From Octopus sinensis (Eukaryota): a stretch of 64,000 bases of DNA. The position numbers were made by a program, and so were the translations under genes. Below the pieces are notes generated by a model that saw only the letters and a list, made by a program, of their open reading frames with translations, had not been told where the DNA came from and did not search any database. Every line of letters starts with the position of its first letter. Positions within the stretch are counted from its first letter, which is position 1. This document shows, piece by piece, positions 1 to 64,000 of the stretch. The stretch lies in assembly GCF_006345805.1 (NCBI RefSeq), contig NC_043005.1, positions 51,274,001 to 51,338,000 of the forward strand, written 5' to 3'.

Positions 1-1250
1 CTGTTTCTCTGCAAGGCTAGTATGGAGGCGTCTACCTCTTCGGTTCTGTTGCTGGATTTGAAACCTAAGACACCTACTGTCGACTTACCCGCGTTGTGTC
101 ACCAGCCTGAACGAGGTCATTCCATGACTGCACCGTCTGGAACTCGACACTCTCAGATGCAACAGATAAATCTTCAGCTAAGACGTGATCTCGCTATTCA
201 CCTCGGTTCCTGCCCTTCCCACCTTCGACCTGATCAAAGAATGTGACGCCTCCTTGGACTTAACACTTTTCGGAATTACCACTTCCGACATTCACCAGCT
301 ACTGTCAGTCATAGTTGCCAACACACACTTTGATTTCTTTGGCAATACATATAAGCAGTGTTCAGGCCCATCTATGGGGTCCAGCCTCTCATGCCTGCTC
401 GCTATTATTTACTTAGACTGGCTGGAGTGTAGGGCACTCTGTACCTGCATAGGTTCCCTTTTGTTGCTTGACTTTAGGCAAAATATCATGAACGAGGGAC
501 ACTGTGTTCTACAGAAAATCAGCCTGCCGAGACCTATTCGTCTATTAAAAGTTGGTCCTCCTTATCAGGGTTAAGTTCAGTTACGTGCTTAATGAGATCG
601 CCAGGATACACAAAAGATGCAGTGGCAACACCAGCCTGGACGCACACGCTGCTCAGTTCCTAAAGGTACTTGAAGCCAACGGATACCCAACGTCCGTTGT
701 TAACTCCATACGCGAACACAAGCAAAATAAATGTTGCAGGAGGGACCTCTCTAAAATCCGCTTCATGAAGATTCCCAACTTAAAAGAGATAACCACCCCA
801 ACTATTTACAAGGTCATCCGCCGGGAAAGCCTCGACATTCGAGACCGTCCCAACGTAAATATCTATCAACGAGGTGGTCACGCACAGAACAACAACCCTG
901 AACACGAGCGGACTTCCCTATTCGTAACAAGCATATGCCTACGTACATATGTAGTATGTCAGATACAGTGCTCTAAATGCAATAACTATTACATCGTTAG
1001 CACAATCGGCCACTTCACATCTGAAGGAGAACATCACTACCAACGCGTCTTCTTTCCACAGACAACCAAATGTGACAACTACCAAAGATATGATCGCTTC
1101 ATGGGGAAACTCTGAGAGGAACGCAGGAAATCTTCGTATCAAAGAAGCTATATTGATCCACTGCCTCAGCCCGAAAATCAAAAGTCGATCGGAGACTATT
1201 AACACTGAACCTAACCAAGAAATGCATTACTCCATCTAAAATCACCGTGT
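1..1250 (+). mobile_element. Degenerate Penelope-like retroelement (RT, thumb and GIY-YIG remnants)
   Basis: F.F.G..YKQ..G.SMGS.LS.LLA..Y RT motif (185-574); NGYP thumb and VVCQIQCSKCNNYY GIY-YIG-like segment (552-1115); frameshifted. Confidence 0.8.
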
Positions 1251-1611
1251 CAGACTTTAAAACATGCATTGATTACTGGTATAAAATTAGGCGATCTGTT
1301 ACCTAAAATATGTATCTCTTAACCTAAAAACATTGATCCCAAGAGCAAAGATCACACTACACACAACCTAAAATTCTTTCGCCTCTCAACTAAAATATTA
1401 CTGATCTCCTCTAACCTAAAATCCCGTTACTCAGTCTACTTATAAACCTCTTGAGAGGAATCTGATTTAATGTACCTCATATTACTTTACTTTTCGTACA
1501 CAGAAACTAAAAACATCTAAAACAAAAATTCAGACAAGGAAACAATGTAAATTTCATAATAGCAATTTACTTTCGTATTTAATTTTCCTGACACTATTCC
1601 AAATCTTTATT

Positions 1612-1780
1612 ACTTCGTCCGTCTTTACGTTCTCTGTTCAAATTCCACCGAGGTCGACTTTGCCTTTTATCCTATCGGGGTCGATGAAATAAGTACCAGT
1701 TGAGCACTGGGGTCGATTCAATCGACTAACACCCTCCCCCAAATTGCTTATAGTAGAATGAATTATTATTATTATTATTA

Positions 1781-1811
<31 letters not shown>

Positions 1812-1950
1812 AGAATAAGTACCGATAGAATAAGTACTGGGCTTACAAAGAATAAGTCCCGGGGTCGATTTGCTCGACTAAAGGCGGTGCTCCAGCATGG
1901 CCGCAGTCAAATGACTGAAACAACTAAAAGAGTAAAAGAGAGTAAAGAGT
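1612..1950 (+). mobile_element. Octopus-type SINE body (1612-1745) and SINE tail (1820-1950) separated by (ATT)n
   Basis: gttcaaattccaccgaggtcgactttgcc and ggcggtgctccagcatggccgcag blocks recur many times in the window. Confidence 0.8.
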
Positions 1951-1984
1951 ATTATTATCATTATTATCATTATTATTATTATTC

Positions 1985-2790
1985 AGTAGTTTTATTTTTA
2001 TAGCGTGCTTTCACTTCACTACCGAGCGCAGCTCTGTGTGCCTTGGGTATGTGCTGTGATTTGTTGTGATGCTCTGATGGTTATTGTATGGAAAGTGTTC
2101 TGCGTACGATGTGTGCAGTGCCTAGTAGTGCAATTTTCTGTAATTTATTAGGGTTCATTGCTGTATCCAAGTCTATATCTCTATTATTTTCTTTCCATAT
2201 TTTATATGTATGTGTTGTTGTATTTTCATTTTTTTTGGTAGAGCATTGCTGTGAAGTATGCGAGTAAGATAGAAATGTATTCCTCACGTCTCCATTTACG
2301 TCTTTTGGGTTTTATTTGCGGGACATGAGGTACAACGTCCGGCCCATTATTTTGACGGTCGTCATTTTCGTAGGGTACCGGTCCGTTTATTTCTGTTGTC
2401 ACATTATTTCGCACGTGTAGTTTTTCGTACATTTCTTGTTGTAAGTTTAATGTACGTACCGCTCGATTGTTATTCTTGGGTTGAATAGTATCGGTGGCAT
2501 TTAATTTCTTCGTAGTTCCTTTGTACATGGTGTTTGAGGTCGGGGATGATCGTGATGTTCCACGCATGTTTACATGTGTTGTGTTAGAGGTGGAGATAAT
2601 ATCGAGTCAAAATACATCATTTCGTTTCGAAAATAGTAATAAATTTCAATTAGTATTACTTACTCGGATACAGTCCAATTCTTTGTTAGTAAATCTTTGG
2701 CTCCATAGGATGTCCTTGTTTTCGATGTTTGTGGATAGATTTCGGAGCTCTGTATTTTCCTTCTTACATCTTAAACGTCCCCGTTGTTAT
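1985..2790 (-). mobile_element. Internally deleted R4/Dong-like LINE (5' UTR and ORF start fused to 3' end) within (TAA)n
   Basis: RRKWRREEYISILLAY N-terminal motif joined to QKIALLGTAHIVRRTLS C-terminal motif; TAA repeats on both sides. Confidence 0.7.
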
Positions 2791-2839
2791 TATTATTATT
2801 ATTTTGGTTTGGCTCAGATTTTGTCTTATTCCAGGCAGG

Positions 2840-3259
2840 ATTTATGTGAGTAACGAGTAGCTAGCTGTAACTTTAGGCATCCACAAGTTTTCTCTAGTCT
2901 TTCAAGTGCTTAGAACCCTCCTGATAATCTTTGCTGTCCCTAAGAGACAAACTTTCTGTGGGAGCTCTACCGGGCATTCTATTCCAATCTCCTTCAGCCA
3001 TTTGTTTATATTTTGACTTACTGTTCCCAACGCATCAATTATTATGGGCATGATCTTTACTGCTCGCATGTCCCAAATTTTTCCTATTTCAAATTTTAAG
3101 GAATTGCAATTTTTCTTTCCCCCCCCCCTTCCTCTTTCATTACAGTCCTGAAATCAAACTGGCCTTATGGGTCAATAAGCAAGCAACTTCTATCTTGTTG
3201 TCTCTTGAGGTCTCTGGATGAGATTTGGAGCCAGCTTGTACAAATACAAAGCAAGTCAA

Positions 3260-3323
<64 letters not shown>

Positions 3324-3754
3324 TGAAATAGAAATCAGCAAAATGTGGAAGCTGAAGACTAAAACAATACCTGTTGTCATAGGTGCCCTGGGAATGATAG
3401 CGAAAGGGACTGATTGCTACCTAACTCAGATACCAGGAAACCCCAAAATGGCAGAAATTCAAAAGATAGTGCTCATGGGAACTGCTCATATCCTACGCAA
3501 AATACTCTCTATGTAATCCCAAGGTTTAAAACAAACTTTTTTTTATTTGATTTTTTTTATTTTTTTTATTTTTATGTATTAGACATTCACTAGTACAACA
3601 CCAAAAAAAAAGGAAAGGAAAAGGGAAAACCAAAAAACCCCCCAAATATATGGCACAGAACTTCCAACCTGTTGTCTCTTGAGGTCTCTGGATGAGATTT
3701 GGAGCCAGCTTGTACAAATACAAAGCAAGTCAAATATATAATAATAATAATAAT

Positions 3755-3807
<53 letters not shown>

Positions 3808-3833
3808 TAATAGTAATAATAATAATAATAATA

Positions 3834-3865
<32 letters not shown>

Positions 3866-4453
3866 TAATAATAATAATAATAATAGATACTTGATCTTCG
3901 CCAGTTGAACATGTCCCTTAGTGGTTGATATGTGCATCTCTGATCACGAGTAGAAGTAGTGGGGGAGCATCATAGCTATGCGTTGAGAAGAATTTTTTGG
4001 TATTTGAATAATTCACCTCTGGAAACACAGGTGTTTTATTCATCATCCTTATTCAAGGACCTTTTGAGCAGGATGGGCAGCTCGACCCGAAGAAAATTCT
4101 CACAGGACCCCATCTGCAAAGACATGTTCTGTTTATCTTGATATTGAGGTCCCATGTCACGCACATATGGTTGTGATGCATGTGACTGGTGTACCTTCAT
4201 CGGATGGGTAGTAATGAATGGTATATTAGGCTTCGTATATATGTACTCCCAGCGTCACTTTGATGGCATGCGTTGTTCTCTCACTGAATGGTGATGATGA
4301 TGATGATGTTAATTTCAAATTTTAGCACAAGGCTAGCCATTTCGGAAGACGGAACAAGTCGATTGGTACATATTTCATCGACCCCGAAAGGATGAAAAGC
4401 AAGGCCGACCGGAATTTAATCCGGTGTGCTAACGATTCTGCCAGTTCGTCGCC

Positions 4454-4494
<41 letters not shown>

Positions 4495-4810
4495 CGTCTC
4501 TACAATAGGCACAAGGCCTGAAATTTATGGGGAATGTATAAGTCGATCACAACGACTGGTACTTAATTTATTGCCCCCGAAATGATGAAAAGCAAAGTTG
4601 ATCTTGGCGGAATTTGAACTCAAAAACGAATGAAATGCGTTGTTTATTTTGATATGAGATCACCATGTCGCGCACATATGGTTGTGATGCATGTTCCTGG
4701 TGTACCCTCATCAGACGGGTCGTCATGGTGGGTATATTGGGCTTCGTATATTTGTACCCCAGTGTCACTTTGATGGCATGCACTCCTCTGCTCTCTCACT
4801 CAATAATAAT
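2840..4810. mobile_element. Stack of R4/Dong-like LINE 3' fragments and SINEs separated by (AAT)n
   Basis: EIEISKMWKLKTKTIPVVIGALG...QKIVLMGTAHILRKILSM at ~3325-3515; duplicated 3' ends at 3195-3270 and 3665-3745, and at 4150-4290 and 4655-4805. Confidence 0.75.
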
Positions 4811-5015
4811 ATGACAGCAGGATAACAGGAAACGTACACGAACAAGGTACATACCTTGACGAAATTATTTAGCTTTTGCTTTTGGTGCTTTCTTCTGTGT
4901 GTGTCACGAAGAGATATTGTGCAGTTCAATGATTACTACTCCATGTACAAACTAAAGCATTCAACATAATGTCGTGTTATTTTCTGAGTAATAAAATTAC
5001 CAATTATATTTGCAG

Positions 5016-5133
5016 CCTTCCTGTGCAATGCAGGGAAAGATGTTCTGCAAGTTTTATGGCATCTGTGCGACGATTTGTGATGGCCATGTAGAATGTTCCG
5101 ATGGAAGCGACGAGAGAGGCTGTGCAACAACAG
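5016..5133 (+). CDS. Exon: LDL-receptor class A repeat (PSCAMQGKMFCKFYGICATICDGHVECSDGSDERGCATT), phase 0-1
   Basis: tttgcag acceptor at 5015, cag|gtact donor at 5134; six Cys and the DGSDE acidic motif. Confidence 0.9.
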
Positions 5134-5365
5134 GTACTGTATATAAATTGATATCTATGTACATTCACATGTGCACGCACACACTCGCACAAACACACAC
5201 AAACACATACACATACAAATATACAGTTTCGTTACCATTGTTCAAATGAAGAAGTGGCCCAAAATTATACATAGTTCTGTCTGCGTGCATGTATGTATGT
5301 ACACGCATGTGTGTGAGTGCGCGCGTGTGTGTGTATTTATGTATTTATGCATGTATGAATATATG

Positions 5366-5430
<65 letters not shown>

Positions 5431-5540
5431 GGATGGATGGATGGATGGATGGATGGATAGACAGTCAGCTAGATAGATAGATGGATGGATGGATGGATGG
5501 ATGGATGGATGGATAGACAGTCAGCTAGATAGATAGATAT

Positions 5541-5622
<82 letters not shown>

Positions 5623-5630
5623 GATAGATA

Positions 5631-7437
5631 TGTTTCTTTATTAGCCACACAGGGCTGCACACAGATAGAACAAATTACAAGGTAGAGCTTTTCTTTTGAA
5701 GGTAAAAAAAATAAAAAATAAAAATAAAAATAAAAAAGGGGGGGTCGATCAAAAGGGATCGTAAAAGGAGAGAAAGAGGACAAAAAAAGGGGGGGGTTAA
5801 AAAAAAAGGGGAAGAGGAAAAAAAAAATGATCAATAGGGATCGTTATCACAGAAATGTCAATATGAAGTGTAAAGGGGAGGACAGGTGAGGTTTACCCGT
5901 GGAAAGAAAAGCCTACGGAAAAGACCACGGTAACCTCGGTCAATGAAGTCACATGTTATATTTCTTTTTTTTTTTTTTGCAAATAAGCAACTCTCTGTAT
6001 TAATTTTTACGGTTCATAGAATCATAGTCAAGGTGGCTTCGTCATTCATACGTGCCATCCTTGCTACATTCACCCATCTTTTTTTAAAACATTCACTAGA
6101 CAAAACTTGCCTCTCTACTCTCACTTTTTTCTTCAAGTGATACTTGAAGAAGTTGATGAGAGATTGACCAGAGAGGAAAGTGTTTGTCTCTAATCCTTTC
6201 AGGCGCGTCCACCAGATACATTCTTTCGCCATAGCCACAAGTATGATAAAAGTAGATCTTCCTTCCCGTTTGAAGGAAGGAGGCGTGACGATATTAACGA
6301 TAGACTCGGCTGATAAACCGACACGTCCCACACGTGACAGCAGTCGTTCGACATAAGCCCACAGGTGGGAAATTGCTGGACACTGCACGATTGCGTGCAG
6401 AGCGGTTTCGTCGCTCTGCCCGCATCTCGGGCAGGTCGGCCCCGTGTTTCTCGAGCCATGCCTATAGAGCTTATCCCGAACGGGTAGCGCTTCTTCGGTA
6501 GCACCGCCAGGCCAGGGATCTCTGGAAGTTGTCCATAGGTCCCGGGCCGAAAGTCGTTTGAAACAGGCGGGTCAGGTATTCCTCGTCGACGCCCAGGTTT
6601 GCCCCGAGCTCGTCGTCGTACCTTCCCTCCACTAATCCCCTATAGAATGCTTTGGTTGTGTTGAAGTCACTCAAGGTCGACCCGGGACGGCAGAGTTGCT
6701 TGAGAGCAACGCGACACTCGCGGTGCCATTCGCCCTTCCTCGGCCTCTTTTTGATCCACGACTGTAGTTCGGTCATGGAGACGAGTTGCGGAAATGCGTA
6801 CCTCACAAACGGCGACCACACCTGTTCACCGTCGTCTACATAGAGCCGGAGATGTCGCAGTCTCAGCGCGTGTCTGCGCATCATCAACCACGGCATGCCC
6901 AGCCCTCCTTTTAACGGGTGTTGACAGCAAATGGATCGCCTGACCATCGGGACGCATCCTTTCCACAAGAAGCGGAAGAGGATGCGTTCTAGTTTGGTGA
7001 TGGTAGGGTCGGGACAAGGTACGACGGTCAGGCGGTAGTAGATGATGGACGCGATGTACGCGTTCACCACCTCCGCCCGACCTTTTAGGGACAGTTTCCT
7101 CTCGGCCCATTGCTGGGCGAGAGTGACCACCCTACTCGTTATCTCGTTCCAGTTCTTCTCCATTTGGAGGTCCGGACCGAACCAGACCCCGAGCAACTCA
7201 ACCGGGCCGTCTGTCCAGCGTCCCACGACGGAGGTACTGGTGGACAGCATGGGCTTGCTTCTCCAGGTGCCGAGCCGCAAGCCCACTGACTTTTCCCGGT
7301 TGATTTTTGCTCCTGTCACCGCTTCGTAGTCTTTCAGTGTCTCGCCGACCCGCTCGATGTGCTCGTGGCTTGACACTATGACGGTGACGTCGTCCGCGTA
7401 TGCAGACACGCTCGTCCCGCATCCCAATTCTCGCGGG
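5631..7437 (-). mobile_element. 5'-truncated L1/Tx1-like LINE (RT C-terminal part, Zn-binding domain, 3' UTR) inserted in a (GATA)n tract
   Basis: YADD motif in ORF 6471-7487; +1 frameshift near 6500, then CPRCG...ET..HA.VQC; AATAAA on - strand at the 3' end; atgatagata on both flanks. Confidence 0.9.
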
Positions 7438-7452
7438 ATGATAGATAGATGA

Positions 7453-7486
<34 letters not shown>

Positions 7487-8585
7487 TATAGATAGATTTG
7501 AAGCGTGTTATACGTTAAAAAATTTTCGACCAGATCATCAGATGCTGTTTTACACTTCTAGTCATAATTCTATCTTGAGAGCACATCCTTTTCCATCATG
7601 ACCCAAAATCTTTAACTAAATCGTCTTCTTTTGTGTGTGTGTGTGTGTACATACATATGCGTACATATACATACACATACTATATATATATTTTTCAAGC
7701 GGAATAAGCAACTGTTGAAAGATCGATAATATGGTTCTTTTACAAAAAAAATTGGAAAATTCGTGTGGAACGTATATCACAAAGCTTCTTTGGATATTTG
7801 TTCAAACCCAGGCATGGCACAGTAGAGGCAGACGTAGTCAAGAAGTTAGATAAGGCATCGCAACCAACGCACTCGCAGCAAAATTGGCACTCAACCACTT
7901 CTTCAACGCGAAACACGAATGTTGCGTAGTCAGAGCTAAGACACGTGCTCTTAAGCACGAAGGGACGAAAGTGGAATCGACCAACGATTTGTGGTTGGGT
8001 GAAATTTCAGTATTGAAACTTCTTGAATATTCTTCGAAACACCATCCGATATATGGCAATAGTAAATTTAATTAGTCCCCTATTTTACCAACGTAATCTA
8101 CCCTATGGTCTGTTTACCAAAATCCCCTCTGTAACAAATATTCGAATAACTATATCGCTAGTCTGCTGGATATCTCCTTTCCCCATCACTCGAAAACACC
8201 AAGAACAGTCGTAGTTCTACGCTCTTTCCTCAAACTAAGCCATTATAATCTATTTCTTAAGCACTGTTCGTTGTTATACATAGTGGGAAAATTGCGTATG
8301 GAACAAGTGTCCTTTCAAGCTGAATAAGTCAGTGCCCTGGAAAGAGTGATCGAAGTCATTCACTCACCACTTCACATTAGGCTATACAACCAATCGTTTC
8401 TTGCCTTCTCCTCATAAAATCCTTGCGCTAGATTTAACTACTGATCACACGTGTTGACTGCTATGCAACAGTCCATGACAACGAGTTTCAAACAATTGTA
8501 ACAAAAGTTCTCAGTGCATAACGTTTCTGAAACGATTCTCACACTGAATTATTGCAAATACACGTCTTATCATTATATTTTTCAG

Positions 8586-8618
8586 CACCTGAAGCTACTC
8601 CTACACCACCTACATCAG
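8586..8618 (+). CDS. Putative 33-nt micro-exon (A)PEATPTPPTS, phase 1-1, with non-canonical GC donor; may be a dead exon
   Basis: attatatttttcag acceptor paralogous to that of the 10007 micro-exon; Pro/Thr-rich frame; donor reads AG|GCTTTT. Confidence 0.5.
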
Positions 8619-10006
8619 GCTTTTCTTTACACACACACACACACACACACACATCCTAGCACACACACACATCCTAGCACTTTGTAACAGATGTTTTAAA
8701 TACGTGCTTATACATCATATAAATAGAATATTTCATATACTGCATATATTGCATATATGCACTTAAGTTTTAGAACATATGCACAACTACATGTAAACAC
8801 TGCACTCAGGAATAAGACATACTCCGAAACCACAGACATCATGTCACTAGATTTGGTTACAACCGTCTTGCTAGTTCAAGTAAGTACACATATGAGGGTG
8901 GAGTGCTTACATGTACATCGCTGCTGTCATTAATTACAACACAACATATTGGTCAAATGGAAGAACCACAGGCACGCCGGACATAATTTTCGGTGGAGTT
9001 TTGCCTGTCTTTAGGTACTCAGTTCAAATTTCGCCGAGATCGACTTTGAAATTCATAATTTCATGGACGATGAATTAAGTACCAGTTGATCAGTGGTCAA
9101 TGCCTATTGTAGAAAGGATTAATCTTAACACTATAAATTTTACAAGACAGCTTTATTCGCGGACATTTATTTACATTGTTTTCTATACAGGAACATATAT
9201 CAGATGTCTTTCCTTAAGAAGACAAACATCGTAACGTGAGTTGTGTCTTATTCTTCATATCAATATCTTTTAGAAATTCTGAAGAGAAGGCGACGTATCA
9301 TTAGCACAAATATCGATATGACATACCATTGAGTAGGTCACTTGTATACCCGTAAATAAACGAAGTTCCCTTCACAAAACGCTATCCAGTTCAATCCCGT
9401 TCCATCGCACCCTGGACAGCTGTTTTTTACTATAACCTCGGATAAACCAACGGCCAATCAGGGAAATTTCATAAATGAAACTGCGTAAAAGAAACCCTTT
9501 GGAGGTAACATCCATTTAATTTGATTAGTGTATTTAGTCTGTACCCTGGATGAAAGCTTTATTGAAGCAGGATCACATTTGTTGCAAACATTTGAATCAC
9601 CTGGTCTTCTTCGCACATGTCTCAAAAGCACCGCAAGAGGTCGTAGTTCTCTTATTTCTCCATACATAACTTTAGAATCTCTTCGCTAGAATTAGAATTC
9701 TATTTAACTGAATATTTCGGCGTCACAAAAAATAGATAGAAACCATTTCAGAAACCATTTCAGAATAGAGTATTCACCCAATCTCCGTCACTCGTGTCTC
9801 ACCTTCCTGCCATAAAGTCCTTGCACTAGATCTCAGAACTAACTATACGTGTTGACTGTTGTGAAACAGTCCGTGGTCAGGAGTTTCAAACAATAATAGC
9901 AACATTCTACAATGCATAATTTAAATAAATAACGTTTCTGAAACCACTCCAACACTGAAATTATGAATTATAAATTATAAATAATTGTTATTGTTATATT
10001 TTTCAG

Positions 10007-10030
10007 CCCCTCCTACAGCATCTACAACAC
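10007..10030 (+). CDS. 24-nt micro-exon (A)PPTASTT, phase 1-1
   Basis: gttatatttttcag acceptor, perfect GTAAGT donor at 10031, frame-preserving, Pro/Thr-rich. Confidence 0.75.
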
Positions 10031-10389
10031 GTAAGTTTTTTTTTATATTTACAAACGCAAATGCATCTGCATATAGACACACACACACACACACACACAC
10101 ACACCACACATACACACACACAAACACACAAACACACACTCGCAGTCACGCCCAAACGCATTCAAGCATATACTCTTTAGTTACAGATATTTAAAATATT
10201 GTACTGTACTTATATTTCATACTAATTTAAAAGCCGTATTCCGTGTGGACTTTTAAGATAGCTCCTGCTGAGGGCTAATTGAGCCTGCGGCCCAAAACTA
10301 AAGGGCAAAATACTAATAAGACGTTTATTGGTATCCTACCATTTCACATTTATATCACAGAGTATCACAACTGGAGAATTTTGTATCAC

Positions 10390-10840
10390 TGGGATATTTA
10401 GAGATTGCTGTAAAGCAACAGGATAAATAATAGCCTTGGTTTTACCATTTGGTGTAAGTATGAAGAGATTGTTGCCATTTCCAATTCTGGAACAACCAGC
10501 ATAGAGCTGACCATGGGAAAAGCACTGCTGCATGAGGTGAAGTCCAACAATTTTCAGTGAGTGTCCTCGTGTTAATTGACATGGCAAAGCTCTTACTGGA
10601 TATTGAAGTCTGCTGGAATCAGTAGAATTCTTTGAATAAACTCATGTTCTCCCTTTCCTTGTCCAGTGAGGACTGTTGCTTCCAAAAGATGTGGTTGCAT
10701 TTGCATGACAATCCGTCTTGTTCCATTTCACAGCTATGTGGGATCCAGATTTCTCAAAAGCATTTTTGGAATTCCTTTCTTCAATGTCAGTTTGTGGGAA
10801 GACATTCTAGGAGGATCCAAAGAGTTAAGAAACTTATTAA
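10390..10840 (-). mobile_element. Helitron PIF1-like helicase C-terminal fragment (degenerate)
   Basis: FLNSLDPP...HKLTLKKG.P.MLLRNLDP and GHSLKIVGL...CFSHGQLY.GCSR motifs. Confidence 0.88.
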
Positions 10841-11659
10841 TATATATATATATATATTGTGGCTTTGTGTCTGTGTTTGTCTCCCACCACTGCTTCATAA
10901 CAGGTGTTGGTGTGTTTACGTTCACGTAACTTAGCGGTTCGTTGAAAGAGGAAAAATTTAAAAAAAGTACCAGGCATAAAAATGAAAGAACTGGTGTCGA
11001 TATTTTTTTCGATTAAAATTCTTCGAGGCAGTGCTCCAGGGTGATTGCAGTCCGATGACTAAATAAGATGAAAGAACCAAAAAATTCCTTAATAAAACTT
11101 TAATCGGAGGGAGGTAACTCTTGGTCGCCAATCTCAGTAATACCATGGCAATGAAACCTCACACGGTCGCTTTACCTCCTAGGAAAAACAACCCAACTAC
11201 TTTTAAATCAGATCCTAATGCTGGATGTTCAAGAACCAAATATTTTCAATCCTGGAATCATCCTGATTCCAAAATGGTATAATATGTCTATGTAGAGCAA
11301 ATGTAAAGTGAGATACAGGTGCTCCAGACAACCAGAGAGGATTTCGCTTTTATTAATATCGATTTAGATAACATATTTCGTAATAGACAACACAGTTGAA
11401 ACATATTTCATTCACTGAGTTATATATACACACGTATTTTAGTAACCATCTACTACATCATGTGAACACTTCGTTAGTCTTATGAACAGGACATGTACCG
11501 GAATCAACAAGACATCACTCTGCTACTGCTTTTCATAACATGTATCTTATTAAGTCAAGTAAATACACCAATGAACACAAAGTGCTTTGGTGCACATCGT
11601 TGCTTTTATTCATTACAAACCTACACTGCGTCCCACATTATTAGGCAAATCAACCTTTT

Positions 11660-11910
11660 CTCAACGAGAATACTAAAAATGAACCCGACCGTTCTCAAAG
11701 ATTGAGTAAGAAAACAAACAGGAAAAATAATCCAGAATCCTTGTCCGGTATCGGATCGATCCCCAAATCTAATCAGTTCGTGCCAGTCACGACGCCAAAC
11801 ATCCCTGAGAGTTTCATCCAGCAGTTCTTGAAATATATTGTCCACGAACAAACAAACAAGCGCTACTGAAAGCAATACCTCCGCCTTCTCTAAGGCGGAG
11901 GTAATAATGG
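11660..11910 (+). mobile_element. Probable non-autonomous Helentron/DINE-1-like element with a terminal hairpin
   Basis: Perfect 10-bp stem cctccgcctt-ctct-aaggcggagg at ~11877-11900 followed by taataat. Confidence 0.45.
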
Positions 11911-11924
11911 TTTTGGCAGAAGGC

Positions 11925-12315
11925 CAGATATTTCAGGTGGAAGGGTAAGTCGATTACGGCGACGCCAGGGCTCGACTGCTACATATTTTATGGACACCGA
12001 AAGAATGAAAGGCAAAGTAGACCGCGGAAGCATTTGAAGTCAAAACATAAAGTTGGGCCAAATACCAGTGAGCATTTTGTCCGACGTGCCAAGCTGGTAC
12101 AGCAAGAATAAGGCGGCGAGCTGGCAGAAACGTTAGCAAGCCGTGCGAAATGCGTAGGCGTATTTCGTCTGCCGTTACGTTCTGAGTTCAAATTCCGCCG
12201 AGGTCGACAAATTAAGTACCAGTTACGAACTGGGTTCGATATAATCGACTTAATCCCTTTGTCTGTCCTTGTTTGTCTCCTCTGTGTTTAGCCCCTTGTG
12301 GGTAGTAAAGAAATG
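11925..12315. mobile_element. Two SINE copies in opposite orientation
   Basis: Reverse copy ~11925-12075; forward copy from ggcggcgagctggcagaaacgttagc at ~12113. Confidence 0.75.
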
Positions 12316-12925
12316 GGTACAGCAAGAATATGTGAAATGGTATTATGACCAAGTTGTGAGGGTTTACAGTGGAAGATTCGTCAGAAATAGGAATTTTAAG
12401 CTGGAGGTGAATGATATGATCATCGATCGGGTCGAAAGAGTGCTTGAGTCGGAGAAATGCAAAGTTTTTCGGGATTTTCCAATTCAAACGGATAAGAAGC
12501 TAGAAAATAACAGGCTAGTCATAACAATAATAGCCAATGGAAAGCAAATCTGTTTAGTAATTAATCCATAATGTTCGTTTTATTCCAGGATTGTACAGAA
12601 AGAGGATGAGAGATAAAAAATAAAATCCCTTATACTTTGAAGTTACAAAAGTTTGCACTATAAAAACTGTAAAGGATGTGCCTCTAATAATTGGCGCATT
12701 AGGTACTATAAGTAAAGATATAGACGAATGGGTTAAAGAGATTAGAACAGAATTCCTATAGAGCGTCTACAAAAAATTTGTCTCTTAGGGACAAGAAAGA
12801 TTATCAAGATTCTAAGCACTAGAAAGACAATTGAAAGCTAGTGGGTGCCTAGGTTATGAGCAGTAACCTGCAACCAACAGAAACTCTACCAGGAATAACA
12901 ACGAACCTGACTCAAATCAATAACA
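12315..12925 (+). mobile_element. R4/Dong-like LINE 3' fragment (restriction-like endonuclease domain and 3' UTR)
   Basis: DFPIQTDKKLENNR..I.I motif; 3' end matches the reverse complement of ~2850-2990. Confidence 0.8.
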
Positions 12926-12928
12926 ATG

Positions 12929-13031
12929 ACCACTGTTGTTTCTACATCCAAGATACCAACAATAGTAGTATCAGTCTCCCCTACTACCACACCTTCTCCC
13001 ACAACAACAACTGTTCCATCTACGACAGCAG
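12929..13031 (+). pseudogene. 5'-truncated copy of the Thr-rich D exon; donor intact, no acceptor
   Basis: Matches the 3' ~100 nt of exon 14732-15080. Upstream is a LINE 3' end with in-frame TGA at 12908-12910 and no AG between 12911 and 12929. Confidence 0.7.
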
Positions 13032-13237
13032 GTATGTGAAATTTGAATTAACTTCCATTCTCTAGTAATACCATCCCGCTGCCTTTCCCACAGGCTTTCA
13101 CGCGTTATGACAATGATTTTCTTCTGGATATATCGTGAAATCTTCCAAATCACTTACCTGTCAGTATACATTCAATGACACCTGTTAATAATTCAGTTGA
13201 TATACATTTATCAATTTCCTTCTTTCATTCCACACAG

Positions 13238-13420
13238 TTCCAACGACAACTACGGCAGCCACAACAACTACGGCAGCCACAACAACTACAGCAGCCACAA
13301 CTAAACCTACCACTGTTGTTTCTACATCGAAGCCACCAACAACAGTATCAGCCTCACCTACTACCACATCCTCTCCCACAACAACACCTGTGGCATCTAC
13401 GACAACGCCACCAACTACAG
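13238..13420 (+). CDS. Exon B1: Thr-rich mucin-like stalk (PTTTTAATTTTAA...PPTT), phase 1-1
   Basis: cattccacacag acceptor, cag|gtatgt donor, 183 nt, open frame. Confidence 0.85.
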
Positions 13421-13618
13421 GTATGTGAAATTTTGTGTTATCGTTCGGTTCTCTAACAAAACCTCTCCACTGCCTTTCCCGCATAAAATCAACGATTATC
13501 TGCTGGAAATATGGTGAGATCTTTCATATCACTGAACTGTTATTATTCATTGAAAACACACGTATTAATTGATTCTGTTGATATGCATTTGTCTATTTCC
13601 TGCTTTCCTTCTACACAG

Positions 13619-13896
13619 TTCCTACGACAACTTCGGTACCATGTCAGCTGGTTGACACAATGACCGATCTAACGGATGACGAGATTGTTCCATCGTCTTT
13701 GAAAACTGGCAGTCAAGCGACGGATGTGCGTCCTGGTGGTGAGGTGTGGACTCCTGCTAAGACTGACAGCTCGCCAAGCATCACGTTTACTTTTACACAC
13801 ACTCGCGATATCCGGAAAGTGCAAATCACGTCATTAACAAACGTCCAAGCTTTCAGCCCTACCGTTGTGTCGCCAAAGTCCAAATTGGAACCTGGA
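13619..13896 (+). CDS. Exon C1: N-terminal part of a divergent discoidin/F5-8C-like domain (PCQLVDTMTD...VWTPAKTDSSPSITFTF...EPG), phase 1-0
   Basis: ttctacacag acceptor, gga|gtaagt donor at 13897, open frame. Confidence 0.85.
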
Positions 13897-14296
13897 GTAA
13901 GTAAGATCACTTCTATTCGCATATACGCTGATAACACTCTCTATCAAAGTGTTAATATTTTCAATTTTAATCCACTCTTCTAAGCAGAGCGCATATAACA
14001 CTTTTCTACTTACGCACAATTCTATCGGACACTTTTGACATTCACATAACTTTGTCATGCATCGTCATATTCCAAAAGTAACACTGCTTAGTTTAGAAGC
14101 ACCTTTAAATGTCCTATAGATTTTCCAGGTATGTCTTTTAAAAGGAAGCCTCCTATTATGATAGACGCAAAGTATATTGGCATTTCCTCCCATATCACCA
14201 CTCCATTAGTCAGTAGCAAATATTCCATTCACGCTTCACACAACCCTGTTTATTCAATGATCACTATTCTTATGATTACGTCAAATTCGTATTTAG

Positions 14297-14594
14297 ATGT
14301 TTCCTGCAAATGAAATCTATGAAATTAAGGCTGACGTCGAAGTGAAGTCGCTGACGATTACGTTTCATCGAACAAACCCTCAACTAGCTATGTCAGCTGA
14401 GGTCAAGATATGGGAATGCAAGAAGCAAAAGCCAACAACAGCAGCAACGACAACACAGTCAACTGCGACGACAACTGCGAAAACAACTACGGCAGCCACG
14501 ACAACTACAACAGCCACAACTACAGCAGCCACAACTAAACCTACCACTGTTGTTTCTACATCCAAGGTACCAACAACAAAAGTATCAGTCTCCC
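14297..14594 (+). CDS. Exon D1, cut by the assembly gap: end of discoidin-like domain (MFPANE...EVKIWEC) plus Thr-rich stalk
   Basis: cgtatttag acceptor at 14296; matches 14732 onward until the Ns begin at 14595. Confidence 0.75.
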
Positions 14595-14694
14595 NNNNNN
14601 NNNNNNNNNNNNNNNNNNNNNNNNNNNNNNNNNNNNNNNNNNNNNNNNNNNNNNNNNNNNNNNNNNNNNNNNNNNNNNNNNNNNNNNNNNNNNN
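14595..14694. other. Assembly gap (100 N) inside the exon-cassette tandem array
   Basis: Ns in the sequence; ~335 bp left of the gap recur immediately right of it. Confidence 0.98.
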
Positions 14695-14731
14695 ATCACT
14701 ATTCTTATGATTACGTCAAATTCGTATTTAG

Positions 14732-15080
14732 ATGTTTCCTGCAAATGAAATCTATGAAATTAAGGCTGACGTCGAAGTGAAGTCGCTGACGATTACGTTT
14801 CATCGAACAAACCCTCAACTAGCTATGTCAGCTGAGGTCAAGATATGGGAATGCAAGAAGCAAAAGCCAACAACAGCAGCAACGACAACACAGTCAACTG
14901 CGACGACAACTGCGAAAACAACTACGGCAGCCACGACAACTACAACAGCCACAACTACAGCAGCCACAACTAAACCTACCACTGTTGTTTCTACATCCAA
15001 GGTACCAACAACAAAAGTATCAGTCTCCCCTACTACCACACCTTCTCCCACAACAACAACTGTTCCATCTACGACAGCAG
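14732..15080 (+). CDS. Exon D1': discoidin-like C-terminal part plus Thr-rich stalk, phase 0-1
   Basis: atttag acceptor, cag|gtatgt donor at 15081, 349 nt. Confidence 0.85.
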
Positions 15081-15286
15081 GTATGTGAAATTTGAATTAA
15101 CTTCCATTCTCTAGTAATACCATCCCGCTGCCTTTCCCACAGGCTTTCACGCGTTATGACAATGATTTTCTTCTGGATATATCGTGAAATCTTCCAAATC
15201 ACTTACCTGTCAGTATACATTCAATGACACCTGTTGATAATTCAGTTGATATATATTTATCAATTTCCTTCTTTCATTCCACACAG

Positions 15287-15466
15287 TTCCAACGACAACT
15301 ACGGCAGCCACAACAACTACGGCAGCCACAACAACTACAGCAGCCACAACTAAACCTACCACTGTTGTTTCTACATCGAAGCCACCAACAACAGTATCAG
15401 CCTCACTACACACATCCTCTCCCACAACAACCCCTGTGGCATCTACGACAACGCCACCAACTACAG
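15287..15466 (+). CDS. Exon B2: Thr-rich stalk, 3 nt shorter than B1, frame kept
   Basis: Same splice sites as B1; 180 nt. Confidence 0.8.
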
Positions 15467-15662
15467 GTATGTGAAATTTTGTGTTATCGTTCGGTTCTCT
15501 AACAAACCTCTCCACTGCCTTTCCCGCATAAATCAACGATTATCTGCTGGAAATATGGTGAGATCTTTCATATCACTGAACTGTTATTATTCATTGAAAA
15601 CACACGTATTAATTGATTCTGTTGGTATGCATTTGTCTATTTCCTGCTTTCCTTCTACACAG

Positions 15663-15942
15663 TTCCTACGACAACTTCGGTACCATGTCAGCTGGTTGAC
15701 ACAATGACCGATCTAACGGATGACGAGATTGTTCCATCGTCTTTGAAAACTGGCAGTCAAGCGACGGATGTGCGTCCTGGTGGTGAGGTGTGGACTCCTG
15801 CTAAGACTGACAGCTCGCCAAGCATCACGTTTACTTTTACACACACTCGCGATATCCGGAAAGTGCAAATCACGTCATTAACAAACGTCCAAGCTTTCAG
15901 CCCTACCGTTGTGTGTCGCCAAAGTCCAAATTGGAACCTGGA
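15663..15942 (+). CDS. Exon C2: discoidin-like N-terminal part with a +2 nt frameshift (gttgtgtgtcgcc vs gttgtgtcgcc in C1)
   Basis: 280 nt vs 278 nt in C1; ORF track ends ...VVCRQSPNWNLE* instead of ...VVSPKSKLEPG. Confidence 0.75.
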
Positions 15943-16341
15943 GTAAGTAAGATCACTTCTATTCGCATATACGCTGATAACACTCTCTATCAAAGTGTTA
16001 TATTTTCAAGTTTAATCCACTCTTCTAAGCAGAGCGCATATAACACTTTTCTACTTACGCACAATTCTATCGGACACTTTTGACATTCACATAACTTTGT
16101 CATGCATCGTCATATTCCAAAAGTAACACTGCTTAGTTTAGAAGCACCTTTAAATGTCCTATAGATTTTCCAGGTATGTCTTTTAAAAGGAAGCCTCATA
16201 TTATGATAGACGCAAAGTATATTGGCATTTCCTCCCATATCACCACTCCATTAGTCAGTAGCAAATATTCCATTCACGCTTCACACAACCCTGTTTATTC
16301 AATGATCACTATTCTTATGATTACGTCAAATTCGTATTTAG

Positions 16342-16690
16342 ATGTTTCCTGCAAATGAAATCTATGAAATTAAGGCTGACGTCGAAGTGAAGTCGCTGAC
16401 GATTACGTTTCATCGAACAAACCCTCAACTAGCTATGTCAGCTGAGGTCAAGATATGGGAATGCAAGAAGCAAAGGCCAACAACAGCAGCAACGACAACA
16501 CAGTCAACTGCGACGACAACTGCGAAAACAACTACGGCAGCCACGACAACTACAACAGCCACAACTACAGCAGCCACAACTAAACCTACCACTGTTGTTT
16601 CTACATCCAAGGTACCAACAACAAAAGTATCAGTCTCCCCTACTACCACACCTTCTCCCACAACAACAACTGTTCCATCTACGACAGCAG
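16342..16690 (+). CDS. Exon D2: discoidin-like C-terminal part plus Thr-rich stalk, phase 0-1
   Basis: Near-identical to 14732-15080; donor is GTTCGT instead of GTATGT. Confidence 0.82.
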
Positions 16691-16905
16691 GTTCGTGAAA
16701 TTTGAATTAACTTCGATTCTTTAGTAATACCATCCCCCTGTCTTTCCCACTGGCTTTCACGAGTCAAGACAATGATTATCTTTTGGATATATTGTGAAAT
16801 CTTTCAAATCACTTTATTGTCATTATTCATTGAATGGCAGCTATTAATTTTCTGTGGATATGCATTTTCTTTTCTTTTTTTATTTCCTGCTTTCCTTCTG
16901 CACAG

Positions 16906-17105
16906 TTCCTACCATAAGTTCGGCGCATGAGCTGTGTAACACAATGACTGATCTGAAATATGATGAGATTGTTCCATCGGCTTTGAAAACTGGCCGTGAA
17001 ATAAATTATGTTTTTCCTGGAGGGAACGTGTGTTCTCCTGCTATGACTGACATCAATAAAATAACTATCGTTGCACATTTGGTATCTTTTTTATCGACCT
17101 CGTAA
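16906..17105 (+). pseudogene. Degenerate third copy of exon C (relic or short alternative exon; possible donor at 17082)
   Basis: ttctgcacag acceptor; NTMTDLKYDEIVPSALKTG...PGGNVCSPAMTD aligns to C1, then similarity is lost and a stop follows at 17103-17105. Confidence 0.6.
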
Positions 17106-17989
17106 TATTGAACGCATGAATTTATTCATATCGTTTCATGAAATTGCTTACCATCATGCCAAATATTTGAACCAATATTAAAGATATTTTTTTCCTTTAT
17201 GGCCTAACAATTCCCTTGAGTACTACTGTTTTTCCTTTTTTATCCGCTTTTTTTATGTATTTTATTGAGAGTTCTATATTCATAATATATACACAATGTT
17301 TATTTGTTCTCTTTTCTGTATTTTGTTGCAGTAAACTGATGTTTTGCTATGTGATTTATTTGCTTTCAAACCCTACGTTTTGACAACCGAAATTCCGTAT
17401 CACTTTTCTTTCTTTTTTGTTGATGCCTGAAGGAACTGATGCACTTATCAGTGTATATATTTGCTGCTGTAGAGTATTTTCTCCCACCTAATCTCATCCA
17501 ATAATTTTTTTTTTTTCATCTTCGAATACTACTTTAAACAAGCTTGGCCTGGATATCTGTCCTTTACGACGATAGGTGATCCGATCAACGGAACAGCCTG
17601 CTTGTGAAGTTAGCAAGCAAGTGACTAAATCTCCATAGACTAAATCTCCATAGACAATAAACGTAGTTCTCAGATTCAGAGGACACAGAATGTTACAAAG
17701 CCGGTCCTTTGAAATACAAGTACTACACACTTTTGACAGTAGAGTGGACTGGAGCATGGAGAAATAAAATGCACCGCTGGTAATCGAACTCTCGCTTTTA
17801 CGATCGTGAACCAAATGCCCTAGCCATAAAGCCACGCACCTTCTTAAATAAGATATATGTGGAAACACGTCAAGACCCTTCAATACGATGTTTTCTAATA
17901 GAGACACAAGGTCAACAATTTTCAATGTTAGTCGATGCAATTGACGCCAATACTTGACTGTTACAGAGTAATGAAAAGCAAGTTTAACG

Positions 17990-18560
17990 GCGGCAGAATT
18001 TGATCTGCGAACGAAAGTGCCAGAAGAAATACTGCAATACTACAAAGCATTTTTGGCGACGCTATATGTTCAGCTATTGCCTTTCACCCTTTCGGGGTCG
18101 ATAAAATAAGTTGCCAGTCGATTCCTCAAAACTGGCAGCTATGTGCTTAAATTAGAAGCATTTAAACTGAGGAGCTGACAGAATTGTTAGACCATCGGGA
18201 AATGCTTAGCATTATTTCCTCTAAGGCGGCGAGGTGGCAGAATCGTTAGCACGCCGGGTACAATATTTAGCAGTATTTCGCCCATGTTTACATTCTCAGT
18301 TCAAATTCCGCCGAGGTTGACTTTGCCTTTCACCCTTTCGGGGTCGATGAAATAAATACCAGTTGAGCACTGAGGTCGATGTAATTGACTTAGCTCCTTA
18401 CCACAAATTCCAGGCCTTGTGCCTATAGTTGAACGAATTATTTCCTCTACTTCTTTTCGTTCTGGGTTCAAATGCTGTCGGATTCATATTTTCCTTACAT
18501 CCCTCCGAGGTCGATAATTGTCAGTAAAATACTGGGATCAATTTAACTGATTTTCCCTTT
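17990..18560. mobile_element. Cluster of SINE copies and fragments in both orientations
   Basis: Repeated ttgcctttcaccctttcggggtcgat cores. Confidence 0.75.
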
Positions 18561-19934
18561 CCCCAAAAAATTGCTGCCTTTCTACCTAAATCTGATATCG
18601 TTGTTATTGTCGTTGCTTTATCGTGGAGCTTACAAAATGATTTTTTTACGGATTTTCCAATGGAAAATTGCTTTTGTTTTTTGCTTTGTTTCTCGTTTTA
18701 TCTGGGTTTTTTTGCTTATATTTTCTATTCTGGACAAGAGTTTTTTAAGATTTAACCTACTCCCTTATTACTGGTGCAGACAGAGGTTTGTCTTGACATA
18801 TTTTTTCTTGATTTTGTATATTTCTATAAGACTGCCATTTGCATCTTCATTTGCATTTCAAAACAACTACATCAAGAATTGTTGAAAGAAAGATGCGCCA
18901 TAATGATAAAAAGTTCACTTTGCAATTGTGTAGTCTCTGATTATTCCTAGAGCATGAAATCTTGGACAAGTATCTCGAGAAAACCCTAACTTTGTTACGT
19001 AAACTACGTAGACGGAAACTGTTCGGAAACTGTTCGGTTAGTGTCCCTTAAATCCAAAGACACAGTCTCGTCACATGCTGTTTGAAGCTGATTCTCTTAG
19101 AGAATTACGATAATGATATGCATATCTGTGAAGTATTTATCCACATCTAACGTTAATCCAAAGAGTAGATTATTCAATTAGTTGATCGAATAACTGTATA
19201 CTCACTGCCGAAATCGACAGAGGATCCATTTAAAAATTATGGTGTCTCAGAGAGTATCCAGAAAAAAGCAAAGACCACTGAAATTGTATGATACCCATTG
19301 CCCCCGCCCCCAAAGCGAGAACCGTATTCCCTTTCCGCCTCCGACACAGTATTGGTCATCTGCGCTATCTCATCGTGATGCGGCGTTTGAGAATCACATG
19401 AAGACTAGAGGAAAGTGAGAAGCCATCGGAAGCAGTAAAAATTCAGAAAGCAACAACAAAAAATAAGTACGAATTCAGACAAAGAACCAAAAAGGATACC
19501 GCATCCCCCCAACCCTTAACCCCCATCCACCAATTGCTGTCTGAAGGTCTTGAGTGCACGAAACTCGCGATTGTCTGAATTAATATCCTAATGCCTACAT
19601 AGCCTAAGAGAAAATAAATATATACTGCAAATATCGAATAGGAGATAGGAATCGAATACATCGACCTCAAAAATAATAAACTGTTACCGAAAACCATACC
19701 AATCATCTGTCGGGGACTAAGGGAGCACTCCACTAAGGATGAACAAATTTTCGGGTCTTGGCTAAAGCTAGAACTTCTCAAAAGTAATTAAGAACGTTCC
19801 TATTTGAAGAAGGTAATCAGAGCAGAAGTTGGTCAGAAATATGAAGATACCTGAACGTCCATAGGTGACAACTTTTCATTCTCTTTTTGTTGTCCTTATT
19901 TGATATTTTTTTACTAGATTTCTGTTTTGATATA

Positions 19935-20807
19935 CGTAGTCTGATCAATAAGTATCACGACTGTTGCTATAGTAACGAAGCTAAAGCACACAGAGTGAAG
20001 CCGCTTGTCACATATTGACCTTGAGTTCTGCTGTGCAGGTGCACTAAGTTTTAATGTTCACTCTCTCTTCCGTTATTTACAGCAGTGCTTGGAAGGAAGG
20101 TGTTTAGCGTGTGATCGTCGCATTGACAATGACAAAGTTGAGTGCAGAATCTGCATCAAATTTTGCCAAAAGCTTGGCACTACCTGCTCACAGGTTTTCA
20201 AAAAGTTTTCATCGACCTCGACACAATCAAGGAGATTTTTTGCAACTCAAAACCGAGTGTCTTTTTGGTCAACTGTAAGCAGTTTCTGCATAAACTTGGC
20301 ATACCCAAATTTTCAGTGATAATGTATTCAACTGAACCTGAACCGTAACTAATCTGCACATCCTCTGATAACTCGCGGATGGTGATTCACCGATTTCCTC
20401 TCACAGCTGCACGCACATATACGATGTTTTTCTCGGTTCTTCTGGTTGTGGGCCTCCCAGAACGTTCGTCAATATCGACATTTTCTCGGCCATCTTGGAA
20501 ACGTCTGAATCACTTGTACACTTGTGTGCGGCTCATACACTCCTCTCCATACACTTTCTGCGACTTTGCGTAGGCCTCTGAGCAGGTATTGCCATGAGAA
20601 CATTCTCTGTCATGGTCAATGCTACGATCACACGCTACACACCTTCCTTCCAAGCACTGCAGTAAACAGCGGAAGTGAGCTAACAAGTTAAAACTTACTG
20701 CGCATGCACAACAGAGTTCAAGATCAATCTTTGCTTAGCGGCTTCACTCTGCATACTTTAGATTCGTTACTATGGCCACAGCCCGGATACTTATTGATCA
20801 GACCTCG
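19935..20807. mobile_element. Non-autonomous mariner built from two 5' ends joined in inverted orientation, flanked by TA
   Basis: TIRs ta-cgtagtctgatcaataagtatc and gatacttattgatcagacctcg-ta; RICIKFCQKLG on + strand; MSRTQVY.WF.RF.DGRE...ERSGRP-type HTH to DENFLK on - strand. Confidence 0.85.
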
Positions 20808-20954
20808 TATTGTATTGCGCTTTACTTCAATCTCATTTATTATATATGTAAATCGTTACTTGTTTCATAATATGTCTTCTGGTATGCTTTGCATTATATG
20901 TACGGACTTTTGTATCTAAAAGAGATATGATTATTGTTGTTGCTGTTGTTGTTG

Positions 20955-22020
20955 TGAAAGGCGGCGAGCTGGTAGAATCGTTAGCACGCGGGGCAATATG
21001 CTTAGCAACATTTCGTCTATGTGCACGTCCTGAGTTCAGCTTTAACCGAGGTCGACTTTGCCTTTCGTTGTCGATAAAATATATACTAGTTGAGTACTGG
21101 AGTCGATATAATCGACTAGTCCCCCTCCTCCGAATTCCAGACCTTGTGTCTATATTAGAAATGATTATTATTATTTATTGTTGTTGGTGTTAAGGCAGTG
21201 AACTGGCAGAATCGTTAGTACGCCGAGCGAAATGCTTAACGGCATTTCGTCTGCGTTACGTTCTGAGTTCAAATTCCGCCGGGGTCGACTTTGCCTTTCA
21301 TCCTTTCGGGGTCGATAAATTAGGTACCAGTTACGCACTGGGGTCGATGTATTCGACTTAATACCTATGTCTGTCCTGTTGTCCCTTCTGTGTTTACCCC
21401 TTGTGGGTAATAAAGAATAGTATTCGTCCTCCACTACGTTTTGAGTTCAAATTCCGTTGAGGTCGGCTTGCCTTTCAACCGTTCGGGTTCGATGAATAAG
21501 TACCAGTTACGCACTGGGGTCGATGTAATCGACTTTCCCCTTCCCCAATAATTTTCAAGGCCTTGTGCCTAGCGTAGAAATAATAATAATTGTTGTTGCT
21601 GTGAAAGGCAACGAACTGGCAGAATTGTTAGCACGCGGGGCAAAATGCTTAGCGTATTTCGTCTGTCTTTACGTTCTGAGTTCAAATCCCGCCGAGGTCG
21701 ACTTTGCCTTTTATCCTTTCGGGGTCGATAAATTAAGTACCAGTTACGCACTGGGGTCGATGTAATCAACTTAATCCCTTTGTCTGTCCTTGTTTGTCCC
21801 CTCTACGTTTAGCCCCTTGTGGGCAATAAAGAAATAAGAATTGTTAGCACGCGGGACGAAATACGTCCGTCGTTACGTTCTGAGTTCAAATTCTGCCGAG
21901 GTGGACTTTGCCCTTCACCCTTTTGGGGTCGATAAATTAAGTACCAGTGAAACACTGGGGTCAATAAAATCGACTCGTCCTCTCCGCTAAAATTTCAGGC
22001 CTTGTGCTTTTAGCAGAAAG
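20955..22020 (+). mobile_element. Head-to-tail cluster of at least five SINE copies
   Basis: Starts near 20960, 21193, 21425, 21606 and 21840, all in the same orientation. Confidence 0.85.
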
Positions 22021-22199
22021 GATTGTTGTTGTTGTTGTTTATCTCTAGGACTAGATGTGTCGCGAACATTCTGTGAGTTATTCATCTATTTTCATTGTTA
22101 TAAATTTCTTTTGTTTCCGTTTTTGTTGTATCGTGTGTCATATTTTGAGCAGTTCATATGGATCTGAGCAAAAGATATTGTTATCTGCCCTAAGGGACG

Positions 22200-23700
22200 G
22201 AATTTTGAAAAGAATTACCTTGCTTTTGGAATATCTATTTAAAACTAAATTTGGTGGAGTCTTCCTCGCCAAAAGAAGAAGAAAAGATGGTGGGAAGTAG
22301 TTTTAAAGACGAAACTGTCTTCCGCCGTCAAATCATTGAAAGGGTAGTAACCGCAGACAACAGCAACAGCATCACCAACACCGACAAAAAAATATAAAAG
22401 AAACGTTAAAAAAACACTACCAGTATCGCCGCCGCCATCACAACGCCGACTAAAGCAACAACAACGAACAAGAAAAAAACAGGAGAAAGAAAAAGGACAT
22501 TCTACAAACATAAGTCAAAATTTAACCACCGCCTCTAGTATTACCACCATCAACGCCAACACAATAGCTGAAAACGACAAATATCATAAAGTAAGCATTA
22601 ACGGTTTCGCAACAGCAGTGCGTCAAACACAAGCAGATATAAAGCTGCCAATAGATGAGTTTAAAAATGCAAGACGCGTGTTAGAAAGAAAACGAAGAGT
22701 GCTTACGCTTAACACCCCTGAAAACATTGTAGAAGACACACACAGAAAGAAAATAATATGCAAAACAATAGGGATACAAATTCGTAGACTAGAATGGGCG
22801 ACACAGCAACAAATTGAAAAGTATTTACGACCAGTATGGCATGCGAAAACATATATTGCAAGCGATATGGCAATGTAGAGGTGAGATTTTCTACAGAGGA
22901 GAAGATAAGGAGGCATTCCACTTTTACCTTTAAAAAAGAAATTGCAGAAGCAGAACTGGTCGGGGTAGGCATGGTGCTGTGGGTGCATATGGATCAAGAA
23001 AGTCCAGAAGCACTCTTGGACATTATAAATTTGCCAGATGGCACTAACCTTCACTTTGTAAAACTCGCTTTTCTATAGTTTGTCTCTTTGACAAGAGCTG
23101 AAATCCTAGGTCATGCGTAGACTAAGTCGGGGTGTCTGGCACCTAGAGTGTCGTCAAGCACTCACAACCCTCTACGAGTCAGGCAATCCGACCAGTGGAA
23201 CTTCTACCATAGCGTTTTGTAGTGATTTAGGGATAAGTAAGAGCGACGAAACTGTTCTGCACACCCTCATACGGTGCCTGAGCAATGCTGAGTTATAAAG
23301 TTATGTTGAACATCTACTATTGCGTGCAGAACGAATTCGGTTATCAGCGAACTCCATCGTGAAGAGCAGCCGTTGCCTTCCTTTGGCCACGAAGAACAGG
23401 CAATTTTCCTCAACCTGGTAGTAGTAGCGTAAATGGTTGTGCGGTGGACAAGACTGAAAGGACTGAAGAGAGATGCTTTCCTCTTTTGGCCAAGCTCTTA
23501 TCAATTATTATTTTTTTAAAGTTTCATTTAAAAAAGGTGAACGTAGAGGAGATGCTGCAACCAGCCAGTAAATCTGTTGGGTAAATGAGCAAGGATGGCC
23601 TGATTGAGTGCACCTGTACGATGGAAAGAAAAGATGGGAGAGGGGTGCAACCTGTCTATGGTGCCCTTTTCGGTCGGGGTTGGGGAATTTTCTTAATCGT
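22200..23700 (+). mobile_element. Older, internally deleted Tx1-like LINE (ORF1-like part plus ORF2 C-terminal Zn region)
   Basis: 23235-23350 (SDETVLHTLIRC...YVEHLL...RLSANSIV) is homologous to the reverse complement of 6300-6420; 22618-23078 has ORF1-like text. Confidence 0.6.
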
Positions 23701-23965
23701 TACTGTTTGTTGTTTACACGAGTACATAAATCCATTCTGTTCCTATGTCTACGTTTTGTTCTAAATATATTCTGGCCCTTGTATGCTTCGTGTCATGCCA
23801 TCTGTCTCTACGTTCTAAGTTCAAATTCCACCGAGGTTAACTTACCATTCATCCATATATTTTGCGGTCGATAAAATAAGTACCGGTTGAACACTCCTTT
23901 AAAATTGCTGGTTTTGTGCCAAAATTTGAAACCATTATTATTTTTTTTTTTTTTTTTTTTAACAG

Positions 23966-24228
23966 TACCAGGTGTTTGTGAAGATCAGCTTAATGTAAAA
24001 GCCGAACAATTCAAAGCGAGCTCTGGTTCGGCAGCATCTGCTGTTCTGAGTCCCTCATCATCCGGTTGGTCTCCAGCCACTGAAAACGAAGAGTTAGTTA
24101 TCGATTTACAAAGAATGATTGATGTCACTGGATTGATTACTGAAAGCAGTCTGACTCGGTTGAAGATTCTCTACAAAATGGGAGAGATATGGAAAGCATA
24201 CACTGAATCCAGCAACGCCATAGCTTCG
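23966..24228 (+). CDS. Exon: F5/8 type C (discoidin) domain, N-terminal two thirds (VCEDQL...FKASS...GWSP...LVIDL...VTGLIT...IWKAY), phase 1-0
   Basis: Poly-T + aacag acceptor, tcg|gtaaat donor at 24229; FA58C motifs ASS, GW.P, L.IDL, VTG.T, W..Y. Confidence 0.9.
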
Positions 24229-24451
24229 GTAAATAACCTTATTTGAATTTCGGTAAACTCTTTGATGTTTTTATGTACATTTCTCAATATTTTACCGACA
24301 GAATAAAAAATGTATTTCATCTCATCGAAATATAGCTCAATATTTAAATAAGAAAAAAATGAACAAAGGGAAGATGTTCAACGTGGAAATAAACTATGTT
24401 AATGCAATTGTAAACACCATACATGTGTGTGTATACATCTCTCACTTCCTC

Positions 24452-24492
<41 letters not shown>

Positions 24493-24699
24493 ATATATAT
24501 ATATATAATATATATATATATAATATATATATATTATAATTAGGGTTCAGCAAAGATTTGCTTTATCACATACCAAATTTTAGAAATAGCAGCCAAAGAA
24601 CCTTATTTAAAAAGAGACTCCCGGACAAAAACAAAGTACTCGAAAACAATCCACGCAGGCAGAGAGGAAAAATAACGAAAATCAATCGATATTTGATTA

Positions 24700-24782
24700 C
24701 CCATGTACGCGTTTCGGAATTAGATCGGTATAAAGAATGTAGAATTTATACTTTACCCAAACATTTTCCTCTTCAGCATGGG
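24700..24782 (-). ncRNA. Type I hammerhead ribozyme motif in a ~300-bp element (24540-24836) flanked by (TA)n
   Basis: - strand: CCCAUG-CUGAAGA-GGAA...UUCC-GAAAC-GC-GUA-CAUGGG; 6-bp stem I, complete core, palindromic ACGCGU stem III. Confidence 0.78.
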
Positions 24783-24853
24783 ACTTCACAATATTAAATC
24801 CGAAGGCACTGGAAGAATTGAATATACCTCTCCAGCTATATATACAGTTATAC

Positions 24854-24895
<42 letters not shown>

Positions 24896-25689
24896 TATAT
24901 AAAGATCCGTCGTTGCTGGGTCATAGTGCTAGTGCATATATATATATGTGTATATATATGTGCACATATTACATGTACATCTATATATATACATCTACAC
25001 ATAAAATACAAAATACAAAGTTATATCTTGATATCGCTAGTGATAACAATACTCAAAATATATAACAGACTGGAATTGTAAGCCCGTCTCTTGTAATTTC
25101 GATCAATTGTATCTTGTCCTCCCTCTTGTATAGAAGTGTGGCTACAATCCAGCCTACCTCTACTTCGGGGGAAGGGGGGGCATTAAAAATTTTTTTCCGG
25201 GACGTCCTACGTCCCAGATATAAAGATAAAAATAAAATATTTCCACTTTGCAAGTTCGAGTCGAGTACTCCCTTGCACGCTCCGTTGACTCGAACCTTGC
25301 TTCTATTGTGGCAAATTTACCGCCTCTGATTAGATGTCTTTCATAGTCGCACCAAGACACTTTTCAAAGGAGTTTTCCTCCATGTATTCAAATCTTTTTT
25401 CTCTACATTGTATACTTTATAGTCAATAGTCTTTTCTTTAATTTAATTTTTTATTATCCATCTGGACTATTCCATTTCTGCACGCTAATTTTATTTTTAA
25501 TTTATTTCCATTCATCTGAAACCACTTATTCAAGTTCAAGTCATTGATGCAATTTTTATTTTTTTATGTTACGATTATATTATACTTTAGTTTGATTTTA
25601 ATTATTACTTATTACATATAATTCAATTGTTATTATTATTTTTTATTGTTAAAGTCAAAGTATCTGGCATAAAATAGAGAAATGTTTTT

Positions 25690-25915
25690 GTTTCGTTTTT
25701 AACACGTGATACTGAAATAGTGGAGAAGATATGATATTGCTATGGGCTCGCTCTAGGCAAGAAGTTGAACTTTTTTTGCCCATGAAACTACATGGACCCT
25801 AAGTAAGGCATGTGTAAAATTTGAATGAAATTGGTTGTGTAGTTCTCAAGTTTTAGGGAAACACACAGACAGACAGACACACATTCTCAGTTTTATATAT
25901 ATAAAGATATATATA
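25690..25915 (+). mobile_element. Probable non-autonomous Helentron/DINE-1-like element
   Basis: tttgaatgaaattggttgtgtagtt...(cagac)n acattctcagttttatatatataaagat layout. Confidence 0.4.
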
Positions 25916-25919
25916 CACC

Positions 25920-27330
25920 CTTTTACTCTTTTACTCTAAGTAACCTATTCTGCTGGTATCCCTTCATTCTCTGGTCGTATCTTGCCATCTTTCTTTGCAA
26001 CGAGTGCTGCTTCAGTTCCTCCATTACTACTTTCAGGCCCTTTCTTTCAATATTATACTTCCTTTTCAGTGCCCTGTATTTTTGTTCGCTTTTAAGCTTC
26101 CCTTTCCCCTTTCGGTCTAACACAGAAATTTCTTTCGAGAGCATATCTAACTTTGCCTGTATTCTTCTTTTCCACCATGGGTCTTTTTTTTTTTTTGTCA
26201 TTCCCATTGTATTTTTTTTTGTTTTTTACTTCGACACCCACATTTTCTGCTACAACAATGCTTGCTGCCTTGATCAAGTTATTTGTTTCTGTGATGTTGT
26301 TTGTTCTGATGTGTTTCAAAATATCATTGACATTTTTCGCGTCTTGGTTCAGCTTCTACCGGTCAACCACTTTAAGGTTGCAAATAATGTCGCTATCGTT
26401 CTCCTGTAGTCTTAACTTTATTCTGTCGTAGATTGCATTTTGTTCATCTGTAATTTCACCATTAGTTGTATTGTCTTCTTTTAGATCATCTATATGTCTG
26501 ACATCAAGTAAACTACTATTACTCCTTTCTTGTGCTATGAGATTACTTTTTATTAGTAAGAACTGTATTTTCATCGTTATCTTTGCTGCTACTTTCCAAG
26601 ACCCGTCTTTTGCTGTGGTTTACAGTTTTGTAGTTGTACAGTATATATATTGGCAGGTGCTTACCTCCTTAATTTTTGGGGTAGGAGGGGGGCTTTTCCG
26701 TGCATTTAATTGTGTTGTTACAATAAAAGGCACGTTTACATATTCGGGTAGTCAGGGAAAAAGGAAAGATAAAATGTTCACACTAAATTGGAGATACTAA
26801 AGTTTCTAAATTTTTTGGTGAGATGTTTGTTTGTATGTCCGTTCAGAGAAGACTGTGGTGTTTTTGCAAGGATATTTACATTTTCGAATACTTAGGGAGA
26901 GAGGAACGGAAAGAAAAGGATAGTAAAATTTTTACAGAGAATTGTAGATTTAAGGTTTTAAAATTTACTGGAGATGATCTTTTGTCTGTCCGAACAGAGA
27001 AAACTGTAGTGTTCTTGCAATAAAGAGGATGTTTACATTTCCGAATACTCAAGGAGAAAGGAAAGGATAGGTATTCACGAAGTTGTAGTTATTAAAGGTT
27101 TTAAAGTCGATCGTTTATGTTCGAAAACTGTAGATATGTATGTAAGTTTCTTAACTTATTTTGAGGGAAATTCAAAATATTCACAGGATATTGTAGATAT
27201 TCAAGTCTTTGGGAGTTATTTTTCAGTTATCCTGATGGGTTGTATTAGTGTTTCTGTGTCTTCAGCTGCTGGAAGGTCAGAGCAGCGAAGAACATGTCCG
27301 GCCGCTGTCACGTCCAGCCCATTTAAAAAT
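25920..27330 (-). mobile_element. R4/Dong-like LINE 5' fragment (N-terminal ORF region and probable 5' UTR), degenerate
   Basis: ITETNNLIKAASIVVA and PWWKRRIQAKL...VMEELKQ...RYDQR..YQQNRL across frameshifted ORFs. Confidence 0.72.
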
Positions 27331-27338
27331 TATTATTA

Positions 27339-27395
<57 letters not shown>

Positions 27396-27764
27396 TACTA
27401 CTACTACTACTACTACTATTATTATTATTATCTTATTATTATTATTATTTTATTTTTATTATTATTGTTATAATTATTATTATTATTATTGCTGGCAGAA
27501 TCGTTGGCACGACTTTGCTTTTCCTCCTTTCGGTGTCTACAAATTAAGTACCAGTGGATGTAATCGATTAGTCCCTCCCACCAAATTTCAGGCCTTGCGC
27601 CTTTAAACGGACCTTCTCCGTGGGATGGAGATTTCAAAACTTGATTATGATCATTAGGATTTATTTTTCTATTTACTACTAGTGGCCTAACTGGAATCGT
27701 TTTATCTTATTCATCTTTAGATATTATACTACATGATACCTATTACGTAGTCGTACACTTCTAT

Positions 27765-28107
27765 GTGAAGGCGCATGGCTCAGTGGTTAGAGCGTCGAGC
27801 TTACGATCGTGAGGTTGTGAGCTCGAATCCCGGACCGGGCTGCGTGTTGTGTTCTTGAGCAAGGCACTTTATTTCACGTTGCTCCAGTTCACTCAGCTGT
27901 AGAAATGAGTTGCAATGTCACTGGTGCCAAGCTGTATCGACCTTTGTCTTTCCCTTGGATAACACTGGTGGTGTGGAGAGGGAGGCTGGTATGCATGGGC
28001 GACTGCTGGTCTTCCATAAACAACCTTGCCCGGACTTGTGTCTAGGAGGGTAACTTTCTAGGTGCAATTCCATGGTCATTCATGACCGAAGGGGGTCTTT
28101 ACCCCTT
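27765..28107 (+). mobile_element. Full-length tRNA-headed (CORE-like) SINE with an 11-bp target-site duplication
   Basis: A-box TGGCTCAGTGG, B-box-like GAGCTCGAATCC; TACACTTCTAT at 27754-27764 and 28108-28118. Confidence 0.88.
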
Positions 28108-28536
28108 TACACTTCTATTATGTTCTATCCATAGGAGCGGTTTTCGCCTTTTTTGAAGGATTTACACACTGATACCCTCTATGTTATATTCTATACGTAT
28201 ATCTATTTATGTTGCATGAAAATATAAAAGATGATGATTTGTGTGTTGTTATATCAATAATGATTTTATGTATTGGTGCTTTGTTTGGGGGTTTTATATT
28301 ACAGGGGTTGTTATTTTGTTTTAATGAAGTAATTATTTTACCTTTATTATATAAAATGTTAGTTGTGTTGTTATTGAGAGCCTTTCGGGGATAAACACAA
28401 ATGCATATATGTATATGTATTTATTGACTTATGAAACAGTATATTGATTGGTTGAGATTGCTGATACATTTCAGGTCTAGTGCAGAGGAATCCTTGCGTT
28501 ATAAATTAATCGAGATCATCTGGATTTTTATTTCAG

Positions 28537-28651
28537 TTGAAAAACTCACCTGGTAAAATTTATCTAAAACCTCCGATACGAACCACAAAACTGAAAATTG
28601 TTCCACAGACCGCAATGAAATTAGACCTAAAGATTGACGTAATGGGATGTA
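28537..28651 (+). CDS. Exon: F5/8 type C C-terminal part (LKNSPGKIYLKPPIRTTKLKIVPQTAMKLDLKIDVMGC), phase 0-1; absent from the ORF track
   Basis: ttttatttcag acceptor, a|gtaagt donor at 28652; P.P.R...I.P...L.ID.MGC signature. Confidence 0.88.
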
Positions 28652-28689
28652 GTAAGTATACATTTAAATATTGTTATTTTCCACTTTAT

Positions 28690-31080
28690 ATTTATGATTG
28701 GGAAAAAGTCAGCTAACCCCACGCACCCCCACCATTTACTTCCTCCCCAAAATCCACAAACCCAACAACCCTGGCCGCCCCATCGTCTCCTCCTGTAACT
28801 GCCCCACGGAGCTCATCTAAAAATACCTCGACCGTGTCCTGTCCCCCCCCCCTAGTGGCGTCTCTTCCCTCCCACATCCACGATACCAACCATGCTCTCC
28901 GGTTTTTCAAATCTTTCTCCTTTCCTCCCGGCTCCTCCAAAATCCTTTTTACTATGGACATCCAGAGCCTCTATACCGTCATCTCTCACCACGAAGGACT
29001 GCGGGCACTTCAAAACTTTCTCGACCTCCGCCCCAGCCCTGAACCCGACACCTCCACACTCATTCGTCTGGCCGAACTTGTCCTTTCTCTTAACTGTTTC
29101 TCGTTCGCGGGTGAGTTCTACCAATAGTACTCGGGAGTGGCCATGGGAACGCGAATGGGCCCCAACTATGCGAACCTGTTCGTTGGCTACGTTGAGGCCC
29201 AAATATTCTGTAATTTCACTGGTCCCACTCCCGAACTATACGGTCATTACATTGACGACATTATCGGTGCCACCTCACTCTCCCGTGAACATCTAGATTC
29301 CTTCCTCTCTTTCGTTAAATCCTTCCATCCTGCCCTCCACTTCACCTCCACTATCTCCTAAACCTCTGTCGCCTTCCTCGACATTTCGGTCAGCATTCAT
29401 CACTCCACTCTTACCACCTCCATTCACTACAAACACGCAGACTCACACTCATACCTAAACTTCTCTTCCTCCCACCCCAAACACACTAAGCTGTCCATCC
29501 CCTATTCCCAATTCCTCTGTCTACGTAGGCTCTGTAGTGACGACCATGACTTTGAGACTCAGTCTCAACTCATGGCTCGCCACTTCATCCTACGTGGATA
29601 TTCCTCACCACTATCCACACCGCCCTTGCCAGAGCACGTTCCGTAGACCGTGCATCTGCTCTCTCCCCCCGAACCCGCCCTGCAGTCTCCCGCCTCCCTT
29701 TTCCCCTCACTTACCACCCCACCACCCTATCTCTCCAACGCACCATTCTTAGAGCTTTCCGGCATCTCCAGTCTGACCCGTCCACTTCACACCTCTTCCC
29801 TAACCGACCCCTCCCCTTTTTCAAACGAGCCCATAACCTACGAGACCTCTTGTCCACAGCTTCTTCCCTGACCCTACCGCCCAACCTGGCTCGTTCCCCT
29901 GCTCCCGCCCACGTTGCCGCACTTGCCCTTACCTCTCCAACACCACCCTCCTCACTGACACCCATCACCGACCCTATCGCATCCTCTACTCCTTCACCTG
30001 CACCTCCAGCAATATCATCTATTGCATCTCCTGCTCTCTCTGCCATTCCCTGTACATCGGACAAACGGGACACCGCTTGGCTGACCGGTTCGCGGAACAC
30101 CTCCGAGACATCCGCCTTGCCAACGATACACCGGTCTCATGCCATTTCCGCTCCACCGGTCACTCCTTGGAACACCTGTCTGTGTTTTGATTGTCCTTGC
30201 GTTTGCGCCGTGAACAGGGATTAATCTTCGCTCTTCGCTCTTTTACGCCATTTGGTCTCAACTCTCCCCCCTTTTCATCTAACCCACCCCCTGACTCCTA
30301 CTTCTCTTCAGTCCTTCATCTTTTCACCCCTACTCTCTTTCCCTCCTCTTCCTTCCTTTCCCTTCTTCCCTCTTCTTCTTTCTTTTTTCTTCTTCCCCCT
30401 CTCTCTTTCTCTCTACTCCCTCACTCCCCTTCTCTTCCCCTCATCCTCCTCTCCTCTCCCCTCCTTTCCCCTCCTTTCCCCTCCTCTTCCTCTCCTTCAC
30501 CCCTCCCTTCTCCTCCCCTTCCCCATCCTTCTCCTCCTCTCCTTCTTTCTCCTCCCCTCCACCTTCTCTTCTTCTCCCCCTCTCCTTCCTTCTCCTCTCC
30601 CTCCTCCTCCTCCGCTCTCCCCCACATCTCCCCTTCCCCCTCCTCTCCCTCCTCTCTCTTCTCTCCCCCACACCACACTACACTACACCATACGACATTA
30701 CACATCACATCATACATACACACGTCCAAACCACCAGCCCTCTTCCATATGCACATACATACTCTCTTATGCACACACGCACCTTCAGGTTGGAGCGAGG
30801 TCACTTGACCCTGTTATCTCCCCTACTATCCCTCTAGTGTCTAACGTCTGACCTCTAACGTTTGACCTCCGATCTCTGACTTCTGAAATAGGAACGCCAT
30901 GTTGGATCGCTAGCCCCTACACGCAATTTTTTCTCTCCTTGTTTCTTTTCTGTGTATCTTTCTGTCGAAGAACATTAGGCTCGAAACGTAAAAGACTTGT
31001 TTTATTTCTATTCCTGAGCGCCATACTAATACATTATTTGTTTGTACTTCACCTGCCTTCGTCTTTTGTTAATTTTCGTA
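28690..31080 (+). mobile_element. Penelope-like retroelement (RT + GIY-YIG, in-frame stops) with CT-rich tract and terminal region
   Basis: LFTMDIQSLYT, AMGTRMGPNYANLFVGYVE, YIDD; IIYCISC..C..LYIGQTG.RL.DRF.EH on translation of ~30010-30110. Confidence 0.9.
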
Positions 31081-32111
31081 AACCTTCCTATTTGTCTTAT
31101 ATATAATGATGAACATACAATTACAGGTGTATGAAATGTATTTATATGAGAATTGTATTTGCAATTTACATTTAGGTCTTGTCTTTGCACCTTATCATAT
31201 GATCAGAGAATGGTTGATATAATAATGTATATAATGAGACAGATTTAATATTGAGGAAATATTATTCATAAATATAAAAGCAACAATAATATCGGTTAGC
31301 GCGAATCTTTATAGTTGAGTATTTCCTTGAGGCCAATTCATATTCATCAAAAGGCTAATGGCGAATTCATAAGACAAAAGTTTATTAAAAAAATATGCTC
31401 AATAAATTAAACAGAAAGAAAGAGATAATAGAGTGGTTGTAGTGAGAAGTAGGTAGGCTGGATGTACAAGAAGATATGAAGAGTGTATTAATAAGGCAAC
31501 CGAAAGTGTAGCTATAAGCGGATAGGTTTTAGAGGAGGGAAGATATATCAAGTGACCAAGGGATAATGAAGAAAGAGAGAGAGAAAGCAAAGAAACAATG
31601 GGAAAAAAGATAAGATAGGACTGGTGAGAATGTCAGTTAGTCGGTGCGATATATCCACTTTCTCTAAACAGGTGTTATAAAGTTGAATGATGAGAAAGAT
31701 GGGTAAAGTAAACAAAAATATAGATAAAACCTGTCAGATTATAAGGATCAGCAGTTTGATATAGTAGCTGCGACGTCTAGTATAAGTGTCCCGTATAGAA
31801 ATGTAGTAGTAGAGTAAAGACTATGATGGCGAACTACTAAACAGAGGTAAAGGAAAGAAGGGGAAAAGGTGTGTGAGAGGGAGATAAACAAGAGTTCGTT
31901 CGGGTCTGGAAGCAGAGCTTAAGTATAACATATTTCAAGATACAGTTCGAATGAAGAGAGGTCGTAATGGTAGCGAAGCTATGTAGACAAGAATAAAACA
32001 GAAGCAAAAGAGGAAACAAAGAGCAAGAAGGGATGAAAGAAAAAATATAAACACTAAGGCTTATCTGGGTCGTTCTGAGCTGACATGAAAAAGATTTACA
32101 AAAATTATGGC

Positions 32112-32595
32112 AACAGAAATTAATTACATCACAGAATTTGTTAAGCTCTTCATTCTCACGTAGTATTTCTAGGGATTTTCGGCAGCATAAATTACATGCT
32201 AGTCAACTTCCATAGTACAGTATTTCCGTGATAATGATTGGCCAGGAGATATCATAGGATATATCTTTCGCTTTGAGGTAGTATATATAAACAATCACAG
32301 AAGTAGATCTTCACTTAGTATTAGAGAAAGAGCTAACATGTTGATCTTTGATCCTATATATATTCAGCTGGAGTTATAGTGTGTGGTAGTAACTATACAC
32401 GTATATATATTTTAAAGGAGACAATGGTCCTTCAGATGGCAGTGAATGGGTATTCTAAAGCTACATGTCTTCTTATCTATAGTCTATCATTATGATGGAA
32501 ATTGACTAGCATGTAATTTATGCTGCCGAAAATGCCTAGAAATACTACGTGAGAATGAAGACCTCCTTAACAAATACTGTGATGTAGTTTCTGTC
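32112..32595. repeat. ~90-100-bp inverted repeats around a ~280-bp spacer (MITE-like)
   Basis: 32125-32215 is the reverse complement of ~32495-32586 with few mismatches. Confidence 0.75.
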
Positions 32596-32734
32596 TTATC
32601 AATTTCTGTCTTCTATATCTTAGACATAATACATTCTTTCTCTCGTCTAGATCAATACGAATGGCATTATCATCAATATTATTATTGATAATATTATTAT
32701 CACCATCATTATTACAAGCCTTAATGATTAGTGA

Positions 32735-33845
32735 CATTTCGTACGTCTTTACGTTCTTGGTTCAAATCCCGGCAACGTCGACTTTGCTTTTCATCCTTTC
32801 GGGATCAATAAAGTAAAATGCACGTACCAATTGAGTACTGGGTCGATGTAATCAACCTGCTCTCTCTCTCTCAAAATTGCTGGCCTTGTACCAAAATTTG
32901 AAACCATTATTATTGTTGTTGTTGTTGTTATTGAGTGAGAGAGCAGCACACGCTATCAAAGTGATTCTGGGTACGAATATACGAAGCCCAACATTCCCGT
33001 CATAATTACCAATCTGATAAGGGTACACCAGGCACATGCATAACGACTATATATGCGCGACATGGTGATCTTATATCAAGATAAACAGCACATGACTTTG
33101 CAGTAGGGCCCAGTTAGAATTTTCTTCAGGTCGGATAACCAATCCCGTTCAAAAGGTCCTCGAATTAGAGTTGCTTAGGAATGATGAACACAACATCCAT
33201 GTTTCCAGGGGTGACCTATTCAAACTGCAAAGAATCCCTCCTCAACACATGGCTATGTTGTTCCCTCATTACTCTTGCTCGTGATCAGAGATGCACATAT
33301 CGTCAGCCACTAAGGTATATGCTCAACTAAAGTCATGCAATTGACAAGCAAATCTATTGTATTCAGCAGAATATTTACTCTGGTCCGTCTTTTATACCAA
33401 GACAAGGCGGCGAGCTGGTAGAATCGTTAGCACGTCGGGCGAAATGCTTAGCGGCATTTCATCCCTTTTTACGTTTTGAGTTCAAATTCCATTGAGGTCG
33501 ACTTTGCCTTTCATCCTTTCGGGGGTCGAAGAAATAGTATCAGTTGAGTGCTGGGAAGGATGTAATCGACTATCCCCTCCCACAAATTTCAGGCCTTGTC
33601 CTTATAGTATAAATGATTAGTATGAAAAATGCGGCGTGCTGGCAGAATCGTTAGCACACCGGACAAAAATGCTTAGCGGCATTTCGTCCGTCCTTACGTT
33701 CTGAATTCAAATTCCGCCGTGGTGGACTTTGCCTTTCATCCTTTCGGGGTCGATAATTTAAGTGCCAGTCAAACACTGTGCTCGATGCAATCGACTTAAC
33801 CCCTACACCAAAATGGCTGCCCTTGTGGAAAAATTTGAAACCATT
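32735..33845. mobile_element. SINE copies plus an R4/Dong-like 3' end (32930-33360, - strand)
   Basis: 32930-33360 is the reverse complement of 3880-4290; three forward SINE copies at 33405-33845. Confidence 0.75.
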
Positions 33846-34723
33846 ATTATTGTTGTTGTTATTGTTATGATTATTGTGTTGCTGATAATGTAACTGTTAA
33901 TATGATTAACTCTTGCGCTAACCTATGAGTGGGCAATGGTCCTATTATAAATGCTCATAAAATATATACGGATATATATATATATATATACGGTTAAGTA
34001 ATTGAGATTCTAGTGAATTCTAAAGAATTCACATGAATATGGTCCTTAACTAGGATGCACCGGATATCTATATGGTGTTAGCCATAACGACAAGTGGGGT
34101 GATTATAAATAGAAAAAAGCAACAACAAGAATGGATTAAAATCTCGGTACGATCGTTTCGTACGAGGACATCTTTAATAAGCTCACAAAAATGCAGTGAT
34201 ACAGATGGCTCGCACTCGTCAGCCGAAAAAATATCAGAGAATTCGCAAACATCAAAAGGGGTAGATACAAAAGAGGTTGTAGGATTAACTGCATTGAAGA
34301 AAGTTCGATTCATGGAGATCTGATGAAAGGTTTTAAAACCTATAGAATTATGCATGTCTACATATAGCTCATATTGAATATTTGATCAAGTTGTATGCTT
34401 TTTTCCTATTTATATATATATATATATTTGATTTTGATTTTTCCAGTTTCAGCTAATGAGCTGTGGCCATGCTGGGGCACCGCCATATATATATATTATA
34501 TATATAATATATATTATATATAGATATATATATATCTTTCTGTTAACGGAAGGAATAACAATATTATTTACACCTTTTTAATTTCACAGTGATAGCCTTA
34601 AAAACAGCATTATGACTGCTTTGATTATGTATGTGCGTGTGTATGCGCACGCGCTGATATATGCATACGTGCAAATGGACAAGATATATGAATCTAGATT
34701 TATATACAAATGTTATCTTACAG

Positions 34724-34802
34724 ATGCCTCTTACTGGTCTGAATGGTCTCCTTGGTCAAATTGTTCATCAGACTGTAATGCGCAGAAGCAAACTAGGACG
34801 AG
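34724..34802 (+). CDS. Exon: first half of TSP1 repeat 1 (ASYWSEWSPWSNCSSDCNAQKQTRTR), phase 1-2
   Basis: atcttacag acceptor, ag|gtaagt donor; WxxWxxW and RxR motifs. Confidence 0.9.
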
Positions 34803-35152
34803 GTAAGTTTTAAAATCTCATTTAAAAATTTCTCGATCAATTATTTTTGACATAAGTACAAAGTCATGAATGATTATGAAGGGTAGTTATAAATGATTGA
34901 GTCGACTCCAGTACCCGAATTTCGAGGAAAACCAAAATTGTTACCGTCACCCTTTCAAACACAGGAAGACAAAATCGCTGATATTCGTCGAGGTCTTGAT
35001 TCAGATGATATCCAGAACGTATTAAATATTAGTTTCAAATTTTGGTACAAGGCTAGCAAATTTGAGGGAGCGATAAGTCGATTACATCGAACCTAGTGCT
35101 CAACTGATACTTATTTTATCGACCCCGAAAGGAAGAAAGGCAAATCGACCTC

Positions 35153-35188
<36 letters not shown>

Positions 35189-35415
35189 ATATATATATTA
35201 GAAGAATGAGGTCATCAGAAATCTGGATGGCTTTATATTTACAGATATTTATTAGTAGTTTACATGTTAGTATGTTTCCAGATATTTATTAGTATGTTAC
35301 ATAAAAACATGTAACATACTAATAAATATCTGTAAATATAAACCATCCAGATCTCTAAGTACCTCATTTCTTCTAATATATAATACCTGTACATCATCTC
35401 AAACCTTCTAATATA

Positions 35416-35461
<46 letters not shown>

Positions 35462-35614
35462 AATATATATATATATTGTATATGTATGTATATATATACA
35501 TATATATACATGTATATACATATATATATACATATATATACATATATATATATACATATATATATACATATATATATATTATATATATACATATATATAT
35601 ACATATATATATAC

Positions 35615-35709
<95 letters not shown>

Positions 35710-35753
35710 ATATATATATATATATACTATATAATATATATACATATATATAC

Positions 35754-35797
<44 letters not shown>

Positions 35798-35858
35798 TAC
35801 ATATATATATATATATACAATATACATATATATATATATATAATACATATATATATAT

Positions 35859-35907
<49 letters not shown>

Positions 35908-35912
35908 GATAC

Positions 35913-35962
<50 letters not shown>

Positions 35963-35999
35963 CTACATATATATATATATAGTATATATATATATACAC

Positions 36000-36066
<67 letters not shown>

Positions 36067-36108
36067 ATATATATTATTATATATATATATACATATAATA
36101 TATTATAC

Positions 36109-36148
<40 letters not shown>

Positions 36149-36225
36149 TATATAATAACATATATATATATATAGATATATATATCATATATATATATAT
36201 ATACATATATATATACATATATATA

Positions 36226-36268
<43 letters not shown>

Positions 36269-36581
36269 CATTATATATATATATACTATATATATATCTA
36301 CATATATATATACATATATATATATCATATATATATATATACATATATACATAATATATATTCTACATATATATATACATATATAATAATATATATATAT
36401 ATATATATACATATCTACTATATATATCATATATACATATATATAGATACATATATATATATATAATACATATCTATATCATATATATATATCTATAATA
36501 TAATATATATATACATATATATACATATATATATATCTATATATATATATATACATATATATAATACATATATAATATCTA

Positions 36582-36613
<32 letters not shown>

Positions 36614-36679
36614 CATATATATACATATATACATTCTAATATAATATAGATATATATATATATACATATATATATATAC

Positions 36680-36744
<65 letters not shown>

Positions 36745-37214
36745 CATATATATATAGATATATAGAATATATATATATAATACAGATATATATATATCTA
36801 TATATATATATATAGAATATATAATATTATACATATATAGATAGATATATATATAATATATATTATAAGATATATATACTATATATACTATATATATATA
36901 TCTATATATATATATATTATAGCTATAATATATATATTAATCATTATATAATATATATACATATAATATATATATATATATATTATACATATCTATATAT
37001 ATATTATATAATATATATCATATATATAGACATATATCATATATACAATATATATATATATCTATTTATATATATATATCATATATATATATATATATAT
37101 ATAATATATAATCTATATACAGATATATATATACATATATCTATATACCTATATATATATATACATATATATATATACATAATATAATATACATATATAT
37201 ATATACATATATAT

Positions 37215-37265
<51 letters not shown>

Positions 37266-37482
37266 AAATGAGAAATGCTGACAAAATAATTTAAGTAATT
37301 TAAGTATTAATTAAGTGAAGTTCTTTTAACCGGTTGCGCATTTCTGTAAATATAAACCATCCAGATCTCTAAGTACCTCATTTCTTCTAATATATAATAC
37401 CTGTACATCATCATAAAAACCTTCTAATATATATATATTATATATATATTATATATCTATATATATAATATATATATATATA

Positions 37483-37523
<41 letters not shown>

Positions 37524-37666
37524 TATATACATATATATACATATATATACATTATATACATATATATATACATATATATACATATATATATACTATATAT
37601 CAATATATATATCTATAATACATATATATATATATATATACATATATATATACATATATAGATACA

Positions 37667-37720
<54 letters not shown>

Positions 37721-37779
37721 CATTATTATATATATATATACATATACATATATATATATATACATTATATAACTATATA

Positions 37780-37818
<39 letters not shown>

Positions 37819-38064
37819 TACATATATTATACATATATATATAATATATATATTATATACATATATATATATATATACATATATACATATATATATATAC
37901 ATATATACATATATATATATATAATAACATATATATATACATATATATATATATATACATATATATATATCTATACATATATATATACATATATATTATA
38001 ATATATATATATATATATACTATATATATATACATATATATATATATACATATATAATATATAT

Positions 38065-38127
<63 letters not shown>

Positions 38128-38530
38128 CATTACATAATATATAATACTATATATATATATACATATATACATATATATATACATATATATTATATATACA
38201 TATATATACATATATATATACATATATATATATCCATATATTATAATATATATATACATATATACATATATATACATATATACATATATATATACATATT
38301 ATATATACATATATCATATATTACATATATATATATACATATATACATATATATATACATATATAATATATATATATACCTATATATAATACATATATAC
38401 ATATATATGTACATATATATCTATACATAATATATATATACATATATACATATTATAACATATTATATATATACATATATATATACATATAACATATATA
38501 TTACATATATATATATATACATATATATAC

Positions 38531-38662
<132 letters not shown>

Positions 38663-38759
38663 ATATAAAATATTATTCGAGACAAACCACTATTTTGCAA
38701 AACAAACAAGGAAAGACTTAATTAATACATAAAATTTTAATAAATAGTCAAAAAAACCG

Positions 38760-38802
38760 CCACTACAATCGTTTCTTGTCTTGATCGACAATCTTCAGGT
38801 GG
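38760..38802 (-). ncRNA. Minimal type I hammerhead ribozyme motif (intact copy)
   Basis: - strand: CCAC-CUGAAGA-UUGUC-GAUCAA-GACAA-GAAAC-GAUU-GUA-GUGG; 4-bp stem I, 5-bp stem II, complete core. Confidence 0.78.
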
Positions 38803-38848
38803 ACTTCCAATAATTCAGTGTCAAATTTGACACGAAATTATTGGAAGT

Positions 38849-38889
38849 CCACCTGAAGATTGTCGATCAAGACGAAACGATTGTAGTGG
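38849..38889 (+). ncRNA. Mirror hammerhead copy with 2 nt missing from stem II (probably impaired)
   Basis: CCAC-CUGAAGA-UUGUC-GAUCAA-GAC--GAAAC-GAUU-GUA-GUGG. Confidence 0.55.
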
Positions 38890-39104
38890 CGTTTTTTTTT
38901 ACTATTTATTAAAATTTTATGTATTAATTAAGTCTTTCCTTTTTGTTTTGCAAAATAGTGGTTTTGTCTCGAATAATATTTTATAATATTTTACTATAAA
39001 TCGATTTAATCCTAAATCTGATTTTTTCCCTGTAAATTTGGATTTATTCCCTAATATTTATTATTATATATATATATTATACATATATATATACATATAT
39101 ATAT

Positions 39105-39138
<34 letters not shown>

Positions 39139-39191
39139 CATATATATACTATATATCTATAATATATACATATATATATAATATATATACA

Positions 39192-39336
<145 letters not shown>

Positions 39337-39353
39337 TCTACATATATATATAG

Positions 39354-39402
<49 letters not shown>

Positions 39403-39463
39403 CATTATATACATACATATATATATATAATATATATATATATTATATATATATATATATATA

Positions 39464-39730
39464 AAAGGAAATGAAGAAAATGCTGACACAAATAATTTAA
39501 GTAATTTAAGTAATTTAATTAAGTGAAAGTTCTTTTTACCGGTTGCGCATTGTTATGCTTATCAAAAGATAGATTTTTTCCTCTTATCTGACTTTTTGAA
39601 AGTCAGATAAGAGGAAAAAATCTATCTTTTGATAAGCATAACAAAATGCGCAACCGGTAAAAAGAACTTCACCTAATAAATTACTTAAATTACTTAAATT
39701 ATTTTGTCAGCATTTTCTTCATTCCTTTTT
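39464..39730. repeat. ~265-bp fold-back element with a ~3-nt loop at 39596-39598
   Basis: Arms are reverse complements. Confidence 0.93.
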
Positions 39731-39786
39731 ATATATCACAACTCGTGTTCCACATCTCCTTTTTTAAATATATATATATATATATA

Positions 39787-39824
<38 letters not shown>

Positions 39825-39825
<1 letters not shown>

Positions 39826-40860
39826 CTTAGCGGCATTTCTTCCGACTTACGTTCTGAGTTCAAATTCCGCCGAAGTCTACTTTGCTTTTCATCATTTCGG
39901 AGTCGATCCCTTTCCCCGAACTTACTGGCCTTGCACCAAAATTTGAAATCAATTTTTATTGATGTCAAGGTGGCGAGCTGGCAGAATTGTTACCGCACCG
40001 GGAAAAGTACTTAGCAGCGTTTCTTCCAACTTTACATTCTGAGTTCAAATTCTGCCGGGGTCGATTTTGCCTTTCATCCTTTCGAGGTCGATTAAATACG
40101 TACCAGTTGAATACTGGGAACGATGTAATCGACTTACCACTTTCCCCGAGATAGCTGGCTTTATCTCAAAATTTGAAACCAATATTTACGCTGATGTTTC
40201 ATTGCTAAACGAAGAATTATAACGTTTTTACCTCGTTTCCCATCAGTACAAATACAACTACTACTATCGTTAAGGCGGCGAGCTGGCAGCATCGTTAGTA
40301 TGCTAGATAAAATTCTTAACCGCATCTCGTTCATCCTTACGTTCTGAGTTCAAATTACGCCATGGTCGACTTTGCCTTTAATATTTTAAGGATCGATAAA
40401 ATAAATATAATAGGCGCAGGAGTGGCTGTGTGGTAAGTAGCTTGCTAACCAACCACATGGTTCCGGGTTCAGTCCCACTGCGTGGCATCTTGGGCAAGTG
40501 TCTTCTACTATAGCCCCGGGCCGACCAATGCCTTGTGAGTGGATTTGGTAGATGGAAGCTGAAAGAAGCCTGTCGTATATATGTATATATATATAAGTGT
40601 GTGTGTATATGTTTGTCCCCCTAGCATTGCTTGACAACCGATGCTGGTGTGTTTATGTCCCCGTCATTTAGCGGTTCGGCAAAAGAGAACGATAGAATAA
40701 GTACTGGGCTTACAAAGAATAAGTCCCGGGGTCGATTTGCTCGACTAAAGGCGGTGCTCCAGCATGGCCGCAGTCAAATGACTGAAACAAGTAAAAGAGT
40801 AAAAGAGAGTAAAGAGAGCATTTGGGTCGATGTAATCGACTTACCTCTTTCCACTAGAAT
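39825..40860 (+). mobile_element. SINE cluster including a CORE-like SINE (ggcgcaggagtggctgtgtggtaag at ~40413-40810)
   Basis: Same families as 42689 and 43226. Confidence 0.8.
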
Positions 40861-41228
40861 TGCTCGTCTTGACTCAAAATTTGAAACAATAATTATTTTT
40901 TTTTTTTTTTTAGTAATAAGTTATGCGATGCTGTTACGTGAGACACGATAGTTGAGTGACTGCTAACATTTCAATAAGATAAAAATAGGCTTAATAACTA
41001 ATATTCATTAAACCTGGTCACAGCAGAAGAAGAGGGCCGACTCAGAAATGTTCTTCAGCATTATGTATACCGTGAAAAGAACACATTGATCGAAGACGAA
41101 TATCTATTTAATTTGTAACACGTTCTCAACTGTCATCTTAAATTAATTTTATTAATTTTGGTGCGTATTATATCAAATATAGTTCTATAAACTCGTAATT
41201 TATTATTTTCTTTTCGAATATTATTTAG

Positions 41229-41459
41229 AATATGCAATGTTGTATCTACCGGACTTAATAAGCCCTGCGAAGGAAACTCTACCGAAACCAAAACCTGTGT
41301 CAGTAAACTATGTCAATGCACTTACGTTGTCAATAATTTGACTGGACTTGCATATATTGAAAAGGATGGCAAGCCAGGATATACAAATATAACTGAAAAA
41401 CTTCATCAAGGGGACATATTAGAAGATGGAGTACAATTTTTCCAAGACTGCAACACATG
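41229..41459 (+). CDS. Exon: second half of TSP1 repeat 1, linker and start of a Cys motif (ICNVV...CEGNSTETKTCVSKLCQC...FQDCNT), phase 2-2; absent from the ORF track
   Basis: ttatttag acceptor, tg|gtatgt donor; TSP1 C.G...E...C pattern. Confidence 0.87.
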
Positions 41460-42688
41460 GTATGTATATTTTAAGTATTTCATAATCTTTATTATATTTT
41501 CAACGTGTAATTGATGGGGTATTTTTTAGTTGCCTGTACCAACATCGAGTTTCATAGAGTGAATCGGATAGATTCTATCCAATTCATTCTATGAAACTCT
41601 ATCCGATAGAACGTAAATATCGCCAGGTAATTACCAGTTTGATAATGTGGAATAAAGTATTCTACTTGACAGGTAAGTATAACACAGAGTATATGAACTC
41701 ACGCTTAACAAGTGATTGTTGAGTATTTTACCCAGCCTGCCATCCTTCTAGAAGCTAATTAATAAAAAAAATTCCGATATAATCGATAACATTATCTCTA
41801 TGATATCACTCGACCCACAAATGACTTATTAAAGAAACTTCCTCTGAATACAATATACCTGAAATCCTTATTGGTTAACTGACTGGAATGCCTATCATTA
41901 TAAGTCTATTTATTTGGGACTGACCTGTTAATAATAATAAATGAGGTGATTAATTTGTAGTCAAAATTCCAACACTTTTCAAGTCATAATAATGCTCAGT
42001 ATTACTGAAACCGAGCGAAATAGGGCGCTGGAACAGTATAGGTAACTTTTTCCACAGAAGGAATTTAACTACACACTTCAAATTAGCGAATTACTCGTTA
42101 AATCAGCTGTGATGATGCTCCTTGAAGAGGCAAGTTGCTCTTATTCTCTCTATAAAGATGTAAAGAGATTATGTGTTAGCTGAGAGTATAGTTGCCACTT
42201 CTACTGAAAGAACAAATGACTTCTCGATCTACCAGATTTATGTCTGACGATCGACCCGGGAATGATATGAAATGCCAGCGGACGTCACCGATAGGTGGCC
42301 CATATAAGTTGGAATTTCTTCGTTTTGACGGAGATTTTTCAGATTTGTTTTTCAAGGTGCCCTGGGAAATGATCTGGAGCATCTTTTTAACAAAAGAAAT
42401 TTTGGAAAAATGGTACCTTTTAACAAACACATACACACACATATCATCTTCCCCTCTCCAGAACGATTTTGGTCGATTTTGTGGGTACTACACACAATGA
42501 TTTTTGGGGACACTATGCGGTTAAAAACTATAGAAGCTTTTTAGGGTAAAAAAGTAACTATTTTCAGACGAAAAAGTGTTAGATTTAAGGGAAATTTGGC
42601 TGTTATTTTTAGCATATCCTATGACCACCTTCCTCGTTTCTTTCTCACTCTGAGAAGTATTGATGCTTTCAATATTTTCTCCCCATTA

Positions 42689-42905
42689 GAGGCGAGCTGG
42701 CAGAAACGTTAGCACGCCGGGCGAAATGATTAGCGGTATTTCGTCTGTCTTTACGTTCTGAGTTCAAATTCCGCCGAGGTCGACTTTGCTTTTCATCCTT
42801 TCGAGGTCGATAAATTAAGTACCAGTTGCGTACTGGAGTCGATCTAATCGACTGGCTCCCTCCCCAAAAATTTCGGGCCTTGTGCCTAGAATAGAAAAGA
42901 ATACC
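42689..42905 (+). mobile_element. Full-length young SINE with a ~12-bp TSD (ttctcccc(c)atta)
   Basis: TSD at 42677-42688 and 42906-42918. Confidence 0.85.
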
Positions 42906-43225
42906 TTCTCCCCCATTAATAGCATAAACTTATTTATGCTCTTAAGAATATTTTTTGAAAATTCATGATTATAAATCCCTAAACCTTACCAGTAAAAAAG
43001 AAATTCATCAGATTTGCTTTCATTTCCCGGTACACTAAAATGACGTGAAATCGTCTACTCCGTTATAAAAGGCAACAAAACTAATATAACCGTAGGTAGA
43101 AGCTGAAAGACAAAGCTACTCTCCTTAATTTCCGTTTGGTTTTATCTGTGTAATTTTTTTCATACATGTTATCTTTCTAATCATTTTAGAGGTTTTAATT
43201 TCGTAATTTTTTTAAAAATTGCTTA

Positions 43226-43371
43226 GGCGTAGGAGTGGCTGTGAGCTAAGTAGCTTGCTTACCAACCACATGCTCCGGGTTCATTCCCACTGCGTGGCAC
43301 CTTGCGGGCTGACCAAAGCCTTGTGAGTGGATTTGGTAGACGGAAACTGAAAGAAGCCCGTCGTATATATA

Positions 43372-43414
<43 letters not shown>

Positions 43415-43424
43415 AAATTACTTG

Positions 43425-43467
<43 letters not shown>

Positions 43468-44304
43468 ATAAATACATGTACGTGTGTGTATATGTTTTTG
43501 TGTCTGTGTTTGTCCTACCAACATCGCTTGACAACCGATGCTGGTGTGTTTACGTCCCCGTAACTTAACGGTTTGGCAAAAGAGTTCGATAGAATAAGTA
43601 CTAGGCTTACAAAGAATAAGTCCTGGGGGTAATTTGCTCGACTAAAGGTGGTGTTCTAGCATGGCCACAGTCAAAATGACTGAAACAAGTAAAAGAGTAA
43701 TGTATGTAATTTTTCCTAAAATATAATCTAAAGCCTTTTAAGTTTTGGGGGTTCTGATATGTAGTCCAATACACCGCCATTTTAACACCAGCTACCCCCT
43801 AAGGGCCTTAAACAGAATTTATGCTTTCGCAACAAACTAGACGACCGGTTTCTTTACTTACATTGACCAGCCCTATTAAAATTTTTACTGTAAAATTATA
43901 TTAACAAAAGAGAAACGGACACTCTGCTGGAAGCCACCGCCGCTGCGTCAACGACCTTGGCTAACAAAACCAACTCCTACACCTGTCACTCGCCTTCCGC
44001 CACCATACGTTTCTTTGTATATTTTCAAACGCAAACGGTTCAAAATTCCCTAGCGCTAAATATGTTCTCTTCTTTTCTTTTACAGCACATGTCATCGTGG
44101 AGTCATAGCTTGTACAAGAAAAGCCTGCCTCAGTAAGTAATGCACGATTTAAAATAATCCTGCGGCTATGTGGTAAGAAGCTTGCTTCCCAATCACAAGA
44201 TTCCGGGTTCAGTCCCACTGCATGGCACTTTGAGCAAGTGTCTTCTAGCCGACCAAAACCTTGTGAGTGGATTTGGTAGACGAAAACTGAAAGAATCCCG
44301 TCGA

Positions 44305-44339
<35 letters not shown>

Positions 44340-44580
44340 GTATGTATGTATGTATGTATTTCTTTGTGTGTTTGTGCCTGTGTTTATCCCCCACCATTAC
44401 TTGACAACTGATGTTAGTGTGTTTATATCCCCGTAACTTAGCGGCAAAAGAGACCGATTGAATAAGTACCAGGCTTTCGAAGAATAAGTCCAGGGGTCGA
44501 TTTTTTTCGACTGAAAAAGGCAGTGCTCCAGCATAGCCACAGTCAAAATTACTGAAATAAGTAAAAGAATAAAAGAATAA
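43226..44580 (+). mobile_element. Two CORE-like SINE copies (43226-43700 and 44160-44580) flanking the 47-nt exon
   Basis: Shared head, gtgagtggatttggtagacg core and cagcatggccacagtc tail. Confidence 0.8.
44086..44132 (+). CDS. 47-nt exon completing the Cys motif (CTCHRGVIACTRKACL), phase 2-1
   Basis: cttttcttttacag acceptor, a|gtaagt donor; exactly bridges phase 2 to phase 1. Confidence 0.88.
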
Positions 44581-45909
44581 CTTCCAATAATTATAATTTC
44601 CTATAACAATTGTTATATTGTAAAAGAGAAGCTAATCTCCGTCTGCCTGTCTGTTACACCATCTATTAGAGGGAGGGAAGAAGGGAAAGGATCAAAAGGG
44701 AAAATACCACATGTCGTAACGTATATTTTGAAGAAGGGGAATAGAAAAGTTATTGTTGAGAAATACAGTGAAAGTGATGGTGTGGGAAAGATTGATAGAT
44801 AGTTTGATAGTGTTGTCATCATAGTAACTAAAAAACTTTGATTAAAAACATGAGAATTTTAAGTGCAAGTCTGTCAACACAACACAACACAGACTTTAAA
44901 AAATAACTATATTTATAATTATATAATACATATAGTCATCTCTTTGGTTGATTGGGTCTGTCTTTCTGTGTTTGTGTGTGTTTCTGTATGTTTTTCAATA
45001 TGTAGGTAAAGCAACACAGACTTTTCACTATAATGAAGTTGTTGTTGTTGAGAAATACAGTGAGAGAGTGTGTGTGAAAGATAGACTTAAAATTTGTTCC
45101 CAGAAAAAAAACTGGGTGTTGTCGAGCATGTCAATGTGATCATTGCTGTGGACTTTTGCTGAAGGATCTTTTTCATCTTGACCCGGCAGTATAGCAACGG
45201 TTAATGACTACTCTGATTTGAATTTAACAAATTCAAAATAGTTTCTTTGAATATTTGTACTCAAATATCATTTTAATCTTCTTTCTACTATACGCACAAG
45301 GCCTGTTATTTTAGGGAGAGGGCTAATCTATTACATCGACACCAGTGCTCAAATAGTACTTATTTCATCGACCATGAAAGGCAAAGTCGAAATCGTTGGA
45401 ATTTGAGCTAAGGATATAAAACCAGAAAAATGTTGCTAAGCATTTTGCCGAGTTGCTAACGATTCCGCCATCTCGCCGCGCTAGGCTTATATTCTTCTAT
45501 ATATTTTACACAAACTGCCATTCATAAGGCGGTGGACTAGCAGAGTCGTGATTCGTTAGAGGACAAGATAGAATCCGTTGCGATATTTGTTTTGGCTCTC
45601 TATGATCTGAGTTCACATCTCGCTGAAGTCAGTTTTGCTTCACATTTTGTTGTCATCGATAAATAAAGTACCAGCATAGTGCAACTCTCTCTCTCTCTCT
45701 CTCTTCATCTTTCTCCTTTCCCTTCTCCTTTTCCAGTTCTTATATCTTGCATATTCTATTGGTACAAAATTAGGAGGGGTGACATGGTATCTGAGTCTGC
45801 CCGCAGCTAAAACAATTGGTGAAACTGTGGTACATACAATCAAGTACATATATACACAATACACACGCTTAAAAGTGTCATAAACGTTAATATATTATTT
45901 TTCTTACAG

Positions 45910-46068
45910 ACTGTGCTTACACTGTGTGGTCCGAATGGTCGAAATGCAGTTCACCTTGTGATAGTAACACGCAAACAAGGACTCGTGTGAAATTGACGGG
46001 CATAGGAAAAGAAAGTTGCAATAAGGAGCTTACGGAAACTAAAACGTGTAATAAAACGTCTTGTGAAG
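45910..46068 (+). CDS. Exon: TSP1 repeat 2 (CAYTVWSEWSKCSSPCDSNTQTRTR...CNKELTETKTCNKTSCE), phase 1-1
   Basis: ttttcttacag acceptor, g|gtaag donor; WSEWS.CS..C and RTR motifs. Confidence 0.92.
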
Positions 46069-46379
46069 GTAAGAGAATATGGCTGCTTCTTCCTTTGTTC
46101 ATTTATATCTTAGGATAGGGGTGTTCAAACTTTAGGACACAAAAGGACCATTACGTCCTGGGAAAGAGGCACAGCGCGCCAAATGTGAGATGAACAGCAG
46201 CCTGATTTCCATCAGTTATAATGGCAAACCTGCAATACAGGTGGTTGGTTGCTATTTACTTATAAAGATGAATACGCATTGTGAATTAGTACAAAATGTG
46301 AAAATATATATATATTAAAAAATATTCGTTTACTGAATTCAGATTTGATCCAAAAAATTTCATGTTAAAGATACGTTCT

Positions 46380-47620
46380 GGTTAACTCTTTGTAGCAACC
46401 AGATATTCTGTGGCCGGTTTCAGATTGCGTAAATCAGCCAAACTCAACAGAGGTTGTGAATGTGCATTACTTAGTTTTGAGTGCAGACTTTTTTCAATCT
46501 CCATCAGTGTTGTTTTTAAGCGGAACCTTTCGCTACTTTTAGAATGTTGGTTGAAGTGATTAGCAAACTTCGTCCGTCGTCTCACGAGGATCTTCCTTTC
46601 TCTTGGAATCTTGTTCCTTTTTGTGTTAGCTTTGTGCTCTGGGATATATATCTGGCATATGGCTTGCATAACAGACCTGAAATATTCTAGTTTCATGCCA
46701 ATGTTTGGTGTGGAGAGACATTTCGGCCAATCCTGTCTGAGGATCTCTTTTTGGATCGATTTCCAGTCTAGTTTGCGGAAGTTCAGATTGGAGAGATTTT
46801 GGGTGCTTCATTTAGGCTGTATGTCTCTGGCTACTTTTGGCCCAGACATAGACAGCACTATTATGTTGTGATCCTAGATTAATGTCAGCGTCACTTTCAC
46901 ATCATGAACGTTGTTCGTATTGCTTGTAAAGCAGAGATCCAAAATGTTATTGGCCCTAGTTGGTCTGAGTACTACTTGCTACATGAATAGGGCATTGGTG
47001 AGATTGAGCAAGGACACCACCTAAGCTTGTTTGCAATGAGTCATTCCTGAGAGCATCAGGCCTTCGGACCATTTTACATTGGAGAATTTGAAATCACCCA
47101 TAAGAAATATGCCCACGTGGTGTTCCAGTCTCATGAGGATTTCTTTAATGTTTGTGAGATAATCTTTAAACTTCCCTATATGGTTTGGAGCATACGGTGG
47201 GCGATATGTATTGCATATGACTATATTGTGTTGTCTTATGTATACAATTAGAGTGTCACATACTGAATTTGAGTATGACAGTAAGACCTGGGGTGTGAGA
47301 GTATCACGGATATATACAACTCCACCATCGCTCCTTTCCCTTCTGTCTGTTCGCAGTATAGTATATTTTGGTACGTGTACTTCTGCATCCTCTATATCAG
47401 GGCTCAGATGAGTTTCCACGAGTGCTATGGATAGGGCTTACCTAGAACATTCATCGCGGAAACAGAGATCGTTTTACTTTTGCTTTAAATAATTACCAAC
47501 TTTGCAATTCTACCAGTCATTACTCGGGGTGTAATCGGAATGTCAGCTTTTCTTTTCCTCGCGCCTGCCGAACTTATTGACACCAAATAAATTCTGTTTT
47601 TGTTCGTTTTTTGTTTTTTG
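46380..47620 (-). mobile_element. Degenerate CR1/L2-like LINE fragment (AP endonuclease region) in the last intron
   Basis: ETHL.PDI.DAE...P.YTI.R.DR..R..GGV..YIR and MGDF.F..V.W motifs. Confidence 0.82.
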
Positions 47621-47944
47621 TTCCGGGACACCTTTGAATTAACATTCTCGGTTTGACTTTCCCGCTTTCTTTTTGCTTTGTTTTTTAATCCAAACCTAGA
47701 ATATAAAAACCTGATTTAGTTAATGTGTCCTATTTTAAGACGACAGCGTGTTATTTTAAGGAAATTTAGATACTATTTCTAGCAAAGTGCTTGCTTCCTA
47801 AAGCACTTTCATTGTCCTCTATCATAGTCATAAACCACCATCACCATCAATCACCTGTATCATCATCACTGTCATCGCTATTACCAGCACCGCTACTCCT
47901 ACAACGACCTACACCTTGTCTTTGTTTTTGTTTTGTTTTTATAG

Positions 47945-48234
47945 CTGTTTGCCAGCTTCGCAGTCGAGTTGGTTACATCACAGACAGTGCTGGATGCGCA
48001 TCTGATAACATAGCTGATACATCGTACTGTAGTGGTCTCTGTGGAGAAAGCTCTTCGGTGCCGAGACTTATGGAAGATGCAAACGGTATCATAACAATGA
48101 CTAATGACTGCAAATGCTGTACAGGTAAAACTGGATCTCAAATTTCGGTGCCGATGACATGCGCAAATGGCTTGAAAAAGACAGTATACGTCCGTCCGAT
48201 GGTTTCATGCAGTTGTAATAAATGCATGAGTTAG
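47945..48234 (+). CDS. Terminal exon: C-terminal cystine knot (CTCK) with 11 Cys, stop TAG
   Basis: ttttatag acceptor; C-x14-C-x10-CSGLC...CKCC...C...CSCNKC pattern. Confidence 0.92.
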
Positions 48235-49184
48235 CGTGAGTATTAATTATTTACAATATTTTTTTCGCGAAAATCGAGCTTTTAATTCCACCTCATAAAT
48301 AGAGCTGTTTGTTCCATCTCAATGTTCTCAGCTTCAAATTGTGCTCCCCTTTTGCTTATTGAAACTTCCCGATATCGAAAAAAATTAAGCTGATTCATTC
48401 AGTTAGACGGTGGTCCTTGGGGGATCCATATTAGATATTGTTTTTAAAATTTATGTACAATAAGTTTACTATATTTCTACAATGCATAAAATATTTTAAT
48501 TTTCTTAATATTATTTAATCATAAATGTGCAGTAGTTTACATACATCGAATGGCTATGGTGATCCAGTAGAGTAAAACAGGAATCAAAGGAATCCATTGG
48601 CAAAATATGGTTCAGAGCCAATGGGTTAAACCACTGAGACCTTGTAATAATGTAAAAATCGAAGCATGATTGTCTGCGGGTATGTGAAAGCTTATCTTGT
48701 GATGGTAGAAATCACAAAAGCTTCGAATATTTAATTAATGCTTTTAAGTTCTGGAGTTCTTCCCAGAGTTGAGTTTGCTTTCCGTTCGAGAACAAGAATA
48801 TATCCACTCTGCGGTGTATTACACAACAGTCCGTCCTTGGATGGTTACAATAAGTTATTAGCTTTCCTTTTCGTTTCTCTGGGAGGAGGTTACATGCCTG
48901 CCCCCTCGCTTAATATTTCTCTATTTCTCCGGAGGCGAATACTGTGCTTAGTCCCCGGCGACCGCTTTCGCAGCGCAACATCACTGATTCCGAGAAAGAT
49001 AGTGAGAGAGAAAAAAGAAAGGAATCCAATTATTTATTGATAGCAAAGAGATGGAAAGTAAAATTGACATCCGGTAGATACGAACTCAGAGCGCAGGAAG
49101 CCGGGACAAGTACCACAAGGCATTTTCTCTAATGTTCTGACCCCTCTGCTAATTTACCGCCTTATATCAAATGTATAGTGCACA

Positions 49185-49190
49185 AATAAA
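49185..49190 (+). promoter_or_regulatory. Candidate polyadenylation signal AATAAA
   Basis: First canonical AATAAA I found after the stop (~950 nt downstream), with TGTA upstream and T-rich sequence downstream; not confirmable. Confidence 0.3.
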
Positions 49191-49279
49191 GCTATATGTA
49201 ATTTTGAACTAGTTATCACCATTATTGTAAGTAGTAGTAGTAGTAGTAGTAGTATTCGGCTATAAGCTTTATTTTCAAA

Positions 49280-49665
49280 TGTCACTGAGGTTAACATTGC
49301 CGTTCATCCTTTCGGGGTCGATAAATTAAGTACCAGTTGCGTGCTGGGGTCGATCAAATCGCTCCCCCAAAATTTCAGGCCTTGTGCCTATAGTAGAAAG
49401 GATTATCATTATTATTATTATTATATTATAGGCGGGGCGGCTGGCAAAATCGTTAGCACGCCAGGCAAAATGGTTAGCGGCATTTAGTCCCTCTTTACGT
49501 TCTGAGTTCAAACTTCACCGAGATTGACTTTGCTTTTCATCCTTTCGAGGTCGATGAATTAAGTAGCAGTTGCATAGTGGGGCAGAATTTGAACTCAGAA
49601 CGTAAAGACAGACGAAATGCCGCTAAGCATTTTTGTCCAGCGTCCTAACGATTCTGCCATTTCGT
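49280..49665. mobile_element. Three SINE pieces; the last two are inverted relative to each other
   Basis: Forward 49280-49400 and 49430-49570; reverse 49580-49660. Confidence 0.75.
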
Positions 49666-51297
49666 TTTTTTTTTTGTTTCTTTTTTTGTCTTCTGTTAAT
49701 ACTCTACGTAACTATTATTTTCTTTTCTTACGGTTGTATGCTATACATTTAATGCACTAAATTAACTCTTGATTTGCCACGCAAGAATGCACAACAGATA
49801 CGTTAACACTACTAAACTATTAAATATGTTAACACGAACTTAACAAGTAATTATTTTACCTACCACCCTTTTTCTACCTGGTTCAAATGAAATCAAAAAT
49901 TGATCATAAAAAATGTGAATACAAAACGTGAGCGGTCGAGTGACGTTCTGCCAAGAGACTGATCCTTATTACAGATTATAACCTTATATTTATCACATGT
50001 ATATCAACATTTTTCTAAAATATTATTTTTCAAATAAAATGTTCATTCCCTTTCACTAATTATTATCTTATTACAGATTAAAAATATAATTCTTTATCTC
50101 ATTTTTTGTCATTTATCTTCTTTTTTTTCTTTTTCAGAAACTCATCAAAATCTGGGCTAAATACATCCATTCCAGTTTTTTCTCTTCCTATTTATTATAA
50201 CTATTGTCGTCACTTAATTATTACTAGTATAACATGATATAATACAAAATAGTATAATATTAGAAAAAATAAATATAAAATATAATTTAATTTGATTTAG
50301 CGTTAAAAAAAAATGCCAAATAGTGAACGTCGAAGAGTTAGATATTGTACTAACGCGAAAGTATGATACCAATATTTTTCACTTCACTTTAAGTTGTACA
50401 TTATTTTTTTTAAAACAAACATAGAATATAATAATACAACCAAAATCCTGAATAAAAACATGCAGTGAAAACATTTCGTTTTTGGTTTTTAATGATTTAA
50501 AAAAAAAAGATTATTCTTTTACACTTTTACTTGTTTCAGTTTATTAGACTGCTGCCATGCCGAGGCACCTCCTTTAAGGATTTTTTTAGTTGATCTTATC
50601 GACTCCAATGTTGATTTTGGAGGTGTTTGAAGATTTTCAACATCTATTTTAGTAAAACTTAATTGTCACATTGTTAGATTGCACAACAGAAGAAAAGCAG
50701 TTTTCTCGAGCATTGTTAACATAGTGACAGACAGACAGACACACACACACACACATATATATATTTATATTTATTTATTTATTTATTTATTGCCCACAAG
50801 GGGCTAAACATAAAGGGGACAAACAAGGTCAGACAAAGGGATTAAGTCGATCCTCGGCGGAATTTGAACGCAGAACACGTAACACCAGGCGAAATAACAT
50901 ATATATATATATATATATATGATATACATACACGTGTGTGTGTGTATATATATATATATCAAATATATATCCCAGTAGAAAACGAAGCAGAAATTTCGCG
51001 GTTGATACCTAACATTTTTTAATCTTTTTTTGTATAGCTTTTTCGACGTATAGAAACATCATTTATATAATCATGTAATTAATATATTTTTTATAAGTGA
51101 ATTTAAATGCGATAGATAAAATTTATCATCGGAAGAAAAGTTGAGGTATGAAAATAAAAATAGCTTTAGTATTTTAAATCTGATATAACAGGACAAAGAG
51201 AAAATAAGGACGAAAACGACAAAAAGAAGGAAAAAATCTGTAAGTACACATGGAAAAACAAAATATAAACATGTGAACGTTAACGTAGACATTTACA

Positions 51298-51344
<47 letters not shown>

Positions 51345-51915
51345 TGTGCGCGTGTTTGCGTGTGTATGTGCATGTGTGTATGTGTGTGTGTGTGTGTGTG
51401 GATGTATGTGTGTGTATGTGCATGTATGTATGTTGCATGTGTGTGGTGTGTGTAGGAAATGTGTGTGTGTGTGTTCATGTGTGAGCACGGGTGCGTATAT
51501 TCTTTCGCGTGTGTGTATATGTACGTGTGTGTGTGTGTGTGTGTGCGTGCGTGCGTGTATATAGAAATATAATAAAATATAAAATATAATAAAATATAAA
51601 AATGATAATAATAAAAAGTTGATAGGGAATTAAGATTTTGTTGTCATCGATAAATAAAGTACCAGCATAGTGCAACTCTCTCTCTCTCCCTTTCTCTCTC
51701 CCCTTCTCTCTCTCCTTTCCCTTCTCTTTTTCCAGTTCTTATATCTTGCATATTGGTACAAAATTAGGAGGGGTAACAATATAAAACAATATAAAATGGG
51801 GCAATGTAAAAACAAACAAAAAATGAAATAAAGTTGCTTTGTTGCAGGAGGTTGTAGAAACAGTCATTAGGAGGAGTGGGTTGTATTTAGCCCGAAGGGG
51901 ACAGATGTTCGTACA

Positions 51916-52210
51916 TCTTTATATATAAAAGTAAGGTTGTGTGTCTGTCTCCTACGATTTAGATTCCTAACTATTCCCACATTTTGCGGTGCAGTTTAAC
52001 CAAGAGCGGGTATCTTATAGTCGTGATTCATATCGAGCCCTTCTGGGTATTAGTGCGCGTCTACGATGAGTCTACGATTTAAAAAAAAATTTACCATCAT
52101 TTTTTTCCATTTTTAATGCATTTTTTGCTATTTTTTGGCTATAACTCTCTAAAAATGCTTATATAGTTATTTCCCTTACAAACCCGAGCAACGCCGGGCG
52201 ATACTGCTAA
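51916..52210 (+). mobile_element. Complete non-autonomous Helitron nested in a Penelope-like 3' fragment
   Basis: A|TC 5' end, cccg...cggg hairpin at 52183-52198, CTAA|T 3' end (CTRR). Confidence 0.78.
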
Positions 52211-52500
52211 TTATAAATATAACGCTGTTCCAGGTGGAGTCGCGAGTCTGTGGATCCATGGAGCAAAGCGAGACCAAAGACAGAGATGTTAGAGGAGGAG
52301 TGGTTGACCAAGAGAAGTGACGGGAGTGTTCGAACGTAGTCGAACATCCTTTAAATGTTCGGTGAACCAGTCGGCCAGCCGGCGTCCCGTATGACCTACA
52401 AATAGTTTACCACAGAGGTTGCATCTAATATGAGGCCGGAAGAGGTACCAGAGAAGGAATTTGTGATGTGAAGAGTGTACTGGTTGGAACCAGTGAGGGA
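52211..52500 (-). mobile_element. Penelope-like GIY-YIG fragment, continuing at 51840-51915
   Basis: [29 protein letters not shown]. Confidence 0.8.
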
Positions 52501-52883
52501 GGTATATATACATTTATGTATATATAAATATATGTATATATACATATATGCATATATGTATATATACATATGTATATATACATATACAAATATACATATA
52601 TGTATATATACATATGTATATATACATATACAAATATACATATATATATAAATATATGTATATATACATATATATACATATACATATATATATACATATA
52701 TATGTATATGTATATACATATATATGTATATGTACATATATATGCATATTCACATATATATGTACATATATATATACATATATGTACATATATATGTACA
52801 TATATATATACATATATGTACATATATATGTACATATATATATATACATATATGTACATATATATGTACATATATATATGTAC

Positions 52884-52915
<32 letters not shown>

Positions 52916-53848
52916 ACATATATACATATAAATATACTAGCTGACGTTTCCGGTAATTCCCGGGAAAGCGGGGCTTATCCTATGGTTCCATTCTCATAAT
53001 TGTTTCGCTAATCCAATAACAACAGCACAAAGTATGTAGCCCTTAAAACGGTTTTTGTGCATTTACAGACAATATCGAATTATGTTACACAGGATCTTGT
53101 TTCTAGGAATTCCCAATAAGTTATGAATACCAAAATTGTAAAGTCAGTTATGTAATAACATGTAATTAATTACCTGATAGTAAGAATTCAAATAAAGTAG
53201 CCTCGAAAAGGGCTTTAATGTGTTCCCAAAGTATATAGAACTTAGGAGGAAATACTAATATGGTATGTATACTAAAATTGTGAAGCATGTTACGTAATAA
53301 AAGGGTAATCAGGTATGAGATAATAACAATTCAAAGTAAGTAACACTTTTGTGCGTTCCCAGAGAATATTACCCTCAGCGGCGCTAGTGTTGGTATATTC
53401 GTGAATAAGTTACTAACCGAAATAAGTAGATCTATTGTTTAGGAAAATACCACTTACTTGTTTAAAGGTTGTACAGGATGAATTGCGAAAATAACTCTAA
53501 CGGTTCAAATACTAAGAAATAAGCATACTCAATTTGATTTATACCAAATGATTTAGGAAAATGAATGGGTTATTTCCCTTGGCCGTTAAAATGAAATATA
53601 TTAGATATATATAAGGATACCTTCCAGAGGCGCAATTATCGAATTTTTCATCAATCTGAGTATGCCATGAGGTTTCCAGACATGAGTACTACACAAGTGT
53701 CAAGTTTCATCAAAATCGATACACGTATGCATTATTATATACACACAAAACATGCACACTCACGCATTATAAATATATAAATGTAGAGATATATACACTT
53801 ACAAATACATAAATACATATATATATATATATACATACATATATATAC

Positions 53849-53883
<35 letters not shown>

Positions 53884-53928
53884 CATATATACATACATAT
53901 ATATACATATATACATACATATATATAC

Positions 53929-53976
<48 letters not shown>

Positions 53977-54000
53977 GCATATATACATACATACATATAC

Positions 54001-54034
<34 letters not shown>

Positions 54035-54122
54035 GCATATATACATACATACATATATATACATATATACATACATATATACATACATACATATACATAT
54101 ATATATATATATACATAATATA

Positions 54123-54160
<38 letters not shown>

Positions 54161-54628
54161 CATATAATATATATATACATATATATATATATACATATAC
54201 ATATATATAATACATACATATATACATACATACAGATATATATACATACATATATTATATATACATACATACATATATATATACATACATACATATTATA
54301 TACATATACATATATATATAATATATATATATACATATACATATATATACATACATACATATATATATATATATACATATACATACATATATATATACAT
54401 ACATATACATACATACATACATATATATATACATACATATATATACATATATATACATATATATACATATATATGCATATATATATGTGTGTATATATAT
54501 ATGTATATATTTACAAATATATATGTATATATATATGTATATACATATATATGTATACATATATATCTACACACACACATATATATATACATATATTTAT
54601 ATACACACATATATACATATATTTATAT

Positions 54629-54660
<32 letters not shown>
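52500..54660. repeat. (TA)n/(CATA)n microsatellites (52500-52935 and 53760-54660) around a probable Helentron-like element (52936-53720)
   Basis: Direct inspection; actagctgacg start and caagtttcatcaaaatcg end suggest a DINE-like element. Confidence 0.7.
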
Positions 54661-54665
54661 CATGC

Positions 54666-55095
54666 TTTTTATATAAGCTTAAAGCTTATGGCGTTGAACG
54701 TGCAATGACTAAAGAAAATAGTCTAATAAAGAAGCATATAAGCCCTCGATAGAAAAAAGAAGGCTTTCCTATCCGTGTGGGAATCGAACCCACATCCCTT
54801 TGTTAGCGCAACTAAATGTGTTACATTTACACCAGTGAATCAGCCTGCCTTTTCCTGTCAAATTTAAGAACTATAATAGTCGTGATAGTTCTTCAATTTG
54901 ACAGGAAAAGGCAGGCTGATTCACTGGTGTAAATGTAACACATTTAGTCGCGCTAACAAAGGAATGTGGGTTCGATTCCCACACGGATAGGAATGCCTTC
55001 TTTTTTTTCTATCGAGGGATTATATGCTTCTTTATTAGACTATTTTCTTTAGTCATTGCACGTTGAACGCCATAAGCTTTAAGCTTATATAAAAA
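54666..55095. repeat. ~430-bp fold-back element with ~210-bp arms, a 10-nt loop (54875-54884) and a tRNA-like T-arm/B-box in each arm
   Basis: Arms are reverse complements; GTGGG-TTCGATT-CCCAC-ACGGA at ~54966-54987. Confidence 0.93.
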
Positions 55096-56089
55096 CACCA
55101 TTATTATCATTTACAGGACTGTAAAAATGGTGCCGTATAAAATAACCATTCGCACTGAAAGCATATATATATATATAATTTCAGATAAATTTATATCATA
55201 TTCAGATAGAAAATGAGATTCAATAAGCCACCTTCTTCTCTATGACACGTATTGACCACTTCTCATTTTCTCAACAAAATTCAGCATTCTTATTTACATA
55301 TATCTACACACTACACACAGACACACACACACACACAGCTTGTCTGGTAACTACTTTTCACTTTTAACATTCAGTGCAAAAAAAAATTGACACACACATA
55401 CATATATATAATGTAAGAATGTGGGGTGGGGGTGTATGTACATGCATGTCTGTCTGGCAACTTTTGTGTGTTTGTACATGCATATCGGTGGCGTGTGTGT
55501 TTGTGTACTTTAACTATTTGATGCTCTGTTGTTCTCCGAAATTATTCTAACAACACAGTAGATCTTCCGTTCGTTTCCTTCGAAGACTTCCATAAAACTT
55601 AAATTCTAGATTCAGAATTTGACGTCCTACTGGACTTTCTAATTTAGCTCCGTAAGAACCTGAGCTGGTATTTGGTAAAGTGTTTGAAAACATATTGAGC
55701 TTGTCTGGTAACTCCTTTTCAGTTTTTAACATTCCCTGAAAAAAAAAATTGACAAATATAATTAGTGAGTTTGTGAAATCTCGATAGAAAAATCATTAGT
55801 AACAAAAATCATGACGACAAGGTTGTTGGTGGCGGGGCTGGTGATGATGATGATGATGATGGGAATGATGACTATGACGACGTTGACAAGAACAATAATA
55901 ATGACCTTCAGATGAGCGTAGCATTACAATACCAATTTACAGTTTTAGAGGAAGAACGGAAGAGGTGTGGAAGTGAGATAAAGGTATTCATATTATAGAA
56001 AATATGTATCACATCTATGGCACAGTCCTCTTAATACATGATCATCCAGATCACTAAGAGCACAAGCCCTAGTCCAAATATTGTTCTCG

Positions 56090-57000
56090 AATCTACTGCT
56101 GCATTCTTAGAGCAGATCCATTCACCCTAGCCATTACTGCAATAGTTACCACCTTTTTTTAACAAAACGCAATAGGAGAGAGCGCGCTTCTCTCCCCACC
56201 CGAACTTTCCTTTCCAAGTGGAACATTAAAACGTCGATGAGGGCTTGACTAGGGGAAAGTGCCTATCACCAACCCTTTCTTCTTTGTCTATCACACAACC
56301 TCTTTCGCTATAGCCGATAGACCAGTGGTTCTCAACCGGGGGGGGTCCATATGACTCCTGGGGTTTCATGTAAGATTTTTGGGGTCCACATAAGCAAAAT
56401 GGTAAATTGGAGACAGTAGTATTTTGAGGGCCCGTGAATAAAGTTTGCTTTGAACGTATTTATTTCAAGAAGCAACTAGGTTTCTTTCTCTGACGTTTTA
56501 CATAGTTCAATACGTTTCCCGGCCTTTGTAACATGTTCTCTCAGAGAGAGCTATTGTAAATCTACACAAGTGATTAGTGAAAATAGGAGTTTTGAAAGAA
56601 GAATCTATAAAGCTAGTTTTTAAATATGGAATGGCTATGAGAATCCACCAGAGTAAAATAGTAATCAAAGGAGCCCATAAGTAAAAAATGGTTGAGAGCC
56701 ACTGCACTAAATAGAGGAACAGTACCTGTTCTGTCTTGTTAAAGGTGGATTGTTTAGGGATCCTCACGAGGGACTCAGCCAATAGTCGGATTCGTCCTGC
56801 ACTTGATAACAGCTGTTCGATATTACTCCCTAAGTTAGCAATATTCGGTCACTAAGCGAGTACTTGTTGTATGGTTTCGTCGCTTTGCATGCAATTTGAG
56901 CAATTCTGCCTGGCAGCATATCGTTGCTGGAAGTCAACAGTGGCATATTCGGGAAATCTAGTGAGACAGTTTGAAACGTATGAGTAGGTTTTTGAGGTTT
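56090..57000 (-). mobile_element. Tx1-like LINE 3' fragment interrupted by a hAT MITE
   Basis: SDET...EQLLS..GRIRL.AESLV and V..A.MAR.N...L homologous to 6014-6420. Confidence 0.65.
56323..56704. mobile_element. hAT (Charlie-type) MITE
   Basis: TIRs cagtggttctcaacc and ggttgagagccactg. Confidence 0.85.
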
Positions 57001-57165
57001 TTGAACCCCCTTCTATTGATTTATTCTACACAAACCCATCGAGTATCTAAAACATCGTTATAATCCCCCACTAGTACCAAAGAGTTGAATGTTCTGAGAA
57101 AGGTTAAATAACGGTTTCGAATTTTGGCACAAACCCCAATTTTAGTCGGTAAGGTTAGTCTAGCA

Positions 57166-57522
57166 CTGCGGTTCTCAACCGGGGTTCATATGGCCACTGA
57201 AGACCCATATAAAATTTTGTGGGGTCCACACAACAAAATAATAAATTAAGGATACACAATAATATTTTAAGGGTCCCTGAAAAGATTTTGATTTAGATGT
57301 GTGTATTGATATGTATTGCAAGAAACAACTAGGTATCTTTTCTCTAACATTTTACATAGTTCAACCTACACAAGTTAATGCGTGAAAAAATAATAGGAAT
57401 TTTAAAAGAAGTTTCTCTAAAACTAGTTTTTAAATATCGAATGGCTATGGTGGTGGGGGTCCACCGGAATAAAATAGTAATCACATGGATTCATAGATAA
57501 ACAAAGTGGTTGAGGATCTTTG
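57166..57522. mobile_element. Second, older copy of the same hAT MITE
   Basis: Internal similarity to 56323-56704; flanks gtctagca and atctagta fit the NTCTAGAN-type 8-bp TSD. Confidence 0.75.
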
Positions 57523-58084
57523 ATCTAGTACATTGTCTTAATTTATCTATCTCGAAATGATGGCAGGCAAAGTTGACGTTGACCAGATTTGAACTCAAAA
57601 TGTAAACGAGGAAGAAATGTTTCTAAGCATTCATACTGCCAGTGGGTTAGCAAAATCGTTAGAGCATCGGACAAAATTCCTTGCTGCAATCTGACAATGT
57701 TCTCACTGAAGTCAACTTTGCTCTTCCTTTTCGGAGTTAATGTGTGTGTGTGTGGTGTGTGTGTGTGTGTGTGTGTGTGTACCGCCCTTGGCCGGAACAG
57801 CCACCTCAGGCACCGGCACCTTTCGCAACCATCAAGAGGAAAGGGCTCAATCACTGGCTACAGATCTACTACTGGAATACGAATTAACACCGAACTAAAT
57901 GAACTAAATACGACATCAGAAGTGAAAGTGTATTGCAATTTGTAAATTTATTCATAGCTTTTATAGCTTTTAACTCTCTGGAAGAGTAGATAGATAACAT
58001 ATAGTAAATAAATATATTCCAGCACTCAAGAGCCTTCGTGTAATAATAACCTTGTATTCCTAGAAAGAAAATTTATCGCTTGTT

Positions 58085-58500
58085 CAGAATTGAAATACGG
58101 CACAGGGCCTAGAATTTTAAGAGAGGGAATTACTTGATTATATCGACCCCTCTGCTCGGCTGGTACTTTATCAACCCGAAAGGGTGAAAGCCAAAGTCGA
58201 CCTTGGCAGAATTTGAAATTAGTTCGTAAAATCAGAAAAAATGCAGCTGAGCACTTTACCCGACGCACTAACGATTCTGCCCCGCTCAACGTCTTGAAAA
58301 ATTACCGAAACTTTTTCTAATGTAGGCTCAAGACGTGAAATTTAGGAGGAAGGGGCATCTTGGTTACATCGACCTCAGTGCTCGATTGGTGTGTATTTTA
58401 TCGATCCCTAAAGGAAGAAAGCAAAGTCGACCTCGGCAGAATTTGATCTCAGAACGTACAACCGGAAAAAATGCCATTAAGCGTTTTACCCGGCATGCAA
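58085..58500 (-). mobile_element. Two tandem SINE copies
   Basis: aagtcgacctcggcagaatttg cores in reverse orientation. Confidence 0.75.
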
Positions 58501-58879
58501 CACTGTTGAAATAATAGCTTCAGATGTTTTGATTCTTATCAAAATCAACATTCTTGAGATTCTGATTCAAAGATGAAGCCCTTGTTTTAAAGAGTTTAAT
58601 TCTATATTACAAAATGGCCTCATAATTTTATGTTAAATCTTGTTCTACACACCGACTTAAATATTTTAGTAAGTCTGTGGAGATCCTTGATTATTTTAAA
58701 AAGTTGTTGTTTGTCCCAAGGTCAATCTTACTGATCAGATGCATTCGAACCGTGACTGGTTCACCTTTTCATGCATCTGGGACTACACTCTCCAATGCGC
58801 TATTCCTTTTTAAAGATGTGATTCGATAGATATTAGTTGCTATATCTAAACTGGTGCACTATTTGGCTCATCAATAACT

Positions 58880-59550
58880 CTTGAATTGTCATATCACATA
58901 GACTCTCATGTTGAACCACGTCGTAGAGACTCCGTTATAGGCTCGTATCACTGAGGCTTCCCGATTGGATCTTATCATAGAAAATCCTTCATTGGTTCTT
59001 GTTATAGACTCTTCTAAGTAGAATCAAATCAAAAGATTTCCCTTCCTTCATTAGCTCATATTACAGGCCCTCCCTCATTGACACTTGTCACAGCGATCCA
59101 TTCACCGGTTCCTCTCACAGATGTTCCTTTGCTGGTTCCTAACAGTGACCCCACCATTGATTTTTATCATAGAAACGCCCTAGTTAGTCTCTATCGCATA
59201 AACTCCCTAGTTGTCTTCTTTCACTGAAAGTTCCTCATTCACACTTGTCATAGAAAATTCCTACTTGGCTCTTATCATACAAGCTCCCTCATTGATGCCT
59301 ATAACAATGACAACTCAGATGGCTCCTTCACCGAGACTCCCTAGATGGCTCCTATTACAGAGACTGCTTATTGGCCCCTTTCATCGACACTTCCTAGTTG
59401 AACCCCCTATTATAGAGACAACCTAGATCACTCCTACCACAGAGACCTTTTATTTTCCCTACTCATAAAGGTTGTTTAGTTAACTCCTAGACGCTTTTGA
59501 ATTGTCTTCTTTCCTAGAGATTAGTTGCCTCCTACAACAGCGACTTCATT
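58880..59550. repeat. Degenerate 27-bp minisatellite (~24 units; consensus approximately ccctcattggctcttatcatagaaact)
   Basis: Unit starts at 59178, 59205, 59232, 59259, 59286 and 59313. Confidence 0.8.
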
Positions 59551-61356
59551 ACATACACATAGCGTATTTCAATAGAAATATAGTCAAAAAGATTACACCA
59601 GACATCTCATTTCAGTTATCAAAGAAATTAAGAGAACGTTTTTGCTAATTACCTTGGAGTCAAATTTCGCTAAAAATCCCCAATTCTTTTCCCTGTAAAA
59701 ATAAAAAGAAAAGGAATATAAAAATTAGATATTCTTTCTTATAAACATAATATTGTGTTAGTTTTGGGGTGTGAGAGGGAGCAGAACAAAGTTTTCTTAT
59801 ATTTTTTTTTAATGTTTTGCAATCTTGTACCTTTCTCGCATGTTTGAAGACATTTCCCAATTTAATCGCATATTTCCATATCACACGCGCGTGCACGCAC
59901 ACACACACAACTAGAGGCGGTGTCTCAATATATTTGTTCACCTTCCTAAAAAATAAATGGCCGAATTTCCCTTAAATCGTTCTCAAATCTCATAAATAAA
60001 ATATACAATAAAAGACATCGCTGGTTTACAAATTGACGGGATGGTCACTGATGGAATGCCTTTGACCATCACTTTGATCAGGGCTGACCAAAGGCTAAAC
60101 CGTAGCAGCAACAACAACTGATGGACATCCAAAGCTTAAATGGTGTTAAACATTCCAGAATTTATTGTGGTGGTTCATCATTTTTGCTTTTATGCAATAT
60201 GCTAAGTATTTAGGCACACTGAAGAGTATTAAACTATAGCTTTAAGCTTTAGAAAATTCATACTAATGCTTGAGTGTCTTGAACAACCTGTTATAATTAT
60301 GTTATACACAAATATAGGCGCCGGTATAAGAGTGTGAGAAAAAGCTTGTTTCTCAACCAGACAGACAGGCAGAGAGACAGAAGCCATCAATGGAACTGTA
60401 AAAATTTGTAAAACTTTCCGGGAGTTTATGATTTAAGTATAAATGAGCGTTCTGGACATGCAACTCTACGCATGAGAGTACATACGTAAAACAAAAACCT
60501 AAAAATTTTCACATATGCATACATATATATCTACATACATACATATATATACATACATACAAAAATACCTTGTTGATGTTGTTGAAATTCCGATGAAGGG
60601 GCCTTGGATCTAGGATAGAAACCAGCTCTTTTCTATTTACAAGAAATCTTAAAATAAAACTGAATGAAATACATACATTCATACATATATATACATACGT
60701 ACGTACGTACGTACGTACATACACACACACACACACACACACATACATACACACATTCTTACATACATACGTACATATATTCATGTGTGTGTGTGTGTGT
60801 CAATGTATGTGTGCGTGCGCGCACGTTTGCGCTTGTTCCTCTCCACCGTTTGTCAACCGGTGTTGGTTTGTTTACGTCCCCGTAACTCAGAATAAGAGAC
60901 CGATAAAATAAGTATCGGGTCTAGAAGAAAAAAATGTTGGGGACGATTTGTTCGACTAAAATTCCTTCAAGACAGTGCCTCAGCAGGACCGCAGTCCAAT
61001 GACTGAAACAATTAAAATATTTTTACTTTCCACGCAAACTGCACCAATAATTTTTGCATTTGGCTGGTTAGCACGGAGTCCGGAACACAGAGAATCATTA
61101 TTAATGTCAAAGTTAATAACATGATACAGACAACCACCCGGGCGCAATCCCTATTGACTTGGCTAACTATTCTACAGACAAAACAAATTAATATTACCAT
61201 TCCTTCACCAAATGATTTTCTCCGTATACATATTCTCTCCAGATTTTATCTTGAGCGACAAAGTCGATTCCATCTTGTTCTTCTTGAGCTTGTCTGGACT
61301 TTAGATTATGGCCGCTGGAGTGTTTCTTGCTGCTTGGATTGGAACTATATAAAGAA

Positions 61357-61397
<41 letters not shown>

Positions 61398-61399
61398 GC

Positions 61400-62200
61400 G
61401 CGTTAATGAAGAAAACAGCGAACGTATTGAACTAGAAATCGGTGAACTAGAGGATGTAGCCGAGTTTACGCAATACCAGAGGGCGCACACTCTCCTACCC
61501 TGATGTAATCTCCAGGGATAGAGGCATCCAGCAACAGGACCTCCGTAATGCTATGATGGACCGTGAAGTCTGGCGTAACATAGTAAATTCCATTGTCTCG
61601 ACCACGGTCGAACAATGATGATGATTACGTATTTAGGTAGTAAGATACCGTTTTCAGGTGGCACCGACGAAGATATTAAGACGAGAATAAGTAAGGCAAA
61701 GGACCACTTTTCACCTGTTAAAAAAAGGTATGGAGCGCAAGTGTAATTTCAATAAAGAACAAAATAAGAATGTTTAACACTAACGTAAAAGCAGTGTTAT
61801 TGTATGGGGCTGAGACATGGCGAACAACAGTTAAGTCAAATAAGCAAATACAATCATTCATCAACAGATGCTTGCGTAGTATACTTAAAATTAGATGGTC
61901 CGAACACATAAGCAATATGGAGCTATGGCAAAGAACAAATCAAGTTTCGATTAGGGAGCAAATATTTAAGAAAAAGTGGAATTAGAAAAGACACACCAAA
62001 TGTAGTGAAAAGTGCTTTACAGTGGAATCCGGATGGATATAGAAAGAAAGGTAGGCCTAAAAACTCGTGGCGTACATCAACACAAAAGGAACTAAAAAAA
62101 AGCGGGACATTCATGGCAGAGTATAAGTACAGAAGCGAAAAATTATGCGGCATAGAATTCAATTATAAGTGGCCTATACTCCGCGTTGGAGGGTTAAAGG
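61400..62200 (+). mobile_element. Two adjacent RTE-clade LINE 3' fragments
   Basis: YPDVISRD.GI...DL.NAM.DR..WR with (gat)n tail; then FNTNVKAVLLYGAETW...FINRCLRSILKIRW...GRPKNSW. Confidence 0.85.
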
Positions 62201-62329
62201 CAGAAAAAAAAGAAAAAAAATATATTATTATTATTATTTGGCTGATTGAGGCAAATTTCTACTGCATCACCTGCTACACCGCCGTGTTGCTGGGATATGT
62301 GCAGCATGGTGTGTTCTTTTTGACTGTTG

Positions 62330-62769
62330 GGAGTGCGCGAAACCTTCCCGGTACTGTATTGTTTTAGCTTTTTTACCTGAGGTGTTGTGTTGTGTTTTGA
62401 TGTGCTGTTGCTTGTATTGTGTGTTGATTGTGTAATGCTTTGGTTTCTGAACTTGCTGGTGGGAGTTTATTTCACTGGGTAAATGCCGTATAGAGAGTGT
62501 TTTGTATTAGTGGGTTGTTTTGTTTAGGCTGTATTATTGGATTGATAGTGTCTTGCGTAAGATGTGGGTTGTTCCTTGCAGGACTATTTTTTGGACAGTG
62601 TGTAGTGTTGAGGATCCAAGTATAGCTTCCACATTTTTGTTCATATGATTTTTTTATCATGCCCAATGCTCCAATTATTATCGGTATTGTTTTTACCTTC
62701 ATATCCCACATTTTGAATACTTCAATTTCGAGGTCTTTGCACTTCGACAATTTTTCCACTTCTTTATTA

Positions 62770-62804
<35 letters not shown>

Positions 62805-63081
62805 GAGATTGGTGCCTAGGTGTTGAATGTCTTCCACGATATCTAAGCTTATAATGTACGGAAAGAGACCCTTCAAGATCTCTGACAACAGGCTGGTGTC
62901 CACTCTCATGGAATCAACCAGAGCAAACAAGACTGAGTGCTCTGATAAGTAAAACAACAACAACAACAACAATAATAATAATAATAATAATGATAATAAT
63001 GATAATGATAATAATAATAATGATAATAATGATAATGATAATATAATGATAATAATGATAATAATAATAATGATAATAATG

Positions 63082-63126
<45 letters not shown>

Positions 63127-63678
63127 CGTACTGTGAACAAACCTCAGAAGGAGTCACCGAAAATGAGAAGTGCAAAATCCTGTGGGATGTAATGATCCAG
63201 TGCGATCACCAGACCAGAAATAGGAAACCGGACATTGTTGTGGCAAATAAAAAAGAAAGAACATGTGTGATTATCGACACAGCATGCCCCGGTGACAACA
63301 GGATCAATGTGAAAGAAGACAAAAAAAATAAATAATGACGATTTGAAGTGATATATACGAAGGTTGTGGTCAATGAAGAGAGTAGACGTGATGCCAATAA
63401 GTAATTGGTGCACTTGGAAGTATCAGCACTCAACTACCAAAATGCCTCAAAATGATCGGTGCAAGTGTGAAGGTAGAACAACTACAAAAATCAGCATTGC
63501 TTGGAACTGCAAGAATTCTTCGCTGAGATCTTGAAGCATGACCAGTAAACAAGTGTCGCCTCAGTCTGCTGGCTGTGGCCAGCTGATACTCTCCATCATG
63601 CCCAGCAAAATAAGTTGTGAGTTTTCATATGATGATGATGATGATTTCATTTATTTGCCACAAGGACGAAATAATAAT

Positions 63679-63747
<69 letters not shown>

Positions 63748-64000
63748 AATAATAATGAGTAACTTGTTAGGAAAAATGCCGAATTGAAAGGGCCTAGGAC
63801 CAGATTTAGGAGGGAACAACTCCAGGATTGCCTTAATGGAGGAATAATACTGGACTGGATGACAATAGGGAGGACAATACTCATTATGAAGGATAAAAGC
63901 AAGGGTGATATAGCTAGCAACTATAGACCAATCTCTTGCTTACCATTAGAATGGAAACTGTTATCAGGAATGCTTTCAGAAAGCATTTACGAGCACCTTG
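62330..64000. mobile_element. R4/Dong-like LINE fragments in both orientations within (AAT)n/(AAC)n; an RT fragment runs off the window end
   Basis: LEIEVFKMW.MKVKTIPIIIGALG (- strand); ILWDVMIQCDH...KPDIVV..K...IID.A.PGD (+); GRT.LI.KDK......NYRPI.CL...WKLL (+). Confidence 0.85.

What the first reader, a model, noticed from the sequence alone, without database searches (positions are those of the whole stretch)
12929..17105. Three-exon cassette (Thr-rich stalk + discoidin-like domain) expanding as a 1.61-kb tandem array with homogenised introns
Seen: the B-C-D exon unit repeats together with its introns. Central copies differ only by scattered substitutions and indels, even in introns, while both edge copies (12929-13031; 16691-17105) are clearly diverged. 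The unit starts and ends in phase 1, so whole units can be added or lost in frame. Known: homogeneous centres with diverged edges are the signature of unequal crossing-over or gene conversion. Inference: a beads-on-a-string mucin whose number of globular domains may vary between individuals, or between isoforms by unit skipping.
Basis: partly seen in the sequence, partly recalled or inferred. Interest (0 to 1): 0.82.

Follow-up and report, generated by a model that had tools for sequence, protein, structure and literature searches.

The report
Tandem exon-cassette duplication, mucin-like gene
A 1.61-kb block of three exons plus their introns, encoding a threonine-rich stalk and a small discoidin-fold domain, really is repeated head to tail inside a large secreted-matrix gene of a cephalopod-like genome. 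Only two near-identical copies are assembled, one is frameshifted as written, and the gap between them looks like an unmerged contig overlap, so this is a real but fairly ordinary example of a known kind of coding tandem repeat.

Summary
The repeat is real. Two full units (12929-14542, 14978-16587) are 98.8% identical, with as many differences in introns as in exons, and a degenerate third unit follows (16588-17105).

The N gap (14595-14694) is flanked by an exact 335-nt overlap in register, within the same exon type. It is most simply an unmerged contig overlap, so the assembly supports 2 full units plus the degenerate one. Extra collapsed units cannot be excluded.

Unit 1 codes 810 nt (phase 1 to phase 1). 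Unit 2 codes 809 nt because of a GT insertion at 15910-15911 and runs into a stop. The left "edge" is a truncation against transposon-derived DNA, not a diverged copy. The right edge is truly diverged: it lacks exon B, and its intron is an intron-1/intron-2 mosaic (p=0.0008), a direct trace of recombination.

The domain misses Pfam, but a discoidin fold is supported by a HMMER hit to a lamprey F5/8C protein and by AlphaFold/Foldseek.

The array lies on the same strand as, and is phase-compatible with, LDLa, F5/8C, TSP1 and cystine-knot exons. Related cassettes assemble as circular or tandem contigs in other samples.

Verdict: a new member of the multi-exon coding tandem-repeat class (LPA KIV-2, DMBT1). 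Expression and copy-number variation are untested.

The parts
12929..13031 (+). Left-edge remnant: the last 103 nt of a D-type (Thr-rich) exon, with a GTATGT donor at 13032. There is no acceptor, and homology to the unit stops abruptly at 12929 against repeat/TE-derived DNA.
   Evidence: It is 96% identical to 14978-15080, with 4 clustered substitutions at 12953-12966.
13238..13420 (+). Exon B1 (183 nt, phase 1 to 1), a Thr/Ala/Pro-rich stalk. It is itself an internal duplicate of the tail of exon D.
   Evidence: (family D1).
13619..13896 (+). Exon C1 (278 nt, phase 1 to 0): the end of the linker plus the N-terminal two thirds of the discoidin-like domain (first Cys and the PGGEVWTP motif).
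14297..14594 (+). Exon D1, first 298 of 349 nt: the C-terminal third of the domain (last Cys) and the start of the Thr-rich stalk. It is cut by the gap.
   Evidence: It is identical to 14732-15029.
14595..14694 (.). Assembly gap of 100 N.
   Evidence: The flanks share an exact 335-nt suffix/prefix overlap.
14695..15029 (+). Exact repeat of 14260-14594 (end of intron 3 plus exon D). Most likely the same DNA written twice, i.e. an unmerged contig overlap.
   Evidence: The distinguishing site A14865 equals A14430, whereas the copy-2 tail has G16475.
14732..15080 (+). Complete exon D (349 nt, phase 0 to 1), belonging to unit 1 if the overlap is merged.
15287..15466 (+). Exon B2 (180 nt), with an in-frame 3-nt deletion relative to B1.
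15663..15942 (+). Exon C2 (280 nt). A GT insertion at 15910-15911 shifts the frame, and exon D2 then reaches TGA after 15 codons.
16342..16690 (+). Exon D2 (349 nt), with a weakened donor (GTTCGT).
16691..16905 (+). Mosaic intron of the degenerate third unit. The 5' part resembles intron 1 and the 3' part resembles intron 2, and exon B is absent.
   Evidence: max-chi-square permutation p=0.0008.
16906..17105 (+). Degenerate exon-C-like segment. It is 61% identical in protein to C1 over 41 aa, the family-invariant Trp is replaced by Cys, homology ends near 17052, and there is an in-frame TAA at 17103-17105.
5016..5133 (+). Upstream LDL-receptor class A exon on the same strand, ending in phase 1 (ACAACAG|gt). 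This is context and a candidate neighbouring exon of the host gene.
23966..24228 (+). Downstream F5/8 type C (discoidin) exon, 263 nt, phase 1 to 0. It has the same layout as cassette exon C: it starts with VP, has an early Cys, and has a phase-0 intron about 84 aa after that Cys.
47946..48234 (+). Cystine-knot (CTCK) terminal exon with its stop, the probable 3' end of the host gene. TSP1 exons lie at about 34733-34802, 41230-41462 and 45910-46068.

Best explanation
This is a genuine, young tandem duplication of a 1.61-kb three-exon cassette: Thr-rich O-glycosylation-type stalk exons plus a roughly 125-residue, Cys-bracketed discoidin-fold domain split by a phase-0 intron.

The cassette lies inside a large secreted matrix or mucin-type gene (LDLa ... 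F5/8C ... TSP1 x3 ... cystine knot) of a cephalopod-like genome. It enters and leaves in phase 1, as do the flanking LDLa and F5/8C exons. Unequal homologous recombination between units, or between the paralogous introns within a unit, can therefore add or remove whole beads in frame.

Shown:
- the repeat and its equal exon and intron divergence;
- the symmetric phases;
- the mosaic intron with exon B lost in the third unit;
- the discoidin-type fold;
- homogeneous tandem arrays of related cassettes in other samples.

Inferred:
- that the array is spliced into the flanking gene;
- that the stalk is O-glycosylated;
- that copy number varies between individuals.

As assembled there are two full units. 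The N gap is probably a 335-nt unmerged overlap. The second unit is frameshifted, which is either a real disabling mutation or an assembly indel.
For: Repeat:
- 98.8% identity over 1610 nt, with 8 difference events in exons and 8 in introns.
- Each contig on either side of the gap spans more than one period on its own. Contig A holds 12929-13031 and 14543-14594. Contig B holds exon D at 14732 and at 16342. The tandem arrangement therefore does not depend on the scaffold join.

Coding structure:
- Canonical splice sites. Unit 1 codes 810 nt, phase 1 to 1.
- The hypothetical splice LDLa>B1>C1>D1>F5/8C reads open.

Recombination and selection:
- The copy-3 intron is an intron-1/intron-2 mosaic, p=0.0008.
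- Ka/Ks is 0.50 against the related cassette in L001. Both Cys residues and the intron position and phase are conserved.

Related arrays:
- L001 and L002 are circular unitigs of period 1373 bp (281+190 = 471 coding nt, in frame).
- L004-L006 are rotations of the same unit, seen in 5 SRA runs.
- L003 has identical 119-nt ends, giving a period of 1475 bp.
- Introns of L001 and the window do not align although the exons do at 77-82%, so the identity between intron copies within the array is not slow evolution.

Fold:
- phmmer E=8e-6 to a lamprey lactadherin-like protein that scores 1.8e-46 on Pfam F5_F8_type_C.
- hhalign E=1.6e-5 to the same protein.
- The AF2 model (pLDDT 74, pTM 0.72) has top Foldseek hits to neuropilin b1, CASPR2 discoidin, factor VIII C domains, the DDR2 DS domain and CBM32, with TM 0.56-0.73.

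Host-gene exons.
Against: - No transcript evidence of any kind.
- No annotated protein in the 15-billion-sequence collections contains this domain. Only unnamed fragments from read assemblies and metagenomes do.
- Unit 2 is out of frame as written (809 coding nt).
- Unit 3 is degenerate and ends in a stop.
- The left unit is truncated and no signal-peptide exon was identified.
- With two copies, a single recent duplication explains the data without ongoing homogenisation.
- Pfam F5_F8_type_C does not hit the window's domain.
- Only one of five AF2 models was confident.
- The LDLa, F5/8C and Cys_knot exon hits are below Pfam's whole-protein cut-offs, as expected for single exons but still weak.
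Confidence: 0.68

Rival explanations
1. Assembly artefact. The two near-identical units are two haplotypes (or a gap-filling duplication) of one unit, written in tandem around the gap. The real locus would have one intact unit plus the old degenerate one.
For: - The gap lies exactly between the copies and is flanked by a 335-nt exact duplication, a typical signature of false duplication at gaps.
- The 1.2% difference is in the range of allelic divergence.
- Half of the indel differences are one-base changes in A runs (13458, 13485, 13954).
Against: - Contig B alone contains exon D twice (14732-15080 and 16342-16690), and upstream of its unit it carries exon-D sequence where contig A carries TE-derived DNA. 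The two contigs therefore cannot simply be alleles of one unit.
- The distinguishing site at 14430/14865/16475 fits a plain overlap of successive units.
- The degenerate third unit shows the locus has been tandem for a long time.
- Related cassettes are tandem in five other read sets.
Confidence: 0.12
2. Decaying relic. The array is real DNA but no longer coding. It would be a truncated, frameshifted, stop-containing remnant lying in an intron of the LDLa/F5-8C/TSP1/CTCK gene (or between genes), and its copies would be alike only because the duplication is recent.
For: - 5' truncation at 12929 next to TE-derived sequence.
- +2 frameshift in unit 2 and a stop in unit 3.
- Exon and intron differences between the copies are equal, and 4 of 5 exonic codon changes are non-synonymous, so there is no sign of selection since the duplication.
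- LDLa>F5/8C reads open with the array skipped entirely.
- The domain is absent from all annotated proteins searched.
Against: - Unit 1 is fully intact with canonical splice sites and open frames.
- Ka/Ks is 0.50 against the relative in L001, with the Cys residues, motifs, intron position and phase conserved.
- The frameshift is a 2-nt change in a GTGTGT run and may be an assembly error.
- The phase compatibility with both flanking exons would otherwise be a coincidence (about 1 in 9).
Confidence: 0.25
3. Collapsed larger array. The gap hides one or more further units, so the true locus is a longer, actively homogenised array of three to many units, as in classical coding VNTRs.
For: - Assemblers break in exactly this way inside near-identical tandem units, and the 100-N gap has an unknown true size (finding note).
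- Relatives assemble as closed circles, meaning the units are identical at k-mer scale.
Against: - The 335-nt overlap is exact and the distinguishing sites are consistent with a direct junction of unit 1 and unit 2.
- No data in hand show excess depth.
Confidence: 0.3

Closest known systems
LPA kringle IV type 2 coding VNTR (human apolipoprotein(a))
   Same: - A whole protein domain encoded by several exons is repeated together with its introns.
- Units are nearly identical, introns included.
- The repeat stays in frame.
- The core is flanked by more diverged copies (KIV-1, KIV-3).
- The array is hard to assemble and is under-represented in references (PMC11201333).
   Different: - Kringle rather than discoidin fold.
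- Two exons and about 5.6 kb per unit, against three exons and 1.61 kb.
- Up to 40 copies with proven polymorphism, against 2 assembled copies with no population data.
- No Thr-rich linker.
DMBT1 / gp340 / salivary agglutinin SRCR-SID repeat
   Same: - A mucin-like beads-on-a-string protein.
- Globular-domain exons alternate with Ser/Thr/Pro-rich spacer exons in a roughly 4-kb, nearly identical multi-exon unit.
- It is listed among the protein-coding VNTRs (PMC11201333). The remaining points rest on established knowledge of DMBT1.
   Different: - SRCR beads rather than discoidin-like beads.
- CUB and ZP domains at the C-terminus rather than TSP1 and a cystine knot.
- Copy-number variation is demonstrated in humans but untested here.
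Lamprey 'lactadherin-like' XP_061433317 (P0003): F5/8C domains separated by Thr/Pro-rich linkers
   Same: - The only named protein that the cassette domain hits (E=8e-6).
- It has near-identical discoidin beads joined by T/P-rich linkers, with a Cys at each end of the bead.
   Different: - Its domains are canonical F5_F8_type_C (Pfam E=1.8e-46) of about 130 aa, only about 25% identical to the cassette domain.
- Its gene structure was not examined.
- It comes from a vertebrate, so the shared architecture is probably convergent.
SCO-spondin / gel-forming mucin type matrix proteins (host gene)
   Same: LDLa, F5/8 type C, TSP1 repeats and a C-terminal cystine knot lie on one strand in that order. 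This set is characteristic of SCO-spondin, and the cystine knot of gel-forming mucins (established knowledge).
   Different: - No VWD, TIL or EMI exons were seen, though the 5' part of the gene would lie outside the window.
- There are only three TSP1 exons.
- A PTS-plus-discoidin cassette array is not a described feature of SCO-spondin.

Membership tests
F5/8 type C (discoidin) domain, Pfam PF00754 | Scores above the Pfam gathering threshold | tested here: not met
   There is no PF00754 hit for the window domain or for the L001 domain. The family member P0007 reaches 22.1 bits against a cut-off of 28.2.
F5/8 type C (discoidin) domain, Pfam PF00754 | Discoidin-type beta-sandwich fold | tested here: met
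   The AF2 model built with an 8-sequence alignment has pLDDT 74.4 and pTM 0.72. Foldseek's top 30 hits are almost all F5/8C domains (neuropilin b1/b2, CASPR2, factor VIII C, DDR2 DS) or CBM32, with TM 0.56-0.73. Caveat: only 1 of 5 models was confident.
F5/8 type C (discoidin) domain, Pfam PF00754 | Cys near the N- and C-terminus of the domain (terminal disulfide) and a conserved Trp after the SS-rich loop | tested here: met
   The pattern is C-x(124)-C, with PSS...PGGEVWTP. The Trp is invariant in alignment A2 and both Cys are kept in the window, L001 and L003. The disulfide itself cannot be tested here.
Mucin-type PTS (Pro/Thr/Ser) stalk | A long stretch dominated by Thr, Ser and Pro | tested here: met
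   The 139-aa linker between beads has 69 T, 15 S, 17 P and 18 A. It contains short imperfect 15- and 18-nt repeats.
Mucin-type PTS (Pro/Thr/Ser) stalk | A secreted, O-glycosylated product | not testable with these tools
   No signal-peptide exon was identified in the window, and glycosylation needs biochemistry.
Multi-exon coding tandem repeat (LPA KIV-2 / DMBT1 type) | Head-to-tail units that include introns, with near-identical exons and introns | tested here: met
   Two units are 98.8% identical, with 8 difference events in exons and 8 in introns.
Multi-exon coding tandem repeat (LPA KIV-2 / DMBT1 type) | The unit's coding length is a multiple of 3, with the same entry and exit phase | tested here: inconclusive
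   Unit 1 has 810 nt, phase 1 to 1. Unit 2 has 809 nt because of the GT insertion at 15910-15911. Whether this is a real mutation or an assembly error is unknown.
Multi-exon coding tandem repeat (LPA KIV-2 / DMBT1 type) | Copy number differs between individuals | not testable with these tools
   No reads or other individuals of this species were available. The related unit is present in 5 SRA runs, but copy numbers are not recoverable.
Multi-exon coding tandem repeat (LPA KIV-2 / DMBT1 type) | The units are spliced into an mRNA | not testable with these tools
   There are no transcript data. Support is indirect only: canonical splice sites, phase compatibility with the flanking exons, and Ka/Ks of 0.50.
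SCO-spondin-like host gene | LDLa + F5/8C + TSP1 repeats + C-terminal cystine knot on one strand | tested here: met
   Pfam hits on single exons: Ldl_recept_a 3.9e-4, F5_F8_type_C 2.6e-3, TSP_1 2.9e-8, 8.3e-5 and 0.017, Cys_knot 1.2e-4. Several are below the whole-protein cut-offs.
SCO-spondin-like host gene | N-terminal EMI, VWD and TIL modules | not tested
   These would lie upstream of the window. Nothing of the kind was noticed in 1-5 kb.

The most novel reading that the evidence does not exclude
The cassette domain belongs to an unrecognised, compact branch of the discoidin superfamily. Its PTS-linked, intron-containing cassettes would amplify and homogenise repeatedly in several marine animals: this genome, the organism behind the SRR118693xx runs, and metagenome and TARA plankton contigs. 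The result would be lineage-specific, possibly hypervariable, lectin-like mucins.
Probability: 0.3. Interest if true: 0.6.

Novelty: new member of a known kind. Interest (0 to 1): 0.4.

Why it matters
If the array is expressed and varies in copy number, it would be an invertebrate counterpart of LPA KIV-2 or DMBT1. That means a matrix or mucus protein whose number of putative sugar- or lipid-binding discoidin beads is set by unequal recombination, which could bear on mucus properties or surface recognition in cephalopods.

It also flags a domain family that current domain libraries miss and that genome annotations seem to skip.

On the practical side, the gap-flanking 335-nt duplication and the 2-nt frameshift are concrete assembly-quality issues that would mislead gene prediction at this locus.

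Tried and rejected
- Pfam and PDB sequence searches with the single domain gave only chance-level hits. A PDB profile search with alignment A1 gave one E=9 chance hit, which was ignored.
- The word-indexed protein search found no relatives of the domain or of the cystine-knot exon.
- Exact-product look-ups of window ORFs (14732-15088 and 13660-13983) found no other assemblies, so the gap could not be bridged with independent contigs.
- Two metagenome scans, one with peptide patterns and one with a conserved 22-mer, found nothing.
- Rfam found nothing in the window.
- A paper search for the SRA run id and for octopus+mucin+discoidin found nothing.
- BLASTP of the cassette domain against the gene's own F5/8C exon was not significant (E=0.22), and hhalign was weak (E=0.031). 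The idea that the cassette was copied from the resident discoidin domain rests only on the shared exon layout.
- An alternative donor 4 nt downstream in exon C2 would restore the length but creates a TAA, so it does not rescue unit 2 (read directly from the sequence).
The second exon of the resident F5/8C domain was not located.


Full report
**What the sequence is.** The window is eukaryotic and rich in transposons and SINEs. A LINE-type reverse-transcriptase ORF (6471-7487, minus strand) has its best named relatives in the cephalopods Argonauta hians and Acanthosepion pharaonis. I therefore treat the genome as cephalopod-like. This rests on transposon homology only.

**The repeat.**
- Direct-repeat and BLAST analysis shows a head-to-tail unit of 1610-1614 bp.
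- Copy 1 (12929-14542) and copy 2 (14978-16587) differ at 11 substitutions and about six indel events, giving 98.8% identity.
- Eight of these events fall in the 810 exonic nt and eight in the 804 intronic nt.
- Four of the five exonic codon changes are non-synonymous.
- The two copies have therefore diverged, or been homogenised, without visible selection.
- This is far beyond chance and confirms the core observation.

**The gap.**
- The only run of N in the window is 14595-14694.
- The 335 nt before it (14260-14594) are identical to the 335 nt after it (14695-15029).
- Both flanks lie in the same exon type (D) and are in register.
- One site distinguishes unit tails: A at 14430 against G at 16475. 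The post-gap piece has A at 14865, so it is the tail of copy 1.
- The simplest reading is that two contigs overlap by 335 nt and were joined with a placeholder gap. Removing 14595-15029 gives a continuous, in-frame exon D and an array of two full units plus a degenerate third.
- I cannot exclude further identical units collapsed at this point. That needs reads.
- Each contig on its own spans more than one period, so the tandem arrangement does not depend on the scaffold join.

**Exon structure.** All donors are GTATGT or GTAAGT, and all acceptors are pyrimidine-rich followed by CAG or TAG.

| Exon | Unit 1 | Unit 2 | Length and phase (unit 1) |
|---|---|---|---|
| B | 13238-13420 | 15287-15466 (180 nt) | 183 nt, phase 1 to 1 |
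| C | 13619-13896 | 15663-15942 (280 nt) | 278 nt, phase 1 to 0 |
| D | 14297-14594, continued as 14732-15080 | 16342-16690 (349 nt) | 349 nt, phase 0 to 1 |

- In unit 2, exon B has lost 3 nt in frame.
- Exon C of unit 2 has gained GT at 15910-15911, so the unit codes 809 nt. Exon D2 is then read out of frame to a TGA after 15 codons.
- Unit 1 is the intact version, because it keeps the length and register of the relative in L001.
It may be real, or it may be an assembly indel in a GTGTGT run.

**Edges.**
- The left edge (12929-13031) is 96% identical to the equivalent part of the other units, and the intron that follows it is 99% identical.
- Homology stops dead at 12929. Upstream lie SINE copies and a retroelement-derived segment (12560-12851, similar to 3176-2874).
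- No further copy of the domain exists anywhere else in the window. The left edge is a truncation, not a diverged copy.
- The right edge is truly old: about 85% identity over 16588-16924 and 75-77% over the exon-C-like part.
- In the right edge the family-invariant Trp is replaced, homology is lost after about 17052, and there is an in-frame TAA at 17103-17105.

**Direct trace of recombination.**
- Within the unit, exon B plus intron 2 is an older internal duplicate of the tail of exon D plus intron 1. The two introns are 73.5% identical.
- The third unit has no exon B.
- Its single intron (16691-16905) matches intron 1 at almost every informative site in its 5' part and switches to intron 2 in its 3' part. 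A max-chi-square permutation test gives p=0.0008.
- This is what a crossover between the paralogous introns would leave.

**The protein parts.**
- The linker between beads is 139 aa with 69 Thr, 15 Ser and 17 Pro, which is a mucin-type stalk by composition.
- The bead is about 125 aa, bracketed by two Cys residues.
- Pfam does not recognise it, and the word-indexed search found nothing.
- An exhaustive HMMER search of 1.84 billion representatives found seven relatives.
  - One is a 59%-identical fragment from read assemblies (P0001).
  - Several are unnamed metagenome or TARA fragments.
  - One is a lamprey 'lactadherin-like' protein at E=8e-6. It consists of three canonical F5/8C domains (Pfam 1.8e-46) joined by Thr/Pro-rich linkers.
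- hhalign of the family profile against one lamprey domain gives E=1.6e-5.
- The family member P0007 scores just under the Pfam F5_F8_type_C cut-off.
- A single-sequence AlphaFold model was poor (pLDDT 65) but already pointed to CBM32.
- With an 8-sequence alignment the best model reached pLDDT 74 and pTM 0.72. Its top Foldseek hits were neuropilin b1/b2, CASPR2 discoidin, factor VIII C domains, DDR2 and CBM32, with TM 0.56-0.73.
- 'Discoidin-like' is therefore supported at fold level. The domain fails the Pfam membership test, and only one of five models was confident.

**Context.** On the same strand the window carries the following exons:
- an LDLa exon (5016-5133, ending in phase 1);
- an F5/8C exon (23966-24228, phase 1 to 0);
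- TSP1 exons near 34.7, 41.3 and 46.0 kb;
- a terminal cystine-knot exon (47946-48234).

This set resembles SCO-spondin or mucin-type matrix proteins.
- The hypothetical splice LDLa>B1>C1>D1>F5/8C reads open.
- Including unit 2 gives a stop.
- Skipping the array also reads open.
- The resident F5/8C exon has the same layout as cassette exon C: phase-1 start with Val-Pro, an early Cys, and a phase-0 intron about 84 residues later. This hints that the cassette descends from that domain, but the sequence similarity is not significant.
- There is no transcript evidence, so membership of the array in this gene is inferred.

**Relatives elsewhere.**
- P0001 and P0008 lie on contigs from five runs of one SRA series.
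- Two of those contigs (L001, L002) have identical 30-nt ends, meaning they are circular unitigs of a 1373-bp period. Three others (L004-L006) are rotations of the same unit that cross the junction.
- That unit has two exons (281 + 190 = 471 nt, in frame) with the same phases and intron position. It has a short linker that matches the window's exon-B tail, and a SINE in the intron.
- Its exons align to the window at 77-82%, but its introns do not align at all. Introns diverge quickly between arrays while staying 99% identical within an array.
- Ka/Ks between the two domains is 0.50, which indicates moderate constraint.
- A metagenome contig (L003) has identical 119-nt ends, giving a period of 1475 bp, and carries two diverged beads per unit.
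- Intron-containing tandem arrays are therefore a recurring state of this domain family. This argues against a pure assembly artefact here and for recurrent amplification or concerted evolution.

**Comparison with known systems.**
- The mechanism and architecture match the class of multi-exon coding tandem repeats.
- The best-known example is LPA KIV-2: two exons per unit, about 5.6 kb, near-identical units including introns, and diverged flanking KIV-1 and KIV-3.
- The closest in protein design is DMBT1: SRCR beads with Ser/Thr/Pro spacers in a roughly 4-kb unit (PMC11201333, plus established knowledge).
- What is new is the bead type and the animal group, not the principle.

**Verdict.**
- It is over-read in three ways. 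Only two full units are supported, and 435 nt of the span are probably artefact. The left edge is truncated rather than diverged. The second unit is frameshifted.
- The recombination mechanism is supported by the mosaic intron.
- Copy-number polymorphism, isoform skipping and even expression remain untested.
- Interest is moderate (0.4). Novelty: a new member of a known kind.

Noticed in passing
window 5016-5133, 23966-24228, ~34733-34802, ~41230-41462, ~45910-46068, 47946-48234 (+): Exons of a large extracellular-matrix gene: LDLa, F5/8 type C, three TSP1 and a terminal cystine knot with its stop. The set resembles SCO-spondin or mucin-type proteins. Word-indexed protein search found no annotated homologue of the cystine-knot exon.
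   Followed up: partly
window ~28700-30200 (+): Penelope-like retroelement. It has reverse-transcriptase motifs (YIDDI near 29.3 kb) followed by a GIY-YIG endonuclease domain (Pfam E=0.0024 at 29837-30187).
   Followed up: no
window 6471-7487 (-): LINE-type RT ORF of 338 aa with cephalopod relatives. One 61%-identical hit (P0015) is deposited as a protein of a 'Herbaspirillum sp.' MAG, which is probably animal DNA contaminating that bacterial bin.
   Followed up: no
window 12109-12314, 18222-18321, 21191-21835, 33404-33833, 39967-40370, 49436-49659: Many copies of a tRNA-like SINE (about 75-90% identical to each other), in both orientations. Two inverted copies sit just upstream of the array.
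   Followed up: no
window ~35000-39600 and 52400-54500: Several kilobases of TA/TATG-type simple sequence with GC down to 9%. These give long spurious 'YIYIYI' ORFs.
   Followed up: no
L003 1-1594 (ENA ERZ17091574): This metagenome contig has identical 119-nt ends, so it is a circular or tandem assembly with a 1475-bp period. It carries two different beads of the same domain family per unit, and the intron sits at the same position and phase. The source organism is unknown.
   Followed up: partly
L001 ~470-800: The intron of the related 1373-bp cassette holds a tRNA-like SINE of a family that has no match in this window. This suggests the SRR118693xx organism is a different lineage, not the same species.
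   Followed up: no
window 12926-12928: An in-frame ATG lies immediately before the truncated left-edge exon (M-TTVVSTSK...). The peptide that follows has no signal-peptide character, so the ATG is probably fortuitous.
   Followed up: no
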